A stretch of DNA of 64,000 nucleotides, taken from assembly GCF_041929205.1 (NCBI RefSeq), contig NZ_JBHFNT010000303.1; one strand, given 5' to 3'. This document shows, one piece after another, positions 1-64,000 of the stretch; the first letter of the stretch is position 1; the number at the start of each line of letters is the position of its first letter. The position numbers and the translations under genes are program-made. Source of the stretch: Floridaenema evergladense BLCC-F167. Its GTDB lineage: Bacteria > Cyanobacteriota > Cyanobacteriia > Cyanobacteriales > Aerosakkonemataceae. A model generated the notes under the pieces. That model made no database searches. It worked only from the letters and a program-made list of their open reading frames with translations, and was not told where the DNA came from.

Positions 1-182
1 TGATTGATTTGGACGTGGTGCCGCAGGTGTTGGATGAGGAGATGGTGTTGACGTTTTAAGCCCCATGATCCTACCTTTGCGAGGAATTCTTTACATTTCT
101 TTACATCGTGTCCTATTTTGCGCGTATCTCGGCTTTACCCCAAGGTGGCACTTAATTGAGGAAAGCATCGCCAGCCTGAAAA

Positions 183-200
183 TGTGCGCCATGGCGCACA
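183..200. repeat. 18-bp perfect palindrome TGTGCGCCATGGCGCACA (copy 1 of 3)
   Basis: Exact string match. The other copies are at 32415-32432 and 36972-36989. Confidence 0.8.
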
Positions 201-254
201 ATTCTACTGAGTTTCATAAATTACTCTCAAAGTTTAAGTAGAAAATCTTCATTG

Positions 255-758
255 TCAGACAACTACCTGCTGCCGTATCATCACCTGCTCTCGAATCGCA
301 GAAGCAGCTGCGGTGGCGATCGCCTCCCAATCCGATTCAGTTAGAATTGAGCGTAACAGAAAACGTAGTTCGGAACGCTCATTTTCCGATATCCTTGGCT
401 GTGCTGCTAGCTCTTGAGAGTACATTGCCAATAGTCGTTCTTGAACTTCTGGAGAAGGAGCGAGTAACCGCTGCAAAAGCAACTGTCTGCCACAATCTAC
501 TGCTGCTTCCATTCCTGCACCTAAATTCCAAGAAGCCAGTAGCTTAATAAACTCACTGATAATGACGGAACGCAACTCGAAGAAGTCAGCGAATCCAGAT
601 GGATTTTGGAGAAATTCTCCTAAGTTCGCTCCTAATTCAAAACCTGCTCCAATATCACATCCCGCCTCTTCCTCAATGCGAACTGCTTCCCTGACCCATT
701 CTTCATCCAGCATCAGTTGCATCAAATCAACCACTGTTTCTTCTGTTTGCTTTTCCAT
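255..758 (-). CDS. hypothetical protein (167 aa)
   Basis: Clean 167-aa ORF with no overlapping competitor. No motif I recognise. Acidic and Leu-rich. Confidence 0.3.
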   Translation of the reverse strand: MEKQTEETVVDLMQLMLDEEWVREAVRIEEEAGCDIGAGFELGANLGEFLQNPSGFADFFELRSVIISEFIKLLASWNLGAGMEAAVDCGRQLLLQRLLAPSPEVQERLLAMYSQELAAQPRISENERSELRFLLRSILTESDWEAIATAAASAIREQVMIRQQVVV

Positions 759-765
759 TTCTGTC

Positions 766-972
766 TTAGTTTAAGCTGCTTGTACCTTCACCATCTTTAG
801 TCCTTTTCAGTCGGTAGCGATATAGCGGTGAAGAGTGAATTTGTTCATCAAGTTGGGCAATTAAACTATCTAAAACTAAAATCTCTGCATCGGCTCTATT
901 GCAGATTTCCTTCATCTTGGCTGAAGTCTGCTTAACTGTTTCTAGATTGGGTAGCTTCGGTTCCTGAGTCAT
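766..972 (-). CDS. small hypothetical protein (68 aa)
   Basis: Short ORF co-directional with and immediately downstream of the 255-758 and 1037-2338 ORFs. No recognisable motif. Confidence 0.2.
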   Translation of the reverse strand: MTQEPKLPNLETVKQTSAKMKEICNRADAEILVLDSLIAQLDEQIHSSPLYRYRLKRTKDGEGTSSLN

Positions 973-1036
973 AGTAGGTTAATGGCAACTAGCATATCGT
1001 TATTGAAACGCTTGATTAATTCTTTGGTGAATGCGG

Positions 1037-2338
1037 CTATAGCATAGAAAGAGAGCGAATAACTTTTACTGCTTCACGAGTACTAATATCATTACGGCAT
1101 TCTTTAATTGGCTGGGAATTTCGTTCTCCATAGTAAGACTGGCGGACAAAACCTGCTCCTATAAAACGGTAGAAGGGGCCATTCCCCGCCCAGTCCATAT
1201 ACATATCCGCTTCTGGAAAATTTTGCCGCATTTCTGAATCTTGATAATGCCCGTAATACAGTGTCGTCTGACCAAAAAGCTGGGTATTCACTGTAATCTG
1301 ATTTTCTCGTTCAGGAATTCCCCCAATACCCCCGTATGTACCCTCAATTTTCTGCTCCAGCAAATAAGTTTTACGATATCTCTGTTTAGCCATTCGTCTA
1401 GCTTCTTTGGTTGTCCAAGGCTTAACAGGAAGCAAATCGGGTTGGACTTCTAATAAGTCTAAATAAGATCGATCGCCCGTCACTTCCCAGATTACCTGTG
1501 CTATAAATTTACAACAACTTAACGGTGCTTGCACTACCTGTTTTTCTGTGAACCGTACCACAATCCAACCCCACTCATTAAACAATTGATTGCGACGGAA
1601 ATCGCTATCTTCATCCCAGCAGTGTGTCGGTTTCAAAGACAAGCCAGCATAAGGCTCATCCACTTCCACATCAATACCAATACCTGAGATATTATGGACA
1701 ATAGTAAAGTCTGCCGAATAAGACTTCTTTGACATCGGAATCTTGAACTGAACACCCTGTACTGTGCTAGGAAAATAGCATTGTAAGTATCGCATAAATT
1801 CTTCTTCGCTCACCCCTTGCCGTGCTTGAGAATGACCGATTGGGTTAACTCGATTTGACATCAAATCTGATAGCAATTGACAACGTGATTTAAGATTAGT
1901 TAATAATTTTTGGGCTTTAATTTCAGGTGGATGCTCGGAAATTATCTGCTGTTTTTGATACGTTGCCAACTTTATTTGGTATTCGGACATTTGTTGTCGA
2001 TACTGCGAAAGCAGCTTAGTACGATAACTCAGTAAATATGTGTAAGCAGCTGCTATCAAACAAGAATAAGCACTGACAAGTAACAGCAATTCTATCCACG
2101 ACCAACCCCAAGAAACAGCCAGTAACGGAAGTGCGATCGCACCACCCAACCACAATAGCCAAATTAAACCAAACCATTCGACAGATGGCACTATTAATAA
2201 GTTCGGTAACTGTGGTTTTGTAACAGATGAAGAATTATCAGAAACAACTGTTATCTGATTGTCTCTAAACAAGTTTAAAGGATATTTACGGCAGAAATTT
2301 GTTACCGCTTCTGGATAAAACACCATCGGATAATTCAT
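1037..2338 (-). CDS. membrane-anchored protein with DUF559/Vsr-like PD-(D/E)xK nuclease-fold domain
   Basis: 433-aa ORF. The N-terminus has hydrophobic helices (WFGLIWLLWLGGAIALPLLAVSWGWSWIELLLLVSAY...). A coiled-coil linker follows. The central segment ADFTIVHNISGIGIDVEVDEPY...DSDFRRNQLFNEWGWIVVRFTEKQV fits the DUF559/Vsr pattern (DF...IEVDG..H....D..R...L...G..V.RF...V) as I remember it. A C-terminal domain of about 110 aa is unassigned. Confidence 0.45.
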   Translation of the reverse strand: MNYPMVFYPEAVTNFCRKYPLNLFRDNQITVVSDNSSSVTKPQLPNLLIVPSVEWFGLIWLLWLGGAIALPLLAVSWGWSWIELLLLVSAYSCLIAAAYTYLLSYRTKLLSQYRQQMSEYQIKLATYQKQQIISEHPPEIKAQKLLTNLKSRCQLLSDLMSNRVNPIGHSQARQGVSEEEFMRYLQCYFPSTVQGVQFKIPMSKKSYSADFTIVHNISGIGIDVEVDEPYAGLSLKPTHCWDEDSDFRRNQLFNEWGWIVVRFTEKQVVQAPLSCCKFIAQVIWEVTGDRSYLDLLEVQPDLLPVKPWTTKEARRMAKQRYRKTYLLEQKIEGTYGGIGGIPERENQITVNTQLFGQTTLYYGHYQDSEMRQNFPEADMYMDWAGNGPFYRFIGAGFVRQSYYGERNSQPIKECRNDISTREAVKVIRSLSML

Positions 2339-2569
2339 TTTCTTTTTTTTTTTGGTAGCGCTGTCGCGCTTTGTTGTAAAAAACTAGTAGAAATAAATGC
2401 CAAAACTTACTCAGAAAAAGCCTCAGTACCGAAAAGGCAATCGAGCCATCAACGAACCCTCTACAGTCAAACCAATTCCTATTGAACCTGATGAAGAAAC
2501 TGAAACAATCTTAGCTCGAATAGAAGCCGAACGCGATTACTATCACACTTGTACTAACAGTAAATACTG

Positions 2570-3208
2570 ATGAACTTAGCCACTCAATCTTTAGCTCATA
2601 CATCAATTACGGCAGCCCAACTTTGGCATCAATTAGAAATTGCCGAAACAACTGAAGAAATTGATCGCTTATTCCAATCAATTTGGCACAATCAAGAAAA
2701 ACAAGAAATTGCCATTGATGCTCATGCCGAACTTGCCAACCAAATTGATGCCGAAATTATAGCAATTAAAGCGAGAATGGAATTTCTAGTCCAATTGCAT
2801 CAAAGTGCGATCGATAAATTGGAAGGTTGGCGAGAGCGATTAGACCAAACTGTTATTTATTTTAATCAGATTGGAGCAATTACAGCCGAAATTGTTGGTA
2901 AACAGCATCGAATTACTGTCAAAGAAAACCCACCGACTTGTGAAGTATCTATCGACCCTTCTCAACTCCCAGACCAATATCGCCGTGTCGAAACTAAAAC
3001 CATAATTTCGGCTGACAAAAAGGCAATTACTGATGCTTGGAAGCAAGGAATACCTGTAGAAGGTACAAAAGTTTATCGTAGGCGTAAAGTAATTTATAGC
3101 TTACTACCAAGCAATTTACCTCAATACCAAGCTAGCACAATAGTCAATGTTGAACCATTAGAAAATCAGCCACAACCTACCAAAAAGCGACGTAAAAAAG
3201 CTGATTGA
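2570..3208 (+). CDS. Siphovirus Gp157-family protein
   Basis: 212 aa. An N-terminal coiled-coil is followed by ...HRITVKENPPTCEVSIDPSQLPDQYRRVETKTIISADKKAITDAWKQGIPVEGTKV. This matches the remembered Gp157 pattern (sv-K-PPsVeIiDe..IP.e...vpa.kqiDKkai...lKaG..vpGa.l). The gene ends in a basic KKRRKK tail. Confidence 0.5.
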   Translation: MNLATQSLAHTSITAAQLWHQLEIAETTEEIDRLFQSIWHNQEKQEIAIDAHAELANQIDAEIIAIKARMEFLVQLHQSAIDKLEGWRERLDQTVIYFNQIGAITAEIVGKQHRITVKENPPTCEVSIDPSQLPDQYRRVETKTIISADKKAITDAWKQGIPVEGTKVYRRRKVIYSLLPSNLPQYQASTIVNVEPLENQPQPTKKRRKKAD

Positions 3209-3259
3209 GCTAAAATAGGGGAGCAAAGGTATTATCCTTATTCCCCTATTTTTGGATAG

Positions 3260-3460
3260 CTAGAGATTAATCCAATAGTGAGGGTCATCCACTTGCTCAG
3301 GGGTAATATCAAACAGTTTTGATAATAGATGTTTCCTTTGTTTAAGGATGCTATCTTCCTCATATTCAGTCAAATCAGCAATTAAATTAACCTCCACATC
3401 CAAATCAAACAGAAATGTTGTTTCCCTTTTAATTGCATTTTCAGTACCAACTATTTTCAC
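3260..3460 (-). CDS. small hypothetical protein (66 aa)
   Basis: Isolated short ORF in an otherwise non-coding gap. No motif. Confidence 0.15.
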   Translation of the reverse strand: MKIVGTENAIKRETTFLFDLDVEVNLIADLTEYEEDSILKQRKHLLSKLFDITPEQVDDPHYWINL

Positions 3461-3537
3461 TATGCTTGCTCCATTTGATAATACGAAGTAGCTAACTTGG
3501 CCTTATGTTAGCACATTACTTGCTTTGCTTTTTTAGC

Positions 3538-3553
3538 CCCTCCAATTGGAGGG
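3538..3553. repeat. 16-bp perfect palindrome CCCTCCAATTGGAGGG (copy 1 of 3)
   Basis: Read directly from the sequence. It lies 85 bp upstream of the 3638 ORF start. Copies 2 and 3 are at 7123-7138 and 9277-9292. Confidence 0.8.
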
Positions 3554-3637
3554 TATAAAAATCATTCAAGAGCAGGTTTTATTTGCTTAACCTTAATTGT
3601 CACGCTCAGAAAACTTGTAGTTCATTCATTTTCAATC

Positions 3638-6600
3638 ATGAAAAAGATAGCGTTTTCTACTGCAACTTATCACTCTACTGAATTAGCGAAAGGAGAGGGT
3701 CTTAAAATCCCTGTATTTGATATGTCGCTGACCGACGGTAAAACGAAAGGTCGCTATCAAGCTGAACCGGAAGTGTTGAGAAACTCAATGCTTGAACTGC
3801 TATTTGAACCATCTGAATTGAAATCGCTTGTGATTGTTAAACCCGACCCCGATGATAACAGTCACGACCCTCTCAAAAATATTGATTTTGGTGATGATAT
3901 TCCTAGAAGAGCTGCTTTCAGTTCTGGTAAAAATGTCTACTTTGCCGACCAACAACTTTCAACTAAACTATTAAGTATCTTTGCCACTCAACCCGACCAC
4001 GCCTGTCGTTATGGCTCTCTACTAGTCAGCAGTTGTACTCAAGGAGCGCAACTTTTAGATAGTTCCGCAGATGGTCAAGCATTGAAAGTTAAAATTGTTG
4101 ACTCTCAAAGCGATAATCCCAAAAAAAAAGCGTTAGCTAAAAAATGGCAAACTGGAGACTGTCATGGCAAAATCTCACCCGCTTTAGCTCAACAACTTGG
4201 AGGAATTCATAACCGACCTTTCCAATTTCGTATGGCATGGATGAAACAGTGGTCGCAGGAAGATTGTCCAACTCCAGAGATTAGCTTCTTAGCTAAAGGA
4301 ACCTTGCTACCTGATGCTCAATTAACTGATAATTCCGGCTATGATATCATTTTAGACCGCTCTTCTATCAAAGGAGTTGCTCGCGACCAACTTGCTTCTT
4401 TAATTCCTTGCGGTGATTACGAATTTCCCCAAATTGTTTTAGGAAATCGTGGTAATGCTAAAACAACCGAGTACGAAAATTCTTGGCAATTCTCGATTTG
4501 GTACTCAGAATCAGCCATTGAAGCTGACATCGTTCCTGCTACTAAAGCCGAGGCTCAAAAATTAGCAAGTTTACAAAATAATCGCATACAACTTGCTAAA
4601 TACTTAGTTGAACAACATGACAAAAAAGCAGCTTTCCGACAGACCACAGATGACACAGAAACCTCATTAAACGAACTAAGCGACGAGCAAACTAAACGCC
4701 ACGAATCTCGCCTTATCTCTATTCTCAGAAATGACAAATTGGGTCAATTACTAGACTTTCCCAAAGTTGTTGACTTCATGCAAGAACAACTTGCTAGAAA
4801 ATGGAAAGATTTAGCTATCAAAGGTGCCATTCATCATGGTTCCGCAATGGCTCAACCTGGTGAAGATTTGTTACCAGGAACGATTGTTGCACCTCATTTA
4901 CGACATGGAACGGAAGTTATCGTTACTCGCTACCCAATTGTTAGTAAAGACAACATTCGTCGCTACACAGTTAACAACAAACAAAAACCCGAACTCATGC
5001 AGTACAAAGGCTGTGTCTTCATTCGTCCCGACCAAGCTATGCAGCATCACCAATGCGATTTTGATGGCGACCAATTGGTAATTACACCTGCTTCCAGACT
5101 ACCTCACATTGCCAAAGAAACCCTTCATGCTAATGATGAAAATCAATACGAAGCTATCGAAAAACGCCCGAAAATTGATTACACTCAAGCTACTGACGAA
5201 GATGGTAAGCGTAAGTATACCAAACTCAGACAGATTGCTGTAGCGATCGCTAAAAACAAAATCGGCTGGGTAGCCACTTTGATTGGACGAGTACAATCTT
5301 CTGCACCAGAAGCAGGACAACCAGAGGCTTTATTCAATCAACGGAAACAGAAACTACTGGGTAAGTTATTCGATGCACTTCAAATCGAAGTCGATAGCCC
5401 TAAAAGTGCTACTAGGCTAGAAGACCACCATCCTAATCTACTAGAAACAGCTTCCAAGTGGTCTCAACAACATCCTTGCCACCTGTTCGATTTTAAAGAC
5501 GACCTCAGACTTTACAAAAGCGTACCGCTACCTACAGAAGATGGTACAGCAATTAGCGCGATCGCAAAAGTTGCTGTCAATCCAGCTTGGGAACCGACTC
5601 GTCTCAAGAGTCGCCATCGTGATGAATTTCGTTACCTTTTTAGTCCACCATCAGATTTAGACGAACGAGAAACTTGGGAGAAACATTACATAAATTGGGC
5701 GCAAGATGTCAAAGAACGTTATCGAGAAAGGATGGGCGAAATCTATGAGTTACATGGTGATAATCCTAGCAATTTAAAAGAGGCGGTTAGCAAATTGTAT
5801 GAGAGTTTGAGAAGCGATGTTGCAGAAACTTTTCCCAATCTAAGAGAACGCTTTTTAGCAGCCAGTGCGATGTGGCATTTAGAAACTACCAATCCTAATT
5901 TAGACGTTCCACGTAAAGCTGGTAAAGAACTTTCTCGCCAGCTTGAGATTGAATTTCATCTAGAATCGGATTACCAACAATTACACTCAGCATTACCTAA
6001 AGATACCTACATTCTTAGCGTTCCCTTTGAGGAATTTGTCAAAGACGATAAAGGTAAAATTGTCACAGACAAGCAACGAAAACCAGTCGTTCAAGATTTA
6101 GCTAAACAGTGGAAAGAGAGGCTAGATAGCAAAAACATTCAATACGAAGCTACATTGCATCCTAGTTTACCGATGGTCAACTTTGCTTTACTTGACCCTA
6201 GCGATAAGTTAATCGAAATTCTGGAAAAACGGTGTGGTAATAACATAAATGACATCGATAACTTGGACTTAACTTACCGTGATGGTTTAGGTCGGATTCA
6301 AGATATTAGTTCGCGGATTGTTGCACCTACCGAGTATACCTGGCTGGAGTCTCAACATCAAACACCTAAAGCAGCATTAGTGCTTAACTTGTTTACAGAT
6401 GAAATCTGTCAGCAATTACAAAACTTTCAATTTGACCGCGCCGAATTGATTGGACAGAAACACAATGATTGCAAAGATATTGATTTTAGCAATCGAGAAT
6501 GGAAAGGTCGAAAATTAACTTTTTCAGTTGGTTCCTTTAAGAGTTCTGACTTAAGGTATAACGGTAGTCCTATCGTCCTTCTTGATGGGAAACAATTAGC

Positions 6601-7090
6601 AATGTTTTCCGCTAATTCGCCAAAACTACCAATTGATGCTACCTTCGAGGCGACTATTGAACCTTCCTCAAAAGGCAGTAGCTTGCTGTTGAATATCGAC
6701 CCCAAATCCGTACAATTAATGCAGACAGTTGAACCAGAAATCCCAAATGAAGTAACTGCTAATGACGTAAAAAATGAGCAGGGTCAACTAGATTCTTTGG
6801 GTTTTTCGCAATTACTTAAAGAGGCGATTTACGACCTTTACAAACAAACCGGAGAAACTGAGTTTGTCATGGGTGATTGGAGCGTGAAAATTAGGAAAGT
6901 TCGTAACAATCTTAGATGTTGGGTTAACGATAAAAATGATAGTTCCGTTTTTGCGGCTGATTTGAAAACTGGCAGAATTATTAAGGAACTTTCACCAAGC
7001 AACTGCGATAAATTACTGGCACAAGTTTTTGAACCTACTCTCGAACCTAACAAACCAGAAACACCAGAAATGGCACAATCACAAGTTTAA
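3638..7090 (+). CDS. RdRP-like (eukaryotic-type cellular RNA-dependent RNA polymerase / two-barrel RNAP family) protein
   Basis: 1150-aa ORF. Four collinear motifs match the RDR/QDE-1 family as I recall it: GDCHGKIS (aa ~173-180), FQFRMAWMKQ (~195-204, cf. FQIRYGGYKG), VIVTRYPIVSKDNIRRYTV (~426-444, cf. V.VT+NPClHPGD+RvL.AV) and CVFIRPDQ..QCDFDGDQLVITP (~459-483). The DFDGD is encoded at nt 5057-5071 (cf. SGSDLDGDxYFV and RNAP beta-prime NADFDGDQM). A C-terminal half of about 650 aa is unassigned. Confidence 0.55.
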   Translation: MKKIAFSTATYHSTELAKGEGLKIPVFDMSLTDGKTKGRYQAEPEVLRNSMLELLFEPSELKSLVIVKPDPDDNSHDPLKNIDFGDDIPRRAAFSSGKNVYFADQQLSTKLLSIFATQPDHACRYGSLLVSSCTQGAQLLDSSADGQALKVKIVDSQSDNPKKKALAKKWQTGDCHGKISPALAQQLGGIHNRPFQFRMAWMKQWSQEDCPTPEISFLAKGTLLPDAQLTDNSGYDIILDRSSIKGVARDQLASLIPCGDYEFPQIVLGNRGNAKTTEYENSWQFSIWYSESAIEADIVPATKAEAQKLASLQNNRIQLAKYLVEQHDKKAAFRQTTDDTETSLNELSDEQTKRHESRLISILRNDKLGQLLDFPKVVDFMQEQLARKWKDLAIKGAIHHGSAMAQPGEDLLPGTIVAPHLRHGTEVIVTRYPIVSKDNIRRYTVNNKQKPELMQYKGCVFIRPDQAMQHHQCDFDGDQLVITPASRLPHIAKETLHANDENQYEAIEKRPKIDYTQATDEDGKRKYTKLRQIAVAIAKNKIGWVATLIGRVQSSAPEAGQPEALFNQRKQKLLGKLFDALQIEVDSPKSATRLEDHHPNLLETASKWSQQHPCHLFDFKDDLRLYKSVPLPTEDGTAISAIAKVAVNPAWEPTRLKSRHRDEFRYLFSPPSDLDERETWEKHYINWAQDVKERYRERMGEIYELHGDNPSNLKEAVSKLYESLRSDVAETFPNLRERFLAASAMWHLETTNPNLDVPRKAGKELSRQLEIEFHLESDYQQLHSALPKDTYILSVPFEEFVKDDKGKIVTDKQRKPVVQDLAKQWKERLDSKNIQYEATLHPSLPMVNFALLDPSDKLIEILEKRCGNNINDIDNLDLTYRDGLGRIQDISSRIVAPTEYTWLESQHQTPKAALVLNLFTDEICQQLQNFQFDRAELIGQKHNDCKDIDFSNREWKGRKLTFSVGSFKSSDLRYNGSPIVLLDGKQLAMFSANSPKLPIDATFEATIEPSSKGSSLLLNIDPKSVQLMQTVEPEIPNEVTANDVKNEQGQLDSLGFSQLLKEAIYDLYKQTGETEFVMGDWSVKIRKVRNNLRCWVNDKNDSSVFAADLKTGRIIKELSPSNCDKLLAQVFEPTLEPNKPETPEMAQSQV

Positions 7091-7122
7091 CCACAGCGAT
7101 AAAAAGCTTTCAAAACTAAACT

Positions 7123-7138
7123 CCCTCCAATTGGAGGG
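7123..7138. terminator. palindrome CCCTCCAATTGGAGGG (copy 2), likely intrinsic terminator
   Basis: It lies 33 bp after the stop of the 3638-7090 ORF. The GC stem is followed by the T-run GGGGGTTATTTTTCT. Confidence 0.5.
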
Positions 7139-7168
7139 GGTTATTTTTCTGGTGAGAAACTACCTAAT

Positions 7169-9268
7169 ATGAGGAAGTCTTTAAACAACATCTCAAATTT
7201 CATAGAAAATATCTGTTTCAATTTTTTTATTATGGTGACAAAAACAGCATCAAATCGAAACCGCAGCCAAGGTAATTACATTACCCCTCATACACCCGAA
7301 GGTACAAAGATTTTAAATTACCTGAGAAATCGTTGTGAAAAAGCTTTGAATTATTGTTTGTCAAATGGATTAAAAAGTGTAGACGATTTTGCTGATGCAG
7401 TTGAAGAACTAACTGAAGCTGATGGTAAACCAAGTATTAGTGTAGAAATCAAGCACAACGGAATCGTTCTTAGCTTAACTGACCGACCTGAGTACGGCTC
7501 TACTACAGGTAAATATATGATGGAACATTTGGGTGAATCAGACGATAACCGATTTACCAAAACCGGAATTGAAGCAATTCTTAATCCTCAGAAAAGCCGT
7601 CGTCAACAACCAGATGATTTATTAAATGGTTTAGATGACGATGAACCGCAACCTTTATCTAAATCTAAGCACAATAGTAAAGTTCATCATCGGGATATTC
7701 CAGACTTAGGTGAAGATGCACCATTGACTAAAACCCAAAGACAGAGGAAAGTTAACAGCAATGATTCAGAGGAATTAACGTTAGAAAAAGTTCAACCAAA
7801 ATCTAAAAGTAAGAGCCAATCTCGAACCGATGAATTAGATGACTTATTAGACGAATTAGATGGAAATGAACCATTATCTAAAACTAGAAATCAACCTCAA
7901 AAGTACGAAGTAAAATCAAATCAAACTAGCAGACAATCAGTTCCTCAATCATCAAATAACTTAGATATTGATACCATACTCGATGTTACTTCCCAGGTTA
8001 GTAGTCGAGCCGCCACTTCTGGAAGTGAAGTAGATGGTACAACTGTTGGTGGACTTAGCACTCAATTTGCAGTACTCACTACTTTGATTAGCAAAAAAGC
8101 AGCCGCACAAGTTTTTGAAGCAGCTAAAGCTATAGGAAGAGAACGTCAGGTTAGTAATATTATCAAAAGACTTAAAGCACAAAGTCAACGTGCTGACTCC
8201 TTATCTTCACGAGTTAAAAGCTTGACCCAAGAAGAATCAGATGAATCAGATGAATTAGAAACATCACCAGATGAACCCATAATAATTGAGGAATCCTCGT
8301 CAGAAGAAGAGGTAGAATCTGTATCAAATCCTGGGGTTATTTTGGCTGAAGCTGTTAACAAAATCAGCGATACAATCGATAAAACTTCCCTCACCTTAGC
8401 ACCAGATACTTTAGAGAAATCTGAACCTATTAAAATTGACACCAACGCTAGTTTTGATAAACAACTTGCACAAATTAATCAGGCTCTCGACCGACTAGAA
8501 AAGCGTCTCGATACTCTAGAAGCACGAATTGAAGCTTTAGAACAAAAACTTTCTACTACTGAAACTGAAATAAATGAACCAGTGGTTGAACCTGATAATG
8601 ATTTGAATTCAAACAACAGCAAACCGTCTCCATTAAAACCGATAAATATGGACAATTCCAGCAATAAAAAAGTGTCTGACTCATCACAAATCGCTTCCTT
8701 ATTAGCACAAGTTTATAACTTAGTTGAAGAAGAAGCAGTAGTAGCAGGTGAAACCCTAGAAAATGGAGTTGAATTAGGTGCTACCAAACTTTATCAGACT
8801 CGCCAGCGCAATTCTGTATCTGTGAAATTAGAAAATCAACAGGGTGAAGAGTTGTTCCGAGCAACTTGTTCCCAAGGTCAATGGAAAGTCATTAATGATT
8901 TCTTGAGCCAAGAAGACAAACAGGAAATCGCTCGCTTAGACATTTTACAACAAACAATTCATCAAGAAACATTAGCTGAAGTGTTAGGGAAAAGCGGTTT
9001 AACCCAAATGAACTTTACCGACTTGCAAGGTCGTCGTCTCGACTTTGAAATTGAGTTTAACGATAGGTCTAAGTCCTCTGCTTTTATCCAAGGCTTTAAC
9101 GAACACGATGAAGTAGTTTTTGACGCAACTATTGCTAAAGGTAAAGTTGAAGTACTTCAATGTGATATCCCTATTGAAGATGTAAAATATCTGCTTTCTC
9201 AAAAGCAACAGAATTCTCATCTCGCAGCACAAAAAAATCAAGAAAGTGAGTCCGAAATGGAAGCTTAA
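7169..9268 (+). CDS. acidic tandem-repeat / coiled-coil protein (699 aa)
   Basis: Long ORF, very D/E/S-rich. It has internal repeats (DDLLNGLDDDEPQPLSKSKHNSK / DELDDLLDELDGNEPLSKTRNQPQK). A heptad coiled coil (LEKRLDTLEARIEALEQKL) is present. The C-terminal ~180 aa are non-repetitive and look globular. Confidence 0.5.
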   Translation: MRKSLNNISNFIENICFNFFIMVTKTASNRNRSQGNYITPHTPEGTKILNYLRNRCEKALNYCLSNGLKSVDDFADAVEELTEADGKPSISVEIKHNGIVLSLTDRPEYGSTTGKYMMEHLGESDDNRFTKTGIEAILNPQKSRRQQPDDLLNGLDDDEPQPLSKSKHNSKVHHRDIPDLGEDAPLTKTQRQRKVNSNDSEELTLEKVQPKSKSKSQSRTDELDDLLDELDGNEPLSKTRNQPQKYEVKSNQTSRQSVPQSSNNLDIDTILDVTSQVSSRAATSGSEVDGTTVGGLSTQFAVLTTLISKKAAAQVFEAAKAIGRERQVSNIIKRLKAQSQRADSLSSRVKSLTQEESDESDELETSPDEPIIIEESSSEEEVESVSNPGVILAEAVNKISDTIDKTSLTLAPDTLEKSEPIKIDTNASFDKQLAQINQALDRLEKRLDTLEARIEALEQKLSTTETEINEPVVEPDNDLNSNNSKPSPLKPINMDNSSNKKVSDSSQIASLLAQVYNLVEEEAVVAGETLENGVELGATKLYQTRQRNSVSVKLENQQGEELFRATCSQGQWKVINDFLSQEDKQEIARLDILQQTIHQETLAEVLGKSGLTQMNFTDLQGRRLDFEIEFNDRSKSSAFIQGFNEHDEVVFDATIAKGKVEVLQCDIPIEDVKYLLSQKQQNSHLAAQKNQESESEMEA

Positions 9269-9276
9269 AATGTTTC

Positions 9277-9292
9277 CCCTCTAATTGGAGGG
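9277..9292. repeat. palindrome CCCTCTAATTGGAGGG (copy 3, one mismatch, stem extended by 1 bp)
   Basis: It starts 9 bp after the stop of the 7169-9268 ORF. Confidence 0.7.
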
Positions 9293-9390
9293 GGTCATTC
9301 TAACTATTTCAATTGACCGAGTATGGTGAAGTCACGAACACCAAGTTCCTTTTAAATTGACATCGAACCTACATAAATCAAGAAACTCTT

Positions 9391-10005
9391 ATGACAGTTT
9401 ACCAAAATTCTTGCCAGAGCCGACGCAAAAAGCTCTTATTCAATCGCTGGTTAACTCAACATCAAATCAACCTTGGCGATTTACTATTTATTGCTATTTG
9501 CATAGCAGTATTAATTTACTTTACCATCCGTCAACCTTTTTTCATCACAACATTAGGTTGCTCTAGCCTTGTATTTCTCAGCTTATGGCATATCGTTAGA
9601 GCGATTCCAATTGTAGAACAATATATCGGTAGCAAAATTCGCTTTTGGCACGTTACCACTGCTATTATTACTGCCACTGCATTATGTTCTGTACTTGATT
9701 CTCCAGCTAATGCCATCTTTCTTTCAGGTTTAGAAGTATTTATGCAACAACTAGCGCAAGGCGCGGCGGCGGCGGGAGGTCAACCGATTTCTACTGAAGT
9801 GATTACGTTGATTTTCAACTTAATTCGAGGCGCTTTTCTTTTGCTAGTAGCTGCTGCTTCATTGTTCGCTTATAACCAAGCACAGCAAGGGAATGATTGG
9901 CGACCAATTGTAACTCAAGTAGCACTGGCTTTTTCCATTGTAATTGCCATTGATGTTGTTACCTTTTTATTCGTTGGTAATGGTACTGGTGTTACTGGAG
10001 GCTAG
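9391..10005 (+). CDS. polytopic membrane protein, possible T4SS pilin (VirB2/TrbC-like) or VirB3-like
   Basis: 204 aa with about 4 hydrophobic helices and a central Ala/Gly-rich stretch. It lies immediately upstream of the VirB4-like ATPase. Confidence 0.3.
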   Translation: MTVYQNSCQSRRKKLLFNRWLTQHQINLGDLLFIAICIAVLIYFTIRQPFFITTLGCSSLVFLSLWHIVRAIPIVEQYIGSKIRFWHVTTAIITATALCSVLDSPANAIFLSGLEVFMQQLAQGAAAAGGQPISTEVITLIFNLIRGAFLLLVAAASLFAYNQAQQGNDWRPIVTQVALAFSIVIAIDVVTFLFVGNGTGVTGG

Positions 10006-10101
10006 AGAAAAGCCACAAGCAAGAAAGAGTGAGCGCGATAAAAAATATTTACTACCTTCAAATTCCTAACTGCTTTCGCTGTTTCACTCTTTATTTCCTT
10101 C

Positions 10102-13100
10102 TTGTTTATCACTTCAGCTTTTCTATTATTTTCAATTATGCTCAAAGACCCAGACAAAGACTTTGTTTCTGTCAATAAAATCTTGGGAAAACAGGCATCT
10201 ATAGGCTTTATTCCCGCCGAACAACTCATTCCCTGGATGGCTATTGCCATCGTTTCATACATTATCACTAACGGCTTTTTTAGCCTGGGAATGCCTTGGT
10301 TTTTCACTACTACTCTTTGGCTAATTGTTAGTTGGTGGTTTCTCACCGGAAAGCAACCTCACTTGTTTGTAGATAAATTTCGATTTCCCCCTGGTACTGA
10401 GTGGTACAACGGCAATCTATCATACCTTCCCCCAGTACCAGAGAAACGACCACCTACCCTTCGTAGTCGCTTTAAAGATTCGCAAGTTCGCATCAAACTT
10501 CAACCTAAAATTGCCCCCAATCAATTAGGAGGCAACAGCCGACTTATGCCATTTCAAAATTATCAAAATCTTCTCTGTCTAGTTACTATCAAAAAAGACA
10601 ACCGCGAAGTTTCTGGCTATTTACTTAACGAAGGCAGCCAGTACCAAGTTGTATTTGGTTTCTCCACTCCAGGATTGCATAATCTCCTCTATCGTCATGA
10701 AGTTAGCAATGCCGCTAGTGCTTTAGAAGAGGGATTAAAAGATATTCCACCAGGAGAGAAGCTGGTATTTCATACAGGTTGCTACAGCAATGACAGTATG
10801 CGACAGCAGCAGCTAAACGAACAGGTTGAAACTTGTCACTTGAAACCAATTTCAGTACTGATTAGGAACGAACAAAAGCGGGTTCAAGAACTAACTCTAA
10901 CTGGTACCAGACAAGTATGGAATCAAACAATTTTCTCTACTTGGACGTTTAATGCTCAATCCGGCTCTCAGTCTAACGACTTTTTGAGCAAAATTATTGA
11001 TGGTATTTTAAATACAGCTAACAGTATTGTTGCTCAGTTTACCGGAAATGAGCGCTTGAACAAAGAACGCTTCTACAAACAATTACTGCTGCAAGCTTTC
11101 GAGCAAGGATACCTGAATTGGGAAATCCTACTTAATACTAAGATTGGGCTAGAAATTCAACCGATGAATGCCGAGCAATTGTGGTCGTGGCTGTGGCAAA
11201 AATTCAACAATACACCAGCACCACCTATTCCACAGTTACTCACTTTGTCAGAAACTACATCCGATTATAAACTAACAGAAACTATCAACAATCACAAACA
11301 CGCTTGCACCATTTTAATTGCAGGTCAAAATGGTCGTTCTAGTTGCCCAGAACATAAACAAGATAAATCGCGCATTTGGCTTAATGGCAAAAATACAGAA
11401 TGTGGCGTATTGACGATGGAAGAAAGTCCTGGTGGTTGGATTAATACTAGAGAACAATTGAAATGGTTGTGGAAAGTGATGAGTTCCACTTACGTTCATG
11501 ATACTGAAGCCGTTGTCGAAATTAGTGCAGCTTCTAACTTTTTTATTCAGGATAACTTAGCTCGTCAAGCCAAACAATCTAAAACTGCTAGAAAACTAGC
11601 TTTAGAAAAAGGGCAAGGTCGAGATGTCGGTGCTGAAGTTAAGCAAGAAGAATCTTTCGATGCTCAAAAGAAAATGTATAAAGGTGCTAAAGCACTACAC
11701 GCGGCAGTTGTTTTCTTAGTCTATCGACCAACACCAGAACAACTCAACCAAGCTTGTCAAATGTTGACCAATAGTTTCGGTTCTGCCAAAGTAATTAGAG
11801 AGCGAAATATTGCTTGGTTAGTATGGTTAGAAACTTTACCCATTACTACAAATTGGCTATTGCATAGTAGTTCCCTAATTAACGAACGTCGTCTTACTTT
11901 TGATACAGAAACAGTTGCAGGTGTCTTACCTTTAACGACTGCTCGAGATATCGATTCAACTGGTGTTGAATTTATTACTAAAGGTGGTAAACCCGTTAGC
12001 ATCGATATCATGCACAATCAAACCAGTCGGGCAATTATTACTGGTGAAAGTGGTAGCGGTAAATCAGTTTTGGGATGGCGGTTTGCTCTTGATGCGTTAG
12101 CTGCTAACATTCCCGTTGTTGGCATGGATATTTCTAGTGGTTCTGGTAGCACTTTTGAAACAGCTCTAGCACTTTTAGGCGATGATGGTGCATACTACGA
12201 TATTACCAAAGGTAGCTCAAATTTACTGGAAATCCCCGACCTGCGACGTTTTGATAAACTAGAACGTTCTCGACGCTTAGACCAGTGGAAAGAGTTTATC
12301 AGAAAAGCATTGACTATTATCAGCATGGGTAAGGTAAATGACCCTAAATTAGCACAACGAGTTGATGCTATCCTGCTGTTAACTTTGAAAAAGTTTCTCG
12401 AAGATTTAGAGATTATCGAACGCTATAATGCGGCTTTTGAAAAAGGTTGGAAATCAAATGAATGGCAAGAGATGCCAACACTCAAAGATTTGCTAAAATT
12501 CTGCACCAAAGAACAATTAAATTTAGCAAATTTTACCGACTTAGACCGCTTTGCTATCAACCAAATTACTACTCAATGTCATGCCTTACTCGCCTCACCT
12601 TTAGGAAAAGCACTAGCTAAACCAAGTACATTTTCTCCCGCACCTGCAATTAAATTTTTCGCGTTAAGTGGTTTGAGTAACGAACAAGACCAATATTTGA
12701 TGGCAATGAATGCTCATGCTGCTTGTATTCGCAATGCTCTTTCCCACCCAAAAAGCTTATTTATTGGAGACGAACTTTCGATTTTGTTGAAAAAAGATGG
12801 CTTTGCTGAAGTAATAGGTGAACTTTGTGCAGTCGGACGGAAAAATGGGATTTCAGTGCTGCTACTTTGCCAAGATATTGATAGCATAAATGATTGCAGT
12901 GCCGGAACGATGATTCTACAAAATATGGTGTACCGCATTACCGGGAGATTAACATCTAATGCAGTTAATTCTTGGGTGCAAAGTTTGGGGTATCCACCAG
13001 AAATCATCGGTCAAAATGCTACCGAAGCGTTCTTTCCCAGAACGGTTGACCTCTGTTCTCATTGGTTAATTGAAAAAGGCGGTCGGTTTTGGCAAACACA

Positions 13101-13338
13101 GTTTTATCCAGGGGAAATGGTGTTAGCAAGTGTGGCTAACAACCAAACAGAATTGATGGCTCGTGCTAGAGTTATGGCTCAATATCCCGATAGCTTGAAA
13201 GGGCGATTGTTAGGACTTAAACACTTTACTGCCGAGTACGTTCAAGCGATTAAAGAAGGACGCTCTCTTGCCAATATTGGCAACGACTCCATTACCGATA
13301 TTCAGCAGCAACAATATTCTATTCGCATAGCTAGTTGA
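10102..13338 (+). CDS. T4SS ATPase VirB4/TrbE/TraC-like (with N-terminal VirB3-like TM segment)
   Basis: 1078 aa. N-terminal TM helices are followed by a large NTPase domain. Walker A is ITGESGSGKSVLG (nt ~12043-12066) and Walker B-like is LFIGDELSILL. RKNGISVLLLCQDIDSI resembles the VirB4 RK...TQ..D motif. Confidence 0.65.
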   Translation: MFITSAFLLFSIMLKDPDKDFVSVNKILGKQASIGFIPAEQLIPWMAIAIVSYIITNGFFSLGMPWFFTTTLWLIVSWWFLTGKQPHLFVDKFRFPPGTEWYNGNLSYLPPVPEKRPPTLRSRFKDSQVRIKLQPKIAPNQLGGNSRLMPFQNYQNLLCLVTIKKDNREVSGYLLNEGSQYQVVFGFSTPGLHNLLYRHEVSNAASALEEGLKDIPPGEKLVFHTGCYSNDSMRQQQLNEQVETCHLKPISVLIRNEQKRVQELTLTGTRQVWNQTIFSTWTFNAQSGSQSNDFLSKIIDGILNTANSIVAQFTGNERLNKERFYKQLLLQAFEQGYLNWEILLNTKIGLEIQPMNAEQLWSWLWQKFNNTPAPPIPQLLTLSETTSDYKLTETINNHKHACTILIAGQNGRSSCPEHKQDKSRIWLNGKNTECGVLTMEESPGGWINTREQLKWLWKVMSSTYVHDTEAVVEISAASNFFIQDNLARQAKQSKTARKLALEKGQGRDVGAEVKQEESFDAQKKMYKGAKALHAAVVFLVYRPTPEQLNQACQMLTNSFGSAKVIRERNIAWLVWLETLPITTNWLLHSSSLINERRLTFDTETVAGVLPLTTARDIDSTGVEFITKGGKPVSIDIMHNQTSRAIITGESGSGKSVLGWRFALDALAANIPVVGMDISSGSGSTFETALALLGDDGAYYDITKGSSNLLEIPDLRRFDKLERSRRLDQWKEFIRKALTIISMGKVNDPKLAQRVDAILLLTLKKFLEDLEIIERYNAAFEKGWKSNEWQEMPTLKDLLKFCTKEQLNLANFTDLDRFAINQITTQCHALLASPLGKALAKPSTFSPAPAIKFFALSGLSNEQDQYLMAMNAHAACIRNALSHPKSLFIGDELSILLKKDGFAEVIGELCAVGRKNGISVLLLCQDIDSINDCSAGTMILQNMVYRITGRLTSNAVNSWVQSLGYPPEIIGQNATEAFFPRTVDLCSHWLIEKGGRFWQTQFYPGEMVLASVANNQTELMARARVMAQYPDSLKGRLLGLKHFTAEYVQAIKEGRSLANIGNDSITDIQQQQYSIRIAS

Positions 13339-13362
13339 TAGCTAATTTCAGGAGAATAAACC

Positions 13363-14217
13363 ATGAGTAACAGACTACTTTTGATGAAACTTGCTCTCAC
13401 CATTCCCGCAATGTTACTGCCATTAATTTTAAGTCCGGTTGAGGCACAGGCTGCTAGTTCAGATAATTCTTACACCACGACTACTACTGTTAATAATCCT
13501 GCTCCTTCTAACTTCACAGTTCCTACTTCGCAAACTCAACAAATCGAGCAACAAATGCAATCGTCTGCTGCCGAATTTTTCGGTCAAAGCAATAATCCAA
13601 TTCAGCAAATATCGGGTGCTTTTACCAAAATTACGACACAACTTGACCAAATGCTACAATCATTCGTTGGTTCTCTGAAAATTCCTGATTTGCCAGAAGT
13701 TATAGCTAAGATAATGAGCGGTAACTTCGCCGATAATCAAAGTACTAGACTGTCTGCTACTTTAGAGAAAAAACCTCAAGGTTCTTACAGCATTCAATCA
13801 GATTTAGCTAATCTTGTCCAACAGCAAACAGCAATTTCAACTGCTGCTAATGCCACTCTTAGTAAAGCTGCTCAGGATAGGCAAGCTCAAATGGCACAAA
13901 TAGTTGACCAAAATGTTGCCCAAAATATTCAATTGGGCGAAGAATCGCAAAACCAAGATGTCACGCAACACATCATGCGTAACATTTCTCAACAAACGGC
14001 GCTAGCAGCACAGAATCAAGGTGCGATTGTCCTTCAGAATCAACAAGCACAGATCGATCGCGCCCTCGCCAATACTTTAAGTGCCCAACAAGCTAAAGAA
14101 CTCAGCGAACTCAATGTCACCCAGCGAAGACAAGATGCTGCGGCTGGTACTGCTTCTTCTACGCAAGCTGGACTGTTTCAAATGCCTGGTGGGATTACGT
14201 TAGGAAAAAAAGATTAG
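13363..14217 (+). CDS. secreted Q-rich helical protein, possible VirB5/TrbJ-like
   Basis: Signal peptide MSNRLLLMKLALTIPAMLLPLILSPVEAQA, with Q-rich helical body. It sits between the VirB4 and VirB6 candidates. Confidence 0.35.
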   Translation: MSNRLLLMKLALTIPAMLLPLILSPVEAQAASSDNSYTTTTTVNNPAPSNFTVPTSQTQQIEQQMQSSAAEFFGQSNNPIQQISGAFTKITTQLDQMLQSFVGSLKIPDLPEVIAKIMSGNFADNQSTRLSATLEKKPQGSYSIQSDLANLVQQQTAISTAANATLSKAAQDRQAQMAQIVDQNVAQNIQLGEESQNQDVTQHIMRNISQQTALAAQNQGAIVLQNQQAQIDRALANTLSAQQAKELSELNVTQRRQDAAAGTASSTQAGLFQMPGGITLGKKD

Positions 14218-14259
14218 GTTATTCAAAAATTCAAGTCAAAGTTAGTTAGCACTCAGAAA

Positions 14260-15345
14260 ATGTTGGTAATATTCATTGCTGAAACTAGCACAAGCGGACA
14301 AGCATTAGATACTCTTTCTCATGCCATAGAAGTTTCGCAAAAAACTGTCGAATCTTGGAATTTAGTTTGGTTTAATACTTTCAATACTCAAGAATCTGCT
14401 TTGTGGATTGCCTTAGTCAAACTGGGGTTAATTTTAGCTGGTATGTCTGTGATTTACCTAGCTGTTACCAGCGGCAAGGAGATTATCGAAAAACAATCTT
14501 GGTCGGAATTAATTGCCATGATAATTTGGCCGATTGTTATTGTATTTTTCTTGAGTAACAATGGCAACCTTTTAGCCCAAAGTGTTAAACTCATTCACGG
14601 GATTGGGGCAGTACAAGTTCAACAAATCTTAGAAATTCAATTAGGAGAAATGACATTTAGAAGTGCGCTTACCGATGTCAACCTCACTAGTGCTGCCAAA
14701 GAAGAAATTGAAAAACTTTATAGCGAATGTCAGGGTAAAGTAGGTGAGGCTTTAGTTGCGTGTTGGAATGATAAAAAAGAAACTGCTCGAGCTATTCTCA
14801 ACGAAGCCGAACAAAAAAATGGTAGTCCTCTCAAAAGTTTGCAACGATTCGTCGAAAACTTAGCCAATGTTACTAATGTCGCTGATATCGCTAGTGGTGA
14901 TTTTGCCGGACAAGTGTTTCGTTCTACTGTTTTACCAATTATTCGATTAATTTTACGAGCAGTTCAGTGGGCATTTGTCAATATCTTAGAAGCTGCATTA
15001 TTGTTAACAGCATTGTTCGCTCCAGCAGCAATGGGATTATCATTGTTGCCATTGCAAGGGAAACCAATATGGGCTTGGTTAGCTGGATTTCTGTCTTTGT
15101 TTGGCATCCAACTTGGCTACAACATTGTTGTGGGATTAGTAGCTGTAGTTATTGTTAATTCAGATGCCGAACTAATCACTGATATTGCTTTCCTGTTCTT
15201 TTTAGCTGTGTTTGCTCCCGTTTTAGCTGTTTTGATTGCCAGAGGCGGTGGTACTGCCTTGTACAATGCACTTGCTAATAATACCAAACAGCTTACCGAT
15301 ATTTTCAGCAATGCTATTGGTGTATTTGCTGGCAAGCTAATTTAA
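14260..15345 (+). CDS. polytopic inner-membrane protein, possible VirB6/TrbL-like
   Basis: 361 aa with 6 or more hydrophobic helices. Its position after the VirB5-like gene matches VirB operon order. Confidence 0.35.
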   Translation: MLVIFIAETSTSGQALDTLSHAIEVSQKTVESWNLVWFNTFNTQESALWIALVKLGLILAGMSVIYLAVTSGKEIIEKQSWSELIAMIIWPIVIVFFLSNNGNLLAQSVKLIHGIGAVQVQQILEIQLGEMTFRSALTDVNLTSAAKEEIEKLYSECQGKVGEALVACWNDKKETARAILNEAEQKNGSPLKSLQRFVENLANVTNVADIASGDFAGQVFRSTVLPIIRLILRAVQWAFVNILEAALLLTALFAPAAMGLSLLPLQGKPIWAWLAGFLSLFGIQLGYNIVVGLVAVVIVNSDAELITDIAFLFFLAVFAPVLAVLIARGGGTALYNALANNTKQLTDIFSNAIGVFAGKLI

Positions 15346-15374
15346 AACTACTTTAGTTCGCTGCATTTCTAGTT

Positions 15375-16088
15375 ATGACTTTTAAATCATTACCATCTCA
15401 ACCCTTACTACCGGAATCAAAAAACACTTTAGCTTGGTGCTTTGTGTTGTTGACAGGTATGGTGAGCATTTTGACTGTTGCCGTTGTATTTAATAGTTTC
15501 AATCTCAATTCATTGGCTCGAAAAAAAGTGACATTCGTGCAATTAAAAGATGGCACAACAGCCAGAGTTATGGAAGCAGATAGCTCCTATCGAGAACCCA
15601 AAACTATTAAAACTTTTGTCTCAAATTGGATTAATCTTACCTGGAGTTGGGATGGAAAAATCCCCGGTACAAATGAACCTGACCCTGGCATCAAAATCAG
15701 AAAAAGTAGCAAAGTTCCTACTAGTGCATGGATGGCTTCTTTGATGATGGAATCAGAATTTGGAGAAGCTTCTTTGGTAGAACTTGCCAAACTCATACCT
15801 AACGGAGTTTTTGAAGGTAGAACTCGTTCTACAGCTTACGTTTCTTACCTTTCCGAACCAAGAGAAATCAAACCAGGGGTTTGGGAAATCGATTTAATTG
15901 CCACCCGTGTCCTTCTCGAACCAGGTATTGGTGAGAGCCGACAACCATTTAATCGCACTATCACTATCAAAACCACTGAAATTCCCGTTTCTCCTTTAGG
16001 TGAAAACGCCAACCTAGTGGAAAAAACCGTAAATTCCATGCGTTCTGCTGGGTTAGAAATTACCAAAATTGTTGAATTTAAACCTTAA
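15375..16088 (+). CDS. bitopic membrane protein, possible VirB8-like
   Basis: 237 aa. One N-terminal TM (LAWCFVLLTGMVSILTVAVVF) is followed by a soluble ~190-aa domain. Size and topology match VirB8/TrbF. Confidence 0.4.
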   Translation: MTFKSLPSQPLLPESKNTLAWCFVLLTGMVSILTVAVVFNSFNLNSLARKKVTFVQLKDGTTARVMEADSSYREPKTIKTFVSNWINLTWSWDGKIPGTNEPDPGIKIRKSSKVPTSAWMASLMMESEFGEASLVELAKLIPNGVFEGRTRSTAYVSYLSEPREIKPGVWEIDLIATRVLLEPGIGESRQPFNRTITIKTTEIPVSPLGENANLVEKTVNSMRSAGLEITKIVEFKP

Positions 16089-16100
16089 AAGAGGTGAATA

Positions 16101-17639
16101 ATGAATCGACAAGTTAGTTCCACTCCTGCTTCTGAGTTGTCCGAGGATATCGACTTCAATGACTTTGCTGATTTCAATCCTCATTTGCCACTGTCATTAG
16201 AAGCTCAATATCAACTTACACAAGATGAGGAAAAACCCCAACCTCCTCCTGTTGCTCAACGAGGTATCCCTCGAATGGTAGCAATGCTTTTATTAACAGG
16301 GGGAGTGATTATAGTGGGATTGTCAATTTGGCAGTTTGTTAAACCGAAATCAGATACCAAACCACCCGTTCCAACAACAGCCCAAAAAACTAAGGAACCC
16401 CTGCTAAAAGATGAAAAGCCTGAACTGCTGGCGAGATTGGCTTACGTTGACCAACAAAAACTAATCGCCCAAACTCCTAAAAGTAACGAGCCAACCCAGA
16501 GAGAACCAAAACCATCACCTACACCAAAAGCAACGCCTAAACCAACTCCTCATCGGGTAGTTGAACGACCTCCTGCTCCCCGTATAGTGGCGACTCGTCC
16601 TCCAGTACGTCCCACAGCACCTCCCCCGACTCCTAGAACCATAGTCCGAACTGTTACAGTTCCTGCACCTGCACCTAAACCTGCACCTACACTTACTTCA
16701 ACTCCTGAAAAGCTCAATCCGTTCGAGCGGTGGAATCAGTTAGCTCAACTAGGTCAAACCAGGGGGAACGTTGAAGTTGAAACAGAGAAGTCCCCAGTTA
16801 CTCAGAACTTGCCCATCCCAACTAAAGATAATTCTGCTAATCAGGACAGCAAACTGCTTACAGTTAATATTGGTAAGGAGCAACCACCAGAAACACCATT
16901 GGCATCCCGTCAGCTTTCCTCCGGTACTATCGGTATTCTCAACCGCACGCCTCAACCTCTAACAACTTCAAACACTTTACAGATTGCACTCGGAACCATT
17001 ACTAAAGGTACTGTATCAGTTCCCTTACTTTGGGACACTGGTAGTGGCGAACAGCTTTATAACCGATTTGCCATTACCTTAACCGAAGATGTTTTAGCCA
17101 CTAATGGTTCGGTTGCCTTGAACAAAGGAACTGTGATTATTGCTCAAGCCAATCATGTCGGTAAAAAGAATCTCATGGTACAAGCCAGCGCCATTGCCAT
17201 TGTCTACACCGACGAATCGGGAAAAGTTAAGCAGCAAGAAATACCCTCCGGTGCAATTTTGATTGCAGGTGAAGATGGTACGCCGTTGATTGCCAAAGGT
17301 CATCTCGATTCTGGTGATGATATTGCCAAGCAGGATTTGTTTGTCGGACTGCTTTCCGGGATTGGACGAGTTGGAGAAGTGTTTACACAACCGAGAACTA
17401 CAAGTAGCACTAGCATCAACAGTGGTGGTTTTAACAGAGACACCATCACTGTAGAAAACCGGGAACCACAAATTTGGTCGGCTGTCCTCGATGGCTTTTT
17501 CAGTCCTTTAGCGAAACGACTGGAAAGACGCTCGCAGCGAGCAGTTGAAGAACTCTTAAGCCGTCCCAATATTGCTATGGTTCCCAAAGGTACTAAAGTT
17601 TCCGTTACAGTCAATAGTTTCCTCACCATTAGCCGATAA
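16101..17639 (+). CDS. VirB10/TrbI-like T4SS protein
   Basis: 512 aa. The layout is cytoplasmic N-terminus, single TM (MVAMLLLTGGVIIVGLSIW), a long proline-rich linker (PTPKATPKPTPHRVVERPPAPRIVATRPPVRPTAPPPTPR...), then a C-terminal beta-rich domain. This is the canonical VirB10 architecture. Confidence 0.5.
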   Translation: MNRQVSSTPASELSEDIDFNDFADFNPHLPLSLEAQYQLTQDEEKPQPPPVAQRGIPRMVAMLLLTGGVIIVGLSIWQFVKPKSDTKPPVPTTAQKTKEPLLKDEKPELLARLAYVDQQKLIAQTPKSNEPTQREPKPSPTPKATPKPTPHRVVERPPAPRIVATRPPVRPTAPPPTPRTIVRTVTVPAPAPKPAPTLTSTPEKLNPFERWNQLAQLGQTRGNVEVETEKSPVTQNLPIPTKDNSANQDSKLLTVNIGKEQPPETPLASRQLSSGTIGILNRTPQPLTTSNTLQIALGTITKGTVSVPLLWDTGSGEQLYNRFAITLTEDVLATNGSVALNKGTVIIAQANHVGKKNLMVQASAIAIVYTDESGKVKQQEIPSGAILIAGEDGTPLIAKGHLDSGDDIAKQDLFVGLLSGIGRVGEVFTQPRTTSSTSINSGGFNRDTITVENREPQIWSAVLDGFFSPLAKRLERRSQRAVEELLSRPNIAMVPKGTKVSVTVNSFLTISR

Positions 17640-17644
17640 CCGTT

Positions 17645-18334
17645 ATGAAAACTCTGAGTTGCTCTTTGGTTACAGCAGCGCTCGCTGCTGTTTTTTGCCC
17701 AATTTCGACAATCGCTCAATCGGTAGTCAGTGGCTATCAAATTGTGGGTCGAGATATTGCTATCAATCGTGCTCTTGATGTTAAAGTTTATCCGGGACGG
17801 GCGAGTGTGATTGACTTTAGCCAAACGGATGAGGTGATTGGCTATGTGTTGATTGCTGACCCCTCTCGTCTGGTGTTCGGTACAGATACAGAATTATCAG
17901 GCGGTCGTGCTAAAACTGTATTCTTGCGCTCAATTCTACCATTGCGCTTTCCTGGTGCTACTACCACTAACATCACCAGCCTTTCCATCAAAACAATGGA
18001 TTCTCAACACAGACAACGACTTTATACTTTTAACGTAACACTCGCTAATAATCGACCAGAGCAATTAGGAATTCAGATTGCTACAGTTCCCTCTGGAAAT
18101 AGGCAATCTTTAGGTATTAGTGCTGGTCAAACTATTACCGCATCAGATGTAGAAAGAGGCTTGAAAATTGCTATCCAAAGAAGGTACACCACAGCTAACG
18201 ACCCAGTTGTTTATCAGGTGCGACAGTTTTTAGACAAATTGAAAAATCGCAATCTCTCACCAACCGATGCGGCAATAGAGGTAGGAATAGATTTTTCAGT
18301 ACTTATTGAACTTGTCAAGATTGCTCGAGAATAA
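17645..18334 (+). CDS. secreted protein, possible VirB9/TrbG-like
   Basis: Signal peptide MKTLSCSLVTAALAAVFCPISTIAQS with beta-rich body. Assigned only by position in the T4SS block. Confidence 0.25.
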   Translation: MKTLSCSLVTAALAAVFCPISTIAQSVVSGYQIVGRDIAINRALDVKVYPGRASVIDFSQTDEVIGYVLIADPSRLVFGTDTELSGGRAKTVFLRSILPLRFPGATTTNITSLSIKTMDSQHRQRLYTFNVTLANNRPEQLGIQIATVPSGNRQSLGISAGQTITASDVERGLKIAIQRRYTTANDPVVYQVRQFLDKLKNRNLSPTDAAIEVGIDFSVLIELVKIARE

Positions 18335-18342
18335 GGGTTTTC

Positions 18343-20688
18343 ATGCTCAAAAAGAATTCACCGCCTGTATCGTTGCGTTTACTGTTAACAATTCCCTTTG
18401 CCGGGGTAATTACCCTATCCGTTGGATTAACTGGTTGGATATCTTTTATTACTAGCAAGCAGACCATGAACGATTTGGTAGCACAGTTACTTCAACAAGC
18501 AACTCAACGTATCTGCGAACCCTTGGAGGACTTCGATACTTTCCCAATTGCCGACCTGATAGCTCAAGAAACCGGACAGTTGGTTTTGAATAATTTACAA
18601 ATTAGTCCTCACAGTCAAACTTTTATCCTGACTCGTTCTGGAAACATTATTGCCTACTCTACTTCTACTACAACATATCTTCCCAATTATTTAGCAACAA
18701 AAGAATCAATTGAGCGGGAAAATCTCATTAACTATTCAGTTCAATTTTTACTCAAACATTTCCTTAATCTAGCTGCTATTACCAAAAGCGAAACGCTGAC
18801 TTTTACTGCTAATGGTGATAAGTATTTACTTCAAGTGAAACCTTTTTTTGAGTCCGATGTTGGTAATGAGCACAATATAGATTGGTTAATTGTGGCTGTC
18901 GTCCCGGAAACTGATTTTATCAACCAGGTAAACGCCAACACTCGCGTCATGTTGGGTCTTTGTTTTCTGGCATTAATTCTCTCTATTTCGCTCCTTTTAT
19001 TGATTTCTTGGCGAATTGAACTCAAACTACAGCGATTAATTGCTGCTACCCAAGCGATTGCTGCTGGAAACCTCAACCAACAGGTACTCGGAAGTAATGT
19101 AGTCGAACTCGAATACCTGGCTCTTGCTTTCAATCAGATGAGCCAACAATTACAAAAGTATCATTCTCAATCCGAACACTACTCTCGGATTCTCCAACTG
19201 AGAGTCGAATCTAAAACTCGCCAACTCAAACTGAAAAATCGGGAACTCAAAAAAGCAAAAAAGGCAGCTGAAGCCGCTAATCATGCGAAAACTTCGTTTC
19301 TGGCTAATATGAGTCACGAATTGCGAACTCCGCTCAATGCCATTCTTGGCTTTACTCAACAGATGGCTCGTCACCAACAAACGACTCCCGCTCAACAGTT
19401 GAGTTTAAATATTATCAATCGCAATGGCTCTCATTTATTGAAACTTATTAATAACATTTTGTCTCTTTCTAAAATTGAAGCGGGTGAAATGAAGCTGGAT
19501 GAAACCGCCTTTGACTTCTATGCTTTACTCGATGATATTGAGCAGATGTTGTTGGTTAAAGCTCAGGCTAAAGGTTTGCAATTAAATTTTGACCGTTCGG
19601 AAAAAGTCCCGCAATATATCCGCACTGACGAAAGTAAATTACGCCAGGTTTTAATTAATCTTTTAGAAAATGCGATTAAGTTTACTCCTTCCGGTAGCGT
19701 CACGCTTCAAGTTAAAGTGACTGACCGTTTACCTCCTTCTCCCCACCAGCATTCATTAACAGCTAAAGCTTTACTTTTTTGGATTAGCGATACAGGTTTC
19801 GGTATTGCTAAGGAAGAATTGGGGTCTTTATTTAAACCTTTTGTCCAAACCCAAACGGGTAGGCGTTCTCAAACTGGAACTGGATTGGGATTGCCGATTA
19901 GTCGTCAATTTATTAAGTTGATGAGAGGTGATATTCGAGTGAAAAGCAAATTAGGAACAGGAACCACTTTTCGGTTTTATATTCGAGTTGGTTTGGCTGA
20001 TGCTTGGGAAGTGGACAATCACCTCTCATCTCCTAGAGTTATTGGTTTAGCTCCCAACCAACAAAAGTACCGCATCTTGGTTGTTGATGACCAATGGGAA
20101 AATCGTTTGCTTTTAAGTGAGTGTTGTCAGGAAGTGGGTTTTCAAGTTTGGCAAGCATCTAACGGCAGGGAGGCCATTGAGTTGTGGCAGCAATACCAAC
20201 CACACTTGATTTGGATGGATATTCGGATGCCGATAATGGATGGTTATCAAGCAACTCAATTCATCAGAAAACAGCCAAATGGCGAACAGACGGTGATTAT
20301 TGCTTTGACGGCTAGCGTCTTTGATGTGAAGCGGGAACAAGCTTTTGATGTCGGTTGCAATGACTTTGTAGCTAAACCTTGTCCAGAGGCGGTGATTTTT
20401 GAAAAGATGGCACTTCATTTGGGTGTTCGCTACCTCTACGAAACTCAATCTTCCCATCTCCAGCATCAGTTAGTTCCACAAATCACTCCTGAATCGCTTT
20501 CTGTGTTGCCTCAAGGATTGCTCGTTCAACTTCACCAAGCAGCGGAGCTTGGCGATGACCAAACAGCTAAACAACTTATTGAGCAGATTCCAGAGTTTCA
20601 CAATCTACTCAAAATTACACTGGCGCAACTGGTGGAAGAACTGCGATTGGATACTATTAGCGACCTGACTAAATTTTCTGTTGAATGA
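18343..20688 (+). CDS. hybrid sensor histidine kinase / response regulator
   Basis: Domain order is TM, HAMP-like, H-box ANMSHELRTPLNAILGF, G-boxes GTGLGLPISRQFIKLMRGDIRVKSKLGTGTTF, then REC (ILVVDDQWENRLLL...DIRMPIMDGYQAT...ALTAS). Confidence 0.85.
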   Translation: MLKKNSPPVSLRLLLTIPFAGVITLSVGLTGWISFITSKQTMNDLVAQLLQQATQRICEPLEDFDTFPIADLIAQETGQLVLNNLQISPHSQTFILTRSGNIIAYSTSTTTYLPNYLATKESIERENLINYSVQFLLKHFLNLAAITKSETLTFTANGDKYLLQVKPFFESDVGNEHNIDWLIVAVVPETDFINQVNANTRVMLGLCFLALILSISLLLLISWRIELKLQRLIAATQAIAAGNLNQQVLGSNVVELEYLALAFNQMSQQLQKYHSQSEHYSRILQLRVESKTRQLKLKNRELKKAKKAAEAANHAKTSFLANMSHELRTPLNAILGFTQQMARHQQTTPAQQLSLNIINRNGSHLLKLINNILSLSKIEAGEMKLDETAFDFYALLDDIEQMLLVKAQAKGLQLNFDRSEKVPQYIRTDESKLRQVLINLLENAIKFTPSGSVTLQVKVTDRLPPSPHQHSLTAKALLFWISDTGFGIAKEELGSLFKPFVQTQTGRRSQTGTGLGLPISRQFIKLMRGDIRVKSKLGTGTTFRFYIRVGLADAWEVDNHLSSPRVIGLAPNQQKYRILVVDDQWENRLLLSECCQEVGFQVWQASNGREAIELWQQYQPHLIWMDIRMPIMDGYQATQFIRKQPNGEQTVIIALTASVFDVKREQAFDVGCNDFVAKPCPEAVIFEKMALHLGVRYLYETQSSHLQHQLVPQITPESLSVLPQGLLVQLHQAAELGDDQTAKQLIEQIPEFHNLLKITLAQLVEELRLDTISDLTKFSVE

Positions 20689-20713
20689 CTCACCGGGTTA
20701 AAAACAAAGTTAT

Positions 20714-21511
20714 TCACATTTGAGCGTCTGTTTTTTTTCTGGGATTGAGAACAGTATCGATCGCTTTATCAATTAATTCAATCGATTCCTCACCTGGGTA
20801 ACTAGATACGGGGATTTTTCTGTTGGTTAATTTAGGTGGTTTAGTGCCATGTTTTTCTGTATAGTAGCCATCAGCGAAACTTTGGATTAGCTGGATTTGG
20901 TCTGGGTTACTTTTAATGCCCTTTTCTTTTAATCTTTCTGCTACCGTCCAAGCTTTCTTTGTTTTAGTATTAGCTTTATTGTTAGTTTGATTATTAGCTT
21001 CAGTTTCTGGTGATGAACCATTTATTCCTTGGGCAACATCGACTAAATTATCTGGTTGTCTAAAGTAATCTTCTAAAATTGGAATAACTGAACGATACCA
21101 CTTTAACTGTGACCCCTGCCATTTATTAGTTTTAGAAGTCGCCAGCAAACTAATACCGTGTTCAGAACCTGCTTCCGTGAGTATCCAAATCCGCTTTTCA
21201 TTGTTTCTTTCTTGGTATCCCAGCTTAACTAATGCCGTGTTTACTTGTTCCGGCTTAATTTTAACGGTTAAGTTTTCTGTTAATAGCGCCGCTAGTTCTG
21301 TAACACTCATTCCTTCTTCTGGTAGCGAGTGAGTTGCACCAATCAAAGATTTTGCTAATTCTGCTATTTCTTTGAGTTCTGGGTAAATAGCGGCTAAAGC
21401 ATTGAATTTGAATTGAGCAATTGCGGCATTACTCAGTCCGGTATTTTCTAGCCAATTAGATAGTTGGTCGATAGTTTGGATGGCTGTTGCCACCTGTTCG
21501 GGAGAAGGCAT
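20714..21511 (-). CDS. hypothetical protein (265 aa)
   Basis: Clean ORF. No motif recognised. A central N/T/K-rich linker is present. Confidence 0.3.
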   Translation of the reverse strand: MPSPEQVATAIQTIDQLSNWLENTGLSNAAIAQFKFNALAAIYPELKEIAELAKSLIGATHSLPEEGMSVTELAALLTENLTVKIKPEQVNTALVKLGYQERNNEKRIWILTEAGSEHGISLLATSKTNKWQGSQLKWYRSVIPILEDYFRQPDNLVDVAQGINGSSPETEANNQTNNKANTKTKKAWTVAERLKEKGIKSNPDQIQLIQSFADGYYTEKHGTKPPKLTNRKIPVSSYPGEESIELIDKAIDTVLNPRKKTDAQM

Positions 21512-21599
21512 GAGACAATAAAAAGCTTTTCCCTTAGATTACGCTCTTGACGCGATTATAGTCCAGCCTGCAAATGAAAAACTTATGTTTTTGCTTTTT

Positions 21600-22349
21600 T
21601 CAAAAATTCCCTAGTTCGTGAAATTGGCTAGAATCCCAATAAGCATCTATATCTGCAATTTGATTTTGCTCAATTTTAACTCCTTCTGCTAATAGCGATC
21701 GCTCTTGCTCTATTACATATTCCCATAACAAACGACCATCGGCTCTCACAATCCGGTGAATTGGTAATTGAGAATTGGCTTTTTTCAGGAAGGTTGGAAT
21801 AGCACGAGCATAAGCTTTAGATACTCCCATTGCCATCAATAAGTCAGTAGTTTTTACAACTTTCCCAGGTGGAATTCGTTGTACGAACTCAGCAAATCGT
21901 CCTTTTGCTTCATCAGGAAGAGGTTTAAATTGATAAGGTGCTAATGTTATTTCATCCCCCGCTAAAACTTGTCCATCTCTAATAATCATCCCCAAAAAAC
22001 CTCGTTTCCCTTTAATTCTTTTGGTTAAACCTGGTTTAAGTTCGTTTAAATAACTACAAGGTTCGCAAGGCAAAGTTAATCGAATCAGAGCTAATGAGCC
22101 TACTTGTAAAACTGTGCCCGATGAGAATTGTTCTATCGGAGTATCAACTAAAAGATTTTCTTTTAACTCACCTGGCTTTAAACCAAATTCAGTTAGAGTT
22201 GAGGTACTCGCAATTAACACTTGACGTGGGTTTCCAGGTAACGCATTTACATCACCTGAAATTCCATATCCCCTTTGCAGGTTTAGTATTTGGCTCTCTT
22301 GCACTCTGACACCAGGCTTATCTTTGATAAAGAGTTTAACTACTTTCAT
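21600..22349 (-). CDS. MOSC-domain protein fused to an alkyltransferase-like (MGMT DNA-binding-like, Cys-less) domain
   Basis: Start chosen at MKVVKLF, just downstream of the rarA stop; the ORF track's upstream M overlaps rarA. The MOSC core is GYGISGDVNALPGNPRQVLI...GENLLVD...LPCEPCSYL. The C-terminus ...GVSKAYARAIPTFLKKANSQLPIHRIVRADGRL matches the MGMT/ATL helix-turn-helix plus PCHRV loop, with Ile in place of the catalytic Cys. Confidence 0.55.
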   Translation of the reverse strand: MKVVKLFIKDKPGVRVQESQILNLQRGYGISGDVNALPGNPRQVLIASTSTLTEFGLKPGELKENLLVDTPIEQFSSGTVLQVGSLALIRLTLPCEPCSYLNELKPGLTKRIKGKRGFLGMIIRDGQVLAGDEITLAPYQFKPLPDEAKGRFAEFVQRIPPGKVVKTTDLLMAMGVSKAYARAIPTFLKKANSQLPIHRIVRADGRLLWEYVIEQERSLLAEGVKIEQNQIADIDAYWDSSQFHELGNF

Positions 22350-22365
22350 AGAGACATTATTATGC

Positions 22366-24585
22366 TTACAAGCTGGCTTTAACAAAAACAACAGTTGTTG
22401 ACCAAGGTAATGTTTTGTGGAGTAAGTAGCGGGTGAATAACTCTTGTATTTTCCCAACTTCTTTTTGAGATAGAGTTTGAGCTAAACGTTCTGCTAATGT
22501 AGGGCGAGAGGAATTAGAGTTAACAAACCAGCGTTCTAGTAAACTCGGTGTAATATGCAAATTCGTTTGCAGATGTTCGGGAAAAATTTCTCCCGTTAAA
22601 CCAAGCGACAAAAAAGCTTTCTGCAAATCTTCCACATCCCAATTGACCATTGAATCTAAGGGGTCTGCATAAATACTTTCTTCTGCCATTACCAACCTTT
22701 CGTACAAAGAAGGCTCAAACTGTTTCGGGTCTAGCCAACGATAAAGACGTTGCGTATGACGCGGTACGCTTTCTGCTAACACTAAAACACCTGATTTTGG
22801 TAGTAATTTAGCTATTTTTTGTACGGCAGCAGTTTTGTCTGGTTCTTGTGTTAGTACGTTGCGTCCGATGATGTAGTTAAACTCTACATTGGCAGCTTCG
22901 GCTGTTAGGACATTTGGTAATTCTGCTAAAGTCGATGTCAGCACAAATGGACGCATTAATTCTGGTAGCGCTACTGCAAGTTCTTCTAATGCTGAGGCTT
23001 CTTTATCAGTGCGAACGCAAGCATAAACACCGCCTTCCGGTACTTGGCGGACGGCTTCCCAGGTAAGTAATCCACTACCTGCATTGAGATCCAGTATTAT
23101 ATGATGTCGCTGGAGTTGAACTAAACTAAAAATGCGCTCGCGTACTTTTTCTAATTGCTCTCCAACTTGAGACAAAGTACGCTGCAACCAGCGTTCGGTT
23201 GCTTTATCAGTTGTCCCATAAGTCAACACTTCTGCTGGTGCGATTCCCATACCTTCTAAGGAAGCAGCTAATTGTGCTTCTCGACGACGTGCAACAGCCT
23301 TCTCAATTCCACCTTCAAATCCTTGAAGTGAAGGTTGATAAAATACTTGTCCTTGCAAGCTGGCGGGTAAATATTGTTGAGCTACCCAATGGTCGCGGTA
23401 AGCGTGAGGATATAAATAACCCGCACCATGTCCAAATCCTTTTTTATCCCGATTAGCATCTTTCAAATGGTTGGGTACTTCTGCTTCTTTTTCCTTTTCT
23501 ACTACAGATAAAGCATCGAAAAATCCCATCACGCTATTTGATTTGGCTGTATTTGCTAAATATAAAGTGGCTTGCGCTAAATGATAGCGTCCTTCTGGCA
23601 TTCCTACGCGGTCAAACGCTTCGGCACAAGCATTCACTACTACTACGGCGTTGGGGTCAGCTAGTCCTATATCTTCGCTGGCTAGTATCAACATTCGCCG
23701 AAAGATGAAACGGGGGTCTTCTCCGGCATAAACCATTTTGGCTAACCAATACAATGCGGCATCTGGGTCAGAGCCGCGTAAGCTTTTTATAAATGCACTG
23801 ATGGTATCAAAGTGTGCATCGCCTTCTTTATCGTAGAGGACTGCTCTTTGCTGGATTGATTCTTCTGCTACTGCTAAGGTAATTTGAATAGTTCCTTCTT
23901 TATCTGGTGGTGTAGTTTCTACTGCTAGTTCTAAAGCGTTGAGTAGAGAACGAGCATCGCCATTGGCAACATTTACTAAATGTTCTATAGCATCGGGTTC
24001 TAGCTTTATTTTTAGTTTGCCATAGCCGCGTTCAGAATCATTGAGCGTTTGCTCGATAATACGGTGTAAATCTTCATCGTCGAGCAGTTTGAGTTGAAAA
24101 ATTCGCGAACGGCTAACTAGTGCTTTGTTGACTTCAAAGTAGGGATTTTCGGTAGTAGCGCCAATCAGGATAACTGTACCGTTTTCTACCCAGGGCAGTA
24201 ATGCGTCTTGTTGGGATTTGTTAAAACGGTGTACTTCATCGACAAATAGAATAGTGCGTTGGGAGTGCTTTTTTTGTTTTTCTTGGGCTGTGGAAATCGC
24301 ATCTCTAATTTCTTTGACTCCCGAAAGTACGGCGTTGATGGCAATAAAGTGAGCTTTGGTGGTATTGGCGATGATGCGAGCTAATGTAGTTTTGCCCGTA
24401 CCAGGTGGGCCTGAGAAGATGATTGATGATAGTTGGTCGGCAAGAATTGCACGGCGCAATAAGCGTCCTGGGCTAATGATGTGGTCTTGACCGATAAATT
24501 CATCCAGAGTGCGCGGTCGCATTCTGGCTGCTAGGGGTGCTTCGGTTAAAGCAAACTGCGGTTGATTTTGAGCCAAAGAGTCCAT
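22366..24585 (-). CDS. rarA: replication-associated recombination protein A (RarA/MgsA AAA+ ATPase) with C-terminal methyltransferase-like extension
   Basis: Walker A GPPGTGKTTLARIIA and Walker B ILFVDEVHRFNKSQQDALLP, with the RarA lid/tetramerisation region. An extra ~300 aa C-terminus carries a Rossmann motif-I-like ILDLNAGSGLLT plus NYIIGRNVL. Confidence 0.8.
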   Translation of the reverse strand: MDSLAQNQPQFALTEAPLAARMRPRTLDEFIGQDHIISPGRLLRRAILADQLSSIIFSGPPGTGKTTLARIIANTTKAHFIAINAVLSGVKEIRDAISTAQEKQKKHSQRTILFVDEVHRFNKSQQDALLPWVENGTVILIGATTENPYFEVNKALVSRSRIFQLKLLDDEDLHRIIEQTLNDSERGYGKLKIKLEPDAIEHLVNVANGDARSLLNALELAVETTPPDKEGTIQITLAVAEESIQQRAVLYDKEGDAHFDTISAFIKSLRGSDPDAALYWLAKMVYAGEDPRFIFRRMLILASEDIGLADPNAVVVVNACAEAFDRVGMPEGRYHLAQATLYLANTAKSNSVMGFFDALSVVEKEKEAEVPNHLKDANRDKKGFGHGAGYLYPHAYRDHWVAQQYLPASLQGQVFYQPSLQGFEGGIEKAVARRREAQLAASLEGMGIAPAEVLTYGTTDKATERWLQRTLSQVGEQLEKVRERIFSLVQLQRHHIILDLNAGSGLLTWEAVRQVPEGGVYACVRTDKEASALEELAVALPELMRPFVLTSTLAELPNVLTAEAANVEFNYIIGRNVLTQEPDKTAAVQKIAKLLPKSGVLVLAESVPRHTQRLYRWLDPKQFEPSLYERLVMAEESIYADPLDSMVNWDVEDLQKAFLSLGLTGEIFPEHLQTNLHITPSLLERWFVNSNSSRPTLAERLAQTLSQKEVGKIQELFTRYLLHKTLPWSTTVVFVKASL

Positions 24586-24659
24586 TGCTTTATGGTAGCT
24601 ATTTTCTTGGGATGTTCACTCCCTATCAAACAGTTAAACTTTGTGCAAAACCGTTTACT

Positions 24660-25787
24660 TTATTGTGCTGACAGCTTCGATTCAATTTCATTTAACTTGG
24701 AAGCAAGAGCAACTTTCAGTGCTTCCAACTCTTGTTGTTCCATATTATCAAGTGCTATTTCTCGCACTTGCCGAATCATACCTGTAGCACGAGATGGCGT
24801 TTGTTCTTTCGCTTGTTCTTTTAGATAACTGCTAATTTCTGATGAAACTAATGCCCTAGTTTTAGCCACAGATAATTTTTCTTGTAAAATTCGCTTAACT
24901 AACTTGGCTCTAACTTTTTTAGCCTCTGCTTCCTTTATTCCTAACGCTTTGGCATTACAACGCTGCACGGCAATTGCCTGTATTCCCCCCAGTCCTTGAG
25001 TACGAATAGCTTGCTTTAAATCTGCTGCTAATCCCAGCATAGGAAAAATATTGGTATTAATGGAAGCTGGGTTTAATTGCAAAGATAGTAATACGCTAAG
25101 TACGCTCTTTTCTGATGAGTTGAGTTCTAATTCGGCTAAAACTTCTTGTTGTGACTCTGGGCTAACTACTACTATTTCACTAATTTGATTAGTTTTTCCC
25201 TGCCTTTCTAGCCGTCGGACTGCGGTTCTTAAAATGCGAGGAATATCTTGCTCGTTTAAATTACTTGTCTGAGCTATTTCTTTGATTAGCGCTTCTGCCA
25301 TATCTAGCGGATTTAAGTTTTCCCGATGCAAGTTGGCGAGGAGAACGCGACGGTGCAACGCTTCGGGACAAGGGATAATTACTGCTTTTATCGTACCCCA
25401 CTGCAATTGCAAAGCCGCACGCCAACGTCGTTCTCCATCAAATAGTAGATACCGTCCATCTGGTTGTTCTATGAGGATAATTGGTTCCTGCTGTCCATCG
25501 CTAGCTAGGGAAACCATCATCCCGTTAATGCTTTCCGGTGAAAATGTCTGTCTTGGTTGGTCTGGGTTAGGATCTATCTGCTCCACTGATATGTCTATTA
25601 CACCCCCTGATGTGAGAGTTGAACGCAATTCTTGCACTTTGGTTTCAACTTGTTGAGAGTCAACGGAACGCAATTGCTCTATTTCGGCTTGCAGTTCGGT
25701 TATTTTAGTTTCTAAGGCGTGGACTTCTTGAGAGTATTCCGCACCAGAGAACAGATTGGATAGGTCTATTTGTGGTTTTTTACTCAT
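24660..25787 (-). CDS. parB: ParB/Spo0J-family partition protein
   Basis: ParB N-domain with ...EPIILIEQPDGRYLLFDGERRWRAALQL.... Its start overlaps the parA stop (ATGA). Confidence 0.8.
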   Translation of the reverse strand: MSKKPQIDLSNLFSGAEYSQEVHALETKITELQAEIEQLRSVDSQQVETKVQELRSTLTSGGVIDISVEQIDPNPDQPRQTFSPESINGMMVSLASDGQQEPIILIEQPDGRYLLFDGERRWRAALQLQWGTIKAVIIPCPEALHRRVLLANLHRENLNPLDMAEALIKEIAQTSNLNEQDIPRILRTAVRRLERQGKTNQISEIVVVSPESQQEVLAELELNSSEKSVLSVLLSLQLNPASINTNIFPMLGLAADLKQAIRTQGLGGIQAIAVQRCNAKALGIKEAEAKKVRAKLVKRILQEKLSVAKTRALVSSEISSYLKEQAKEQTPSRATGMIRQVREIALDNMEQQELEALKVALASKLNEIESKLSAQ

Positions 25788-26586
25788 GTTTAGTCTTCGA
25801 TTTCTTGAGCAGTTGAGTAATTTTGGTGACTATTGGGGTGAAGTCTTTACAGGCTGGATGTAAAGGACGATAAAGGTGAATTGGTAATCCTAGTGCAGAG
25901 GCATTCTTGAATTCTGATGAGAAACGGATTGGTTGGAAGCAGTGAATGGATAGTTTGGATAGTTGTGGTTCTAGGGAAGCTAAGATGTTGCGGTGAATGG
26001 CGATCGTCTTGTCGTATTGATTAGGTACAAATCCGAGGATCTGCGGTTCTGGTTTGAGTCTCAGGCGACGAGAGTTGTGGTAAAACCATTCTATGAGTTT
26101 GCCCGACCCATCTGCTGATTTTGGTTCTACTTGTATCGGAACTAGTAAATGTGTACAAGCGGAAAGGGCGATTAAAGGTAATGGCCCTAATGTGGCAGGA
26201 CAGTCGAAAATGAGAATGTCTTGAGGTAATGGATAATCTAATAGGCGATCGCCAAGTAAATAAGCACCCCGTTCGTGCAACACTAGTTCGTTAATAGTCT
26301 TTACTAATCCCATTTCTCCTTGTACGGCTACTACGTTTTTTACCTGGTCTTGCCATAAGGGTGTAGTAGGCCAGTTTCCCTGGAAATCGTCTCGCAATAC
26401 AGCGGCAATAGTTTGGTCGGGATGAGGTCGGGGTAATCCTCCCATTAGGGAACAGGAACCTTGTGGGTCTAAGTCAACGAGCGCTACACTGAACCCAGCA
26501 TTGCCTAATAAGTAAGCCAGATGCACGGCTAGGGTAGTTTTCCCACTGCCACCCGCGTTGGAAAGGAGCGCTAGTCTGATTGCCAT
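25780..26586 (-). CDS. parA: ParA/Soj-family partition ATPase
   Basis: Deviant Walker A region LALLSNAGGSGKTTLAVHLA...VDLDPQGS. The signature Lys is replaced (NAGG instead of KGG). Typical ParA length. Confidence 0.75.
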   Translation of the reverse strand: MAIRLALLSNAGGSGKTTLAVHLAYLLGNAGFSVALVDLDPQGSCSLMGGLPRPHPDQTIAAVLRDDFQGNWPTTPLWQDQVKNVVAVQGEMGLVKTINELVLHERGAYLLGDRLLDYPLPQDILIFDCPATLGPLPLIALSACTHLLVPIQVEPKSADGSGKLIEWFYHNSRRLRLKPEPQILGFVPNQYDKTIAIHRNILASLEPQLSKLSIHCFQPIRFSSEFKNASALGLPIHLYRPLHPACKDFTPIVTKITQLLKKSKTKHE

Positions 26587-26667
26587 ATACTAACACCACG
26601 ATTAACTTTGTTAGTTTAACATCAGCGTGGAATAATGTTATCCCACAATTAAGTTTTTGACCTTTTT

Positions 26668-27255
26668 TTAACCAGGAGAAACTATTGCTTTTACCTGAGC
26701 GACAGAATTTTGTTGTAATGCACGAACAGCGAGATCCTCACAAGCAGCTACACTTAATTGGGAAATCGCCTGTTTAATTACCGGGATAGCTGGAGGATTA
26801 ACACTCAACTTATCGATTCCCAAACCTAACAAAATTGCTGTAGCGGCAGGCTCGGCAGCTAGTTCACCACATAAACTCACCCAGATTCCCGCCCGATGAG
26901 CAGCTTGAACTGTTTGCTGCACCATGAGTAACACAGCTGGGTGCATCGCATCAGCCAAAGCAGCTACTTGTGGGTGAGTGCGATCGCTAGCCATCACATA
27001 CTGACTCAAATCATTAGTCCCAATACAAAAAAAGTCTACCTCCGCTGCTAAGCGCGAGGCAAGCACCACTGCTGAAGGTACTTCGATCATAATTCCCAAA
27101 GAAATCGTTCCCGCAACCGGAATATTCGGTTGACGCAGTTCCGACTGCACTTCCGAAAGGATTCCTTTGGCAGCTTTAACTTCCTCTAGAGGGGCAATTC
27201 CCATACTACGCCCATTCATGTTCACTCGTCTGCACAAATCTGCTATTTGTGACAA
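26668..27255 (-). pseudogene. C-terminal fragment of a PEP-utilizing enzyme (PtsI-like TIM-barrel domain), N-terminally truncated
   Basis: GIMIEVPSAVVLASRLAAEVDFFCIGTNDLSQYVMASDR...CGELAAEPAATAILLGLGID matches the Enzyme I C-terminal domain (FFSIGTNDLTQY). At 195 aa it is far shorter than a full ~570-aa enzyme, and no upstream domains are present. Confidence 0.5.
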
Positions 27256-27268
27256 ATCATATCCTTGC

Positions 27269-28725
27269 TCAGATGCGGCACCACAAATTTTCTCTGCCAG
27301 TAGCTAATTGACCTTCAATTCTTGCCGCTTCTGCTTTTGCTCTCGCTGCTGCGGTAGCTTGACCTGTAGTTTCGATCGCAGAGTTTTCCGCTTGCAATTC
27401 TAACAGATTTCTCCGTTCCGCTTCGGCTGCACCTTTATCAACAATTGCCTGTCTTTCTAACCTAGATTTTGCTTCTTGTTCGATCCGTTCGGCATCATGT
27501 CTAGCAGCAGCTTCTTGGGCATCAGTAGTAATTTGAATCGCAATTTGTACCGACTTTTGCAAACTTTTCAAAGTTTCTTCATCTACTGGTTCTACTGATT
27601 GAATATCAACGTTAAAAATTACCAAATTATTGGTTCTAAAACGGAATTCTTCCCGCACTCGACCTTCGGTATCTGTACCAAATACAGCAGTACGAATAAT
27701 CCGAGCAGAATTGCGGTGAAACTCGTCAAATTTTACACTGGCTACTGCACCCCGAACGCGAGATGCGATCGCTTTACAAGCAGTATCTACAAAATCAGGT
27801 ACTTGGAAAAGTTTTGCCGCTGCTTGTTCATCATCTCGATTAACATCAAAATACCAATTATAAGACAAACGTAACTGAAGTCTGGCATGATCTGATGTTT
27901 CAACTGTGAACAAATCAGTCATAAAATCTGGGCCTAATAATAAGGCCAAAGACTTGATTATATGAGGTCTTTTTGGTACGCTACCGGATAAACTCAACAC
28001 CGTAAAAGCTTCATCTGGCCCCAGCATTACTAAGTCTGGGCCAAATACAGTTCTGGCGGTTCTTTCCTTATAATCATGTATTTGCACGGCGGCATTTTGG
28101 GGAACATGAAAAACCACAGCCCTTGTTTTATTTCGTTCGCTTCTTGTCTCAGATTTCGAGGGAATTTCTGATATTTGATTTTGCCGATCGCCACCTTTGT
28201 TAGTATGATGTCGCCCCCTTTCCGAAACCGGATCGTTTTTAATTGCTAATAGTTCTTCCACAATTGGTGGCAATTCTTTTTCCCACAGTTCTTCATAAGG
28301 ACTGAGCATATAAGCTTGCGGGCCACTAACAACTTTCACTTCACCTGTTTGAATATCTCTAATATAAATTCCTTCATTCTTATCCAGAGGAATTGCTTGA
28401 CGTTTTTCAACTACTTCTACTTGCACAGGAGGGATATAATCTCTTGGCCCTGCAATCATCCACATATCCCCTGGTTGACGTTGAATTAATATCGAGGTGG
28501 TACAATAATCATCGGTTCCGGTTTTAATATTAACCGTTCGTGATCGCGCAAAGTAATAGTTTGTGGGCCAACTTCCAGTCTAGTCACCCCTGTATTGTTA
28601 TCTAAAACGTGAATAAATTGCTGAGGTTTTAAGCGAATTATGCCGCTAGCAATTCCTGGTAATTCGGATTTATTTTCTGTAGTGCGATCGCTTATATTCA
28701 TAGCCATCTTTTCCAAGTAATTCAA
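27269..28725 (-). pseudogene. major vault protein (MVP)-like gene, fragmented and truncated
   Basis: Fragment 28486-28725 ([29 protein letters not shown]...IIVPPRY) resembles MVP repeat 1. A TAA stop and +1 frameshift follow. Fragment 27269-28465 aligns by recollection with MVP repeat 8, the shoulder and the start of the cap-helix ([22 protein letters not shown]..., [48 protein letters not shown]). Repeats 2-7 and the distal cap-helix/C-terminus are absent. Confidence 0.55.
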
Positions 28726-29136
28726 TACTTTTACCTGGGATAAACGCGATTATTTCCTCTGGCAGCTTTCTCTTTCTAAAAAAGCGAAAATAACGTTATC
28801 CTTGCTAATCCTGCTCAATTCTAACCGCCAGATTTCAGCAATAGCTAACTTGTAATACAACTACAATTTTCTATGAAATTCTTAACGGTCTAAATCTACC
28901 AAAACTACCGCATAATTTTTTCTAACTTTTAGTTATTTCATCAATCCCTAATCTTTTTAATTGGCTGGGCTTTTCCATCAATAAATCTGCTTATCTAATA
29001 TGGTTTCGATTTCTGCTGGACTCATTCTATTTCTTCTTTCGGCATTGACTACATTTTGCTAACTATTCGTCAAGATTTTGAGCAAATTTTGCAGCTAATA
29101 AATTAGGAGATGAAGCTTAATTGATGAATTCAGAGA

Positions 29137-32100
29137 TTAAGATTGCAAATCAAACAGATTGCCCTGTCCACAGTTACCATTGATAATCTCTAAGAGTGCA
29201 GTACGTTCGGTTTCATTAAAATGCCATCGCCATACCCAAAAAGCGCGAATTTGCCCGTACTGATTAGCGATCGCTTCCCAATCCGCCTGACACTGTATTA
29301 CTGCCAAAAGTTTCGCTATTTGACGTGGTTCCTTTGTTTGATTGTACCCCCTAGTACCTGGATACTCGGCTGGCAATTGGATTAACGTATCATCTGAAAG
29401 TTTCAGAGTGATAGCACGAGGCGTATTGTCCTCTAACACCAAACCAGATTCCCCAGAGGCAGGTGAAACTGGTGAGACTGGTGAAACCAGATGAAACTGA
29501 GGTAAAACTGAAGCGGTTTCAAGTTCAAACCCTTGATTAGTAAGAGTTTCAGTCGGTGAAACCATTGAAACCAAATCTTGAGAACTAGAGACTAAATCTG
29601 TTTTTTGAGTTTCTTGGTTTCCTTCACAGTTATGAGAGGCTGAAACAGTTGGTATTAGGTGATTAGAGCCGGAAACTGAATTTAGTTTCTCATCAGTTTC
29701 ACTATCAACGACAACTTCAGCGTCAGGAGGCATATCGTCACCACCTGGATGATTTGGGCGATCGCCAGGGCCATTGTCGGGAGGATTGTCAGGTGGATCT
29801 GTGTCATCGGAGTCAATACCAAACAACTCAATGGGAATTAACCACGCCTTTTTCATTTTCTTTTGCGGTGGGTTAGGTTTAAGCAACCTCCCTTCAGAAT
29901 CGTACCCTGCTGTTAACAAAGCTCGCTTATAGGCTAAAACTTCATCTCGCGAAGCATCAAAACGGACAGAGCGATCGACTATGCCACCTATCTTCAATAA
30001 AGTAGCTTTGAGGGATTTTTGATTGTAAGTGGCAGGTTTAAAAGCTTTTTGGACTTCACTCCAAACACTCGCCGGATGAATAGCTACCCACTGTACACCG
30101 TCGTCATCAGTCAATAAACGCTTATCCCAACTACCAACTTCGTCTTTCCCTTCCAACGCCTGAATGCAGCGAACAAAATCAGTTAATGGGTTGCCATTAT
30201 TCTCCTCATCATTCTCGATCGGTGTTAAGTTATCCAAAGCCCAAATGCGAGGTTGTTCGTTTCCTCCTACCAGTTCAATTACCTTTTCGGCATAATAGAC
30301 AACCAGTGCCAAATTCCAAGCAATACGTTCGTGTGCTAAAGGTAATCGGGCTAAAAATTCACTGCAAATAGCATTAATTTCCTGGGGATGATAGCCAATC
30401 CCAATTAATGTGGAAAAAGAACCGGAAGCTAATTTCATCGCCTCCTTCAGCTGAGGAATCGCTACAGTGTCACCACCTGGGTAAAAAGGAACTCTGGCAA
30501 ACCGAGTGAAAGCCGCATCGTGTTCGCCGCCTAGTATATGGTTACTGGTAAAGCCTAAAGGACTGCGTGGTGTTTGCCGATTTCCCCTGACTACACGCGG
30601 TTTGGCGTTGTACATCGCCTTGCAAAATTCGTCCAACTCTCTAGTACTGTCCCCGTTGCGTGGAGGATCGTCCCAGATTACGGGTAAACTACCTGTTTTA
30701 CTCAGGTGTTCGTAGACAGCAGAGATGGTAACTTTGCTAATCATTCCCAAAGATGCCCAGTTGGTGCCAACTAGAGAAAGTGCTGCTTCTAAGGCAACGG
30801 TTTTTCCCGTACCAATAGCACCGTAGGCATTAAGAATCGGGAATCGTCCTTCTTTATCTAAGATTGTTTGAAAATGAAGCCCAGCAATTACCCAACCACA
30901 ACAAAGTAAAAATTGATTGATATTATCTGCACCAAAAACTATTCTGGCAGCTGCAATTAAACGTTTTAAACCTTCAATTCCCGTATCTTCTGCCACTATT
31001 GGACAGGGAATAAAGTCCTCTTTTCCTAATGCTGGGTCAAATACGGTAGAACTATCGCTTTCAGTTGTTGGTTGACCATCTGATGTGAACTGAGCATTAT
31101 TTAATACCCATAAGCCGTTTGATTGTTGTCCGTAGCGATCGATCGACCGAAAAATTTGCCCCTCACGATGACGGCGATACACTGCTTGTTTGGCAGCAAT
31201 TAAAGCATTAAGTTCCCATTTAGTTAAACTAACCACCACCACAAATCCTAAAGCTTTGGAAAGGGCAGTGGTGAATTTATCGGGTGATGTCAAGTCAGTC
31301 GCTTTGATCAGTACTCGATACTGTGTTTGTTCCCATTCTGGTTTCAGTTGCAGTATGAAACCGCCCCCTTCTTCCGAGGTGAGTTCCCGTTCAATGGCGA
31401 AATCAAAATTACAGCGAGGTTGCCAAGTAATCTCGCCATCCTTGTTTGTTTTCCAGTAACCGATGGTTCCCAAGTAGCTTTGCGGTTCGTTCCAATCAAC
31501 AGTTTCTGCTTGTTCAAACTGCTTTTCCCAAAGGTTGATAGAGGTACATTTACCAATTACTTCATGGATAAAGTTATTAGCACCGTGATTTTGGATGTAA
31601 TCATCGGCTCCTTTATCACCGTTGGGATAGCTCTCATCACATTGCCACAAACCAGTTGCGTTGTACAAGGGGACTTGAAAGGCTTTTAGCTGGTGCGCGA
31701 GTTTGCGCTGTGCCCAGCGAACACCAGGTTTGGTAGCAGCATCGGCATCAAAGCAGAAGATGAAACCGAAACCTGCTTTAGCGAAGTTCTCTAGTCCGGG
31801 TACCAAGTAGCGTTTCTTTTGTGGGTCTTCCTTGCTACTGGTTAATCCCATCTCGACACCGAGTAAGACAATCGTAGCAATGCCAGCAGCATTAATTGCC
31901 ATCCCGGTGAACACGCCTTCTGTAATCACTAAACAGGGATGACCGTCTATTTTATAAGCTTTTTGTTTGAGTGCTTCTAGGTCATTCCAGAACCGGGGGT
32001 CATCTGGGTGATGTAGGAGAATCGCATCGTAGTCACCCAATGGTGAACGATACTTGGGGGCTTTCTTTGTTTTATCGTCTCGCCAGGGTTTATCGGGTAA

Positions 32101-32304
32101 AAATTGAATCTGAATCCCGATTCCTTCAAGTAGTATGCCATCTGATTTGGCGGTGTAACCCAGTCGGTATGAGGCTTCTTGAGCAGAAACGGAACGACAG
32201 TTGGCTAGTGCCCAATTTAGCGGTAGTCCCCGTCGATAGATTTCCTGGATATGACGGGGATTAAGGGTTTCACAAGTGCTTTTGTTCTCAGATTCCATGT
32301 TCAC
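29137..32304 (-). CDS. plasmid-type replication primase-helicase (TOPRIM-like DUF3854 N-domain + SF3/D5-like P-loop NTPase)
   Basis: 1055 aa. The N-terminal region (..FIFCFDADAATKPG..) resembles the TOPRIM-like DUF3854 domain. The central part has Walker A LNAYGAIGTGKTVALEAAL and Walker B SLPVIWDDPP. A Pro-rich low-complexity linker (PPDNPPDNGPGDRPNHPGGDD) precedes a C-terminal domain. An iteron-like region lies directly upstream. Confidence 0.6.
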   Translation of the reverse strand: MNMESENKSTCETLNPRHIQEIYRRGLPLNWALANCRSVSAQEASYRLGYTAKSDGILLEGIGIQIQFLPDKPWRDDKTKKAPKYRSPLGDYDAILLHHPDDPRFWNDLEALKQKAYKIDGHPCLVITEGVFTGMAINAAGIATIVLLGVEMGLTSSKEDPQKKRYLVPGLENFAKAGFGFIFCFDADAATKPGVRWAQRKLAHQLKAFQVPLYNATGLWQCDESYPNGDKGADDYIQNHGANNFIHEVIGKCTSINLWEKQFEQAETVDWNEPQSYLGTIGYWKTNKDGEITWQPRCNFDFAIERELTSEEGGGFILQLKPEWEQTQYRVLIKATDLTSPDKFTTALSKALGFVVVVSLTKWELNALIAAKQAVYRRHREGQIFRSIDRYGQQSNGLWVLNNAQFTSDGQPTTESDSSTVFDPALGKEDFIPCPIVAEDTGIEGLKRLIAAARIVFGADNINQFLLCCGWVIAGLHFQTILDKEGRFPILNAYGAIGTGKTVALEAALSLVGTNWASLGMISKVTISAVYEHLSKTGSLPVIWDDPPRNGDSTRELDEFCKAMYNAKPRVVRGNRQTPRSPLGFTSNHILGGEHDAAFTRFARVPFYPGGDTVAIPQLKEAMKLASGSFSTLIGIGYHPQEINAICSEFLARLPLAHERIAWNLALVVYYAEKVIELVGGNEQPRIWALDNLTPIENDEENNGNPLTDFVRCIQALEGKDEVGSWDKRLLTDDDGVQWVAIHPASVWSEVQKAFKPATYNQKSLKATLLKIGGIVDRSVRFDASRDEVLAYKRALLTAGYDSEGRLLKPNPPQKKMKKAWLIPIELFGIDSDDTDPPDNPPDNGPGDRPNHPGGDDMPPDAEVVVDSETDEKLNSVSGSNHLIPTVSASHNCEGNQETQKTDLVSSSQDLVSMVSPTETLTNQGFELETASVLPQFHLVSPVSPVSPASGESGLVLEDNTPRAITLKLSDDTLIQLPAEYPGTRGYNQTKEPRQIAKLLAVIQCQADWEAIANQYGQIRAFWVWRWHFNETERTALLEIINGNCGQGNLFDLQS

Positions 32305-33327
32305 ACCTTATAAGCTTGTTGGTGCTGGTGGTAATCCAGAACTGATTTTGGAGAGATGAGTAATCTAGGTACTCAATAAACAGTGAGGTCTTATGTGGCA
32401 TAGTCTTTAATTTTGTGCGCCATGGCGCACAAATTCAAGGATGCAGAATTTTTTAGCTCTTTTAGATTAGCAGCCCCCTGTTCACAGACATTTGACAGTC
32501 CTTGGATCATAATGATCATAATGATCAGATTTGTGAACAAAAATGGAACCCTTACTGAATAAAGGTTTAAGACGACGAAAAAATATTTTTGGGTAAGCCG
32601 AGGGGTATTTCTGGGTAAGCCGAGGGGTATTTTTCTGTGTACAGGCTGAATATTAGTATTGGCAAGGGTTTGGGACTTTTGGTTAACTCAAGGGGTATTA
32701 TTGTTCACTAACTCTTAATGAAGCTAAAATGCAAGTGGATAAGGCTTTTCAGATGTTCTAGTTCAGATTGAGTTTCCTGTTCACAAGGAGTCATTAGATA
32801 CGCCTCATTCAGTGCAAAGAGTACCTGATTCATACAAGTCTCATCTCATTGCTCGCTATGTTTATCCAACTAACGCAGTACTGCCTAAGTTCAGTCTCGC
32901 AAAACAGTCTTGAGGAACTGAAGCAGCGAAGCTCACTACTTCAGTTCACCCGCGACAGATTGCCAATCTGGAACTGATTTTAACTGCTTCAGGTCAGGTT
33001 CAGTCCTTTCGATATAAGCAAGTAAGATTGTCGGAAGCTGGATGCGATGAAAGTTGCACATCCAGATTTAACAGAGAGGGGCGAGGGGTATTGACTGCTC
33101 CTCAATTCCTGTCTCAAATTACTTAAACTTGCTCATTCATTCAGCTAGAACCAGCAAATGAGCAAGTTTAACCTAAACACGAAACTAAGAAAGCGGTAAA
33201 AACAAATGATTAATTCATTAGCTTTTTAAATAGCTCAATAACTGAATTAAATTATTATTTAAAGTTTTTAAAGGTCGGGATTAAATATGTTAGAATTAAC
33301 CAATATACATATTAAGTAATTGCTTAA
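32305..33327. promoter_or_regulatory. non-coding region with iteron-like direct repeats and palindromes; putative replication origin / rep promoter
   Basis: About 1 kb has no convincing ORF. It contains the 22-bp palindrome TTTGTGCGCCATGGCGCACAAA (32412-32433). GATCATAAT is tandemly repeated 2.6 times (32505-32528), flanked by inverted TGTTCACA/TGTGAACA. The 20-mer GGGTAAGCCGAGGGGTATTT is repeated in tandem (32591-32610, 32613-32632). GAGGGGTATT cores recur at 32691 and 33082. CCTGTTCACA recurs at 32776. Confidence 0.35.
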
Positions 33328-34548
33328 ATGCTGAAAAGTTTTAAGACAAAGCTAAACCTAAATAACCAGCAAAGAACATTAGCTTCTCAACACGCAGGGG
33401 TTTCTCGTCACGCTTGGAATTGGGGTTTAAATGTTTGTCTTACAGCAAAAGATGCTCAGGAAAAGCGACCAAGTGCTATTGACTTACATAAGCGATTAGT
33501 AGCAGAAGTTAAATCAGTTAATCCTTGGTATTATCAAGTTTCCAAATGCGCTCCTCAACAAGCGTTAAGATATTTAGATGAAGCATTTAAACGTTGTTTT
33601 AAAGTTCCGGGGACTCGTCAACCTAAGTTTAAAAAGAAAAATATTAAAGACAGTTTCTATCTAGAAGGAAATATTAAGATTTCTGGCAATCAGATCAAAA
33701 TCCCTAAGTTTGGCTGGGTTAAATGTTATGAAATCCTCCCAACAGTTCAACCTAAAAATGTCACCATTTCCAAAAAAGCAAATGATTGGTATATCAGCTT
33801 TAGATACGAGTTAGAGCCATCGCCAATTCGCCATACTAGAAAGCGGATCGGAGTTGACGTAGGAATTAATGCTCTGGCTACTTGTTCGGATGGTACAGTT
33901 TTTCCTAACCGGAAAGCTTATCGAAAGGCTAAAAGAAAGTTAGCTCATCTGCAACGGTCTTTCTGTCGTAAGCAACTCGGTTCAAAAAACCGCGCCAAAG
34001 CAAATCTAAAGGTAGCTAGATTGCATAGAAAAGTTGCTAACATCAGACAAGACGCATTGCACAAACTAACAACTTGGCTAGCTAAAAACCACAGCGAAAT
34101 TGTGATAGAGAATTTAAACGTCTCTGGAATGCTAAGAAATCATAGATTGGCTAGTGCTCTTGCTGATTGTGGATTCTATGAATTTAAAAGGCAACTTGAA
34201 TATAAAGCTAGTTGGTATGGTTCAACAGTAATTAGAGTTGACAGGTTTTACCCAAGCTCGCAACTTTGTAGTTGTTGTCATCATCGTCAAAAAATGCCAC
34301 TCTCAAAAAGAATTTTTAAGTGTGGCAATTGTGGGATGGAGTTAGATAGAGATTTGAATGCCAGTATTAATTTAGAAAATTGGCACGCCATTATTGAATT
34401 TCCAACAACCGTTAGCTCAACGGGGATTGCTTGTGGAGAGTTAAGTAAACTTAATGGTTCAACTGTTAAGGATTCGATGAAGCAAGAAGAAAACGTTAAA
34501 TTTACTTGGTTTGCAGCTTCGTTCTGTGACCAAAGTAAGTTTGAGTAA
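33328..34548 (+). CDS. tnpB: IS200/IS605-family accessory protein TnpB (OrfB, RuvC-like + zinc finger)
   Basis: 406 aa. Typical TnpB N-terminus ...NQQRTLASQHAGVSRHAWNWGL.... The RuvC-like core is IGVDVGINALATCSDG. The C-terminal zinc finger is CSCCHHRQKMPLSKRIFKCGNCGMELDRDLNASINL. No tnpA is adjacent. Confidence 0.85.
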   Translation: MLKSFKTKLNLNNQQRTLASQHAGVSRHAWNWGLNVCLTAKDAQEKRPSAIDLHKRLVAEVKSVNPWYYQVSKCAPQQALRYLDEAFKRCFKVPGTRQPKFKKKNIKDSFYLEGNIKISGNQIKIPKFGWVKCYEILPTVQPKNVTISKKANDWYISFRYELEPSPIRHTRKRIGVDVGINALATCSDGTVFPNRKAYRKAKRKLAHLQRSFCRKQLGSKNRAKANLKVARLHRKVANIRQDALHKLTTWLAKNHSEIVIENLNVSGMLRNHRLASALADCGFYEFKRQLEYKASWYGSTVIRVDRFYPSSQLCSCCHHRQKMPLSKRIFKCGNCGMELDRDLNASINLENWHAIIEFPTTVSSTGIACGELSKLNGSTVKDSMKQEENVKFTWFAASFCDQSKFE

Positions 34549-34568
34549 GTTTTTCGGAGCGGACAACC

Positions 34569-36185
34569 TCAGTGATTGTTTTCCAGTGCTTGGTTGAGGC
34601 GCTTTTGGGTTTGGGCAGTTATAGGTCGTTTGCCAGTTTCGATCATCGAAACCATAGATTTAGCCAGCCCTGCTAATTCAGCAAGTTTAGTAACGCTTAA
34701 TCCTTTCGCTATTCGGAGTTTTCTTACCTCTTCTCCAGTAAGTAGGGAACAATTTAAAAACTGCTGAGACTGAAGTTTAGTATTACTCTGCTGCTTACGC
34801 TTATGAGCTTCGTCAGTTAAAAGTTTTTTCTGGTTAGACTTCCTCTGCTTTGTAATCCCATTCAATCTCTGGACAATCTCTGCTGGAGAACGTACCCAGA
34901 GCCTACCACCTAGTAGCTGTTCAAAACCAGCGGGTGTACGTTTTGTAAAATCAGTCAAGCGTGTCCCTTCTTCCTCAGTCGCATCCAAAGCCCAAAAAGA
35001 TGCCGCTTCTTCAGGATCGTTGGGTATGCTTGTGAGCGGGCTGGGGTTCACTAATTCCGGCCAGTACTGAAGTGGATAAGTTTCCGAATCAGGTTGAATA
35101 CTCCATCCTTTCTCTAGTAAAACTCTCAGCGTAATTTCCCAACGTCTGACCAACTTTTTCCTTTCTTTTGAAGAAGTAATAGCATCTGTCACTAATTCTT
35201 CTCCAAAGGCAACTTTCATTAATGTTTCTACTATCAGCGGACTGCCTGGGTTGACTTTAGTTTTGAATAGCAGCCAGGTCATCAGTCGTGCTGCACCAGG
35301 ATGGTCATACCAAATGCTCATTAAATCGCGTAGCAATCCTTGAGACAAGATCCCGTACTCGTAATAGCCTGCTCTAGAGGCACGTTTTTCCTTATTAAGA
35401 AAGTATTGCGCCCAGTTTCCACATCGGATCTTGAGCGTAAATCCTACGAGCGTTTTCTCACCAATGGGGTTTCCTTGGCGATCGGAAAAACAATCTTGGT
35501 AGTGCAAAATAGGCTCAGCAATCTCCCAAAGGTAAGTGCGACTGACGCTGAACGCTCCAACCGCTCCTTTTTCCGGCCATGATGCGTACACCAGAAGATG
35601 ACAAGGTTGTTTCGCCAGTTCTAACAGCCATGTTAATTTTTGTTGCTTGTTTAGCTTTTTGTTATAGTTCAGACCCAAATATCGTTCCAACTGAACATTA
35701 CTTATAACAAATTGTTGCTCCCAAGGGCGATCGAGTTGTGTAGCATGGGCAGCATAGATCAAATGAAGACAGGCAGCTCGAATATCAAATTGCTCTATCA
35801 GGGCTAGAGCAGCTTCTCCCTCCAAGACAGCAGGAGGCTTTGTGTGCAAATCATCAGTTACCCAAAAAGATATATAGCCCTGACCTTTAGCAACAGGACT
35901 TTCGTAATAGGGTTGCCCTTGTTCAGCGTTAAGCCAACAAAGATTCTGACCTTGCGTCAGAATGTTACATCCTTCCCAAATTAATCTGTTCGATGCCATA
36001 AAATTGGTTTGACCATCGGGGAACAAATTGGGGCTAGTCGGTGGACGGGAAAAGGAACGGTAGCGTCCCCGACGTTGCGGTTGGCTGCTCCGCTCTTTTT
36101 GAGGAACTGCCTTACCAGCTATCTCTGGCTGCTCTGAGGTTCCTAATTGTGTATTGATATTAATTTTATTATTTGTTCCTGGCAT
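34569..36185 (-). CDS. large protein with C-terminal XRE/Cro-type HTH
   Basis: 538 aa. The C-terminus LTGEEVRKLRIAKGLSVTKLAELAGLAKSMVSMIETGKRPIT is a Cro/C1-type helix-turn-helix. The N-terminal ~450 aa are unassigned. Confidence 0.45.
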   Translation of the reverse strand: MPGTNNKININTQLGTSEQPEIAGKAVPQKERSSQPQRRGRYRSFSRPPTSPNLFPDGQTNFMASNRLIWEGCNILTQGQNLCWLNAEQGQPYYESPVAKGQGYISFWVTDDLHTKPPAVLEGEAALALIEQFDIRAACLHLIYAAHATQLDRPWEQQFVISNVQLERYLGLNYNKKLNKQQKLTWLLELAKQPCHLLVYASWPEKGAVGAFSVSRTYLWEIAEPILHYQDCFSDRQGNPIGEKTLVGFTLKIRCGNWAQYFLNKEKRASRAGYYEYGILSQGLLRDLMSIWYDHPGAARLMTWLLFKTKVNPGSPLIVETLMKVAFGEELVTDAITSSKERKKLVRRWEITLRVLLEKGWSIQPDSETYPLQYWPELVNPSPLTSIPNDPEEAASFWALDATEEEGTRLTDFTKRTPAGFEQLLGGRLWVRSPAEIVQRLNGITKQRKSNQKKLLTDEAHKRKQQSNTKLQSQQFLNCSLLTGEEVRKLRIAKGLSVTKLAELAGLAKSMVSMIETGKRPITAQTQKRLNQALENNH

Positions 36186-36259
36186 TAGTTGGGCTTTCCC
36201 CGAAATTGCTAAATGGTAAAGTGAGCTAAGGAAAGAATTAGTGAATTAATGCGGACTTC

Positions 36260-37372
36260 CTAAGCTGTTATTTCTTCAGAAAATTCAATAGCTGCTTTAG
36301 TTTCAACAGTTACGTTGTTTTGGGAAACTTCTGAAACCGAAACATCGATCCAATCTACAATTGTTGACACGGTATCGTTGTAGGAGTTAGCTGCACTGTG
36401 GGGAATAGGAGTAGTTTCAGCAAGAGTGGAACTGCTTGCCTTAAGTGCCGCTTCTAAAACTTTGGCTACCCAGTCCACCAAAACCAATCCTTCTCCTCTA
36501 GCAGCATCTTGTATCAGGGATTGCAAGTGTGCAGGAAGCTGTAAAGTTAAGGTAAAAGTTTCTGTTGATGGCAACGTTCTTTTGGCTTGCTCAGGGATTG
36601 CCTGTCGATTAGTCCAAAATTCGCATTCTGCTCCCCTTTCGTTGCCGTCCTTTTCAATAAAGTTCAATTTCCCTAACTGGTAGCAGTAAAAACTATGGGG
36701 GTCATCTAGGAACTCTCGGCTGCAATGGTAGCAGTTCCAACAGCTTCGTGAATCAGTTCCCGCTTGACTTTGTGGCTTTTTGGAGATGTTCTTGTTCTTA
36801 GAGTTAGAACCTGAACCTTTTTGCTGATATTCTTTGGCAATTTGGGCAACATGAGTGGATGTAACTCTACCTTTAGGAGCAGTAGAGACGGCTTTAGCCC
36901 AAGCTTCCTGTTGCTTTTCGGGAGGGAGCGTCACCAAAGGACGAGTTTGGCGCTCGTTGGCGGGAAGAATTTGTGCGCCATGGCGCACATTTTCATAGAC
37001 GGTAGCTGCTTCAATTAACTGGTAAGCAGAACGACGAGACATTTCCCAACGATTAATACAGTAATCATCAAAGGTTCCGTACTCTTGTCGATATAAACGC
37101 CGCTCTTGAATTCGTCCTAAAGCTTGTCCTATCTCCCAAAATGCTCTCAGACCCTGTTCAACTTTAGCCTCCAAGCTACTCAGTTCTATTAACTCAGCTT
37201 CTGTAAGTGTATTTCCTGTAAATAAATTTTCAGCATTAACTTCTTCTAGCTGGGAGTCCTGTACTGACCCAACAGGCGTAGTAGAATTAGCTAATGACTG
37301 TTTAGACGCATCAAGATGATCAACCGTGTCAGAAAATAGCATTGATATATGGGGCTTTGCATCATGCAACAA
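36260..37372 (-). CDS. hypothetical protein with probable DNA-binding N-domain and Cys-cluster
   Basis: 370 aa. The conserved-looking block LRAFWEIGQALGRIQERRLYRQEYGTFDDYCINRWEMSRRSAYQLIEAA resembles phage/plasmid antirepressor or ParB-like N-domains, but the match is vague. A CWNCYHC...FYCYQ Cys cluster is present. The 18-bp palindrome lies inside it. Confidence 0.35.
   Translation of the reverse strand: MLHDAKPHISMLFSDTVDHLDASKQSLANSTTPVGSVQDSQLEEVNAENLFTGNTLTEAELIELSSLEAKVEQGLRAFWEIGQALGRIQERRLYRQEYGTFDDYCINRWEMSRRSAYQLIEAATVYENVRHGAQILPANERQTRPLVTLPPEKQQEAWAKAVSTAPKGRVTSTHVAQIAKEYQQKGSGSNSKNKNISKKPQSQAGTDSRSCWNCYHCSREFLDDPHSFYCYQLGKLNFIEKDGNERGAECEFWTNRQAIPEQAKRTLPSTETFTLTLQLPAHLQSLIQDAARGEGLVLVDWVAKVLEAALKASSSTLAETTPIPHSAANSYNDTVSTIVDWIDVSVSEVSQNNVTVETKAAIEFSEEITA
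36972..36989. repeat. 18-bp palindrome TGTGCGCCATGGCGCACA (copy 3), inside CDS 36260-37372
   Basis: Exact match. It encodes ...VRHGA... in the minus-strand ORF. Confidence 0.8.
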
Positions 37373-37670
37373 CTAATATTGCAGCCTGCAAACTGAATGA
37401 CAAGGATTGCTTAAAGTTTCTTATTAATTCGCTCTTATAGCCAGCTTCACCGCTTTATCCAGCGATTACATGAGGTAGTGATGGAAGTGGAGAGGAAATA
37501 CTCTACTGGTATATGGGATAGTCAGTTGCCAAACCCTTGTAAATTCAAAAGTTTTCCTTTTAAATTAGATAGATAGGTAACGTCTATAATCTTTGGTCAG
37601 TCTTATCCCAGACATTCCTTATTATTAAGAGTGTGTAAAGGATAAAAGTAGTGATACAAAGATTGAAATA

Positions 37671-38135
37671 GTGTACAGCTATACTGCGAAGGTTAAATTT
37701 GTGACTGTTGGCTCTGTGTCTTCTCCTCTCCAAGAACGTCAAAAGCGGCTGACTCAACTAATCGAGCAACTGCTAGAAGAGAGTTGGACTCAAAGTAGTT
37801 TAGCCAATGCCGTTGGTGTAGATTTTTCAACAGTGCATCGGTGGTTAAGAGGCAAGACTATTCCTGATGTTGATTCTAAAAACTTTCGGCAATTGGCAAA
37901 GTTAAGTGGTGGCAATACAGTAACACTACAACTTTATTTAGATGGCGAAATTTCTTTATCAGAATACCGTAACGGTTTTGAGAAGGAAACAATAGCAGAA
38001 GTACGGGATATCAGTAAGAAATCAGCATCTGATGATATTAAAAGGGAAATATTAGCGAAAATTAAAGCACTAGAGCCAGCTGATATTTTGGATGTAATTT
38101 CCTCATCAGCAGCATTTTTAGCTAATCAGGTGTGA
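37671..38135 (+). CDS. small HTH (XRE-like) transcriptional regulator
   Basis: 154 aa. WTQSSLANAVGVDFSTVHRWLRGKTIP is a helix-turn-helix. Confidence 0.4.
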   Translation: MYSYTAKVKFVTVGSVSSPLQERQKRLTQLIEQLLEESWTQSSLANAVGVDFSTVHRWLRGKTIPDVDSKNFRQLAKLSGGNTVTLQLYLDGEISLSEYRNGFEKETIAEVRDISKKSASDDIKREILAKIKALEPADILDVISSSAAFLANQV

Positions 38136-38530
38136 AGCAAGATAATACTTAAAAAGTTATAGCAATTACTTAAGTCCGGCAAAAATAATTTAATTTTTAG
38201 TTCCTATGTTTTGACTAGAAATTTTTCATCTGGACTAAGAGAAATTTGTATCCTCATCGTCTTCTATCATTCAGTGATTGAGGTATATAAATATTTAAAA
38301 AACTCCAATTCTGGGGAATTAATTATTTAAAATCAACTGGTTGTTTCAGTGAGTTTTTAATAAAACTAATCGTTAAAATTGTAAGTTTATAAACTAGGAA
38401 ATAGCAGAAAGGTTCGGTGCGATTTGCCCCACCTACCTACTTAATATGTCGGTAAACCCTGTGCCTCACGCCTGTTGCAAACTGCTGTAGACTATGGACT
38501 ACTAACTACAATAAAACTGAGCACTAAATT

Positions 38531-39340
38531 ATGACTTTTGCCAAGAAAACTTATCTAATTACAGGTGCATCTGAAGGAATTGGCCGAGCACTAGCTATCA
38601 AATTAGCAGAAAAAGGTGCAAATTTAGTTTTAGCTGCACGCAATCAAGAAGCTTTGGATGAAACTGCTAATGCTTGCATTAATAGCGGCGGGAAAGCGAT
38701 CGCCATTCCCACCGATGTCACCAAACCAGAAGCTTGTCAAAATTTTCTAGAAAAATCGATGACAACTTTTGGCGCTATCGATGGATTGGTAAATAATGCC
38801 GGGATTTCCATGTTTGCCAAGGTTGAAGAAGTGACAGATGTTTCTATATTCGATCGCCTGATGCAAGTCAACTATTTGGGTGCAGTTTATTGCACTTATT
38901 ATGCACTTCCTTATCTCAAACAATCCAAAGGTTTGCTAGTAGCCATTTCATCCTTAACAGGAAAATATGGCATCCCCACTCGTTCCGGTTATGCAGCTAG
39001 CAAACACGCCATGCAAGGATTCTTCGACTCCCTGCGAATTGAGTTGCGCGGTACGGGCGTTGACGTTTTGGTAGTTTCTCCTGGTTTTGTCGCCACTGAG
39101 ATCAGACACAAGCTTTTAGGAACAGGTGGAAAGATAATCAAAGCTACTTTATCTAACGAACAGGAGAATATGATGTCTGTTTCCGAATGCGTTGAACAAA
39201 TTGTCAAAGCAATGGAAAAACGGCAACGAGAACTAATAATGACTGGCAGAGGTCGTTTTGGTTTGTGGCTAAAGTTAATTGCTCCCAACTTGTTGGATAG
39301 GATAGCGGAAACAGCGATTAGATCTCAAAAGCAAAGTTAA
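38531..39340 (+). CDS. SDR-family (short-chain dehydrogenase/reductase) oxidoreductase
   Basis: TGASEGIGRALA (TGxxxGIG), NNAG, and the catalytic YAASKHA (YxxxK). Typical ~270-aa length. Confidence 0.85.
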   Translation: MTFAKKTYLITGASEGIGRALAIKLAEKGANLVLAARNQEALDETANACINSGGKAIAIPTDVTKPEACQNFLEKSMTTFGAIDGLVNNAGISMFAKVEEVTDVSIFDRLMQVNYLGAVYCTYYALPYLKQSKGLLVAISSLTGKYGIPTRSGYAASKHAMQGFFDSLRIELRGTGVDVLVVSPGFVATEIRHKLLGTGGKIIKATLSNEQENMMSVSECVEQIVKAMEKRQRELIMTGRGRFGLWLKLIAPNLLDRIAETAIRSQKQS

Positions 39341-39498
39341 CATATCGTTGGATTGAAAATTACAGCAGCTTGCAAGCTGCGTGAGGTAGCTCCATAAAAT
39401 TTTGGCCATTGTTAAGTGTTTATCTTAGTTTTTTATTGATTTGAAAGTTTTTAATGTTTCTAATTTAAAAAACAAAAACTCTGATGCTTTTTCACAAT

Positions 39499-40026
39499 TC
39501 ATTTAAACTGACTGTAATGTACATCAAAAGGAATTGTTAGTCCAAAAACTTGTTCAATCTCATTACGAATAGCTTCGGCGTTACCCCACACAATATCGCT
39601 AGTAGTATGACTACGAGAAGACACTTCATTTTCAATAAGTTGGCAGTAATCATTACCATTGCGGGCAACAAAAAAGCCATAAGTGCGACAAGCAATAGGA
39701 CGTGCATCGTAAATCCGACAAGCACCCTCATTTTCATCAAGATAGGGACAGACAACCTGTGAGCTTACGGTATTTTCTGCTATCTGCACCAAAAGCTTAT
39801 CGATTTTCTGTTCGACTTCGATGCGGATGGGTTTCGGTAGTGCAACAACTGCTTCATCAATACGTGCCCATTCCTGTAAACTCAGTTCGGGAGGCTGTGC
39901 CAGCTGACGACAACATTGTGAGCAGCCCCGACGACACGGCCACCAGTCACGCGAACTACGAATGTCTTGCACCCGGACTTCTATGCGCTGTTCGAGATCA
40001 AGTAATTCTTGTTGTGCTTCCTTCAT
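39499..40026 (-). CDS. YkgJ-family Cys-cluster (CxxCxxCC) protein
   Basis: WWPCRRGCSQCCRQ (CxxxxCxxCC) plus downstream Cys residues VCPYLDENEGACRIYDARPIACRTY. This matches the putative zinc/iron-chelating PF03692-type family. Confidence 0.55.
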   Translation of the reverse strand: MKEAQQELLDLEQRIEVRVQDIRSSRDWWPCRRGCSQCCRQLAQPPELSLQEWARIDEAVVALPKPIRIEVEQKIDKLLVQIAENTVSSQVVCPYLDENEGACRIYDARPIACRTYGFFVARNGNDYCQLIENEVSSRSHTTSDIVWGNAEAIRNEIEQVFGLTIPFDVHYSQFK

Positions 40027-40192
40027 TAAACCTGTATTTTTCTACCAAATAAGTCTCAAACCTGCATTATTATTACCCAAATTAGCTGCCGAATAACAGG
40101 CTACTAACCATTACTGGGACAAATCTGTTCCCTTCCCTAGTGTAGGTAGTTCAGCTATTACTAGGAAATAATGGCTAGCGCCATTTGAAAAT

Positions 40193-40609
40193 ATGAGCCC
40201 GATTGATAAACCAAGCTTAATGAAAAACCAAGAAGATTCACTTCTAGAAAATGCTGAAAAAATAGAAAATCAAAACTTCAGCATTAGCTTTGAAAAAGTC
40301 GTTTTGATTATAGGAGTGCAAATCTTAGCTCAATCAGAAGATGAACTAGAACGGCGCGTTATTTTAAGTTCAGGTATTAAAGGAGAACCACCTCTTCTAT
40401 CTAGCTGTACACTAACTGAATTGCTTACTGGTATTCCTATCCAAGAAACTTTGCAGAGGCTAGAACAAAAATTACCGGAAATCATTGAAACAGCAAGAAA
40501 TAGGAAAAAAATCAAGCAAGAAGTACAAAGTATTTCAAACCACATCACTACTTCACAATCAATGTCAGAAAATTCGGTCGAAAGAAGTACTCAAATCAGC
40601 TTTTTCTAA
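40193..40609 (+). CDS. hypothetical protein, candidate beta-grasp/Ubl-like component
   Basis: 138 aa. A TAA stop, 1 nt, then the ATG of the next gene suggests translational coupling. The alternating beta/alpha pattern FSISFEKVVLIIGVQILAQSEDELERRVILSSGIKGEPPLL gives a weak Ubl resemblance. Confidence 0.25.
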   Translation: MSPIDKPSLMKNQEDSLLENAEKIENQNFSISFEKVVLIIGVQILAQSEDELERRVILSSGIKGEPPLLSSCTLTELLTGIPIQETLQRLEQKLPEIIETARNRKKIKQEVQSISNHITTSQSMSENSVERSTQISFF

Positions 40610-40610
40610 T

Positions 40611-41039
40611 ATGCAATACATCCTGAAACTAGAAGGTCAAGAGCTACCATTAACAGCCGAAGTAGCAGCAACAGACCAAACAATCATTGCAGCACTCGCA
40701 CCGTTTTTTCCAGAAGCTGCTAGCGCAGAAATCAAACGAGAGCAGAACGGCGAAACCACCATCATTCGTCTAGTCAAAAAAGCAGGCACTAAAGGGAATT
40801 ACCTAGAAAACATCATCAATGCTACCAATGAATTGAACCCATCTATTGCACTTTCATGGCAACTAAAACAAATAGAAATTCGAGGAGAATTAACCTTAGA
40901 GAGATTGCTAAAAATTCAGCCATTACTGGAAAATGCAATAAGTGAAGGTGAAACCTGGGAACTTGAAATAAGCAAAGTAATTTCCCGCTTAAAAACTTGT
41001 CAACCAATTGCTTCAAATCAACCCATCAAAGGATATTAA
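40611..41039 (+). CDS. hypothetical protein, candidate beta-grasp/Ubl-like component
   Basis: Start taken at MQYILKLEGQELPLTAEVAATDQTIIAALA. The ORF-track start at 40485 overlaps the previous gene. The C-terminus is ...NQPIKGY. Confidence 0.3.
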   Translation: MQYILKLEGQELPLTAEVAATDQTIIAALAPFFPEAASAEIKREQNGETTIIRLVKKAGTKGNYLENIINATNELNPSIALSWQLKQIEIRGELTLERLLKIQPLLENAISEGETWELEISKVISRLKTCQPIASNQPIKGY

Positions 41040-41073
41040 TTAAACCCCATCGCTCTGTGCAATTGCTCAATTC

Positions 41074-41805
41074 TTGAATCCAATGATGGGAAATCTTAAA
41101 CAATATCAACTGCCAGTAAAAGTAGGAGATTGCCTTGATTACTTACGTTCGCTCCAGCTGCAAACAATTTTACTAGAGCTTTACGGGCAACTTTTTCCCA
41201 TCCAATGGAGCAATTCTACTATCCCATTGTTCCAACAATCTCATCCCACAGTATACACAGACCGAGAAATCGAATTTTTGCAACTGCTTAATACTTGGTT
41301 TCCCATTGAATATTACGAAGAATTGGAAACAATTGAGGAAAGATATACAGAAATTTATCTGTATCCACAAAACATTAGTTGGTGGAATCAAACATTCGAG
41401 GAACTCAGTCAAGTAGAACAATTTATCATCAGTTTACTAGATTGGGGATACGAGCGGGAAAAATGGGAATCGGTTTTTGGTTTTAGCTCTACTTACACTG
41501 CTAAACCAGAAGAAATTAACTGGGAAAAGTTAGAACGATTATGCCAAACAAAAAAACCGCCATTACAATACTTCAGCAACGTAATTAGCATCATCGACCA
41601 TAGTTCAGACTGCATTTGGCTAGACCTGACTGATGAAAGTTATGAATCCTTGGCTTGGAGTAAAGAGAATATCATTTACCTAAAAAGCCAATGGGGAAAA
41701 GCACTTGAATTACAGCAGCAAATGGCAGAATTTTCAGTTTGGTTTGAAACGAAAGTCGAACACAAAAAAGCCGCCTTAAAACTGTGGAACCAATCTAAAA
41801 AATGA
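41074..41805 (+). CDS. acidic alpha-helical protein, candidate 6E-like component of the Ubl-conjugation operon
   Basis: 243 aa, Glu-rich helical (EIEFLQLL..EYYEELETIEERYTEIY..). It overlaps the E2-like gene start (ATGA), so it sits in an operon with the E2/JAB/E1 genes. Confidence 0.3.
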   Translation: MNPMMGNLKQYQLPVKVGDCLDYLRSLQLQTILLELYGQLFPIQWSNSTIPLFQQSHPTVYTDREIEFLQLLNTWFPIEYYEELETIEERYTEIYLYPQNISWWNQTFEELSQVEQFIISLLDWGYEREKWESVFGFSSTYTAKPEEINWEKLERLCQTKKPPLQYFSNVISIIDHSSDCIWLDLTDESYESLAWSKENIIYLKSQWGKALELQQQMAEFSVWFETKVEHKKAALKLWNQSKK

Positions 41806-42488
41806 ACGTACCATTACCACCTCTAAACATTGGAAAACTGGTGCAAACGATTGTTCCTCAAACCGAGTTGGGTGAAGTACAAGCCCAACTCTTATTTTTG
41901 TCGGGACAGTACGTTTTGATTTACAAAGAACAGGAAAAAACCCATTGTAAATTTGTATCACCAGCCGCAATAGCAAGAGCTTTTACCAATACAGTAATTG
42001 ATTCGGGTTGGCTTGATTGTCATACCGTCCGCTGGGGACATGGTTTATCTGGGGAATGGATAGTGCAGTACTACCCACCGCAGCAGTATCAAATTCTGTG
42101 TGAAAACAATGAATGGCGAATTCCCCTACCTGCCTTCGTATTTATAGGCTATCGGACTAGGTACTGGATTTGGGCATCGAAAACTAAACAGTTTGACCCG
42201 AATGCGGCTTTGTACGCCGCACCTCTACCTAATGTTTATGGTGATGGTGCAATTTGCTTTGGCGAACTGCATCCACCTGATTGTACGCCAAGCCAAATCG
42301 GAGTAGCCTGGAAAATATTTTGGCAGAGTAATTTCAGCAACCATCTAATTCAAGGTAAATCAAAGCACTACCCTCAAGACGTGCTTAAGCAATTAATGCA
42401 GGTGAAAAACAAACGAATTTATCCCAGCAAAGACTTAGTGATTTTCAACAAATCCCTCGACGTTATTTGCCAAGGCATTATCAGATGA
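41802..42488 (+). CDS. prokaryotic E2-like (UBC-fold) protein
   Basis: PLPNVYGDGAICFGELHPPD matches the E2 active-site signature HPN(I/V)...G.IC...L. The catalytic Cys is at nt 42255-42257. 228 aa. Confidence 0.55.
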   Translation: MNVPLPPLNIGKLVQTIVPQTELGEVQAQLLFLSGQYVLIYKEQEKTHCKFVSPAAIARAFTNTVIDSGWLDCHTVRWGHGLSGEWIVQYYPPQQYQILCENNEWRIPLPAFVFIGYRTRYWIWASKTKQFDPNAALYAAPLPNVYGDGAICFGELHPPDCTPSQIGVAWKIFWQSNFSNHLIQGKSKHYPQDVLKQLMQVKNKRIYPSKDLVIFNKSLDVICQGIIR

Positions 42489-43228
42489 AAATTCCTCAAT
42501 TTGTAGAGTATAAAACGGCTTTTGATGCAAGTTTACCACCAATAACTGCTAGCGCACTCGAATATTGGTTATCCAGAAATGGCGTATTTATTCGAGCACA
42601 GCGACAAGGATTAAAAGCTTGTTTCCCCATCGCTAACTGTCGCATTGCTTCCTTGGCAGTAATAGAACCTTATTTTCAGATGGAATACCCTCGCGTACCG
42701 TTGGAAATAACCAAATTGATGTGGTTACTTAGTGAGTCAGCAGGCGAAAATGAAATACTTTTTCACCTATCCTTTGAAACCGGAGGTTGGCATTTAGAAA
42801 TTCCCGCCCAAATTGCTACACCAACGAGCGTTACACCTTTAATCAGTTCGGTTAATTCATCTTATGAAACAGCATTGATTGAAGTGCATTCTCATGCCAA
42901 CATGAGTAGTGAATTTTCGGAAGCAGATAATCGAGAAGAAACTGGATTTAGAATTTTTGCCATTCTAGGTAAGCTGAGAAGCCAACCGGAAATTAATACT
43001 CGAAGTGACGTTCTCTCCCGCCCGAGCTTGCGCTATAACGGGAGCTTCTCACTTCAGAATAAAGATAGCTGTACGCCATCCCCACCTGAGAAAGCTTCAC
43101 ACTTCACAGGCTGGGTATCCCCTAAGCCTCTGTGTGCAGACAAGATGAGTCCCACCTCGTTTAATGCTCGTTCTAATATATTTCGAGCGGCGTTTTCATC
43201 TCTATCCATTGCTAGGCCGCACTTATGA
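42467..43228 (+). CDS. JAB/MPN+ (JAMM) metalloprotease-domain protein; C-terminus probably disrupted by IS
   Basis: JAMM motif ...WHLEIP...IEVHSHANMSSEFSEAD (E ... HxH-x7-S-xx-D) at nt ~42885-42925. The ORF then runs into the 3' end region of the minus-strand tnpB (from ~42980). Its distal part is therefore probably IS-derived read-through. Confidence 0.5.
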   Translation: MPRHYQMKIPQFVEYKTAFDASLPPITASALEYWLSRNGVFIRAQRQGLKACFPIANCRIASLAVIEPYFQMEYPRVPLEITKLMWLLSESAGENEILFHLSFETGGWHLEIPAQIATPTSVTPLISSVNSSYETALIEVHSHANMSSEFSEADNREETGFRIFAILGKLRSQPEINTRSDVLSRPSLRYNGSFSLQNKDSCTPSPPEKASHFTGWVSPKPLCADKMSPTSFNARSNIFRAAFSSLSIARPHL

Positions 43229-44343
43229 CATTCGTGCAGGCGAATAGATAGAGTTTTCGGTACTTTTGCGCCACAACTTGAGCAATTTTGAGATGTTCCA
43301 TGAGGACTTACTTTTACAATTCGGACACCGCATTTAACTGCCACTGCGTCCAAAATGGTAATGAACCTCCCCCATGCTGCATCCAAAATTGATTTGCTCA
43401 ATCTTGTTCGAGCAAGCCCTTTGATGTTTAGATCTTCTACCGCAATTAAGTCATACCTTTTGACTAAATTGTGAGCGGTGTTATAGTGAAAGTTTTCCCT
43501 AATCCGACCAATTCTCTGATGAATTCTGGCTATCTTATTTTTCTGCTTGTTAGAGCGATTCGACCCCTTTTTTGACCTTGCTAACTTACGTTGTTGACGA
43601 GCCAAATGAGACTGAGTTTTGCGGTAGATTTGTTGAATGGGAACTGTCTCACCTTCAGAAGTGGTAAGAAATTCCTTGAGTCCCACATCAATGCCAATAA
43701 CTGTTTTCACCTCATCCAATGGCTTATGTTCGGGTACAGTTTCATCCTCCATAGAAATACAGCAGTACCACCCATCAGCTTTGCGAACAATGGTGCAAGT
43801 TTTTAGGGTAAATCCATCAGGAAGAGGACGATGTAAGATGACTAGCATCTCTCCTATCTTTGACAGTTTCAACACACCATTGTTAAGATGCGCTCCTGCT
43901 TTTGGACAATTTATTCGTGGGTAAACGAATGACCGCAACTCATCAACTTTTTTAAATTTGGGTCTACCACCTCGCTTGCCTGATTTATCAGGAAATAACC
44001 AACGCTCGATCGCCTTATTCAATCTTTGCAAATTAACTTGCTGTGACTCTGACCAAATATTTTTGTACTCAGGAAACAACACTTTAGTTTGCTTTAGATC
44101 CGACTGCTGCGTGTAGTAATTAACAGTTGCAGGTATCTCTCCGATTGGCTCATAAATTATACTGCAACGGTCAATTTGACATCTGGTTCGTCGTAGCCAA
44201 TCTAACCTCTGCTCCAGACAATAATTCCAATGCCGTCGAAGCAACTCTAATGTATGGAGCATAGTTGCTTCTTGTTTGGCATTGGGTTTAATTCGGTAGC
44301 AGTAAGTTAGAATCATAGCTGTTATTTTACAGCTTATCGCCAA
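43054..44343 (-). CDS. tnpB: IS200/IS605-family TnpB (OrfB)
   Basis: 429 aa. RuvC-like IGIDVGLKEFLTTSEG. Zinc finger CSSCGAKVPKTLSIRLHECHKCGLAMDRDENAARNI. No tnpA is present. Confidence 0.85.
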   Translation of the reverse strand: MAISCKITAMILTYCYRIKPNAKQEATMLHTLELLRRHWNYCLEQRLDWLRRTRCQIDRCSIIYEPIGEIPATVNYYTQQSDLKQTKVLFPEYKNIWSESQQVNLQRLNKAIERWLFPDKSGKRGGRPKFKKVDELRSFVYPRINCPKAGAHLNNGVLKLSKIGEMLVILHRPLPDGFTLKTCTIVRKADGWYCCISMEDETVPEHKPLDEVKTVIGIDVGLKEFLTTSEGETVPIQQIYRKTQSHLARQQRKLARSKKGSNRSNKQKNKIARIHQRIGRIRENFHYNTAHNLVKRYDLIAVEDLNIKGLARTRLSKSILDAAWGRFITILDAVAVKCGVRIVKVSPHGTSQNCSSCGAKVPKTLSIRLHECHKCGLAMDRDENAARNILERALNEVGLILSAHRGLGDTQPVKCEAFSGGDGVQLSLF

Positions 44344-44422
44344 TCATGACAATAATATACGATAAAGGATTCAGGTCTGTTTACTAGTCTACCGAAAACC
44401 TGTCTTCTGGACTGGCTCTACG

Positions 44423-45091
44423 TTGGTAGACCCGGATATTATTGAGGCGAAGAACATTCCCAGACAGAACTTTATTGAAAGTGAAATTGGCAGTAATAAA
44501 GCCTTAGTTCTAGCCACTAGATACAACCTAGCATTAGGCAGCAATTTAACTGCTATTCCCAAACCTTTTCATCAAGATTTATTAGATAGTTGGTGGACGG
44601 GTTTAACAATAATTATTGGTTGTGTGGATAATGCAGCAGCCCGTTACCAAATAAGTCAATGTCTGGAATTGAATCAAAATAAAGAACCGGATATTTGGTA
44701 TTTGGATTGTGGGAATCATGCCAATTCAAATTCGGGACAAGTGTTACTTGGTTCCACCAATCAATTTCAACTAAAAAATGCTTTCGATAACCCAGAAAAA
44801 CCCAGTTTTTGTATTAACTTACCTTCGCCTACTTTGCAGCATCCTGAATTACTAGAAGCGCTACCTGAAGAACTGAGTAATACCTCGCTTTCTTGTGCAG
44901 AAATTGCATTGCGTAACCAACAAGCATTATTTGTAAATCAACAAGTAGCTGCTATAGCCACAGAGTACGTAAAATCTCTTGTATTAACAGGAGGATTGAG
45001 AAGGTTTGCTACTTACTTTAATAGTGATATTGGTTCAATGCGATCGCGCTACATTTGTTCCCAAAATATAACACAATATAACACAACATGA
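44423..45091 (+). CDS. E1-like (ThiF/MoeB/UBA-fold) protein, N-terminal Rossmann GxGxxG segment missing (probably IS-disrupted)
   Basis: (TGSTL)VDPDIIEAKNIPRQNF matches the E1 ...G.L.LVD.D.VE.SNL.RQ motif. IIIGCVDNAAARYQI matches the E1 DN...R motif (nt ~44623-44650). The reading frame is open from 44366. The nucleotide-binding GxGxxG that should precede it is absent. LSCAEI is a candidate catalytic Cys. Confidence 0.5.
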   Translation: MVDPDIIEAKNIPRQNFIESEIGSNKALVLATRYNLALGSNLTAIPKPFHQDLLDSWWTGLTIIIGCVDNAAARYQISQCLELNQNKEPDIWYLDCGNHANSNSGQVLLGSTNQFQLKNAFDNPEKPSFCINLPSPTLQHPELLEALPEELSNTSLSCAEIALRNQQALFVNQQVAAIATEYVKSLVLTGGLRRFATYFNSDIGSMRSRYICSQNITQYNTT

Positions 45092-46338
45092 ACCAACTTT
45101 TCCACCTGGACACTGCTATCGGGAATCCAAATCAGTTACTCAAACTTCTAGAGTCAGAAAATCCAGCTTTAGAAGTAAGAGAAGTAATAGCAGTTTTTGG
45201 AGCATCTCTTAGCCAACCAAAGTTATCTAAATTGCATCAGTTTCAATTGGGAGATATTGTAACCCAAGGACAACATTATGGAGTAGTAACTGCATTAAAT
45301 GAAACAGACCGACCCATAACAATTACTTGGGATGGAAATAATGATTCTGAACCTGATGTATTTGCTTACACGCTGGACGAAATTCGGTTTTTGGGAATTG
45401 CAATTATTCCTCAATTAGTCCCACTGAAAACAATTGTAGAACTACCAGCAAACATAACTATTCAGATAGCGAATGCTAAATTCGTCAAGTTCCATCAAGC
45501 GAATACTTTCTTAGTTGAAGAAGTTAACGAACACCATTTGATTATCTGCTCTCTTGAAGAACGATATCACTTTCCTAAACAACTGTTTCCGGGAAAGTTT
45601 TTTGCTTGTATTGTAGATATTCCCATCTCGGCTCAAGTACCTAGCAATTTATCTTTAATAGCCTTAAAAACTAAAGTTAAATTGCATTTAGCAATGGCTA
45701 ATGCTGTTAACGATAATTTGGAATGCTTAACGGCAATGAAGAAACAACAATTATTTGAGGAGTTGGTTTCGCAATTAGCAGGTGAACATTATGATACTGA
45801 GGAACTAAACGAAGTTTGGTCGGCAGTATGGGCAGAACAAATTGCTAGTTTAGCTAAGGAACAAGGCTTGTACAACTTTAAACTAGGTGAGCGGGTTTTC
45901 AGACAACGAGAAGGATTAGAAATTTGGGGAACTATTGTGAGGTTAAACATTGAATTAACCCGACCTTTTCAAATTGAGTGGGAGCAGGGAGAAGTGCAGA
46001 ATTATAGCGTGATTGAATTAAAATGTTTAGGGATTACTCCCCTCAAACCTGTTATCAAATTATCGCCTAATGTTGCTTACCAAATTAGCGAAGACGGTCG
46101 TTACTTTAAAGCTTGGATTGGCTTTCGTACCAAAGGGTTAGCGAAAGCTTGGTGGCGGATAATTAAAAAGCAAGTGGGATACCTCAGTTATTGGCGAGAA
46201 TGTTTTAGTGCTGAATTGAAACATACAGATAAGCGTTATGAATGCGTTGTAGAAAAGTTTCGTCAAAAAACTGTGGCTAAACGATTGTCAGCTTTGCAAA
46301 GATTAGCAGAAATTAACTTGGAAGAAATGCCGCGATGA
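45088..46338 (+). CDS. hypothetical protein with two SH3/KOW-like internal repeats
   Basis: 416 aa. It overlaps the E1-like stop (ATGA). The repeats FQLGDIVTQGQHYGVVTAL...ITITWDGNN...YTLDEIRFLGIA and FKLGERVFRQREGLEIWGTIVRL...FQIEWEQGE...SVIELKCLGIT align convincingly. Confidence 0.4.
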   Translation: MNQLFHLDTAIGNPNQLLKLLESENPALEVREVIAVFGASLSQPKLSKLHQFQLGDIVTQGQHYGVVTALNETDRPITITWDGNNDSEPDVFAYTLDEIRFLGIAIIPQLVPLKTIVELPANITIQIANAKFVKFHQANTFLVEEVNEHHLIICSLEERYHFPKQLFPGKFFACIVDIPISAQVPSNLSLIALKTKVKLHLAMANAVNDNLECLTAMKKQQLFEELVSQLAGEHYDTEELNEVWSAVWAEQIASLAKEQGLYNFKLGERVFRQREGLEIWGTIVRLNIELTRPFQIEWEQGEVQNYSVIELKCLGITPLKPVIKLSPNVAYQISEDGRYFKAWIGFRTKGLAKAWWRIIKKQVGYLSYWRECFSAELKHTDKRYECVVEKFRQKTVAKRLSALQRLAEINLEEMPR

Positions 46339-46429
46339 ACGGAAGAAAAAACAGAGTATTATACTAGCTCAAGAGACTCATTAGTGGTAAAACTTAGTAA
46401 GAGTTAACTAGCATAAGTTTCGAGCAAGA

Positions 46430-47122
46430 ATGAACCCAGAAGAACAGCAAGAAATCCTCAAGTTACGTGCTTTAAACGTCACTCCTAAACAAATTGCCCG
46501 TAAATTAGGTTTGAAAGTATCAGAAGTAACTGCATTTATCAAAGAACAAGCCGAACAAACTGCAAGAGCGAAAGCTCAAACTGGTGAATTACCACCCATA
46601 GATAAATGTCTAGCTGATACCAGATGTGCTAAAAGATTACTGTTTGAAGATAGTGATTCTCTTCAGAACGAAATCGGAGGTTTAGGGTTAATTTTAGTAG
46701 CCAGAACTACTGGATATAACCGCTATAGCGTTTGTACTTATTTGCTAGATTACTGGTGTTTGGGTCTAAAAGATACAATCGGACCTAGAGACTTTAACAG
46801 TAATAAGTATCTAGAATTCGTGCAAAATTCATATATGAACTTTCCCCAGGGATACCAAGAGATTACTTTAGAACAAGCACAAGCAATAGTTTTTGGTGCG
46901 ATAGATTATGCCAAATCGTTGGGATTTAGCCCTCATCGAGATTTTGAACAATCACGAACACATCTGGGTGAGTGGAATGGGGAAAGTCAACTAAAATTTG
47001 GTCGGGCTGGTAGACCTTTTTATATTAGCGGCCCTTACGATAATTTCCAACGAGTTATTAGTACTCTGGAAAAGAGTGTAGGAGTGGGAAATTTCGATTA
47101 TTTCGGTGGGTTTGAGGTTTGA
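46430..47122 (+). CDS. hypothetical protein with N-terminal HTH
   Basis: ILKLRALNVTPKQIARKLGLKVSEVTAFI resembles a sigma-region-4/LuxR-like helix-turn-helix. The remaining ~170 aa are unassigned. Confidence 0.35.
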   Translation: MNPEEQQEILKLRALNVTPKQIARKLGLKVSEVTAFIKEQAEQTARAKAQTGELPPIDKCLADTRCAKRLLFEDSDSLQNEIGGLGLILVARTTGYNRYSVCTYLLDYWCLGLKDTIGPRDFNSNKYLEFVQNSYMNFPQGYQEITLEQAQAIVFGAIDYAKSLGFSPHRDFEQSRTHLGEWNGESQLKFGRAGRPFYISGPYDNFQRVISTLEKSVGVGNFDYFGGFEV

Positions 47123-47904
47123 ATGAGCTAATGAGTACATATAACATTTTGAGCCAAACTGAACGTCAACGGGTAAGTGATGGAGAAGTCGTATCTATCT
47201 TGAGTGGTTGCGAGTCTTCATCTCGGAAACTGGTGTTAATATTGCCACAATTGGGAGATTTCGACAGCTTGGAGTATGCTTGGTGGTTGCAACGAGAAGC
47301 CCAACAGCTACAAGCACAAGGTATAGCAATTCGAGCAGTGGGAATTGGTAATCGCACTTCCGGTCAAAAATTTTGTAATTATACGGGATTTCCGGCAGAT
47401 TGTTTATTTGTAGACCCTACTGCCCAACTGCACCAAACACTCAACCTATATTCAGGTTTATCCCTCAAAATGCCTGGTTTATCGCCTGGTGCGAATGCTT
47501 GGCTCAACCTAATGTTAATGTGTGCCGGAATTGGTAGTCCAGGGACTTTGGCAGAAGTGTTTCGCGGATATCGGGGAGACGCAAAAGCACCTCAATTAAT
47601 TGGTGATGAAGAAATTGTACGGGCTGCCCCCCTGCCGCCAATTAAAGGCTCATTCTTCAAATTGGCAGGTGGCAAAGGTTTTCAACGTCCCTTTGAGTTA
47701 GCAACTTTACGATTGCGAAATATGACAGAAGTGCTAACTAATTGGAAAACTTACGTTCCTAACCCTGCTTATCTTACCCAACGCGGCGCAACTTTCTTGT
47801 TTAATCAGCAGGGGGAATTACTTTATGAACATCGCGACTGTGCCATCCTTGGCTTCGCTGCTGATATGAGTAATCCGCTATCTTTTCTCAAGAAAATCAA
47901 CTAA
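47119..47904 (+). CDS. hypothetical protein, possibly thioredoxin-fold (AhpC/TSA_2 / PRXL2-like)
   Basis: It overlaps the previous stop. ...RKLVLILPQLGDFDSLEYAWWL... gives a weak resemblance to peroxiredoxin-like 2 proteins. No CxxC motif is present. Confidence 0.25.
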   Translation: MNELMSTYNILSQTERQRVSDGEVVSILSGCESSSRKLVLILPQLGDFDSLEYAWWLQREAQQLQAQGIAIRAVGIGNRTSGQKFCNYTGFPADCLFVDPTAQLHQTLNLYSGLSLKMPGLSPGANAWLNLMLMCAGIGSPGTLAEVFRGYRGDAKAPQLIGDEEIVRAAPLPPIKGSFFKLAGGKGFQRPFELATLRLRNMTEVLTNWKTYVPNPAYLTQRGATFLFNQQGELLYEHRDCAILGFAADMSNPLSFLKKIN

Positions 47905-47957
47905 AGTAAGCTAGCGCTTAAATCAAAGGTTGAAGAAATAGTAATTGATTAAAATCA

Positions 47958-49379
47958 ATGATACACAATTTACTCAACCTAACCCAAACAAGCGAATCAC
48001 ACCAGTTTACTTTTACCCCACAACAATCAAAAGCTATCCAACAACTAAAAGAATTTTTGATTAGCCCAAACACAATATTTCTGTTATGTGGATATGCCGG
48101 AACCGGAAAATCAACAATCATCATTCAATTCATCAAAGAACTGCTACAACAAGGCAAAAGAATTGCTTTGAGTGCGCCCACCAACAAAGCAGTTAATATC
48201 CTCAAAAAGATGGCAGCACAGCACCAAATTATCGGAGTAGACTTTTTGACAATCCACCAACTGTTAGGATTAGGAATGGTCAGAAAAGAACAAGATAAAG
48301 TGCTAGAGCAAACCAACTCCAGTACCCTATACCTATACGATATCATCATTCTTGACGAATGTTCGATGGTAGGAATAGAACTGTGGAAATGGATAGAAAA
48401 AGGATTCAAGCAAACACTGTTTAACCGGAAAAAACTAATTTTGATGGGAGACCCAGCCCAATTAAATCCCATTGGAGAAAAGCGCAGTCCTAGTTTTAAT
48501 GTCATCAATCGAGCCATCCTGACAGAAGTAGTTAGACAACCAGGAGAAAGCCCAGTACTGGACTTTATTACAAACTGTCGCTCCTTTGTAAAAAGTCAAG
48601 CTAAAACTTCAATTTTCCTACCTCATTCTCAATACAAAAAAGGAGACAAATCGAATGGTGCTTTTAAAGTAACCAGCGAAACAATGTTAGACTATGCTAT
48701 CAAAACTATCAAGCGAAAATTTGCTCTTCATCCCGATTGTTTAAGAATTCTCTGCTGGACAAACAAACGAGTAGATTACTACAATCAAATAATTCGAGAA
48801 CAAGTCTACGGTTCGACTGCACCACGATTCGTTTCTGGCGAACGACTAATTACTAAAAAACCAATAATAGCACCAGATGGTAAGACAGTAATTTTACCAA
48901 CTTCGACTGAATTTACCGTAAAAGAAGTAGAAATCAGTCAACATTATGGCTATCGAGTATGGCTGCTAAAAATTGTTACCGATGAGGGAATAATGCGGCA
49001 GATTTTGGTGCGCCATGAATCCGAATCCAACCGCTACGAAGCAGAACTAGAACAGAAGCTAAAAAGTGCCAAACGAAATGGTTTCTTGTGGCGCAAATAT
49101 TATTGGTTCAAAGATGATTTGTTTGCCGAAGTCGATAATTGTTTTTCTTTAACGGTACATAATTCGCAAGGAAGTACTTTTGATGAAGTAGGAATAGATG
49201 GGGATGACCTTTTCACGCGCTTATTGGTAGGAAATGATGAGAGCAGAAAACAGAAATTAAAGGAGTATCATCGTTTGTGGTATGTGTCAGGTTCCAGATG
49301 TAAAAAAAGACTACTGTTTGTCGCTCCTCAACCTCACAAAGTTGAGCGATTACTACCACGACAAATGACACTTTTTTAA
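47958..49379 (+). CDS. RecD/Dda-like SF1 DNA helicase
   Basis: Walker A LLCGYAGTGKSTII. Motif Ia LSAPTNKAVNIL. Walker B IIILDECSMV. Motif III LILMGDPAQLNPI. Motif V/VI LTVHNSQGSTFDEVG. Confidence 0.75.
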   Translation: MIHNLLNLTQTSESHQFTFTPQQSKAIQQLKEFLISPNTIFLLCGYAGTGKSTIIIQFIKELLQQGKRIALSAPTNKAVNILKKMAAQHQIIGVDFLTIHQLLGLGMVRKEQDKVLEQTNSSTLYLYDIIILDECSMVGIELWKWIEKGFKQTLFNRKKLILMGDPAQLNPIGEKRSPSFNVINRAILTEVVRQPGESPVLDFITNCRSFVKSQAKTSIFLPHSQYKKGDKSNGAFKVTSETMLDYAIKTIKRKFALHPDCLRILCWTNKRVDYYNQIIREQVYGSTAPRFVSGERLITKKPIIAPDGKTVILPTSTEFTVKEVEISQHYGYRVWLLKIVTDEGIMRQILVRHESESNRYEAELEQKLKSAKRNGFLWRKYYWFKDDLFAEVDNCFSLTVHNSQGSTFDEVGIDGDDLFTRLLVGNDESRKQKLKEYHRLWYVSGSRCKKRLLFVAPQPHKVERLLPRQMTLF

Positions 49380-49482
49380 TTAAGGAATTAGGGAGTAGGC
49401 AACTTTGATTCGCTGCTCTCTATTTCCTAATAATAAACACTGCTATCGCAGCGATAAGTCGAACCATTAAATTGCCAGAATT

Positions 49483-50922
49483 ATGACAAGAATTGGACTG
49501 AAAAAATCAGTTAGAGCTAAAACAGTTGACTCTACTGTAACGTCCCCAGAACGTTCAAATACAGATAGTGCTAAAAAACGACAAAAAAGTTCAAAGACTA
49601 CCTCTACTAACCAACCAAAACCAACTGAACTGTCAGAAACTATTTCATCCCAAACCGAACAAACCTCTGAAATATCAGCTCTACCAATACCAACACCAGT
49701 AGAAGCGATTTGCAATTCTAGAGAATTCAACGATTACGTACAGGTACTTAAAGCGATCGTTCCTAACAATAATAACCATCCGATATTGTGCAACATTCTG
49801 ATTGAAGCCGAACCGAAATCCCAACAATTACAATTGACTGCATACAACCTAGAATTTGGAATGCAAGTTAGCTTTGATGCCACAGTTAATCAACCAGGTT
49901 CTCTGACATTACCTGTTACCATACTAGCTGATATATTAGGAAAATTTCCTCAAGGTCGGCTGACAATAAACAGTGAAGTTACTATACCCAAAGGTAACAA
50001 AGCTGCAAACACACCACCATCCATAACTGCTACCTTATCAATGCCAAGAAGTCAGCACGTTATTCGAGGATTAATCGCCAGCGAATTTCCGACAATTCCT
50101 CCAGTAAACCACAAGTTGTTTTCTCTCCCAGCTAGCACGCTAATAGGGGTACTTAAAGGTAGCTTGTTTGCTGTCAGTTTGAATGAAGCGAAACGAATTA
50201 TAACAGGTGTTAACTTTAAACTTAGTTATGATGCAGAACGTGGAATTAATCGCCTGAGAATTTGGACAACAGACGGACATCGAATTGCCATGATTTTGGG
50301 ATTAAGTGAGAGCAACAACGAGGCTAATCATTGGCTCGAAGAAGCAGTAGAATTTACTGTACCTGCCAAAGTATTGAAGCTACTAGAACGCAATTTAAAC
50401 CCGACAGAGCGGGTTGCTATCTACTACGATGGTTCAGCAGAGCAGGCAGCAAAGTATGTAGCTTTTTGTTGTCAAAATTGGCAAATGACGACTCAGTTGT
50501 TAGAAGGAAATTATCCACCATGTAACCAAATTGTTGACCCTTACAGAAGTGAGTTGAAGTATCAAATAATAGTAGAGCGATTAGCTTTAGTTAGGGCATT
50601 AGAAAGATTAGCAACTCACAGCGATAAATCCCACGTTACGGTAGGGTTAGAATTTGATTCCCAACAGCAACAAATTCGAGCTTCAATTACTAATGCAATT
50701 AGTTCTGGTCAGGAAATAATTGCTGCTAAAATTGATGGTGATAAGTTGCGAGTAAAGTTAGATATTCGTTATTTAATCGATACGGTGAAAGCAGTTACAA
50801 CTTCAGATTTGCGAATGCTGTTAGCTTCATCCCTGGCACCAGTATTGATTGTACCTTTTGGTACGCCAATTTCGGGAGAAGCGGCAATCGAATCCGAATA
50901 TGCAATAGCACCCCAAGAGTAA
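49483..50922 (+). CDS. DNA polymerase III beta sliding-clamp (DnaN)-like protein with ~110-aa low-complexity N-terminal extension
   Basis: After an S/T/Q-rich N-terminus the protein follows the DnaN layout (NHPILCNILIEAEPKSQQLQLTAYNLEFGMQVSFDATVNQPGSLTLPVTILADILGKFP...). The three-domain length is ~370 aa. It is divergent from the ~385-aa housekeeping DnaN. Confidence 0.6.
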   Translation: MTRIGLKKSVRAKTVDSTVTSPERSNTDSAKKRQKSSKTTSTNQPKPTELSETISSQTEQTSEISALPIPTPVEAICNSREFNDYVQVLKAIVPNNNNHPILCNILIEAEPKSQQLQLTAYNLEFGMQVSFDATVNQPGSLTLPVTILADILGKFPQGRLTINSEVTIPKGNKAANTPPSITATLSMPRSQHVIRGLIASEFPTIPPVNHKLFSLPASTLIGVLKGSLFAVSLNEAKRIITGVNFKLSYDAERGINRLRIWTTDGHRIAMILGLSESNNEANHWLEEAVEFTVPAKVLKLLERNLNPTERVAIYYDGSAEQAAKYVAFCCQNWQMTTQLLEGNYPPCNQIVDPYRSELKYQIIVERLALVRALERLATHSDKSHVTVGLEFDSQQQQIRASITNAISSGQEIIAAKIDGDKLRVKLDIRYLIDTVKAVTTSDLRMLLASSLAPVLIVPFGTPISGEAAIESEYAIAPQE

Positions 50923-51019
50923 GTGAAAAAGGGAGAAGGAGAAGAAAGTTATGAGTTATGAGATTCAACTCAAAACTCATAACTTTACCTGCTCTCCCTA
51001 ATTACTCTTAAATCAATCA

Positions 51020-51955
51020 TTATTCTCTTCTGGGCAGATTGAACTGAACGATAAATTGCTGAAAATCAGATAAGGATTCAACGGTAACAGCTTCCCTATG
51101 CAGCGTTTTCAGTAAGTCAGAATCTAGTACATCAGTAATGCTATCGACCAACTCTTTTGGTACTTCTCCAAACCGAATTTTCAGAACTTCAATGATATAC
51201 TCATACCCAATTAAACGCTCAGGTGTGGTAGCATAACGCATTTTATTTTCCTCCTCAAAACGTTTGATTTCTTGAGTAAACCCACTTTCCAAATCTCCTG
51301 GCAATGTCATCATCCAGTCAATTAATCGAAATAATTCACGGATTTCAGCCCGATTATAACCTCGTTCAAACAGACTCTTGACAATGCTTAATTTCCACTC
51401 TAACCGTTCTTGAGGTTTTCCACTTGTCGCCTGCGTTTTCAAGTGCGCCATAACGAGAGGAGCGAAAGGGTTGATACTTGCTTCTAAAGTTTGCCAGTCC
51501 TGTTGATAGTCTAGCAACTTAACCATCGAAAACCTTAACAAAACCCTAGTTCCCCAGATTTCATAACTGTACTCTTGGGGTCGCCAAGATTTTTCTGAGT
51601 CGGCTAAAATTGCTAAATTCGCCACTTTTTTCCGATAAATACCAAAAATGCGACTGTTGTAAACATACATTCTTTCCGCAAAAGTTGATTGGTATTGACT
51701 TTGCACTTCTAAATGAATCAACACCCAAGTTTCTTGACCATTAGTTAACCACACTTTAACTAATTTATCAGCTTCTCGTTGTCCTAATTCGTCATCCCGC
51801 ATCACTTGTCTGAGTTCGTTATCCAGAAATTCATGGGGGATTTTCCAGTCTATTTGTTCGTAGATATCCGGGAAAAAGAAAGCAATAAAAGATTTAAAGT
51901 AGACAGCGATAGCTTCTTTCCAAGGATTATCATAATCATCCCGTTGTTTAGACAT
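51020..51955 (-). CDS. Rpn-family / PD-(D/E)xK recombination-promoting nuclease (putative transposase, DUF4351-type)
   Basis: DYDNPWKEAIAVYFKSFIAFFFPDIYEQIDWKIPHEFLDNELRQ...WVLIHLEVQSQYQSTFAERMYVYNSRI matches the abundant cyanobacterial family pattern (D.D...K.L...F...FFP....ID.s..EFLD.EL ... IHIE.QSQ...F..RM..Y). Confidence 0.6.
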   Translation of the reverse strand: MSKQRDDYDNPWKEAIAVYFKSFIAFFFPDIYEQIDWKIPHEFLDNELRQVMRDDELGQREADKLVKVWLTNGQETWVLIHLEVQSQYQSTFAERMYVYNSRIFGIYRKKVANLAILADSEKSWRPQEYSYEIWGTRVLLRFSMVKLLDYQQDWQTLEASINPFAPLVMAHLKTQATSGKPQERLEWKLSIVKSLFERGYNRAEIRELFRLIDWMMTLPGDLESGFTQEIKRFEEENKMRYATTPERLIGYEYIIEVLKIRFGEVPKELVDSITDVLDSDLLKTLHREAVTVESLSDFQQFIVQFNLPRRE

Positions 51956-52055
51956 ATTCCTCGATTTTATTAGTCCAATTAAAAGTATACATTAGACAAA
52001 ACTTTCTTTTCCCCTAGCGGGGATTCTCTGGGAACTTTTGTGAAAAACTGGAATA

Positions 52056-53411
52056 ATGCACCAACCATTATCACTCAAATATCGACCAAAAAACCTGGCA
52101 AGTTTAGTAGGTCAAGAACCCATCAAAATCGCCCTAACAAATGCAGTAACTTCTGCTAAAATTGCCCCAGCTTATTTGTTTACCGGGCCAAGAGGAACAG
52201 GTAAAACCTCCACAGCACGCATTCTAGCCAAATCGTTAAATTGTCTCAATTCGTCAGTTCCGACAGCAAATCCTTGCCAAAAATGTGTATCATGTAAAGC
52301 AATTGATGCAGGCAATAGTTTGGATGTAAGTGAAATTGATGCAGCTAGTCATAATGGGGTAGAAGATGCTAGAGAATTAATCGAACGCAGCAATTTTGCA
52401 CCAGTAATGAGTCGGTATCGGATATTCGTTTTAGATGAATGCCACCAACTTAGTAGTAGTGCTCAAAATGCGCTGCTAAAATGTATCGAAGAACCACCAT
52501 CTCATGTGGTATTTATTCTCTGTACGACTGAAGCACACAAGGTATTACCAACTATTAGTTCGCGCTGTCAAACGTTTAACTTTAAAGCACTCTCTATGGA
52601 GGCAATTGTCGAACAATTGTCACGAGTAGCTGTTCAAGAATCAATCGCCATTACAGAGGAAGCAAATAAGCTAATTGCACGACATTCAGAGGGTGGATTA
52701 AGAGATGCTTTGCAATTGCTTTCTCAATTATCGCTGATGGGAGAACAAATTACACCAGAGCGTGTAGTAGAAGTGTCTGGTGGGATTCGTTCTCACGATT
52801 TAGCTACGATTGTCAAAGCTATCTGTGCTGGTGACGTACTGACAATATTACAATCAGCAAGAACTCTAATTGATAGTGGTAAAACACCGAAATTGATTTT
52901 GAGTAGCCTGTTGGCAGTTTACCGCGATTTACTGATTGTTAAAAGCGTACCCAAAAGTGAGAATGTAGTCGCCGGAACTCTGAATTATTCGCAATTGCGA
53001 CAAGTTGCTAACAAGCTAGATTTTCCTAGCATAGATGCAGCTTTGATGCAGTTACAAAAATCAGAAAGTCAGTTGAGAGTAACGACTAATGGTGCTACTT
53101 GGTTAGAAGTATGCTTGCTCAATTTGATTTACAATAATCAAGAGCAGCATAATCGAAACGGAAATGGTAAAGCAGGAGAATTGAGTTCCGTTTGGATGAA
53201 GGTTATTGAAGCTACAAAACCAGCTAATCGCAGCTTACTTTCTCGTGCCAAATTAATCAGTTTAAATGAGAGTAACTGTGTACTAGCTGTTCCACCATCT
53301 GATGTAAAGAAGTTTCAAAGCAACGTTGCATTAGTAGAACGAATTGTTAGTCGAGTATTGGGTTATCCGGTTACGATTAAGCTCGAACAAAGGAAGGAAC
53401 TGTCAGTATGA
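52056..53411 (+). CDS. dnaX: DNA polymerase III gamma/tau subunit (DnaX), short gamma-like form
   Basis: YLFTGPRGTGKTSTARILAKSLNC. Zinc module CQKCVSCKAI. Walker B/SRC region RIFVLDECHQLSSSAQNALLKCIEEPPSHVVFILCTTEAHKVLPTISSRCQTFNF. At 451 aa it lacks the tau C-terminal domains. Confidence 0.85.
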   Translation: MHQPLSLKYRPKNLASLVGQEPIKIALTNAVTSAKIAPAYLFTGPRGTGKTSTARILAKSLNCLNSSVPTANPCQKCVSCKAIDAGNSLDVSEIDAASHNGVEDARELIERSNFAPVMSRYRIFVLDECHQLSSSAQNALLKCIEEPPSHVVFILCTTEAHKVLPTISSRCQTFNFKALSMEAIVEQLSRVAVQESIAITEEANKLIARHSEGGLRDALQLLSQLSLMGEQITPERVVEVSGGIRSHDLATIVKAICAGDVLTILQSARTLIDSGKTPKLILSSLLAVYRDLLIVKSVPKSENVVAGTLNYSQLRQVANKLDFPSIDAALMQLQKSESQLRVTTNGATWLEVCLLNLIYNNQEQHNRNGNGKAGELSSVWMKVIEATKPANRSLLSRAKLISLNESNCVLAVPPSDVKKFQSNVALVERIVSRVLGYPVTIKLEQRKELSV

Positions 53412-54361
53412 TAACGCTATTAGTTGGCAACGATACTGAAGCAATTAAGCAAGAATTGGCAACATTAAAAGCACACACGCATCCCCGGTGGCGAGACTTT
53501 AATGTACATCAATTTAGTGCCGAACAATTAAGTGCTGCCATGATGAGTGCTTTTTCAATTCCTTTTGGTGAAGGTGGCAAACTAATTATTGTAGAAAACT
53601 GTGATTTCAAACAGTTTGGTGAAACTGGATTAGAGATGTTGCAACCTTTATCCATGTTACCCAAAACTACCCATTTGGTATTTACGGCTAATTCGATTGA
53701 TAAGCGACTGAAGGTAACTAAACATTTGTTATCGTTAGGTAAGCTCAAAGAGTTGGCTTTGATTCCACCTTGGCGTACTGACTTAATCGAACAAGCGCTC
53801 GGCAATACTGCTAAACAAATGCAGTTAACTATTGCTCGTGATGCTGTAAACTATTTAGCTCAAGCTATTGGTAATGATACTACCAGAATGGTGAAAGAAT
53901 TGTCAAAGTTAGCTGTCTATGCCGCAGGTGCAAAAATTACCAAAGAGCAGGCTATTGCGTTAATTCCCATCACTACAAGTAACAGTTTACAATTAGCTCA
54001 AGCATTACTAAAACGTGAAATTGTTGTCATTGTTCAAATAGTACGCGAATTACTATCTCGTGCTGAATTTCCTTTAGTAATTGTGGCTACTCTCATTACT
54101 CAGTTTAAGACTTGGTTGTGGGTAAAAGCAGCATTAGTAGCTAAACGCTCTGACTCAGAAATTGCTACTTTGTGCGGCTTAGGCAATCCCAAACGAATGT
54201 ATTTCTTACGGCAAGAGATAAATGAGGTTTCGACAAATTACTTGTCAAAAGTACTTTCGATGCTATTTGAGTTGGAAGTTGAACTAAAAAGTGGAGAAAA
54301 GGCTGATTCCATACTGCCAGCATTGTTGAGAATTGTACAGGTACCCTCGCATACTCAGTAG
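53408..54361 (+). CDS. DNA polymerase III delta subunit (HolA)-like
   Basis: Overlaps the dnaX stop (ATGA). 317 aa and helical. Assigned from its position as a clamp-loader partner and its size. Motif-level support is weak. Confidence 0.45.
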   Translation: MITLLVGNDTEAIKQELATLKAHTHPRWRDFNVHQFSAEQLSAAMMSAFSIPFGEGGKLIIVENCDFKQFGETGLEMLQPLSMLPKTTHLVFTANSIDKRLKVTKHLLSLGKLKELALIPPWRTDLIEQALGNTAKQMQLTIARDAVNYLAQAIGNDTTRMVKELSKLAVYAAGAKITKEQAIALIPITTSNSLQLAQALLKREIVVIVQIVRELLSRAEFPLVIVATLITQFKTWLWVKAALVAKRSDSEIATLCGLGNPKRMYFLRQEINEVSTNYLSKVLSMLFELEVELKSGEKADSILPALLRIVQVPSHTQ

Positions 54362-54376
54362 ACGAAAAGCGAAAAG

Positions 54377-54494
54377 GTAGGGGTTAGGGGGTAGGGGGTA
54401 GGTGTTAGGGAATCTTTAGGTGATAGGGCTCAGGTGGTAGGGGATGGGGAAAAAGACTCTTCCCTAACACCCAACCCCTAACCCCTACTCCCCG
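54377..54494. repeat. G-rich heptamer repeats (GGGGTAG/GGGTTAG) arranged as long imperfect inverted repeat (hairpin)
   Basis: Left arm GGTAGGGGTTAGGGGGTAGGGGGTAGGTGTTAGGG. Right arm CCCTAACACCCAACCCCTAACCCCTACTCCCC. It lies directly after the holA-like stop. STRR-like heptamers are typical of filamentous cyanobacteria. Confidence 0.55.
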
Positions 54495-54647
54495 CACCCA
54501 AGATTTACTCATACTACATAGTCATGCTACAATAATGGGGCAAGTAGTAATACATGAACTGGCTATGGTTTGGGTTCTTTTTGCCTAACTGGTGCGCCAA
54601 CCGCTGGATTGCGCGTATACCGCACAGAAATGCGTGACTACTCAGTA

Positions 54648-54720
54648 GTTTGATTAGCTCAGTGGTAGAGCATCCGAACGCATCGGTAGGACGTAGGTTC
54701 AATCCCTACATCAAACACCA
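54648..54720 (+). tRNA. tRNA-like gene (probable degenerate/pseudo-tRNA; anticodon arm does not fold canonically)
   Basis: Perfect 7-bp acceptor (GTTTGAT/ATCAAAC). D-arm GCTCAGTGGTAGAGC. T-arm GTAGGTTCAATCCCTAC. Encoded ACCA 3' end. The anticodon region ATCCGAACGCATCGGTA gives only 3-4 bp of stem and no U33. Confidence 0.45.
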
Positions 54721-54796
54721 GGAAGTTAGCTCAATGGGTAGAGCGATCGACTGAAAATTCGATTTGTCGCAGGTTCAAATCCTGTACTTTCAACCA
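54721..54796 (+). tRNA. tRNA-like gene, anticodon loop CTGAAAAT (GAA, Phe-like) but 8-nt loop and imperfect acceptor
   Basis: D-arm GCTCAATGGGTAGAGC. Anticodon stem ATCGA/TCGAT with 8-nt loop CTGAAAAT. T-arm GCAGGTTCAAATCCTGT. The acceptor GGAAGTT/ACTTTCA pairs at only 5 of 7 positions. The 3' end is ACCA. Confidence 0.45.
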
Positions 54797-55175
54797 ACCC
54801 TGTCCGGGTCAAAAGACACTACTTTTTGGAAGTAGCTTACCTCAACTCTCTAACAAACTCTGCAATGTAGGTGTGTACTAGGGATAGTAACAGTAAAGAA
54901 GCCAGTGCAATTGTTTTCTCTCTAACTTGAGTATGTCCTTCATTGTCTTTATCCAGTTTTCCTAGATACAACAAACTGAACGGCATATCTGAGGATTGCG
55001 ATCTTTTTCTGAGTACTCTACTCACGAAGTAGCAATCATCTTAATCCAGTCCGAGAAGAAGCAACTCGCCCGCAACCGAACTGCAAACACCTACATTTGC
55101 AGATTTGACAATCTGTGTAGTATCTATGTAGCATAAAGTTAATAGTAAAAACCTAAGTCGTCTGAGCAATTTTCT

Positions 55176-56693
55176 ATGTGGAAAACATTTTATATTAAAC
55201 CTAACGAAATTGGAATTTTGTATCACCGTAGTGATTTCCAAAAAATTTTGCAGCCGGGGACTTACACTTATTTTGGTTGGCACTGGCAAGTCAAAACCTA
55301 CGATCTCAATCAACCAGAGGTAAAGATTGAGAACTTGGAGCTATTACTGCGAGATCGTAGTGCGGAGTTAGAACCATACTTATTAGTAGTAAGAACTGCA
55401 TTCAATCAAGCTGCTTTAGTACGAGTAGGACAAAATTGGCTCAGTGTTTTACCCAATCGATTGCGAGCTTTTTGGCGCGGTTTTATTGAAGTAGAATCTT
55501 ATCTTTTCAATTTGAATGAAAGTTTGGAATTACCAGCCGAGTTTAGAGAACAAATACGTAAGATTGCCTTGGATGGAATCCAGAAGTTCTTAATTTCCGA
55601 GTCGGAAATTGGTTTACTTTACGTGCAGAAAAACTTCGTGCGATCGCTCGAACCAGGCGAATATGCTTTTTGGACTGTCGAACGAGTTGTTTTAGTTCAC
55701 AATCTCAGTCGAATTATACCCAATCCAGACTTTCCCTTGCCAGATGTATTGATCGAGCAACATCCTGATTTCGTAGCAGCTTACTGCGAAACGGTGCAAT
55801 TACAAAATCATCAGGTAGCCATTGTTCGCTATCAAGGTAAAGTTATTTCTATTCTCCCACCCACTATTCGGAAACTATTTTGGCGAGGTGTGGAAGTAGA
55901 GGTAATTGATATCAGCAATGATGCTAAATTACCAACTAATTTAGTGGCAGAATTAGTCTTGAATGCGCCAGAGAGAGTTCGCAATTTTTTGCATATTCAA
56001 GAAGTGCCAGCACAGCACGTTGGATTACTTTACATCAATCAAGAGTTTCAAACCCAACTTCAGCCAGGAATACACGCTTGGTGGATATTTGGACGTTCTT
56101 GGCAGACGGAAGCTATTGATTTGAGATTGCAAACGATCGAAGTATCCGGTCAAGATATTCTCTCTAAAGATAAAGTACCTTTGCGGTTGAATTTAACTGC
56201 TGGGTTTCGCATTCTAGATCCATTAAAAGCCAAAAACGGCTTATCCGATATTGCTGGTTTCTTATACAAGGAACTACAATTTGGTTTGCGGGGAGCAGTG
56301 GGCGAACGTACTCTAGATGCTTTACTAGAAAATAAAGGAGCAGTCGATAAAAGTGTAGCTGAATATATCGAGCAAAAAACTGCCGACTATGGAATTGAAA
56401 TTAATTCCGTTGGGGTCAAAGATATTATTTTACCTGGCGAGATTAAGACAATTTTGAGTAAGGTGGTAGAGGCAGAGAAATCTGCTCAAGCTAACGTAGT
56501 ACGTCGTCGGGAAGAAACTGCTGCTACTCGCAGTATGTTGAATACGGCGAAAGTGATGGAAGATAATCCGGTGGCTTTACGTTTGAAAGAGTTAGAAGTG
56601 TTAGAAAGAATTGCTGAGAAGATCGATCGCATTCAAGTTAACGGTAGCTTGGATAGCATTTTGACCGACTTAATTCGGCTCAACCGGGAATAA
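55176..56693 (+). CDS. SPFH/band-7 domain protein with triplicated N-terminal segment
   Basis: The C-terminal ~250 aa form an SPFH core (...DILSKDKVPLRLNLTAGFRILDPLKA...GIEINSVGVKDIILPGEIKTILSKVVEAEKSAQANVVRRRE...). Three N-terminal repeats have the form E.G.LY....F...LQPG.Y.FW. Confidence 0.7.
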   Translation: MWKTFYIKPNEIGILYHRSDFQKILQPGTYTYFGWHWQVKTYDLNQPEVKIENLELLLRDRSAELEPYLLVVRTAFNQAALVRVGQNWLSVLPNRLRAFWRGFIEVESYLFNLNESLELPAEFREQIRKIALDGIQKFLISESEIGLLYVQKNFVRSLEPGEYAFWTVERVVLVHNLSRIIPNPDFPLPDVLIEQHPDFVAAYCETVQLQNHQVAIVRYQGKVISILPPTIRKLFWRGVEVEVIDISNDAKLPTNLVAELVLNAPERVRNFLHIQEVPAQHVGLLYINQEFQTQLQPGIHAWWIFGRSWQTEAIDLRLQTIEVSGQDILSKDKVPLRLNLTAGFRILDPLKAKNGLSDIAGFLYKELQFGLRGAVGERTLDALLENKGAVDKSVAEYIEQKTADYGIEINSVGVKDIILPGEIKTILSKVVEAEKSAQANVVRRREETAATRSMLNTAKVMEDNPVALRLKELEVLERIAEKIDRIQVNGSLDSILTDLIRLNRE

Positions 56694-56788
56694 AATAATA
56701 GTGTGATCGCCGGAGAATTAATCGAGCGATCGCATACACATTGCTGCCATTTGTACTGCTTAATTTTTATTTTTAGCCGCCCCTATCG

Positions 56789-59446
56789 GTGGCGGTAAAT
56801 AGAAGTAATTGTAGTCTACAAATGCAACCAGATTATCTGAAATTACTGGCTCAATTTGAGCAGGAATTCTCTCCTATCTCTCGCCATCAATCAGTAACAG
56901 AAAACCAATTGGTTGAGGCTAACAATCTCCTAGAATTACTAGGAGAAGAGATCATTTGGCATGAAACAACACCTGCAACCAACCCACTCAATAAAAACCT
57001 GCCATCTGATTTACCAAAAGAACTGAAACAAGCTTTACAACAGCAAGGCATAAAACAGCTTTATTCTCACCAAATCAAAGCTCTCAAAGCAGTGCGTCAA
57101 GGTCGAGATATCATCTTATCAACTACAACTAGTTCTGGCAAATCTTTGAGCGCATATCTTCCGATTTTATCAGGAGTAATGCAGCATGATTATACCGCCT
57201 TAGCTTTTTATGGATTAAGAGCCTTAACATCAGACCAAGGTCAAAAAGTTGCTAACTTAATCAAATCTATTCCCCAGTCTACACAACCTCGATTAGCGAT
57301 GCTAACCGGAGATACTAGCAAAGAGGAAAGAGAAAGATTATTAGCAACTAATCCTCAAATTATTGGAGCTACGCCGGAATTAATTCACTTTGCACTTAGA
57401 GGAGTTCATTGGAGTCAACCTTGGCAGCAATTCTTGAGCAAACTGCGTTACGTGCTAATTGATGAAGCGCACACTTTCAATGGTGTTTATGGAGCAAATA
57501 TGGCAGCTTTAATTCGGCGGTTAAAGTTAGCAGTTGATGGTAATGGTGGTAATTCTAATCAACTACAATTCATCTTTTTGAGTGCTACAATTGGTAATCC
57601 AGTAGAATTGGCTAGGAGATTATCTAGTAGAAATCGTCACCGTAATTCAACTAAACCAGATAGATTGGTTTGGATTAATTCCAGTGGAGCAGCTACACCT
57701 TCTCGACAGTTAATTGTCACTAAACCTAGCCATAATGCTAACCCAGATGCAGCGAGAATTATCTTGTTTTTATTGCAATCTGGACAAAGCGGGATTTGTT
57801 TTTGTAATGGCAGACAAGCTATTAAGAATTTGTGGTCAACTTTACGACAAGAGGCGATTCAACAAGGTTATAGTAGCATTGAAAAACAAGTAGCTATATT
57901 CTATAGCAGTTTAACTAGCCAGCGTCGTACCGAAATAATTCAACAATTAGAACTAGGCCAGATTCGATGTATTATTAGTACCAGTTCGTTGGAAGCTGGA
58001 ATTGACCTACCACAACTGGATTATGTAATTATTAGAGGTTGGCCTGGAAGTTTGCAAGCATTTCGACAAAGATTAGGAAGAGCAGGGAGAGTAAAAGCTG
58101 GTTTAGCTGTTTTTATTCCGATTGCTCAATTACCTTTGGATAATTATTTTGCTACACATCCTCAGTTGTTATTAGGAGCTCCGTCAGAACAGGTTAGCTT
58201 TAGTACCAATTACCCGATAGACTTAGCCAAACATTTGATGTGTGCCGCAGTAGAAACGGGAATTCCTGTGACTAAACTCAAGTACTATTTTGGTAAATTG
58301 GCGCTGACTATTGCCACAGCTTTGATGGAACAGGGAGTCATGCACAAAAGTCGCGGTCGATTATGGGCGAAAGGATTTCCCCATAAAGATGTTAACTTTC
58401 GGGGTGGAATAAACAGCAGCACAGTTCAATTGGTAGATGCGGAATTTGGAGAAGAAGTTGAAAGTTTAAGTGCTGAAATTGCTATCCATGAAGTGTTCCC
58501 TGGTGCAATTTACCGAACGCAAAATTCGGACGGACAATTAGTAACTTATCGCTCGGAAACTCTGGAATTGCAAATGGGAAAAGCCCTATTGCAGTTAATT
58601 ACAGAAACTCCGTTGTTTACGACTGCTGTCAATCGTGTTGATACCTGTATCCATCAAGAATTGAGTACGCCTAAAATTGTTCCTTTGCTTGTGTCAACAG
58701 CAGAAAGTAATGGTTCAACTCAAGTTCCGTTATCGATACAATTGAGTTTAGGTTGGGGTGAAATTAGTCAACAAGTGACTGGGTATCAATTACTAACCAG
58801 GTCATACAAGTTAACTTGTTTGCAGAAAAAGTGCGTAAATTATAAGGAAGGATTGAACGAGCGTACTCATTGTCCAGCTTGTGGTAAACGGTTGCGGAAA
58901 GCGGAGTTAACAACGGTACTTAATGAAGTTGAGTTTGAGCAACCTTATGCTATCAAGTTTAGTACTCCTGTTGTCCAGATTAGTGTTAGCGAATCAGTTA
59001 ATCGATACTGGCAAGAAATTGTAGTTCGGACTCGCACTCAACTGTTGCAAACCAAGCAACCAATTCCGACAAATTATCAACAACTATGGGAATATCCAGC
59101 GCAGTTTTTAGTAATTCATAGTTTTGGGCATCAGATTTTAGCAGCTTTGCCATTGGTGGTATTGGCTGGGATGAATGATGTGAGTTTTCGGGTAGAAAAA
59201 AGAGGAATTGCAGATTATGTTGGTTTATTTTATGACAGGGTTGAAGGTGGTTCCGGTAGTGCGGAGGCAATTTTTAAGCAGTTACCAAAACTTGCTAAAG
59301 TAGGAGGTGAATTAGCTCGGAATTGTGAATGCGAATCCGGTTGTCCTAAGTGTTTGATTCAACCTGGTTGTCCTGATGGTAATAAAGGTTTGCTCAAAGA
59401 ATTGGGACTGCTTTTATGTGATGCGCTTTCATTAATTGAAGCATAA
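56789..59446 (+). CDS. DEAD/DEAH-box helicase with C-terminal DUF1998 zinc-ribbon domain (MrfA/YprA-like; DrmA/DrmB-like architecture)
   Basis: Motif I TTTSSGKSL. Motif II LIDEAHTFNG. Motif III LSATIGNP. Motif VI-like QRLGRAGR. C-terminal Cys cluster CECESGCPKCLIQPGCPDGN. Confidence 0.7.
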   Translation: MAVNRSNCSLQMQPDYLKLLAQFEQEFSPISRHQSVTENQLVEANNLLELLGEEIIWHETTPATNPLNKNLPSDLPKELKQALQQQGIKQLYSHQIKALKAVRQGRDIILSTTTSSGKSLSAYLPILSGVMQHDYTALAFYGLRALTSDQGQKVANLIKSIPQSTQPRLAMLTGDTSKEERERLLATNPQIIGATPELIHFALRGVHWSQPWQQFLSKLRYVLIDEAHTFNGVYGANMAALIRRLKLAVDGNGGNSNQLQFIFLSATIGNPVELARRLSSRNRHRNSTKPDRLVWINSSGAATPSRQLIVTKPSHNANPDAARIILFLLQSGQSGICFCNGRQAIKNLWSTLRQEAIQQGYSSIEKQVAIFYSSLTSQRRTEIIQQLELGQIRCIISTSSLEAGIDLPQLDYVIIRGWPGSLQAFRQRLGRAGRVKAGLAVFIPIAQLPLDNYFATHPQLLLGAPSEQVSFSTNYPIDLAKHLMCAAVETGIPVTKLKYYFGKLALTIATALMEQGVMHKSRGRLWAKGFPHKDVNFRGGINSSTVQLVDAEFGEEVESLSAEIAIHEVFPGAIYRTQNSDGQLVTYRSETLELQMGKALLQLITETPLFTTAVNRVDTCIHQELSTPKIVPLLVSTAESNGSTQVPLSIQLSLGWGEISQQVTGYQLLTRSYKLTCLQKKCVNYKEGLNERTHCPACGKRLRKAELTTVLNEVEFEQPYAIKFSTPVVQISVSESVNRYWQEIVVRTRTQLLQTKQPIPTNYQQLWEYPAQFLVIHSFGHQILAALPLVVLAGMNDVSFRVEKRGIADYVGLFYDRVEGGSGSAEAIFKQLPKLAKVGGELARNCECESGCPKCLIQPGCPDGNKGLLKELGLLLCDALSLIEA

Positions 59447-59545
59447 TCCGATTAGGTGAACTTGGGGAAGTGTATTATTTAATAAGCGCTTCTCCAAAGC
59501 GCTTTCCAAAAGATTCAATTGAGAAATGCGAGTATAGCTTCTGGC

Positions 59546-61459
59546 TTATTGCTTCTCTTCACCAAATCTGCGTAAGAGCCAAAATTTCCACCAACACTTC
59601 TTTTTCACGGGCCAAGTTATTTCACAAAGAGTCCCCTTTTTAGCTAAACCTTTTCGGGTAAATTTACCTCCAAGTTGTCGGGCTAAATTCTTAAACTGCT
59701 GCGTTCCTCGACCTTCAGATGATGAATTAATACCTTGTCCATTATCAGTAATACTCAGAGTATACCAGTTTTCTTTTTCAATGCAAGTAACACTCAGGCG
59801 AGTTACTCCTTTCGCGTGTTTTCCTACATTGCACAATGCTTCTTCTAAAAAACGGCAGAGTCCTTGTTTCTTTTCAATGCTTAATTGCTCATTATCAATA
59901 GGTACAAAAGAATAAACTTTAATTTTCAAATTTCTAAAGCCGGGTAAATCTCGCTCTAATGTATGAACATATACTTGATAAAAAAGTTCATGTATGGGAG
60001 CTTGTAAGTTAATTTCTAATCTCCTTTCTAAGTAAAGACTATCTGCTTGAGTTACGGTTTCTTTCTGCATGAATTCATAAATTGCTCGCAATTCCGAATT
60101 AACATCTTTTAGGTCTTTAATTAATTGTTTGTGTTGGGATAAATTTTGCTCTTGTAAATCTCTCAGGATTGCAGCTAACTTTTGTAATGGGCCATTATGT
60201 ATAGTATCAAATGTGCGATCGATTAACATTTGCCGATCGCTAATTCTAGCTCTCAAAGCGCGGTCATACTGATAAAAAGCATTCAGGACTACACCATTTA
60301 CAACTAACAGTATCATTGCTGGCAATACTGGTATCCACCAGCCAAAAATTATGCAGAAATAAGCAATTCCTAATAAAATAATGCCAGCTACACTAACAAC
60401 TAAAATATTTTTTCCCGGAGATTGAGTTATTTTTCCTAAACTGATTCCCACAATACCCCACAGTAAAATCCATAAATATTCCCATTCTTCTGACCAACTT
60501 TGTAAAAGTGGTCGTTTGTCCAGTACTGCACTAACAATTTGACTAACTGCATGAGCTTGAATTTCTACTCCGTAAACTACTCCCGGTGCCGGATCTGTAC
60601 TGCGAATTGCTGCGGTATTTATGTGATCTTTAATGCTAGGAGCGGTCAGACCAATAATGATAATGCGATCGCGTAACCACTGAGGATTATATTCTCCGTT
60701 GTTTAACTGATTCAAGGATATCCTTCTAAATCTTTTTTCCCCACTCCGAAAGTTAAGTAATATTTGAATTCCGCCATCATCTACTTTTACATATCCTCCA
60801 GTTTTCGATAAAAATCGAGGTAATTCAGTGGAACCAAATCTCATAGTTTCCGAGTCTTTAATTCCGTTTTCCAGTTTAATACCTTGGCTGGCTAAATAAG
60901 CTTCTGCTAACTTTAAAGATAGAGAAAATTTATACCCTTTTGGAGTTGGAGTTGCTAATAAACTACGTCTTAAATTACCATCATAATCTAACATCGCATC
61001 TACAAAACCAACTTGTTTAGTAGGTAATGCTGGTGGAGGTGCAAATTCAGCAGGTAACACTTTTTCTATGCCAATTAAATTTTTAGTATTTTTAAATGTG
61101 GCAACTAAGGAACTATGGCCTGGTTCTACTGGCAAATCTCTGATAATATCAAGACCGATTACTTTCGGTTTATATCGCTGCAATTTGTTAATTAATTGGG
61201 CTATTTCGCGATCGGGAATAGGATAAGTTTTTATACTTTGGATATCTTCTTCATTAATACCAATAATAGTGATTCGTTCATCGATAGTTTCGGGAGGACG
61301 TAACCGGAGAAATTTATCAAACACTGCTAATTCCAAAGATTGCAGATAACCAAGCGAACGGGCAATTATTACTAGGAAAATTACTATTATTCCTGGGATT
61401 GTCCCAGTCCGCCAAATCCTTAATTGTTCTTGGATTCCTTGCCAAATATCCTCTTGCAC
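59546..61459 (-). CDS. CHASE2-domain sensor histidine kinase (HisKA_3/NarX-type)
   Basis: The N-terminal extracytoplasmic CHASE2-like region is flanked by TM helices, with a cluster of TMs (aa ~330-400). The C-terminal HATPase is NVGKHAKGVTRLSVT...ITDNGQGI...GRGTQQFKNLARQLGG. A NarL-type regulator is encoded directly downstream. Confidence 0.7.
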   Translation of the reverse strand: MQEDIWQGIQEQLRIWRTGTIPGIIVIFLVIIARSLGYLQSLELAVFDKFLRLRPPETIDERITIIGINEEDIQSIKTYPIPDREIAQLINKLQRYKPKVIGLDIIRDLPVEPGHSSLVATFKNTKNLIGIEKVLPAEFAPPPALPTKQVGFVDAMLDYDGNLRRSLLATPTPKGYKFSLSLKLAEAYLASQGIKLENGIKDSETMRFGSTELPRFLSKTGGYVKVDDGGIQILLNFRSGEKRFRRISLNQLNNGEYNPQWLRDRIIIIGLTAPSIKDHINTAAIRSTDPAPGVVYGVEIQAHAVSQIVSAVLDKRPLLQSWSEEWEYLWILLWGIVGISLGKITQSPGKNILVVSVAGIILLGIAYFCIIFGWWIPVLPAMILLVVNGVVLNAFYQYDRALRARISDRQMLIDRTFDTIHNGPLQKLAAILRDLQEQNLSQHKQLIKDLKDVNSELRAIYEFMQKETVTQADSLYLERRLEINLQAPIHELFYQVYVHTLERDLPGFRNLKIKVYSFVPIDNEQLSIEKKQGLCRFLEEALCNVGKHAKGVTRLSVTCIEKENWYTLSITDNGQGINSSSEGRGTQQFKNLARQLGGKFTRKGLAKKGTLCEITWPVKKKCWWKFWLLRRFGEEKQ

Positions 61460-61482
61460 AATTATTTAATTTCCCTTTAATT

Positions 61483-62166
61483 TCAATCAATTAAACCTTC
61501 TTCTCTAGCTCGCATTTCGGTTTGAATGCGAATATTTTTACCTTCTTCAGGATAAACATTTAAAGCATCTTGAACTTTATTCCAATAATGTCTTACCATA
61601 CGTTCAGATACGTTTAAGCGATCGGCAATTGCCTTATCTTGTAATCCTTCTTGAAATGCTAATTCTAATACCTTTAACCATTCTGGTTTAAATTCTAATC
61701 CAGCTTGGATACTTTTAATATCTTTGGTATGAGTTAATCCTTGTAAAGCCCAGTTTACTCTGGCTAACATTTCCTGTCTAGACAGGCTTTTATCTGCTAC
61801 TGTAAATCCTCCTTTGTGGCTATCAATTTCCTGTTTAATTCGCACTAAGGTTCTAGCATGAGCACTTTGTACCACTAAGTTAATTTCCGGGTATTTTTTC
61901 AGGATTTTTCTCAACAATTGGATTCCCAGATCTGTGCGAGCAACTTCTCCAGTTTGTTCGGGAATTGAAAGATCCATAACTATGACATCTGGAGAAAAGT
62001 TTTCTATTTGTTTTTCAGCATCTTGGACAGTCTGCGCGGTAATAATTTCTGCCTGGAAATAATGCTTTTGCAATATATCAATTGTTCCACTTATGACTAA
62101 TTCATGGTCATCAATTACCAGAATTTTTTCTATTTTGGTTTCTGACATTTTTGGGTTCATAATCAA
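61483..62166 (-). CDS. NarL/FixJ-family response regulator (REC + LuxR-type HTH)
   Basis: REC domain ILVIDDHELV...DVIVMDLSIPEQTG...LVVQSAH. C-terminal HTH LQDKAIADRLNVSERMVRHYWNKV. Confidence 0.85.
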   Translation of the reverse strand: MIMNPKMSETKIEKILVIDDHELVISGTIDILQKHYFQAEIITAQTVQDAEKQIENFSPDVIVMDLSIPEQTGEVARTDLGIQLLRKILKKYPEINLVVQSAHARTLVRIKQEIDSHKGGFTVADKSLSRQEMLARVNWALQGLTHTKDIKSIQAGLEFKPEWLKVLELAFQEGLQDKAIADRLNVSERMVRHYWNKVQDALNVYPEEGKNIRIQTEMRAREEGLID

Positions 62167-62201
62167 TCCTGTTGCTGTGTTAAAATTTTAAAATCATTTT
62201 A

Positions 62202-62915
62202 TCATACTTCAGACCATTGGAAATACCAAATATCAGTCAAATTTTTTCGACAACGGGAACAATTTCCCGATGTTAAAACTTTAAAAGTCTTGCTAAGGTA
62301 AGCTAAATTTGGGCATTTGGCATGAGAATCAAGTGTTGCTTTGTCAGGATAAGAAATACCAACAATTAAATTAGCTAAATGATTTCCTAAACTTAGATTA
62401 ATTGAAATTGATATTTTGGTCAAATCATGCGTCAAATTTATTTGCAGCAGTTCATTTAAGATTTGCAAAATCACTAAATTAAGCTCTGGAGATTCTTGTC
62501 TCCAGTCAGTAGGTATTTCTAAGTTAATTTTAAGATAAGGATGTTTTTGACACCACAAAGCCGCTAAACTTTGTATTCCTAAAGGTAAACTATATTCGCA
62601 GTTAATGGGTGCTAGTCGATCGCTCAATTCCGATAAAGAATGATAAATCTTTTCAATTTTTTCTAAGTAATCTTGGCTAAATTTTGGAGAAATACCTTCT
62701 TCATTTATAAGTAAAGACTCTAGCATTCTTCGCATAGCACAAGATTCTTGTAGTAAATCATTACGGATATTTTCTGCTTCGTAAAACAGGTGTTTTGACT
62801 GTCTATAAGACCACCATTGTAAAGCTTTTTCAGTATAACGATAAAAGGCGACGAACCACAGTAAACTCATAACACAGCCCAGAAAAACTATTACATAAAA
62901 CTTTTCAATAATCAC
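62202..62915 (-). CDS. membrane protein resembling a degenerate HisKA_3 kinase (no phospho-acceptor His, no G-boxes)
   Basis: N-terminal TM. ENIRNDLLQESCAMRRMLESLL sits where ER.RIARELHD would be, with Leu in place of His. The N-box-like LVILQILNELLQINLTHDL is present. The ORF ends without G1/G2 boxes. Confidence 0.35.
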   Translation of the reverse strand: MIIEKFYVIVFLGCVMSLLWFVAFYRYTEKALQWWSYRQSKHLFYEAENIRNDLLQESCAMRRMLESLLINEEGISPKFSQDYLEKIEKIYHSLSELSDRLAPINCEYSLPLGIQSLAALWCQKHPYLKINLEIPTDWRQESPELNLVILQILNELLQINLTHDLTKISISINLSLGNHLANLIVGISYPDKATLDSHAKCPNLAYLSKTFKVLTSGNCSRCRKNLTDIWYFQWSEV

Positions 62916-63133
62916 AATAGTATCGTAGTTTTGACAACCTAAGTAAATTCCCAGATACCCTGATGTTTCCCATAACTAGTTAACTAGGATATCATCAAAA
63001 TACTCAGTAAGTCATTACCTATTTCGGTAAAGTTAATTTCCGAAAGTTGCTATTGTGATTTCCGAAAACTACATGAGCGAATTAAACAAACAGATAGTTA
63101 AACAAAAACTCTCTATTTCCCTTGACATTAGCC

Positions 63134-64000
63134 TTAACCTCTTGGTTTTGTAACCATTGCTCTTCTTACCGCTGCATCAGCATTAACGAATCCATAACCA
63201 TTGTAAATATCGTAACCGGGATTACCCAAATCGTAGGCAGTTTCTGAGAGAATTTGTTTAACACTAGCTGCCGTTAAATTTGGATTAACACTCCAAACTA
63301 AAGAAGCAACTCCAGTTACATTTGGCGTAGCAGCGGAAGTACCATTAAAGTCCGTTTGATAACCAAAACGTACTCCCAAAAAAGAAGTAGCTTTAGTACT
63401 AACCACTTCTGATGGTCCCATTAAAGTTAATCCATCACCGTATTGCGAACCCCATCCAAACCAAGCGGGGTATTCAATTCTTTGACCAGGATTTTTTGGA
63501 TAACCAAAATAATCTTTAGTTCCCCAAGAAGCGCCAACAGCAATTACATTATTATATTGCTGTGCTAACACTGCCGGAGAAGAAATTCCTGGTATACCTA
63601 AATTACCATCATTTCCCGCTGCTATCACAAACAAAACATTTGGGTTATTAGCCACTACTTGTTCTAATTCAAGATCGGAATTTTGTCCAAATGTATCACT
63701 ATATCCCAAGCTCATATTAATCACTAAACGTTGACCTTTGCTGTTAGCTGTATTAATCATATTTTTGGTGGCTTCAACTAAAGATTGATCGTTTAGATCT
63801 TGGTCTAAAACATCGATGTTAATTACCTCAGAATTCCAATTAATACCACTCATGCCAATGCCATTATTACTGGTGGCAGAAATGATGCTTTGAACCGCTG
63901 TACCATGAGAGGTATAGCTATCACTAAAGTCATCACTAATGTTATTACTATAGCCGCTCGCATTTTTTAAATCAGGATGAATATTACCAAAGTAATTAAA
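63134..64000 (-). CDS. subtilisin-like (S8) serine peptidase, 5' end beyond window
   Basis: The catalytic Ser motif is GTSAATPNVTGVASLV. The Asn/oxyanion region is IAAGNDGN. A His motif (SHGT) is encoded upstream of the listed Met, so the ORF continues to the window edge. Confidence 0.7.
   Translation of the reverse strand, partial: FNYFGNIHPDLKNASGYSNNISDDFSDSYTSHGTAVQSIISATSNNGIGMSGINWNSEVINIDVLDQDLNDQSLVEATKNMINTANSKGQRLVINMSLGYSDTFGQNSDLELEQVVANNPNVLFVIAAGNDGNLGIPGISSPAVLAQQYNNVIAVGASWGTKDYFGYPKNPGQRIEYPAWFGWGSQYGDGLTLMGPSEVVSTKATSFLGVRFGYQTDFNGTSAATPNVTGVASLVWSVNPNLTAASVKQILSETAYDLGNPGYDIYNGYGFVNADAAVRRAMVTKPRG

Follow-up and report, generated by a model that had tools for sequence, protein, structure and literature searches.

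What does a cyanobacterial plasmid gain from a polymerase related to those of eukaryotic RNA interference (RNAi), encoded just upstream of a type IV secretion system (T4SS)? Polymerases of bacterial mobile elements are regarded as the ancestors of the eukaryotic RNAi polymerase, and to our knowledge, no bacterial non-phage member of this lineage has been studied so far. The question is raised by a gene for a 1150-aa protein in Floridaenema evergladense BLCC-F167, located within the 64,000-nucleotide stretch of contig NZ_JBHFNT010000303.1 that we analyzed (hereafter, the window). The features considered here are compiled in Table 1.

Table 1. Features of the polymerase locus (positions in the window; aa numbering refers to the 1150-aa protein)
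Feature	Position	Strand	Remarks
Gp157-family gene, Mu Gam-like DNA-end protection	2570..3208	+	Pfam PF05565 E 5e-11; PHROG 253 E 1.1e-11
Small divergent acidic ORF, 66 aa	3260..3460	-	Conserved in some close relatives
Hairpin copy 1 (CCCTCC-AATT-GGAGGG)	3538..3553		85 nt before polymerase start codon; not terminator-shaped
Single-subunit two-barrel polymerase gene (RdRP/QDE-1/YonO-clade)	3638..7090	+	ATG start, uninterrupted ORF, 1150 aa
N-terminal beta-rich domain, aa ~9-160	3662..4117	+	Boundary from secondary structure of the model; subfamily-conserved
First barrel, beta-subunit-like DPBB, aa ~170-290	4145..4507	+	Bears GDCHGKIS, FQFR, AKGT, SSIKG
GDCHGKIS motif	aa 173-180, nt 4154-4177	+	Read from ORF translation
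FQFRMAWMKQ motif	aa 195-204, nt 4220-4249	+	Read from ORF translation
Catalytic (second) barrel, a beta'-like DPBB, aa ~396-486	4823..5095	+	VIVTRYP and Mg-binding DFDGD loop
VIVTRYPIVSKDNIRRYTV motif	aa 427-445, nt 4916-4972	+	Read from ORF translation
CDFDGDQLV motif	aa 473-481, nt 5054-5080; DFDGD = nt 5057-5071	+	
Helical region, aa ~487-770	5096..5947	+	From model helices, residue conservation, and extent of QDE-1 alignment
Subfamily-specific C-terminal extension, aa ~771-1132	5948..7033	+	Three small alpha/beta or beta modules
Hairpin copy 2	7123..7138		33 nt after polymerase stop codon, then T-run (terminator-like)
Coiled-coil protein, 699 aa, acidic and in part disordered	7169..9268	+	17% D+E; only coiled-coil Pfam noise
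Hairpin copy 3, with a single U-G wobble (+ strand)	9277..9292		9 nt after stop of 699-aa gene
Polytopic membrane protein, 204 aa, first T4SS-block gene	9391..10005	+	Hydrophobic segments
VirB4/TraC-like conjugative ATPase, 1078 aa	10102..13338	+	Pfam TraC_F_IV E 3.7e-4
TrbI/VirB10-family T4SS protein	16101..17639	+	Pfam PF03743 E 9.7e-10, above cut-off

The initial annotation had read four polymerase motifs from the translation, and all of them, including the DFDGD loop, were found in the ORF as claimed, with ~232 aa separating FQFR from VTR. We assessed residue conservation across 212 family members with identities down to ~25%. The catalytic Asp triad (D474, D476, and D478) and G477 are kept in all 207 ungapped relatives, K245 and P433 in 211 members each, D174 in 204, R198 in 203, Q196 in 201, and K220 in 196. 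Judging from these alignments, the conserved motifs are not due to chance.

A structure model of the protein (pLDDT 88.9) comprises two DPBB domains that make one active site, the beta'-type barrel carrying the DxDGD metal-binding loop. Fold searches with Foldseek placed QDE-1 and RDR2 in the top ranks (E 3e-14 to 4e-10 over ~850-900 columns), i.e., the nearest structural relatives are eukaryotic RdRPs, followed by the Thermus phage RNAPs (E 2e-9). With respect to sequence, 16 of 32 homologues match the RdRP family PF05183, and the five whose scores were checked reach 24.0-27.4 bits against a gathering cut-off of 23.8, with PF05183 positions 380-539 matched in homologues at the catalytic barrel; the 1150-aa query itself has no Pfam match at E<=1 and likewise none in NCBIfam. 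In addition, PHROG 4291, labeled "RNA-dependent RNA polymerase," matches aa 411-521 (E 1.7e-7).

Searches of the PDB with the full protein (phmmer) yielded only noise, and those with a full-length profile only apolipoprotein-like helical noise; two-barrel polymerases surfaced only once the profile was trimmed to the catalytic core. This core profile has 21 sequence matches, every one of them a two-barrel polymerase that aligns at the DFDGD loop. The profile puts the VTRxP...DFDGD block on RPA1, Pol IV/V, beta', RDR2, QDE-1, and the P23-45 TMP-RNAP, such that the query DFDGD aligns with NADFDGD of RPA1 and beta' and with DxDGD of RDR2 and QDE-1. In the first barrel, K178, R198, K220, and K245 are near-invariant, and a profile of this barrel alone has no sequence match in the PDB. 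Therefore, the proposed equivalence of the four motifs to those of the RDRs holds at the sequence level for VTRxP and DFDGD, whereas GDCHGKIS and FQFR are matched through the fold only. The helical region that follows the catalytic barrel contains the conserved blocks NKIGxVAxxIGR and LQ(I/V)EVDSPKS and is probably the bridge-helix/clamp equivalent of the polymerase, with individual helices assigned provisionally.

Collectively, the fold searches, the PF05183 matches of the homologues, and the VTRxP...DFDGD alignment show that the protein is a single-subunit two-barrel polymerase of the clade that holds QDE-1 and RDR2 together with single-subunit RNAPs from phages and plasmids. The reading of this bacterial protein as homologous to the eukaryotic-type RdRP/two-barrel polymerases thus stands, and the checks suggested with it (Pfam RdRP search, structure model, and fold comparison) revealed a DPBB/RdRP fold. 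With its active site intact, the polymerase is predicted to be catalytically competent.

The family is confined to cyanobacteria and is plasmid-borne. We found it at 202 genome loci, in 456 clusters at 50% identity, and on 89 PLSDB plasmids, all of them cyanobacterial and 38 typed as conjugative; the host plasmids of the subfamily studied here are typed MOBP/MPF_T conjugative. Long relatives are fused to cpYpsA/YAcAr SLOG, DUF4326, and NADAR domains, and one relative is already called an "RDRP core" protein in UniRef. A phage origin was considered and dropped: a tblastn search of 50,697 phage records uncovered no relative, and all annotated matches are plasmids.

The initial annotation regarded prokaryotic members as essentially limited to a few phage RNAPs, which is wrong, and its claim of novelty was too strong. 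In 2010, Ruprich-Robert & Thuriaux described ~50 YonO-like proteins from firmicutes and cyanobacteria (PMC2919709), and in 2012, Aravind et al. discussed "cyanobacterial versions" of such YonO-like/RdRP-like proteins, for which a role as primase was proposed (PMC3417536). These cyanobacterial proteins almost certainly belong to the same family as the 1150-aa polymerase: as here, they are cyanobacteria-restricted and RdRP-related only around the bipartite barrel region, they have invariant residues near the catalytic metal, and a polymerase or primase role was predicted for them. Both papers place them in "main genomes" or unspecified selfish elements, whereas we find the family on plasmids, and the accessible texts of the two papers make no mention of a linkage to conjugative plasmids or a T4SS. 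The RNase H fusion described there for cyanobacterial versions was not found in this subfamily. Neither T4SS linkage nor biochemistry of the family was found in the literature searched, to which the primary paper of Iyer & Aravind (2012) did not belong.

The gene lies between those for Gp157 and the acidic protein, upstream of a VirB-type T4SS, as originally described, and all of these neighbors were found. Among 53 loci with enough flank, 41 have Gp157 (PHROG 253, "Mu Gam-like end protection") upstream of the polymerase gene, and tblastn matches to the 66-aa ORF occur at about -0.2 kb in ~14 related loci. Downstream, 52 loci have enough flank: the 699-aa acidic protein follows on the same strand in 36, the 204-aa membrane protein in 40 (median identity, 63%), and the VirB4-like ATPase in 39. 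The ATPase is also matched by the NCBIfam TraC-F-type (E 2.8e-9) and VirB4_CagE (E 3.9e-5) models, both under the family cut-offs. The order RdRP-like, acidic, membrane, VirB4-like is kept in 36-40 of these 52 loci and holds from Oscillatoriales to Nostocales despite divergence of the polymerase to ~44% identity. Across orders, the subfamily synteny consists of Gp157 and a PRTRC cassette upstream and acidic-protein, membrane-protein, VirB4-like, and VirB10-like genes downstream. Our data show that the polymerase gene belongs to the backbone of a family of cyanobacterial conjugative plasmids, situated between DNA-entry/establishment functions and T4SS genes. Two observations count against a role in transfer: no T4SS genes were found within 13 kb in 12 of the 52 loci, and in distant subfamilies the neighbors are HU, VapE, ParM, or MobV genes instead of a T4SS.

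The hairpin CCCTCCAATTGGAGGG occurs twice without mismatch and a third time with one mismatch (chance expectation, 0), and its first two copies bracket the polymerase gene as had been noted. The position of copy 1 is shared by ~30 Oscillatoriales loci, and that of copy 2 (fold z-score, -3.3) is conserved with the stem kept and the loop varying. We considered plain intrinsic terminators, which suit copy 2 and loosely copy 3, but copy 1 has a T-run before it and an A-run after it on both strands. The hairpin occurs in a single order only, and none was found upstream of the polymerase gene in Nostocales and Pleurocapsales loci; since it is absent in other orders, a universal recognition site was dropped. 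No other repeated promoter-like intergenic motif was found in positions 1-21000, and Rfam gave no match in the polymerase region.

Our best guess, held with somewhat less than even confidence, is that the enzyme synthesizes RNA with transferred plasmid DNA as its template, serving priming and/or early transcription. The template would be DNA of the plasmid itself, most likely the single strand arriving in the recipient, and the synthesis would be connected with conjugative transfer; its RNA product would prime complementary-strand synthesis and/or give the first transcripts. The polymerase would thereby fill the niche that Toprim/PrimPol primases (TraC1, Sog) have on other conjugative plasmids and virion RNAPs have in phages. 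The genes for conjugative primases lie in transfer regions, and the enzymes travel with the DNA (PMC5512222), a primase role has been proposed for RdRP homologues of selfish elements (PMC3417536), and QDE-1 has DNA- as well as RNA-dependent activity (PMC9508822). In addition, the window encodes the plasmid's own CyRepA-type replication protein, with DUF3854 (Toprim-related) and a helicase (PMC10079941), and vegetative initiation is therefore probably covered by another gene. A more specific version, which we regard as possible but doubtful, is that cyanobacterial conjugative plasmids use this RdRP-type enzyme as a transfer-associated, possibly T4SS-translocated, ssDNA-templated RNAP in place of a Toprim/PrimPol primase. 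The conserved stem-loops 5' of three cistrons could be candidate single-strand recognition sites of the polymerase.

It is rather unlikely, though worth weighing first among the alternatives, that the enzyme is an element-specific transcriptase, i.e., a promoter-directed, DNA-dependent RNAP that transcribes plasmid genes such as the transfer operon without the host RNAP, either in the donor or once the plasmid is established. Every characterized two-barrel enzyme of a prokaryotic mobile element (YonO, P23-45 gp64/gp96, and crAss gp66) is a promoter-directed transcriptase and not a primase, YonO serving the SPbeta late genes and gp64 the P23-45 early genes (PMC5467207, PMC10770324). These precedents count against a priming role of the plasmid polymerase. 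The gene is also co-directional with the T4SS genes and just upstream of them, the conserved GC hairpin before three consecutive cistrons is a candidate recognition element, and the large extra domains could recognize promoters. However, the hairpin is the only repeated intergenic motif found in the first 21 kb, its restriction to one order leaves the Nostocales and Pleurocapsales genes without an upstream copy, two of its three copies resemble ordinary 3'-end hairpins, and the phage records hold no relative.

Priming of vegetative replication in the resident host, together with plasmid helicases and with T4SS proximity reflecting backbone co-inheritance only, is improbable. It would accord with the primase role proposed for selfish-element homologues (PMC3417536) and with the window's genes for a clamp, its loader, and a PIF1-like helicase; moreover, one short relative, on a 51.6-kb non-mobilizable plasmid, adjoins HU, a VapE-domain protein, an integrase, and ParA, and another adjoins HU. 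Nevertheless, the clamp and helicase genes lie 40 kb away and co-occur with the polymerase within the flanks at 1 of 84 loci, the CyRepA-type protein is present, and the conserved partners of the subfamily are transfer genes.

The same DNA-transfer partners make it still more improbable that the protein is a true RNA-dependent RNA polymerase of an RNA-based defense, anti-defense, or regulatory module akin to eukaryotic RNAi amplification. In sequence as in fold, its best relatives are RNAi RdRPs, one PHROG relative carries an RdRP label, and CRISPR loci lie nearby on some plasmids; however, the CRISPR loci are not conserved neighbors, partners resembling Argonaute, Dicer, or RNase III were not found in the conserved neighborhood, and a defense system was dropped because PADLOC models match neither the polymerase nor five neighbors. 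Finally, a two-barrel DNA polymerase with PolD-like chemistry is very improbable: DnaN-, tau-, and delta-like proteins are encoded in the window with no polymerase catalytic subunit among the ORFs scanned, yet the structure is far closer to RdRP/RNAP than to PolD, synteny with the clamp genes is lacking, and a conserved clamp-binding motif was not seen by eye.

If cyanobacterial conjugative plasmids do use it as a transfer-associated, ssDNA-templated RNAP in place of a Toprim/PrimPol primase, the bacterial group that is sister to the eukaryotic RNAi polymerases would be one of conjugation/establishment enzymes, and the DNA-templated activity of QDE-1 would reflect that ancestry. An abundant family with an intact active site and a conjugation-linked subfamily makes it possible to ask, in a concrete and genetically tractable system, whether the role is priming, early transcription, or something else. 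The polymerase may also explain how cyanobacterial plasmids establish after transfer, which is relevant to gene flow and to the building of cyanobacterial vectors. These plasmids carry toxin and natural-product clusters.

Compared with the eukaryotic cellular RdRPs QDE-1 (Neurospora) and plant RDR2 (PF05183), to which it has only 11-14% identity, the query is bacterial, plasmid-borne, without RNAi partners nearby, and below Pfam detection, and it bears a ~380-aa C-terminal extension that, although confidently modeled, matches no known fold. The phage single-subunit RNAPs, namely YonO of SPbeta, P23-45 gp64/P74-26 gp62 and gp96, and crAss phi14:2 gp66, are transcriptases with promoters (PMC5467207, PMC10770324) and are encoded by phages or prophages, whereas the query is encoded by a plasmid, beside a T4SS. 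The primases TraC1 (RP4) and Sog (R64) are ~1000-1250 aa in length, are encoded in conjugative transfer regions, and synthesize their RNA on an incoming single strand (PMC5512222). The plasmid polymerase also lies in a transfer region, upstream of VirB4-like and VirB10-like genes, and the niche we propose for it is theirs; however, they have a Toprim or AEP/PrimPol fold, which is unrelated to its DPBB fold, and the resemblance is therefore one of analogy.

The polymerase gene (3638-7090, +) is a single unbroken ORF of 1150 aa, and its translation contains all four collinear motifs that the initial annotation had read from it, in the same order and at the same place (see the table). The protein itself matched no family in Pfam or NCBIfam and no sequence in the PDB, whereas a PHROG search returned an uncharacterised family (E 1e-23) and an "RNA-dependent RNA polymerase" family (E 1.7e-7, aa 411-521). 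Searching 5.8 billion proteins yielded 164 relatives, cyanobacterial wherever named, and many of these carry a precomputed match to PF05183. Of the 32 diverse family members scanned, 16 matched PF05183; the five examined more closely reached 24.0-27.4 bits, where the gathering score is 23.8, and cover profile positions 380-539 (294-539 in one).

A confident AlphaFold2 model (mean pLDDT 88.9, pTM 0.81) was obtained from 108 sequences, and domain boundaries were taken from its secondary structure. Foldseek comparison of this model with the PDB ranked QDE-1 first (2j7n; E 3.4e-14, probability 1.0, ~900 columns), followed by maize and Arabidopsis RDR2 (E 1e-13 to 4e-10) and the Thermus phage RNAPs P32 gp64 and P74 gp62 (E 2e-9), with multisubunit beta' chains appearing only at E ~3e-4. 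In addition, a catalytic-core profile of 16 sequences (identity down to 23%) was searched against PDB sequences at E<=10, and every one of the 21 sequences retrieved is a two-barrel polymerase (P23-45 TMP-RNAP, RPA1, the Pol IV/V largest subunits, beta', Rpo1N, RPC1, RDR2, and QDE-1). Each match is marginal (E 0.04-2.7), and their weight lies in their unanimity and in a common register, which places VIVTRYP...DFDGD on the "(L)NRxPxLH...NADFDGD" barrel of beta'/RPA1. Collectively, the fold ranking, the core profile, and the PF05183-matching homologues bear out the two-barrel, RdRP-type fold first proposed from sequence, and they place the protein in the RdRP/single-subunit RNAP clade with an intact active site of the two-barrel type.

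Among 212 aligned family members, the Asp triad and glycine of DFDGD are invariant (207/207 ungapped), and K245, P433, R431, R198, Q196, K220, and D174 are nearly so, a pattern showing that selection keeps the enzyme active as a polymerase. Barrel 1 alone had no match among PDB sequences, and the equivalence of GDCHGKIS/FQFR to the "DGxGxIS/FQxR" motifs of RDRs is predicted from the fold match. Two conserved blocks in the helical region, NKIGxVAxxIGR and LQ(I/V)EVDSPKS, resemble RDR blocks downstream of DLDGD.

The neighbours that had been described, namely Gp157, the acidic protein, and the T4SS, are present. We compared the proteins of the window with 84 fetched loci. Among the 52 loci with >=13 kb downstream, the acidic protein occurred in 36, a 204-aa membrane protein in 40, and the VirB4-like ATPase in 39, and where present these genes follow the polymerase gene downstream in a constant order and share its strand. 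Among the 53 loci with ~10 kb upstream, Gp157 preceded the polymerase in 41 and a Prok-E2/PRTRC cassette in 22. In PHROGs, Gp157 also matched "Mu Gam-like end protection" (E 1e-11). This gene order is kept in Oscillatoriales, Nostocales, Pleurocapsales, and Leptolyngbya-like genera, and because it survives polymerase divergence to ~44% identity, the polymerase-T4SS linkage is old. The annotated examples pOSC7112.02 and pANACY.01 are each typed as MOBP/MPF_T conjugative. The polymerase thus occupies a conserved backbone place between DNA-entry functions and the T4SS. The divergent 66-aa ORF matched no family, and its position is kept in ~14 close relatives (tblastn).

Features of the window and of the polymerase (nt unless marked aa)
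Feature	Position	Strand	Basis or remark
Gp157-family gene	2570-3208		Pfam E 5e-11
Small acidic 66-aa ORF	3260-3460	-	divergent from polymerase gene; tblastn conservation
Acidic/coiled-coil protein, 699 aa	7169-9268		
VirB4/TraC-like ATPase	10102-13338		
TrbI/VirB10	16101-17639		
1055-aa protein, N-terminal DUF3854 (Toprim-related)	29137-32304	-	weak primase PHROG match
PRTRC-like cassette (PRTRC_B/Prok-E2_D, PRTRC_A, ThiF-family protein)	41074-45091	+	sub-threshold PRTRC_B/Prok-E2_D
PIF1/RecD-like helicase, DnaN-like sliding clamp, tau/gamma-like clamp loader, delta subunit	47958-54361	+	
GDCHGKIS	aa 173-180	+	translation of polymerase ORF
FQFRMAWMKQ	aa 195-204	+	translation of polymerase ORF
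VIVTRYPIVSKDNIRRYTV	aa 427-445	+	translation of polymerase ORF
CDFDGDQLV	aa 473-481	+	translation of polymerase ORF; DFDGD at nt 5057-5071
N-terminal domain, beta-rich	aa ~9-160		model secondary structure
Barrel 1	aa ~170-290		model secondary structure
Helical connector and disordered acidic loop	aa ~291-395		model secondary structure
Barrel 2, catalytic	aa ~396-486		model secondary structure
Helical region with NKIGxVAxxIGR and LQ(I/V)EVDSPKS blocks	aa ~487-770		model secondary structure
C-terminal extension	aa ~771-1132		model secondary structure

As the initial annotation had claimed, the same GC hairpin brackets the polymerase gene: the 16-nt palindrome CCCTCCAATTGGAGGG occurs at 3538 and 7123, with a third copy at 9277 and a chance expectation of none. 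Its stem, CCCTCC/GGAGGG, recurs in ~30 Oscillatoriales loci (L001, L005-L040) at three matching intergenic sites, i.e., 5' of the polymerase gene, 3' of it, and 3' of the acidic-protein gene, and this stem-loop is absent upstream of the polymerase gene in other orders (Nostocales, Pleurocapsales). The 4-nt loop varies (AATT, GATT, ATTT, AAAT) while the stem is kept, and therefore selection acts on the stem or half-sites. The copy at 7123 looks like an intrinsic terminator; the copy at 3538 has the wrong shape for one on both strands. Three roles are conceivable for it: a hairpin for RNA 3'-end formation or processing, an operator whose spacer varies, and a site recognised in single-stranded form.

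Since the window also encodes ParA and ParB, a DUF3854 protein, the PRTRC-like cassette, and clamp and clamp-loader genes, it is part of a large plasmid or conjugative element. The DUF3854 protein probably belongs to the CyRepA type, which has been shown to serve plasmid replication in cyanobacteria (PMC10079941). The window ORFs scanned yielded no catalytic subunit of a DNA polymerase. The PRTRC-like cassette, apparently split by a TnpB (IS605 OrfB) gene (43054-44343, -), lies 38 kb from the polymerase gene here and 4-8 kb upstream of it in many other genomes. Elsewhere in the window, an ORF at 27269-28465 (-) strongly matches eukaryotic major vault protein (MVP_shoulder E 1e-53, Vault_3, Vault_4) and adjoins a fragment-sized ORF for a PEP-utilising-enzyme C-terminal domain (26668-27255, -). 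A group II intron catalytic domain was matched in Rfam at 33033-33112 (+; 41.6 bits, threshold 40), directly upstream of another TnpB/IS605 OrfB gene (33328-34548, +). Two adjoining tRNA genes lie at 54648-54796 (+); one is Ala(CGC) by ARAGORN, and in the other, whose CCA end is encoded, the anticodon loop is 8 nt long (CTGAAAAT) and carries a four-base anticodon, "GAAA".

Relatives were found by tblastn on 89 PLSDB plasmids, cyanobacterial without exception, 38 of which are typed conjugative; every match is annotated "hypothetical protein." With one genome scanned per species, 202 loci were found; the 80 that were kept all come from cyanobacteria, and the closest (95% and 88% identity) lie on two contigs of [Phormidium] sp. 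LEGE 05292. In that genome, Gp157 and the polymerase gene each occur twice, diverged and on separate contigs, and the strain may therefore hold two related plasmids. An exhaustive HMM search returned 456 clusters at 50% identity (189 below E 1e-30), and no relative was found in 50,697 phage records. Other subfamilies also reside on plasmids, in settings that differ from the T4SS-linked one. A short subfamily (~880 aa; short forms span ~790-885 aa) has an HU gene next downstream in two unrelated plasmids, from Phormidium yuhuli (L088, 1033-4236) and Anabaena sp. WA102 (L089, 8632-12159); on one of these two, of 51.6 kb, VapE-domain, integrase, and ParA genes lie nearby. Some relatives lie near MobV/ParM genes, others near methyltransferase and giant helicase genes. 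In long forms from the HMM search (2269-3337 aa; P0181, P0248, and P0257), the fusion partners of the polymerase core are cpYpsA/YAcAr SLOG, DUF4326, and NADAR domains, and this layout recalls the "polyvalent proteins" of invading elements. The core is N-terminal, except that it follows ~470 aa in P0257.

The near-uniqueness first ascribed to the gene was overstated. Ruprich-Robert and Thuriaux 2010 (PMC2919709) reported that firmicutes, cyanobacteria, and two Bacteroides encode ~50 YonO-like proteins and set the cyanobacterial ones apart as a family of their own; this account recurs in Forrest et al. 2017 (PMC5467207), Aravind et al. 2012 (PMC3417536) discussed "cyanobacterial versions" with a primase hypothesis, and one relative is labelled "RDRP core" in UniRef. 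Given these reports and this label, the family was already known, and the polymerase gene adds a new member to it. The accessible literature mentions neither its consistent plasmid location, its conserved position heading the T4SS block, its partnership with a Gam-like protein and PRTRC cassette, its unassigned C-terminal extension, nor an experiment on any member, part of which Iyer and Aravind 2012 may cover.

The functional ideas of the initial annotation are plausible. From precedents and context, we tentatively favor, at slightly less than even chances, RNA synthesis on plasmid DNA, linked to transfer, as the task of the enzyme. Single-stranded DNA delivered by conjugative elements needs immediate priming and expression. 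DNA-templated activity is known for QDE-1 (PMC9508822), and a primase role has been suggested for bacterial RdRP homologues (PMC3417536). The main rival, which we consider unlikely, is a promoter-directed transcriptase of the YonO or gp64 kind, this being the role of every characterised prokaryotic relative (PMC5467207, PMC10770324). A primase for vegetative replication is improbable. An RNA-templated enzyme acting in defence is less probable still, as PADLOC gave no match and no RNAi-like partners were found, and a PolD-like DNA polymerase is very improbable.

As a bacterial counterpart of the RNAi polymerase the family is tractable, and, if RNA synthesis is indeed linked to transfer, it may offer a new way of achieving priming or expression after transfer. 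On other plasmids, this need is served by large primases encoded in the transfer region (TraC1, Sog), which cross with the DNA (PMC5512222); the same survey found Toprim and PrimPol primases and no barrel polymerases, and it found cyanobacteria to be poor in such polyvalent proteins. The likeness to TraC1 and Sog thus lies in the proposed role, whereas those primases use Toprim or PrimPol domains and the protein described here is a barrel polymerase.

Follow-up and report, generated by a model that had tools for sequence, protein, structure and literature searches.

A probable, recently inactivated major vault protein gene on a plasmid-like element of the cyanobacterium Floridanema evergladense

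Results

A major vault protein gene in two pieces

The stretch of DNA analysed in this study, hereafter the window, covers 64,000 nucleotides from Floridanema evergladense BLCC-F167. Between positions 27269 and 28725 it carries two adjacent minus-strand open reading frames (ORFs) that a preliminary description of the sequence had likened to metazoan major vault protein (MVP), and both ORFs, together with the peptides quoted for them, are indeed present there (Table 1). The ORF at 28486..28725 encodes 79 aa from a TTG start, but alignment with the MVP of '[Phormidium]' sp. LEGE 05292, the syntenic counterpart considered below, suggests that the ATG at 28707 is the likely true start, giving a product of 73 aa. 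The ORF at 27269..28465 encodes 398 aa and begins at an internal ATG, either at 28465 or at 28459; its 396-aa version is an exact match to an NCBI entry, 'hypothetical protein [Floridanema evergladense]'.

Table 1. Genes, gene remnants and deletion junctions around the MVP remnant, in window coordinates; L001 is the syntenic locus of '[Phormidium]' sp. LEGE 05292.
Feature	Coordinates	Strand	Remarks
DUF3854 primase-like gene, intact, 1055 aa, upstream of the remnant	29137..32304	-	Pfam DUF3854; syntenic with L001
MVP remnant piece 1 (N-terminal extension and repeat 1)	28486..28707	-	codons 1-73 of the 896-codon orthologue
Junction A, TTA microhomology	28487..28489	-	904-bp (3x301+1) deletion; MVP codons about 74-374 lost
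MVP remnant piece 2 (end of repeat 7, repeats 8 and 9, shoulder, first ~90 cap-helix coiled-coil residues)	27303..28489	-	orthologue codons 374-769
Junction B (at 27302), T homology, and out-of-frame tail	27269..27302	-	890-bp deletion
dhaK internal fragment, 111 bp (Dak1-domain dihydroxyacetone kinase subunit)	27192..27302	-	blastn to L001 5678..5788, 94.6% identity
Junction C, TTGC microhomology	27188..27197	-	~3.13-kb deletion
dhaM 3' remnant (EIIA-HPr-EI fusion)	26668..27197	-	blastn to L001 8922..9455; PEP-utilizers_C end only
parA, intact, downstream of the remnant	25780..26586	-	CbiA/ParA domain
parB, intact, downstream of the remnant	24660..25787	-	ParB_N domain

Searches of PDB chains with phmmer align the 79-aa product with residues ~6-57 of rat/human MVP (E 1e-11 to 1e-12), in keeping with its earlier assignment to the first MVP repeat, and the 398-aa product with MVP residues 357-739 at ~60% identity over 386 aligned residues (E 1e-139). 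In the latter, Pfam recognizes the full MVP_shoulder profile (PF11978, positions 1-118) at residues 178-295 with 180.7 bits (E 1.1e-53), as well as, from the vault repeat domains (PF01505/PF17794/PF17795/PF17796), Vault_3 (E 4e-30) and Vault_4 (E 4e-18), while the Band_7 match scores 21.8 bits (E 2e-4), under the 23.6-bit cut-off. The preliminary description had considered that the fragments might come from an ordinary SPFH/flotillin gene or that their likeness to MVP might be confined to the SPFH-like shoulder. The Pfam scores speak against the first, and the second does not apply, because the alignment extends over repeat 1, the closing part of repeat 7, repeats 8 and 9, and the start of the cap-helix. 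The second ORF had been read as running from repeat 8 into the cap-helix; the shoulder and cap-helix are there as described, but the MVP-like sequence already sets in within the final strands of repeat 7.

The best listed PDB and database matches of the remnant are MVPs or cyanobacterial homologues, some of them named 'colicin uptake protein'. Its closest relatives are cyanobacterial, with 71-97% identity, ahead of eukaryotic proteins (<=63%); identity to metazoan MVPs is 59-63%. Judged by its sequence, the remnant is a member of the MVP family and resembles MVP more closely than it does generic SPFH/Band 7 proteins. A complete MVP has nine repeats, a shoulder, a full cap-helix and a cap-ring in about 860-900 aa, and the window copy falls short of this architecture: of the nine repeats only the first, the last two and the end of the seventh are left, and 52% of the protein is kept. 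When the intact LEGE 05292 MVP is used as a tblastn query, it matches the window with residues 1-72 in frame -2, at 97% identity, and with residues 374-769 in frame -1. At the nucleotide level (blastn), window positions 28889..28487 correspond to L001 2295..2698, and piece 2 is 96.6% identical to L001 3600..4787 with no gaps. The 1188 bp of piece 2 contain no internal stop or frameshift.

An intact counterpart and the spread of the family

'[Phormidium]' sp. LEGE 05292, which has been grouped with Floridanema in a recent preprint (PMC13252402), possesses a locus syntenic with the window that holds an intact MVP of 895-896 aa, so the preliminary description's suggestion that an intact orthologue be sought in related cyanobacteria is borne out, and in syntenic position. 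The order of genes at this locus is DUF3854 gene, MVP, dhaK (Dak1), dhaL (Dak2), dhaM, parA, a 626-bp HNH-fragment insert, parB and rarA-fusion. Its positions 5212..6288 match Dak1 (E 4e-128), and the full DhaM is an EIIA-HPr-EI fusion of 830 aa. Homology and this syntenic orthologue in a sister strain together uphold the view that the window contains a decayed, eukaryote-like MVP copy in a cyanobacterial mobile element. The window and L001 also differ at three smaller places: by 130 bp on the upstream side of MVP, by 96 bp in the dhaM-parA interval, and by the parA-parB insert, which is present in L001.

A scan of species-representative genomes yielded a sample of 37 MVP loci, nearly all of them in filamentous cyanobacteria. 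With this number, and with such proteins already published, the remark in the preliminary description that bacterial vault homologs are rare does not hold for filamentous cyanobacteria. By tblastn, 29 loci (L001 and 28 others) show one full-length in-frame MVP match, with ORFs of ~860-930 aa, and the short architecture of the window copy is absent from the other genomes among the 37 loci. The 120 best protein clusters listed all share 73% identity or more with the LEGE 05292 MVP, and most of the named clusters among the matches listed bear the NCBI label 'colicin uptake protein'. No Floridanema-named protein that could represent a second intact F. evergladense MVP appears among these 120 best matches listed, many of which are nameless, and two Logan matches with 91% identity stem from other runs, SRR5823597 and SRR14765265. 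The MVP loci of several other genomes lie on multi-megabase, apparently chromosomal contigs. Clustering of 545 flanking ORFs from 35 loci revealed no gene family present in more than nine loci and none fixed in position. Since MVP has no shared neighbours, its linkage with dhaKLM is specific to the Floridanema lineage and carries no functional clue.

Three deletions account for the broken reading frames

The deletions were defined with the LEGE 05292 locus L001 as reference, and each junction was aligned against both L001 flanks. Such a nucleotide alignment, which the preliminary description had proposed for finding the deletion and the frameshift, locates junction A at the boundary of the two MVP pieces. 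Deletion A takes away repeats 2 through 6 with the greater part of repeat 7 and displaces the downstream frame by -1/+2, and the TAA that ends piece 1 (28488..28486) is a product of the junction itself. The TAA and a change of frame had been noted before; the stop is confirmed, but the shift is -1/+2 rather than +1, and both are products of one 904-bp deletion. In the same way, the loss of repeats 2-7 had been recognized and stands, while its size, put at ~330 aa, is corrected to 301 codons + 1 nt. Deletion B removes the last 127 MVP codons, consistent with the earlier observation that the distal cap is missing. It also takes the spacer that separates MVP from dhaK and 466 nt from the 5' end of dhaK. 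Beyond this junction the MVP frame continues through 11 out-of-frame codons of dhaK-derived DNA and then meets a TGA.

The damage reaches past the interval 27269-28725 to which it had been assigned, because the adjacent ORF at 26668..27255 (195 aa) is a dhaK'-'dhaM chimera that results from two further deletions. Deletion C has eliminated the 3' part of dhaK, dhaL in its entirety and some 655 codons from the start of dhaM, which leaves the dhaK fragment in frame with the last 178 dhaM codons. In the chimeric ORF, the PEP-utilizers_C match (E 1e-52) is confined to positions 144-291 of the 293 in the profile.

Both break points recur at the same window positions, or no more than a few bases away, in the orthologous loci that can be aligned across the break, which are most of the 36 others. 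The 904-bp frameshifting deletion and the 890-bp 3' deletion are thus visible against most of these loci as well as against L001. The break at 28487 is found in most of these loci, with a few off by some bases or tens of bases. Because the orthologous loci share both break points, the window represents the derived state. Over 11,351 bp, every junction included, the window agrees at 100% identity with a Logan assembly made from run SRR30638121 of BLCC-F167, a strain for which the genome paper reports Illumina and ONT data. As this assembly, which may rest on the reads that also gave the deposited one, reproduces all junctions, an assembler-specific artefact is unlikely.

Two ways in which the ORFs might still be read as one were considered and rejected. 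Programmed frameshifting would need a -1/+2 shift at CGA-TAT-TAA, where there is no slippery heptamer, and the joined product would still miss 301 residues. A tRNA with an 8-nt anticodon loop is encoded at 54720..54796, but such a tRNA would move the frame by +1, and the junction has no UUUC-type target for it. A search for promoter-like sequences in 26500..29300 returned 6 matches against 6.6 expected, and counts of promoters and terminators are at chance level.

The surviving codons have changed little

Over the surviving MVP codons, comparison of the window with L001 gives a dS of 0.12 and a dN/dS of 0.09, equal to those of the intact parA and parB. The backbone genes, which are intact, show dN/dS of 0.09-0.16, and pairwise values between MVP orthologues are 0.06-0.09. 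These last values, together with the 29 full-length in-frame loci, indicate that the MVP family is normally under purifying selection. The differences between the window and L001 were assigned to branches with the use of five outgroups. The window branch received ~10 synonymous and 3 non-synonymous changes; of those on the L001 branch, 24 are synonymous and 6 are not, and 4 differences stayed unresolved. Two of the three non-synonymous changes of the window fall within a linker that is variable and poorly conserved, and the remaining one is V->I; the change at codon 38, ACT->ACA, is synonymous. With ~3.4 non-synonymous sites per synonymous site, neutrality would give the opposite ratio, and neither dN/dS nor the branch counts reveal relaxed selection on the surviving codons.

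The deletions look recent, because the changes on the window branch are mostly synonymous and neither secondary stops nor secondary frameshifts have appeared. From a rough Poisson bound we infer that, if the remnant is neutral, the deletions date to about the last 15-28% of the window's branch. The low dN/dS and the clean frame fit a very recent pseudogene and a still-used truncated protein alike.

A plasmid-like backbone in a cyanobacterial host

The remnant lies between the DUF3854 gene and parA-parB, all of them intact (Table 1). Relatives of the DUF3854 protein are found on 38 PLSDB plasmids, nearly all cyanobacterial, and the window also encodes a TrbI-like protein, a TnpB/IS605 OrfB, a PIF1/RecD-like helicase and a DnaN paralogue, while its RarA-fusion gene resembles one from a Nostoc plasmid. 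From this gene content the MVP locus appears to sit on a plasmid-like element, a status judged here from 64 kb of a contig of 65,185 bp. A tblastn search with the full LEGE 05292 MVP detected no MVP among 72,556 PLSDB plasmids, and a megablast search with window positions 20000-44000 for a near-identical PLSDB plasmid returned only short matches of ~75% identity. Given that no neighbours are shared among MVP loci and no PLSDB plasmid carries an MVP, the plasmid-type context is the one feature of this locus that we did not find described.

Two perfect HIP1 octamers occur within the remnant, at 27765 and 28684. The density of HIP1 inside MVP orthologues is broadly like that of the flanking DNA, and where a locus is free of HIP1, as in Oscillatoria PCC 10802, O. 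princeps, Oscillatoria sp. Prado101 and a Thiotrichaceae MAG, the orthologue is free of it as well. The G+C content of the remnant is 41%, compared with 40% for the window. The HIP1 pattern supports a long cyanobacterial residence of the MVP family, not of the broken state. The preliminary description had taken the octamers in the fragments as a sign of long residence, and this interpretation can be kept for the family but not for the disruption itself, which looks recent.

Discussion

This study provides several lines of evidence on an MVP-like locus of F. evergladense, namely homology, synteny with a sister strain, the deletion boundaries, a second assembly and the pattern of substitutions. 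Taken together, we consider it very likely that the interval is an inactivated cyanobacterial MVP gene in the cargo region of a plasmid-like F. evergladense element, and that it was deleted recently. Compared with the intact orthologues, its frame is disrupted and essential parts of the protein are gone, which points to a pseudogene. Repeats 1-2 make the waist contact in the rat vault structure. Because repeats 2-7, the distal cap-helix and the cap-ring are gone, the remnant is probably unable to build a vault shell.

The series of events that might have produced the present locus can be outlined as follows. The ancestral order would have been that of LEGE 05292, with the DUF3854 gene followed by MVP, dhaK, dhaL, dhaM, parA, parB and rarA-fusion. 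Three deletions would then have stripped most of the cargo (MVP-dhaKLM), whereas the replication and partition backbone would have stayed in place under selection. Deletion A would have split the MVP gene into a 73-codon stub and a presumably promoterless 3' piece; deletion B would have taken the distal cap-helix, the cap-ring and the 5' end of dhaK; and deletion C would have taken what remained of the dha operon. Illegitimate recombination is a likely mechanism, since the junctions share just 1-4 nt of homology. It is somewhat surprising to find three deletions within 7 kb in a short time, and one complex rearrangement may have occurred instead.

An alternative interpretation is that the 396/398-aa ORF encodes a functional truncated protein, consisting of repeats 8-9, the SPFH-like shoulder and half of the coiled coil, re-initiated ~20 nt past the stop of the stub and maintained by selection, for example as an SPFH-like ring or scaffold. 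The mostly synonymous changes on the window branch and the freedom of 1188 bp from further lesions would be expected of such a protein, although the short time since the deletion explains the substitutions equally well. There is an ATG 20 nt past the TAA, preceded by a purine-rich AGGGGA, and gene calls by both NCBI and Logan include the ORF. However, the DNA around this ATG is identical in the intact orthologue, where it is ordinary internal coding sequence, so that no new start signal has arisen there. The SPFH-like fold of the MVP shoulder would suit a ring or scaffold, but the ORF ends in a tail of 11 out-of-frame dhaK codons, and its short architecture recurs in no other genome among the 37 loci. 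Moreover, the dha operon is wrecked in the same manner, which points to the loss of a whole cargo block rather than the tailoring of one gene. On balance we regard a functional truncated protein as unlikely.

It could also be argued that the deletions are artefacts of assembly or library construction, or that they affect only part of the plasmid copies, so that an intact MVP-dhaKLM block is truly present in the strain. Cyanobacteria are polyploid and their plasmid populations can be heterogeneous; the evidence at hand is assembled sequence, and three deletions cluster in one operon. Against such a view, the Logan sequence of 11.35 kb is identical and contains all junctions, although a library artefact or a minority/majority allele is still compatible with this. 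Homology of 1-4 nt at the junctions is far too short for repeat collapse by an assembler, and the MVP repeats are too unlike as DNA to collapse, as blastn of the window against L001 gives single unambiguous HSPs. We therefore judge an undamaged block behind these junctions to be very improbable. That the fragments belong to an ordinary SPFH, flotillin or TolA-like gene, or to a eukaryotic contaminant, is hardly credible and is refuted by the data: the NCBI family name 'colicin uptake protein', the weak Band_7 match and the 59-63% identity to metazoan MVPs might suggest it, but Band_7 is under its gathering cut-off while MVP_shoulder, Vault_3 and Vault_4 clear their own by a wide margin, repeat 1 matches too, the nearest relatives are cyanobacterial, the gene lies amid cyanobacterial plasmid genes in synteny with LEGE 05292, and it contains HIP1 octamers at a G+C content like that of the window.

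An inactivated gene of the MVP family, which we favour, has some bearing on the distribution and study of vaults in bacteria. The alleles of LEGE 05292 and BLCC-F167 form a dated example of MVP loss in close relatives, and the two strains make a natural pair in which to seek a phenotype of cyanobacterial vaults. The locus is also the first case in this analysis that points to an MVP on a plasmid-type backbone, a location that could help explain the scattered distribution of the family. A more speculative idea, to which we attach only a slight probability, is that a 'mini-MVP' is translated and retained in F. evergladense, for which the nearly pure synonymous change on its branch would leave room, and, more broadly, that MVP travels as cargo of conjugative-type plasmids. 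If this is true, plasmid cargo would be a vehicle for the patchy spread of MVP among filamentous cyanobacteria, and perhaps to the Thiotrichaceae genome of our sample (L030).

MVP homologues in cyanobacteria have been recognized for some years. Daly et al. reported them in 2013 from Lyngbya/Moorena, Oscillatoria acuminata and Microcoleus PCC 7113, with ~54-60% identity to animal MVP, and discussed a transfer from eukaryotes to cyanobacteria (PMC3762200). A preprint by Sokolskyi in 2019 argued for the opposite direction (bioRxiv 10.1101/872010), and a 2023 preprint again lists cyanobacterial MVPs. In the papers considered here, the only work bearing on the assembly of a cyanobacterial MVP into 78-mer vault shells is in-silico docking (PMC3762200). 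Whether vaults passed from eukaryotes to cyanobacteria or in the opposite direction has been debated in print before, and the remnant adds little to that debate. Because cyanobacterial MVPs have already been described, the remnant is best viewed as a pseudogene of a known family.

Comparison with known systems places the remnant closest to these cyanobacterial MVPs, such as F4Y3B4 (Moorena/Lyngbya), K9TKX8 (O. acuminata) and K9WB38 (Allocoleopsis/Microcoleus PCC 7113), to which it is 71-97% identical over the retained parts. It shares with these proteins of ~860-930 aa the same Pfam domains and a filamentous cyanobacterial host. It differs from them in that codons about 74-374 and 770-896 are lacking and the frame is shifted, and in its position on a plasmid-like backbone next to dha remnants. 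Rat and human MVP (PDB 4V60/4HL8) have repeat, shoulder and cap-helix domains in the same order, but the remnant is without repeats 2-7, the distal cap-helix and the cap-ring. With the SPFH/Band 7 proteins (stomatin, flotillin, HflK/C) the likeness is that of the MVP shoulder, whose fold is SPFH-like according to the account in PMC3762200, citing Tanaka 2009, whereas nothing in SPFH or TolA proteins corresponds to the vault repeats. The TolA-like 'colicin uptake' proteins resemble MVP in the cap-helix, which is a TolA-like Ala/Glu-rich coiled coil. This likeness is the source of the database name 'colicin uptake protein' for cyanobacterial MVPs.

Results

Among the loci with major vault protein (MVP) orthologues, the only disrupted copy besides the window remnant is that of Hormoscilla sp. 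GM7CHS1pb (L008), in which the gene is split across two frames. Because the contig that carries it is long (3.1 Mb, name tig00001523), this split may represent a sequencing indel instead of a real frameshift. Another orthologue, L030, is 71% identical to the window remnant and intact, and its contig is assigned to a gammaproteobacterial metagenome-assembled genome. HIP1, the octamer used as a sign of long cyanobacterial residence, is found neither within the L030 MVP gene nor in its flanks, and this locus reflects either a transfer outside the cyanobacteria or a binning error. The same question is raised by L003 and L034, two loci assigned to 'Actinomycetota' and 'Anaerolineales', respectively.

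Features of the window and of the compared loci
Feature	Location	Strand	Remarks
Large ORFs adjoining TrbI-like gene	window 3638-7090, 10102-13338, 13363-16088	+	
dhaK/dhaM leftovers	window 26668-27302	-	111-bp dhaK piece and dhaM 3' end only
Group II intron domain V/VI match	window 33033-33112	+	Rfam 41.6 bits (gathering score 40)
TnpB/IS605 OrfB-type ORF	window 33328-34548	+	OrfB_IS605 and Cas12f1-like TNB domains
Two directly abutting tRNA genes	window 54648-54796	+	Rfam, ARAGORN, reading by eye
DhaK, DhaL, DhaM	L001 5212-9451	+	complete PTS-type dihydroxyacetone kinase set, after MVP in LEGE 05292
Segment exactly between parA and parB	L001 10429-11054		626 bp; truncated RRXRR/HNH endonuclease ORF, 120 aa
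MVP split near residue 350-380	L008 8859-11509		
Intact MVP orthologue	L030, JAABRD010000041.1, 8771-11518		Thiotrichaceae MAG

Several other features of the window were recorded. Pfam gave no match at E<=1e-4 for the large ORFs beside the TrbI-like gene, which comprise one of 1150 aa, one of 1078 aa and three that range from 237 to 361 aa; they may constitute an uncharacterised module for conjugation or transfer in cyanobacteria. The TnpB-type ORF starts about 200 bp downstream of the group II intron match. In the tRNA pair, which is carried by the plasmid-like element, tRNA-Ala(CGC) comes first. The second tRNA scores 55.8 bits in Rfam, and reading by eye places an 8-nt loop, CUGAAAAU, within an anticodon stem atcga/tcgat. 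ARAGORN assigns a 4-base anticodon, 'gaaa'; this gene may encode a Phe-like tRNA whose loop is expanded.

Comparison with the sister strain

In the syntenic locus of '[Phormidium]' sp. LEGE 05292 (L001), the DhaM protein is a fusion of EIIA-Man, HPr and Enzyme I. The two leftovers in the window are joined in frame and form a chimeric ORF of 195 aa. The two loci also differ at the partition genes: in the window the parA stop overlaps the parB start (ATGAGTAA), whereas in L001 the two genes are held apart by the RRXRR/HNH segment, which looks like an insertion in L001.

Follow-up and report, generated by a model that had tools for sequence, protein, structure and literature searches.

The DNA between positions 32452 and ~32800 of the window (the whole 64-kb stretch that was analysed) is probably the vegetative origin core of a ~65-kb conjugative-type plasmid from the cyanobacterium Floridanema evergladense, bound by a 538-aa helix-turn-helix (HTH) protein; we put the probability of this reading at roughly 60%. 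The plasmid genes found in the window include parAB, T4SS genes and genes for a beta clamp and a clamp loader. The first-pass annotation had taken about 1 kb of non-coding DNA (32305–33327) upstream of a TOPRIM/SF3 rep gene for an iteron-type oriV. Phased conserved repeats, an A/T-rich stretch and a minimum of the detrended GC skew support an iteron-type grammar for 32299 to ~32800, whereas the part from ~32800 to 33327 turned out to be insertion DNA unmatched in any relative. Judging from sequence comparison, the module of boxes, iterons and GATC sites is inherited with the upstream HTH gene and not with the DUF3854/SF3 primase-helicase gene. The features of the region and its two flanking genes are as follows.

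29137–32298, minus strand: primase-helicase of 1053 aa (Pfam DUF3854)
32299–32451, minus strand: leader and promoter region, inherited with the primase-helicase gene and kept in the related loci L001, L008, L016 and L018
32412–32433: perfect 22-bp palindrome TTTGTGCGCCATGGCGCACAAA (DNA fold z-score -3.6)
32479–32486, plus strand: 8-bp box TGTTCACA, left arm of an inverted pair; invariant in the window, L001, L008, L016 and L018, and present in L045 as well
32505–32526: three GATC sites in a 9-bp phase (GATCATAAT, 2.6 times), the most A/T-rich part of the region
32532–32539, minus strand: 8-bp box TGTGAACA, right arm of the inverted pair; kept in L001, L008 and L016
32540–32590: A/T-rich spacer (AT profile) from the box/GATC element to the iterons, ending in AAAAAATATTTTT
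32589–32632: iteron pair, two perfect 22-bp units, reading AAAAATACCCCTCGGCTTACCC on the strand of the flanking genes
32636–32645, minus strand: degenerate box CCTGTACACA with one mismatch, immediately 5' of the iteron array in the minus-strand reading
32672–32708: degenerate dispersed iteron (…AACTCAAGGGGTATTAT) with the adjoining box TGTTCACT; kept in L001 and L008
32776–32785, plus strand: distal box CCTGTTCACA; conservation ends with it, ahead of the insertion
34569–36185, minus strand: proposed iteron-binding initiator of 538 aa, with an XRE-type HTH at its C-terminus and a predicted pi/RctB-like core

The 20-mer GGGTAAGCCGAGGGGTATTT, described earlier as a tandem repeat with a 22-bp period, was found at 32591–32610 and 32613–32632. 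It is unique within the 64-kb window, the expectation from shuffled sequence being 0, and a check for a dispersed repeat family showed that the repeats are not dispersed. Two further cores had been claimed. One, AAGGGGTATT at 32690, stands and lies in a third, degenerate iteron at 32672–32702 (74% match); the other, at 33083, is intron DNA. The tandem GATCATAAT repeat (2.6 copies) flanked by inverted TGTTCACA and TGTGAACA was recovered at 32505–32526, and the third box reported at 32776 is indeed present there. TGTTCAC sites are concentrated in the region, with five of the ten in the 64-kb window falling within 487 bp. The AT content of 32490–32570 is 0.68–0.72 against ~0.60 around it, which is the maximum of this part of the window and a modest enrichment; apart from the GATC 9-mers, no repeated 13-mer-like element was found in the A/T-rich stretch. 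We regard the phased GATC triplet as a candidate unwinding and/or methylation-sensing element. A search for DnaA boxes gave a single 8/9 match, TTATCCACT at 32746–32754, which was rejected because it is not kept in L001 or L008. A TGTGAAC sequence overlaps the RBS and ATG of the rep gene; it is unchanged in a relative with a different box type, so it is probably no functional box.

The stretch 32299–32790 aligns at 73–80% identity with relatives from other genera. Throughout these loci the 22-bp period is constant, and the number of copies is 2.3 in the window, 3.2 in L001, 3.4 in L008, 3.5 in both L011 and L018 and 3.7 in L045. The distance of the repeats from the gene is constant across all close relatives, and in all of these the repeats are found 180–490 bp upstream of the primase-helicase gene. 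The iteron cores differ by lineage and are uniform within each locus: CCCCTCGG, CCCCTCGC and, in L011 and L018, ATCTTTCAC. In L018 a non-tandem copy 68 bp away also has the lineage core (AAGAATATCCTTCACCTTACC), and this spread of the core change to a copy outside the tandem argues for selection on binding specificity over simple slippage. Among the relatives the GATC sites are kept and the spacers between them vary (CATAAT versus CTTTCT); GATC clusters adjoin boxes in L045, L046, L050 and L052 too. Blocks of ATTTTTTCG and AAAAATA are kept in the spacer 32540–32590. The box of L018 that matches the right arm (32532–32539) is in direct orientation, and both L018 and L045 have a full GTGAACAA box at the place of the degenerate box 32636–32645. 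The distal box is kept as TTGTGAAC(A/G)GG in L001 and L008, and it is kept in L045 as well.

The same grammar was also found with other motifs. L046 has about ten composites of TGTACTCA and an iteron. It was also seen in L006, L050, L052 and L053 (boxes of the TGATTACA type, CTAGAnCCCnnCCCC iterons in 7 to 10 or more copies), and the L006-type sites read TTGATTACA / TCCCGACCCCCTGGTACC. No repeats were seen at L048, which is one member of the HTH family. Megablast of 29137–34600 against plasmids gave no match.

The DNA from ~32800 to 33327 is one side of a ~1.75-kb insertion (~32800–34558), in which a group II intron stub is followed by the left end of a tnpB element. Mobile-element DNA takes up about half of the flagged kilobase and contains one of the four claimed cores. 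The parts of the insertion are the following.

32800–33017: insertion-side DNA, perhaps with as much as ~50 bp of diverged ancestral spacer
33018–33112, plus strand: group II intron remnant, 5'-truncated, with domains V–VI only (RF00029)
33113–34558, plus strand: IS200/IS605-type tnpB-only element, with TnpB domains and putative ends
33123–33171: left-end hairpin of the tnpB element (perfect arms of 15 bp, z -5.9)
33328–34548, plus strand: tnpB ORF (NF040570, 305.7 bits against a cutoff of 100)
34430–34488: omega-RNA-like RAGATH-18 match (38.4 bits, below the gathering score of 44.9)

The RF00029 match itself spans 33033–33112 and scored 41.6 bits against the Rfam gathering score of 40. The stub is 82–87% identical to the 3' ends of introns that adjoin RT/maturase genes in nine Nostocales plasmids. 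For domains I–IV no D1–D4 Rfam model matched at E ≤ 1, and tblastn gave no trace of an RT/IEP; with domains V–VI present and both D1–D4 and the IEP absent, the stub is a 5'-truncated fragment and not an intron. The fourth core, GAGGGGTATT at 33083, was rejected as a distal iteron because it sits in intron domain VI; homologous introns have GCGCGGGATAAT where the stub has GAGGGGTATT, and this core is absent from relatives. We also considered an ORF-less group II intron running from the GTGCG of the palindrome (32414) to 33112. It was rejected since 32299–32790 is kept in relatives without the stub, and no D1–D4 Rfam model matched. The segment 32800–33017 had no match in the relatives or in the plasmid collection, no Rfam hit and no intron-RT remnant.

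The tnpB element is without tnpA and its right-end hairpin is weak; the right junction, 34558/34559, was set by alignment with L008 and L001. No second copy of the IS was found from which its ends could be defined: the sole other contig with an identical TnpB represents this locus again, with a break at the iterons, and the window's second tnpB shows no relationship at the DNA level. The ancestral position of the HTH gene is ~550 bp upstream of the primase-helicase gene. From the alignments, the insertion most likely split this ancestral spacer and left the origin core untouched. For annotation, the lesson is that mobile-element debris can make up half of a 'non-coding origin tract'.

The segment 32299–32451, palindrome included, most likely serves to control the primase-helicase gene itself. 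L045 lacks this segment, since homology with the window stops there at GCTAATCTA (~32452–32460), and L006 has only the last 56 nt of the segment in common with the window. The likely start codon of the primase-helicase is the ATG at 32298, the GTG at 32304 being the ORF maximum only, and the palindrome, which had been placed ~110 bp from the rep start, lies 114 bp from this ATG. In L018 it has changed symmetrically in both arms, from GTGCGCC..GGCGCAC to GAGCGCC..GGCGCTC. The palindrome is a candidate operator or 5'-leader hairpin; it bears no sequence resemblance to the iterons and precedes the primase-helicase gene, not the HTH gene. A search for inverted half-iterons as an operator of the initiator gene found none, the inverted elements being the 8-bp boxes. 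No conserved sigma-70 promoter could be assigned near the palindrome.

The primase-helicase has an N-terminal DUF3854/Toprim-like part (PF12965, 65.3 bits, aa 123–241), an SF3-type NTPase core, a Pro/Asp/Ser-rich linker (aa ~830–975) and a small C-terminal domain. In the primase-helicase alignment (A2), Walker A (GSIGTGKT), Walker B (VIWDD) and motif C (FTSN) show no variation. The protein matches, at 100% identity, one of Floridanema evergladense that is encoded on a 65,185-bp contig. An NCBIfam search gave no family at E ≤ 0.01, CyRepA1 included, and identity to annotated CyRepA1-family genes is ~30% over aa 70–281 only. The C-terminal NTPase module was also found in proteins with DnaG-Toprim or PrimPol N-termini.

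It is conceivable, although unlikely, that this primase-helicase itself binds the 22-bp repeats and the TGTTCACA boxes in a self-contained system, as P4 alpha does on TGTTCACC, with the palindrome as its autoregulatory operator. The position of the repeats upstream of its gene in all close relatives would fit. For the DUF3854 proteins CyRepA1 and CyRepA2, the ORF and its own upstream region suffice for autonomous replication with no such HTH protein (PMC9978351, PMC10079941), so the primase-helicase could be the initiator here too. The small conserved C-terminal domain past the flexible linker could bind DNA. As in satellite phage P4, a primase-helicase gene lies near clustered 8-bp repeats with a TGTTCAC core in both orientations; this is also the core of the P4 'ori type 1 repeats', and 13 of the 15 TGTTCAC sites in the annotated P4 record fall in ori or crr. 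However, homology to P4 alpha was rejected (BLASTP E = 5), only the TGTTCAC motif being in common, and P4 is without 22-bp iterons. The boxes here become TGTACTCA or TGATTACA in related replicons, where they track the HTH gene and not the helicase, and the motif in common with P4 is probably a coincidence. We also rejected a co-evolution of the iteron core with the 'hypervariable' aa 800–950 of the primase-helicase, since this stretch is a low-complexity linker and not a specificity domain.

Other evidence against the primase-helicase as initiator comes from the company the module keeps. The tie between the repeats and the TOPRIM/SF3 gene that had been proposed does not hold in L045, where a homologous module (76% identity over 32504–32634) lies downstream of a 70%-identical HTH gene and is followed by the gene for a 1154-aa protein with no similarity to the primase-helicase of the window. 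The reverse was seen in L006/L004, where a 94–100% identical primase-helicase lies behind a spacer that is unrelated and whose repeats and boxes differ, and the HTH protein is only 37% identical to that of the window. This copy of the primase-helicase is interrupted by an IS, so the replicon may be defunct. In complete plasmids the HTH gene precedes such spacers and stands beside parAB or a CyRepA1-family Rep: in Leptolyngbya plasmid3 it adjoins parAB, and in pSYN7502.01 a CyRepA1-family gene follows an HTH gene and a box/iteron spacer of this kind.

The 538-aa protein, which we favour as initiator, was compared at the level of both structure and sequence. Its predicted structure is of medium confidence (pLDDT 67.5, pTM 0.54), and in a fold search with this structure the modelled core resembled iteron-binding initiators. 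A link to Rep_3/RepE was not found at the sequence level: Pfam on 52 members of the HTH family and a profile search against PDB sequences returned HTH domains only, and hhalign of A5 against F RepE gave a probability of 0.1%. A search of a viral fold library likewise gave HTH hits only. The family has at least 349 members, and 42 complete cyanobacterial plasmids carry it, each with about one copy. Helix 3 of the HTH begins differently according to the box type (AKS/GKS, SQK, SQG/SQS), a variation confounded by phylogeny, and the covariation of SQK with TGTACT boxes does not hold in pANACY.01.

XRE-HTH proteins are mostly repressors, and the module could be a transcriptional or copy-control region on which the HTH protein acts as an XRE repressor or activator at multiple operators, with replication starting elsewhere. 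We consider this improbable. It is true that the sole domain found at the sequence level is an XRE HTH, closest to the controller C proteins of R-M systems and to HipB and SinR, that a large gene is always downstream of the module, and that the boxes overlap a promoter-like site pointing to the gene (-35 TTCACA, -10 CATTAT). However, a sigma-70 promoter between the boxes was rejected because the -10 hexamer is not conserved in relatives, whereas the GATC sites are. Arrays of 7 to 10 or more helically phased direct repeats go far beyond the needs of an operator, the genes downstream of the same module are mutually unrelated, and the core is predicted to be like that of iteron-binding initiators. 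In addition, the A/T-rich stretch and the GC-skew minimum coincide with the module; the GC-skew analysis proposed earlier placed the detrended cumulative minimum at 31,653, within a co-oriented gene block.

That the repeats are a partition (centromere-like) site or the origin of transfer of a conjugative-type plasmid is very improbable: plasmid centromeres typically are arrays of short direct repeats to which an HTH protein binds, the window has T4SS genes and the HTH gene is beside parAB in Leptolyngbya plasmid3, but parA and parB of the window (24660–26586) are 6 kb from the tract, no relaxase was found beside it, helicase or primase genes are the consistent partners of the module, and the HTH protein was unlike ParB or ParR in fold searches.

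For an origin bound by the 538-aa protein, we infer the origin function, the binding protein and the order of events as follows. The sites would be bipartite, an 8-bp box of the TGTGAACA type and then a ~22-bp iteron, and the origin would comprise two perfect tandem iterons and one dispersed degenerate iteron, followed by the A/T-rich stretch, which ends in the three GATC sites at 9 bp inside the inverted box pair. The 538-aa protein would bind the box and iteron sites; its HTH may read the box and its predicted double winged-helix core may read the iteron. Initiators on the phased sites would open the adjacent A/T-rich, GATC-containing DNA. The DUF3854/SF3 primase-helicase would then be loaded at the opened DNA and prime synthesis, and the plasmid-encoded sliding clamp and clamp loader may assist. 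The phasing of the GATC sites suggests methylation-dependent control.

Compared with R6K gamma ori/pi, F ori2/RepE and pPS10/RepA, the proposed origin differs in several respects. The candidate initiator has roughly double the size of pi or RepE, an extra C-terminal XRE HTH and no Rep_3 sequence signature, and its sites combine an 8-bp box with an iteron. F and R6K have half-iteron operators, whereas the palindrome here bears no relation to the iterons; there is no conserved DnaA box, and the plasmid encodes its own primase-helicase, clamp and clamp loader. At the origin of Vibrio cholerae chromosome 2 the RctB iterons are 11- and 12-mers that contain GATC, whereas here the GATC triplet is separate and lies between boxes; there was no sign here of either 39-mer-type inhibitory sites or a crtS-like trigger. 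Where RctB has domains 1 and 4, the 538-aa protein has a C-terminal XRE HTH as its extra DNA-binding domain.

The gene downstream of the module resembles CyRepA1 (Slr7037, pSYSA) and CyRepA2 (pCC5.2) in its DUF3854 domain, but the C-terminal part is a different NTPase module from that of CyRepA1. The control of pSYSA, unlike that proposed here, is RNA-based, via ssr7036/asRNA1. In the CyRepA/CyRepX literature that we searched, the word 'iteron' is absent. Another comparison is with IncQ plasmid RSF1010, where RepC is the iteron-binding initiator, RepA the helicase and RepB' the primase, and where the iteron array has ~3.5 copies. The proposed division between an iteron-binding initiator and a plasmid-encoded helicase/primase would be similar, as would the short iteron array; the difference is that helicase and primase are here fused in one SF3/DUF3854 protein and that no ssi sites were identified.

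More tentatively, with the evidence close to evenly balanced, we propose that the ~540-aa 'XRE-family transcriptional regulators', which occur in filamentous and some unicellular cyanobacteria at about one per plasmid, are an undescribed family of plasmid initiators, with a pi/RepE/RctB-like core and a C-terminal HTH, that read bipartite box and iteron sites. Such initiators would work with interchangeable plasmid-encoded helicase/primase modules (DUF3854-SF3, CyRepA1 and at least two other unannotated families), and the DUF3854 'Rep' on these plasmids would be a helicase-primase and not the origin recogniser.

Plasmid replication in cyanobacteria is poorly understood; to our knowledge, experimental ties to it exist only for the CyRepA and CyRepX proteins. 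If the proposal is true, at least 42 complete cyanobacterial plasmids would have an origin grammar that is compact and recognisable, together with a candidate initiator family, and the DUF3854 'Rep' genes on such plasmids would need a different annotation. Incompatibility groups would become predictable from the three box types and several iteron cores, which would help in the design of compatible shuttle vectors for filamentous cyanobacteria. It would also mean that origin-plus-initiator modules and helicase modules swap independently among these plasmids.

The tract at 32305–33327 had been proposed, in a first-pass annotation, to carry an iteron-type origin partnered with the adjoining minus-strand primase-helicase gene. 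The tandem 20-mer, the short repeat between inverted boxes (8-bp repeats), the third box and the palindrome near the start of the gene were all found, as listed here.

29137–32304, minus strand: open reading frame of 1055 codons (primase-helicase gene); likely start ATG at 32298, preceded by AAGGTG
32412–32433: perfect 22-bp palindrome
32505–32526: GATCATAAT, 2.6 copies, between TGTTCACA (32479) and inverted TGTGAACA (32532)
32591 and 32613: 20-mer GGGTAAGCCGAGGGGTATTT, two copies with a 22-bp period
32672–32702: 74% copy of the 20-mer
32776: additional CCTGTTCACA
33328, plus strand: start of the tnpB gene, the other border of the tract

The 20-mer is otherwise absent from the 64-kb window (none expected from shuffles), so within the window the repeats form no dispersed family, and 5 of the 10 TGTTCAC heptamers of the window are located inside 487 bp. 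A 17-nt direct repeat, AATCCAGAACTGATTTT / AATCTGGAACTGATTTT (32333–32349 and 32965–32981, 15 of 17 positions identical), joins the leader of the primase-helicase gene and unassigned inserted DNA; by a rough estimate it is close to chance level. In an independent assembly from short reads (Logan contig SRR30638121_26348) this locus breaks at about 32603, inside the 22-bp tandem repeat, and draft assemblies may often lose origins of this type where contigs end.

Comparison with relatives showed that only part of the tract is conserved. In Desertifilum, a 554-bp spacer separates the stop codon of the gene for an HTH protein (34569–36185 in the window, minus strand; 538 aa with a C-terminal XRE-type HTH) from the primase-helicase gene that comes after it. 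The spacer aligns to 32299–~32800, and homology restarts at 34559, 10 bp from the stop of the HTH gene. The DNA from ~32800 (left edge approximate, ~32800–32850) to 34558 is an insertion; thus, of the claimed non-coding origin tract of about 1 kb, 32299–~32800 stands, whereas ~32800–33327 consists of inserted DNA with an intron stub and the left end of a tnpB element. Group II intron domains V–VI were identified at 33033–33112 on the plus strand (Rfam, 41.6 bits against a gathering score of 40), and in blastn against plasmids the only matching part was 33018–33090, always with intron 3′ ends beside RT/maturase genes on Nostocales plasmids. Because no domains I–IV and no trace of reverse transcriptase were found in the tract around it, 33018–33112 is taken as a 5′-truncated stub. 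The fourth GAGGGGTATT core, at 33083, lies inside the domain VI loop and was rejected as an iteron; its likeness to one is incidental, since the homologous Anabaena cylindrica intron has GCGCGGGATAAT at the equivalent position. Of the two additional cores described earlier, the degenerate copy at 32672–32702 is therefore the one retained. The segment 33113–33327, most plausibly the left end of an IS200/IS605-type tnpB element with approximate ends, has a subterminal hairpin at 33123–33171 (perfect 15-bp arms, z −5.9). The TnpB assignment is clear, and a sub-threshold match to the omega-RNA-like RAGATH-18 lies at 34430–34488, within the 3′ end of tnpB. The element (33113–34558) is without tnpA, and a second copy that would fix its ends was not found; 32800–33017 had no match in the relatives or in the plasmid collection.

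The intron stub is situated between the iterons and the HTH gene. On A. cylindrica pANACY.01 (10550–13100) the equivalent slot holds, in the same orientation, a full-length relative with 85% identity over domain V, flanked by a 27%-identical HTH gene on one side and a 22-bp doublet on the other. Introns of this lineage may home into the origin-proximal spacer or be tolerated there.

In the upstream regions of five orthologues (L001 from [Phormidium] LEGE 05292, L008 from Desertifilum and the metagenomic contigs L011, L016 and L018), alignment to 32299–32790 gave 73–80% identity and all elements were retained. The iterons keep a fixed 22-bp period while their number differs (2.3 copies in the window, 3.2 in L001, 3.4 in L008, 3.5 in L011 and L018), and their core is homogeneous inside each lineage (...ACCCCTCGGCTTACCC in the window, ...CGCC... 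in L001, ...ATCTTTCACCTTACCC in L011 and L018). In L018 the dispersed degenerate copy, located 68 bp outside the array, is altered in the same way as the array core, which points to selection for one binding specificity, because slippage alone would not homogenise a copy outside the tandem. Three GATC sites retain a 9-bp phase although the bases between them vary (CATAAT versus CTTTCT), so GATC, not a −10 hexamer, is the conserved feature. In L018 both arms of the palindrome are altered symmetrically (GTGCGCC/GGCGCAC becomes GAGCGCC/GGCGCTC), which would fit a dimer operator or a hairpin alike.

Next to the iterons, at 32490–32570, there is a modest A/T maximum (0.68–0.72, against about 0.60 around it). 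The cumulative GC skew, whose analysis had been suggested, is after detrending lowest at 31,653 and highest at 59,488, two points approximately opposite each other on a 65-kb circle, and the switch falls within a block of genes all in one orientation. Together with the phased repeats and lineage-specific cores, these features fit the iteron-origin grammar and make the region a candidate origin of replication.

The 1053-aa product of the primase-helicase gene matches, with 100% identity, a DUF3854 protein encoded on a 65,185-bp contig of Floridanema evergladense, and the window is therefore nearly the whole of that contig. DUF3854 occupies aa 123–241, SF3-type motifs (GSIGTGKT, VIWDD, FTSN) are invariant, and the C-terminal 650 aa recur in proteins with DnaG-type Toprim or PrimPol N-termini; 'TOPRIM/SF3 primase-helicase' was thus a fair name. 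The protein falls below the NCBIfam CyRepA1 model. Between the SF3 core and a small, conserved domain at the C-terminus (aa ~975–1053) runs a long, fast-evolving Pro/Asp/Ser-rich linker (aa ~830–975; 29137–29600).

Does this protein itself read the repeats, as first proposed? The DUF3854 proteins of pSYSA and pCC5.2 need only their own upstream DNA for replication (PMC9978351, PMC10079941). A second primase-helicase copy in LEGE 05292 (L006 and L004), 94–100% identical to that of the window along its length, is nevertheless preceded by an unrelated spacer, apart from the last 56 nt, with another 22-bp triplet (TCCCGACCCCCTGGTACCAAAG), another box before it (TTGATTACA) and an HTH protein of only 37% identity. 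The reverse case is Microcoleus FACHB-SPT15 (L045), in which the spacer after a 70%-identical HTH gene is homologous to 32452–32800 and contains TGTGAACA boxes, AACCAAAAATATCTTTCACCCT in 3.7 copies, and TGTTCACAAATC-TGATTATTCTGATCATTCTGATCC (76% identity over 32504–32634). The homology stops at GCTAATCTA (~32452–32460), and the gene that comes next encodes a protein of 1154 aa that neither resembles the primase-helicase nor matches anything else in the window. Since L006/L004 separates the helicase from the repeats and L045 keeps them with the HTH gene, the tract consists of two modules: these comparisons show that 32452–~32800, an origin-type module, is inherited together with the HTH gene, and that 32299–32451, a leader module that includes the palindrome, goes with the primase-helicase gene. 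The LEGE 05292 copy is interrupted by an IS at codon ~455, which weakens it as a counter-example, and may be dead; inverted GGTTCTTCCGTACTTACTGTGCTAAATTATTAGGGAAGTG at both contig ends (L006 7300–7490, L004 1–130) indicates the insertion. On balance, we consider recognition of the repeats by the primase-helicase rather unlikely.

The HTH protein has at least 349 relatives, and the family occurs on 42 complete cyanobacterial plasmids, about one per plasmid. Other loci, sampled via the HTH gene, repeat this grammar with different motifs. In L046, about 10 composites [ TGTACTCA ][ GAAATAGCTTTCACTTTAGAG ] precede a 22-bp array, an A/T tract and a GATC cluster surrounded by boxes; L050, L052 (Leptolyngbya NIES-3755 plasmid3) and L053 (Synechococcus PCC 7502 pSYN7502.01) have 8–11 TGATTACA boxes and 7 to 10 or more CTAGAnCCCnnCCCC iterons. 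The gene past the spacer is DUF3854-SF3 in the window, an annotated CyRepA1-family Rep in L053, the 1154-aa protein in L045, and a member of a 552–856-aa family in L046, L050 and pANACY.01. Box type switches at all its positions together, including the pair at the GATC cluster. Helix 3 of the HTH begins with AKS/GKS where the box is TGTGAACA, with SQK where it is TGTACTCA and with SQG/SQS where it is TGATTACA, a correspondence that is suggestive only, being confounded by phylogeny and misfitting in pANACY.01. An exception to the grammar is Phormidium sp. CLA17 (L048, a 480-kb plasmid-annotated contig), where the DUF3854 gene lies upstream rather than downstream of the HTH gene; no repeats were detected in the 1.9-kb spacer downstream of the latter.

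The module at 32452–~32800 is, as the alignments show, conserved, lineage-specific, helically phased and beside an A/T-rich GATC-phased element. We favour, with a probability of about 0.6, an iteron origin with the 538-aa HTH protein as candidate initiator. Monomers of this protein would sit on the box and iteron composites, the adjacent A/T-rich DNA would open, and the SF3/DUF3854 primase-helicase of the plasmid would be loaded and then prime, assisted afterwards by the plasmid's clamp and clamp loader. Re-initiation may be gated by the GATC methylation state, and a probable role of the palindrome is to control how the primase-helicase gene is expressed. The family is annotated on the 42 plasmids only as XRE/HTH regulator or hypothetical. 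A purely regulatory role for the HTH protein seems unlikely to us. The L052 locus adjoins parAB; a partition or transfer site is a very unlikely reading of the repeats.

The window also encodes ParA and ParB (24660–26586), T4SS genes and, at 47958–54361 and 22366–24585, a PIF1/RecD-like helicase, a DNA polymerase III beta clamp, clamp-loader gamma/tau and delta, and an MgsA-like AAA+ ATPase with additional sequence fused at its C-terminus. It is a conjugative-type plasmid encoding much of its own replication machinery. A second, unrelated tnpB (43054–44343, minus strand) lies within a Prok-E2 / JAB / ThiF (ubiquitin-like conjugation) cluster (41802–45091), which it probably disrupts, since it overlaps the JAB ORF and the remaining ThiF ORF begins at profile position 49. 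Two adjoining tRNA genes are located at 54648–54796, tRNA-Ala(CGC) and one given a 4-base anticodon (gaaa) without an amino acid by ARAGORN; in Rfam the two score like ordinary tRNAs. A small 79-aa ORF separates the primase-helicase gene from a bacterial major-vault-protein-like gene downstream of it (MVP shoulder and vault repeats, 27269–28465), which is followed by a PEP-utilising enzyme domain fragment, truncated in appearance (26668–27255).

In its working the region would resemble the class-A theta iteron origins of R6K, F and pPS10, and the architecture of the 538-aa protein would recall RctB/ori2. Unlike classical iteron origins, it has no half-iteron operator, conserved DnaA box or Rep_3 sequence signature; its bipartite sites and its separate, self-encoded primase-helicase are additional features. 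The CyRepA/CyRepX papers searched do not use the word 'iteron', and a wider search of the literature turned up no cyanobacterial plasmid with reported iterons. While ordinary in principle, the region points to an undescribed family of initiators and to a modular exchange of origin and helicase modules.
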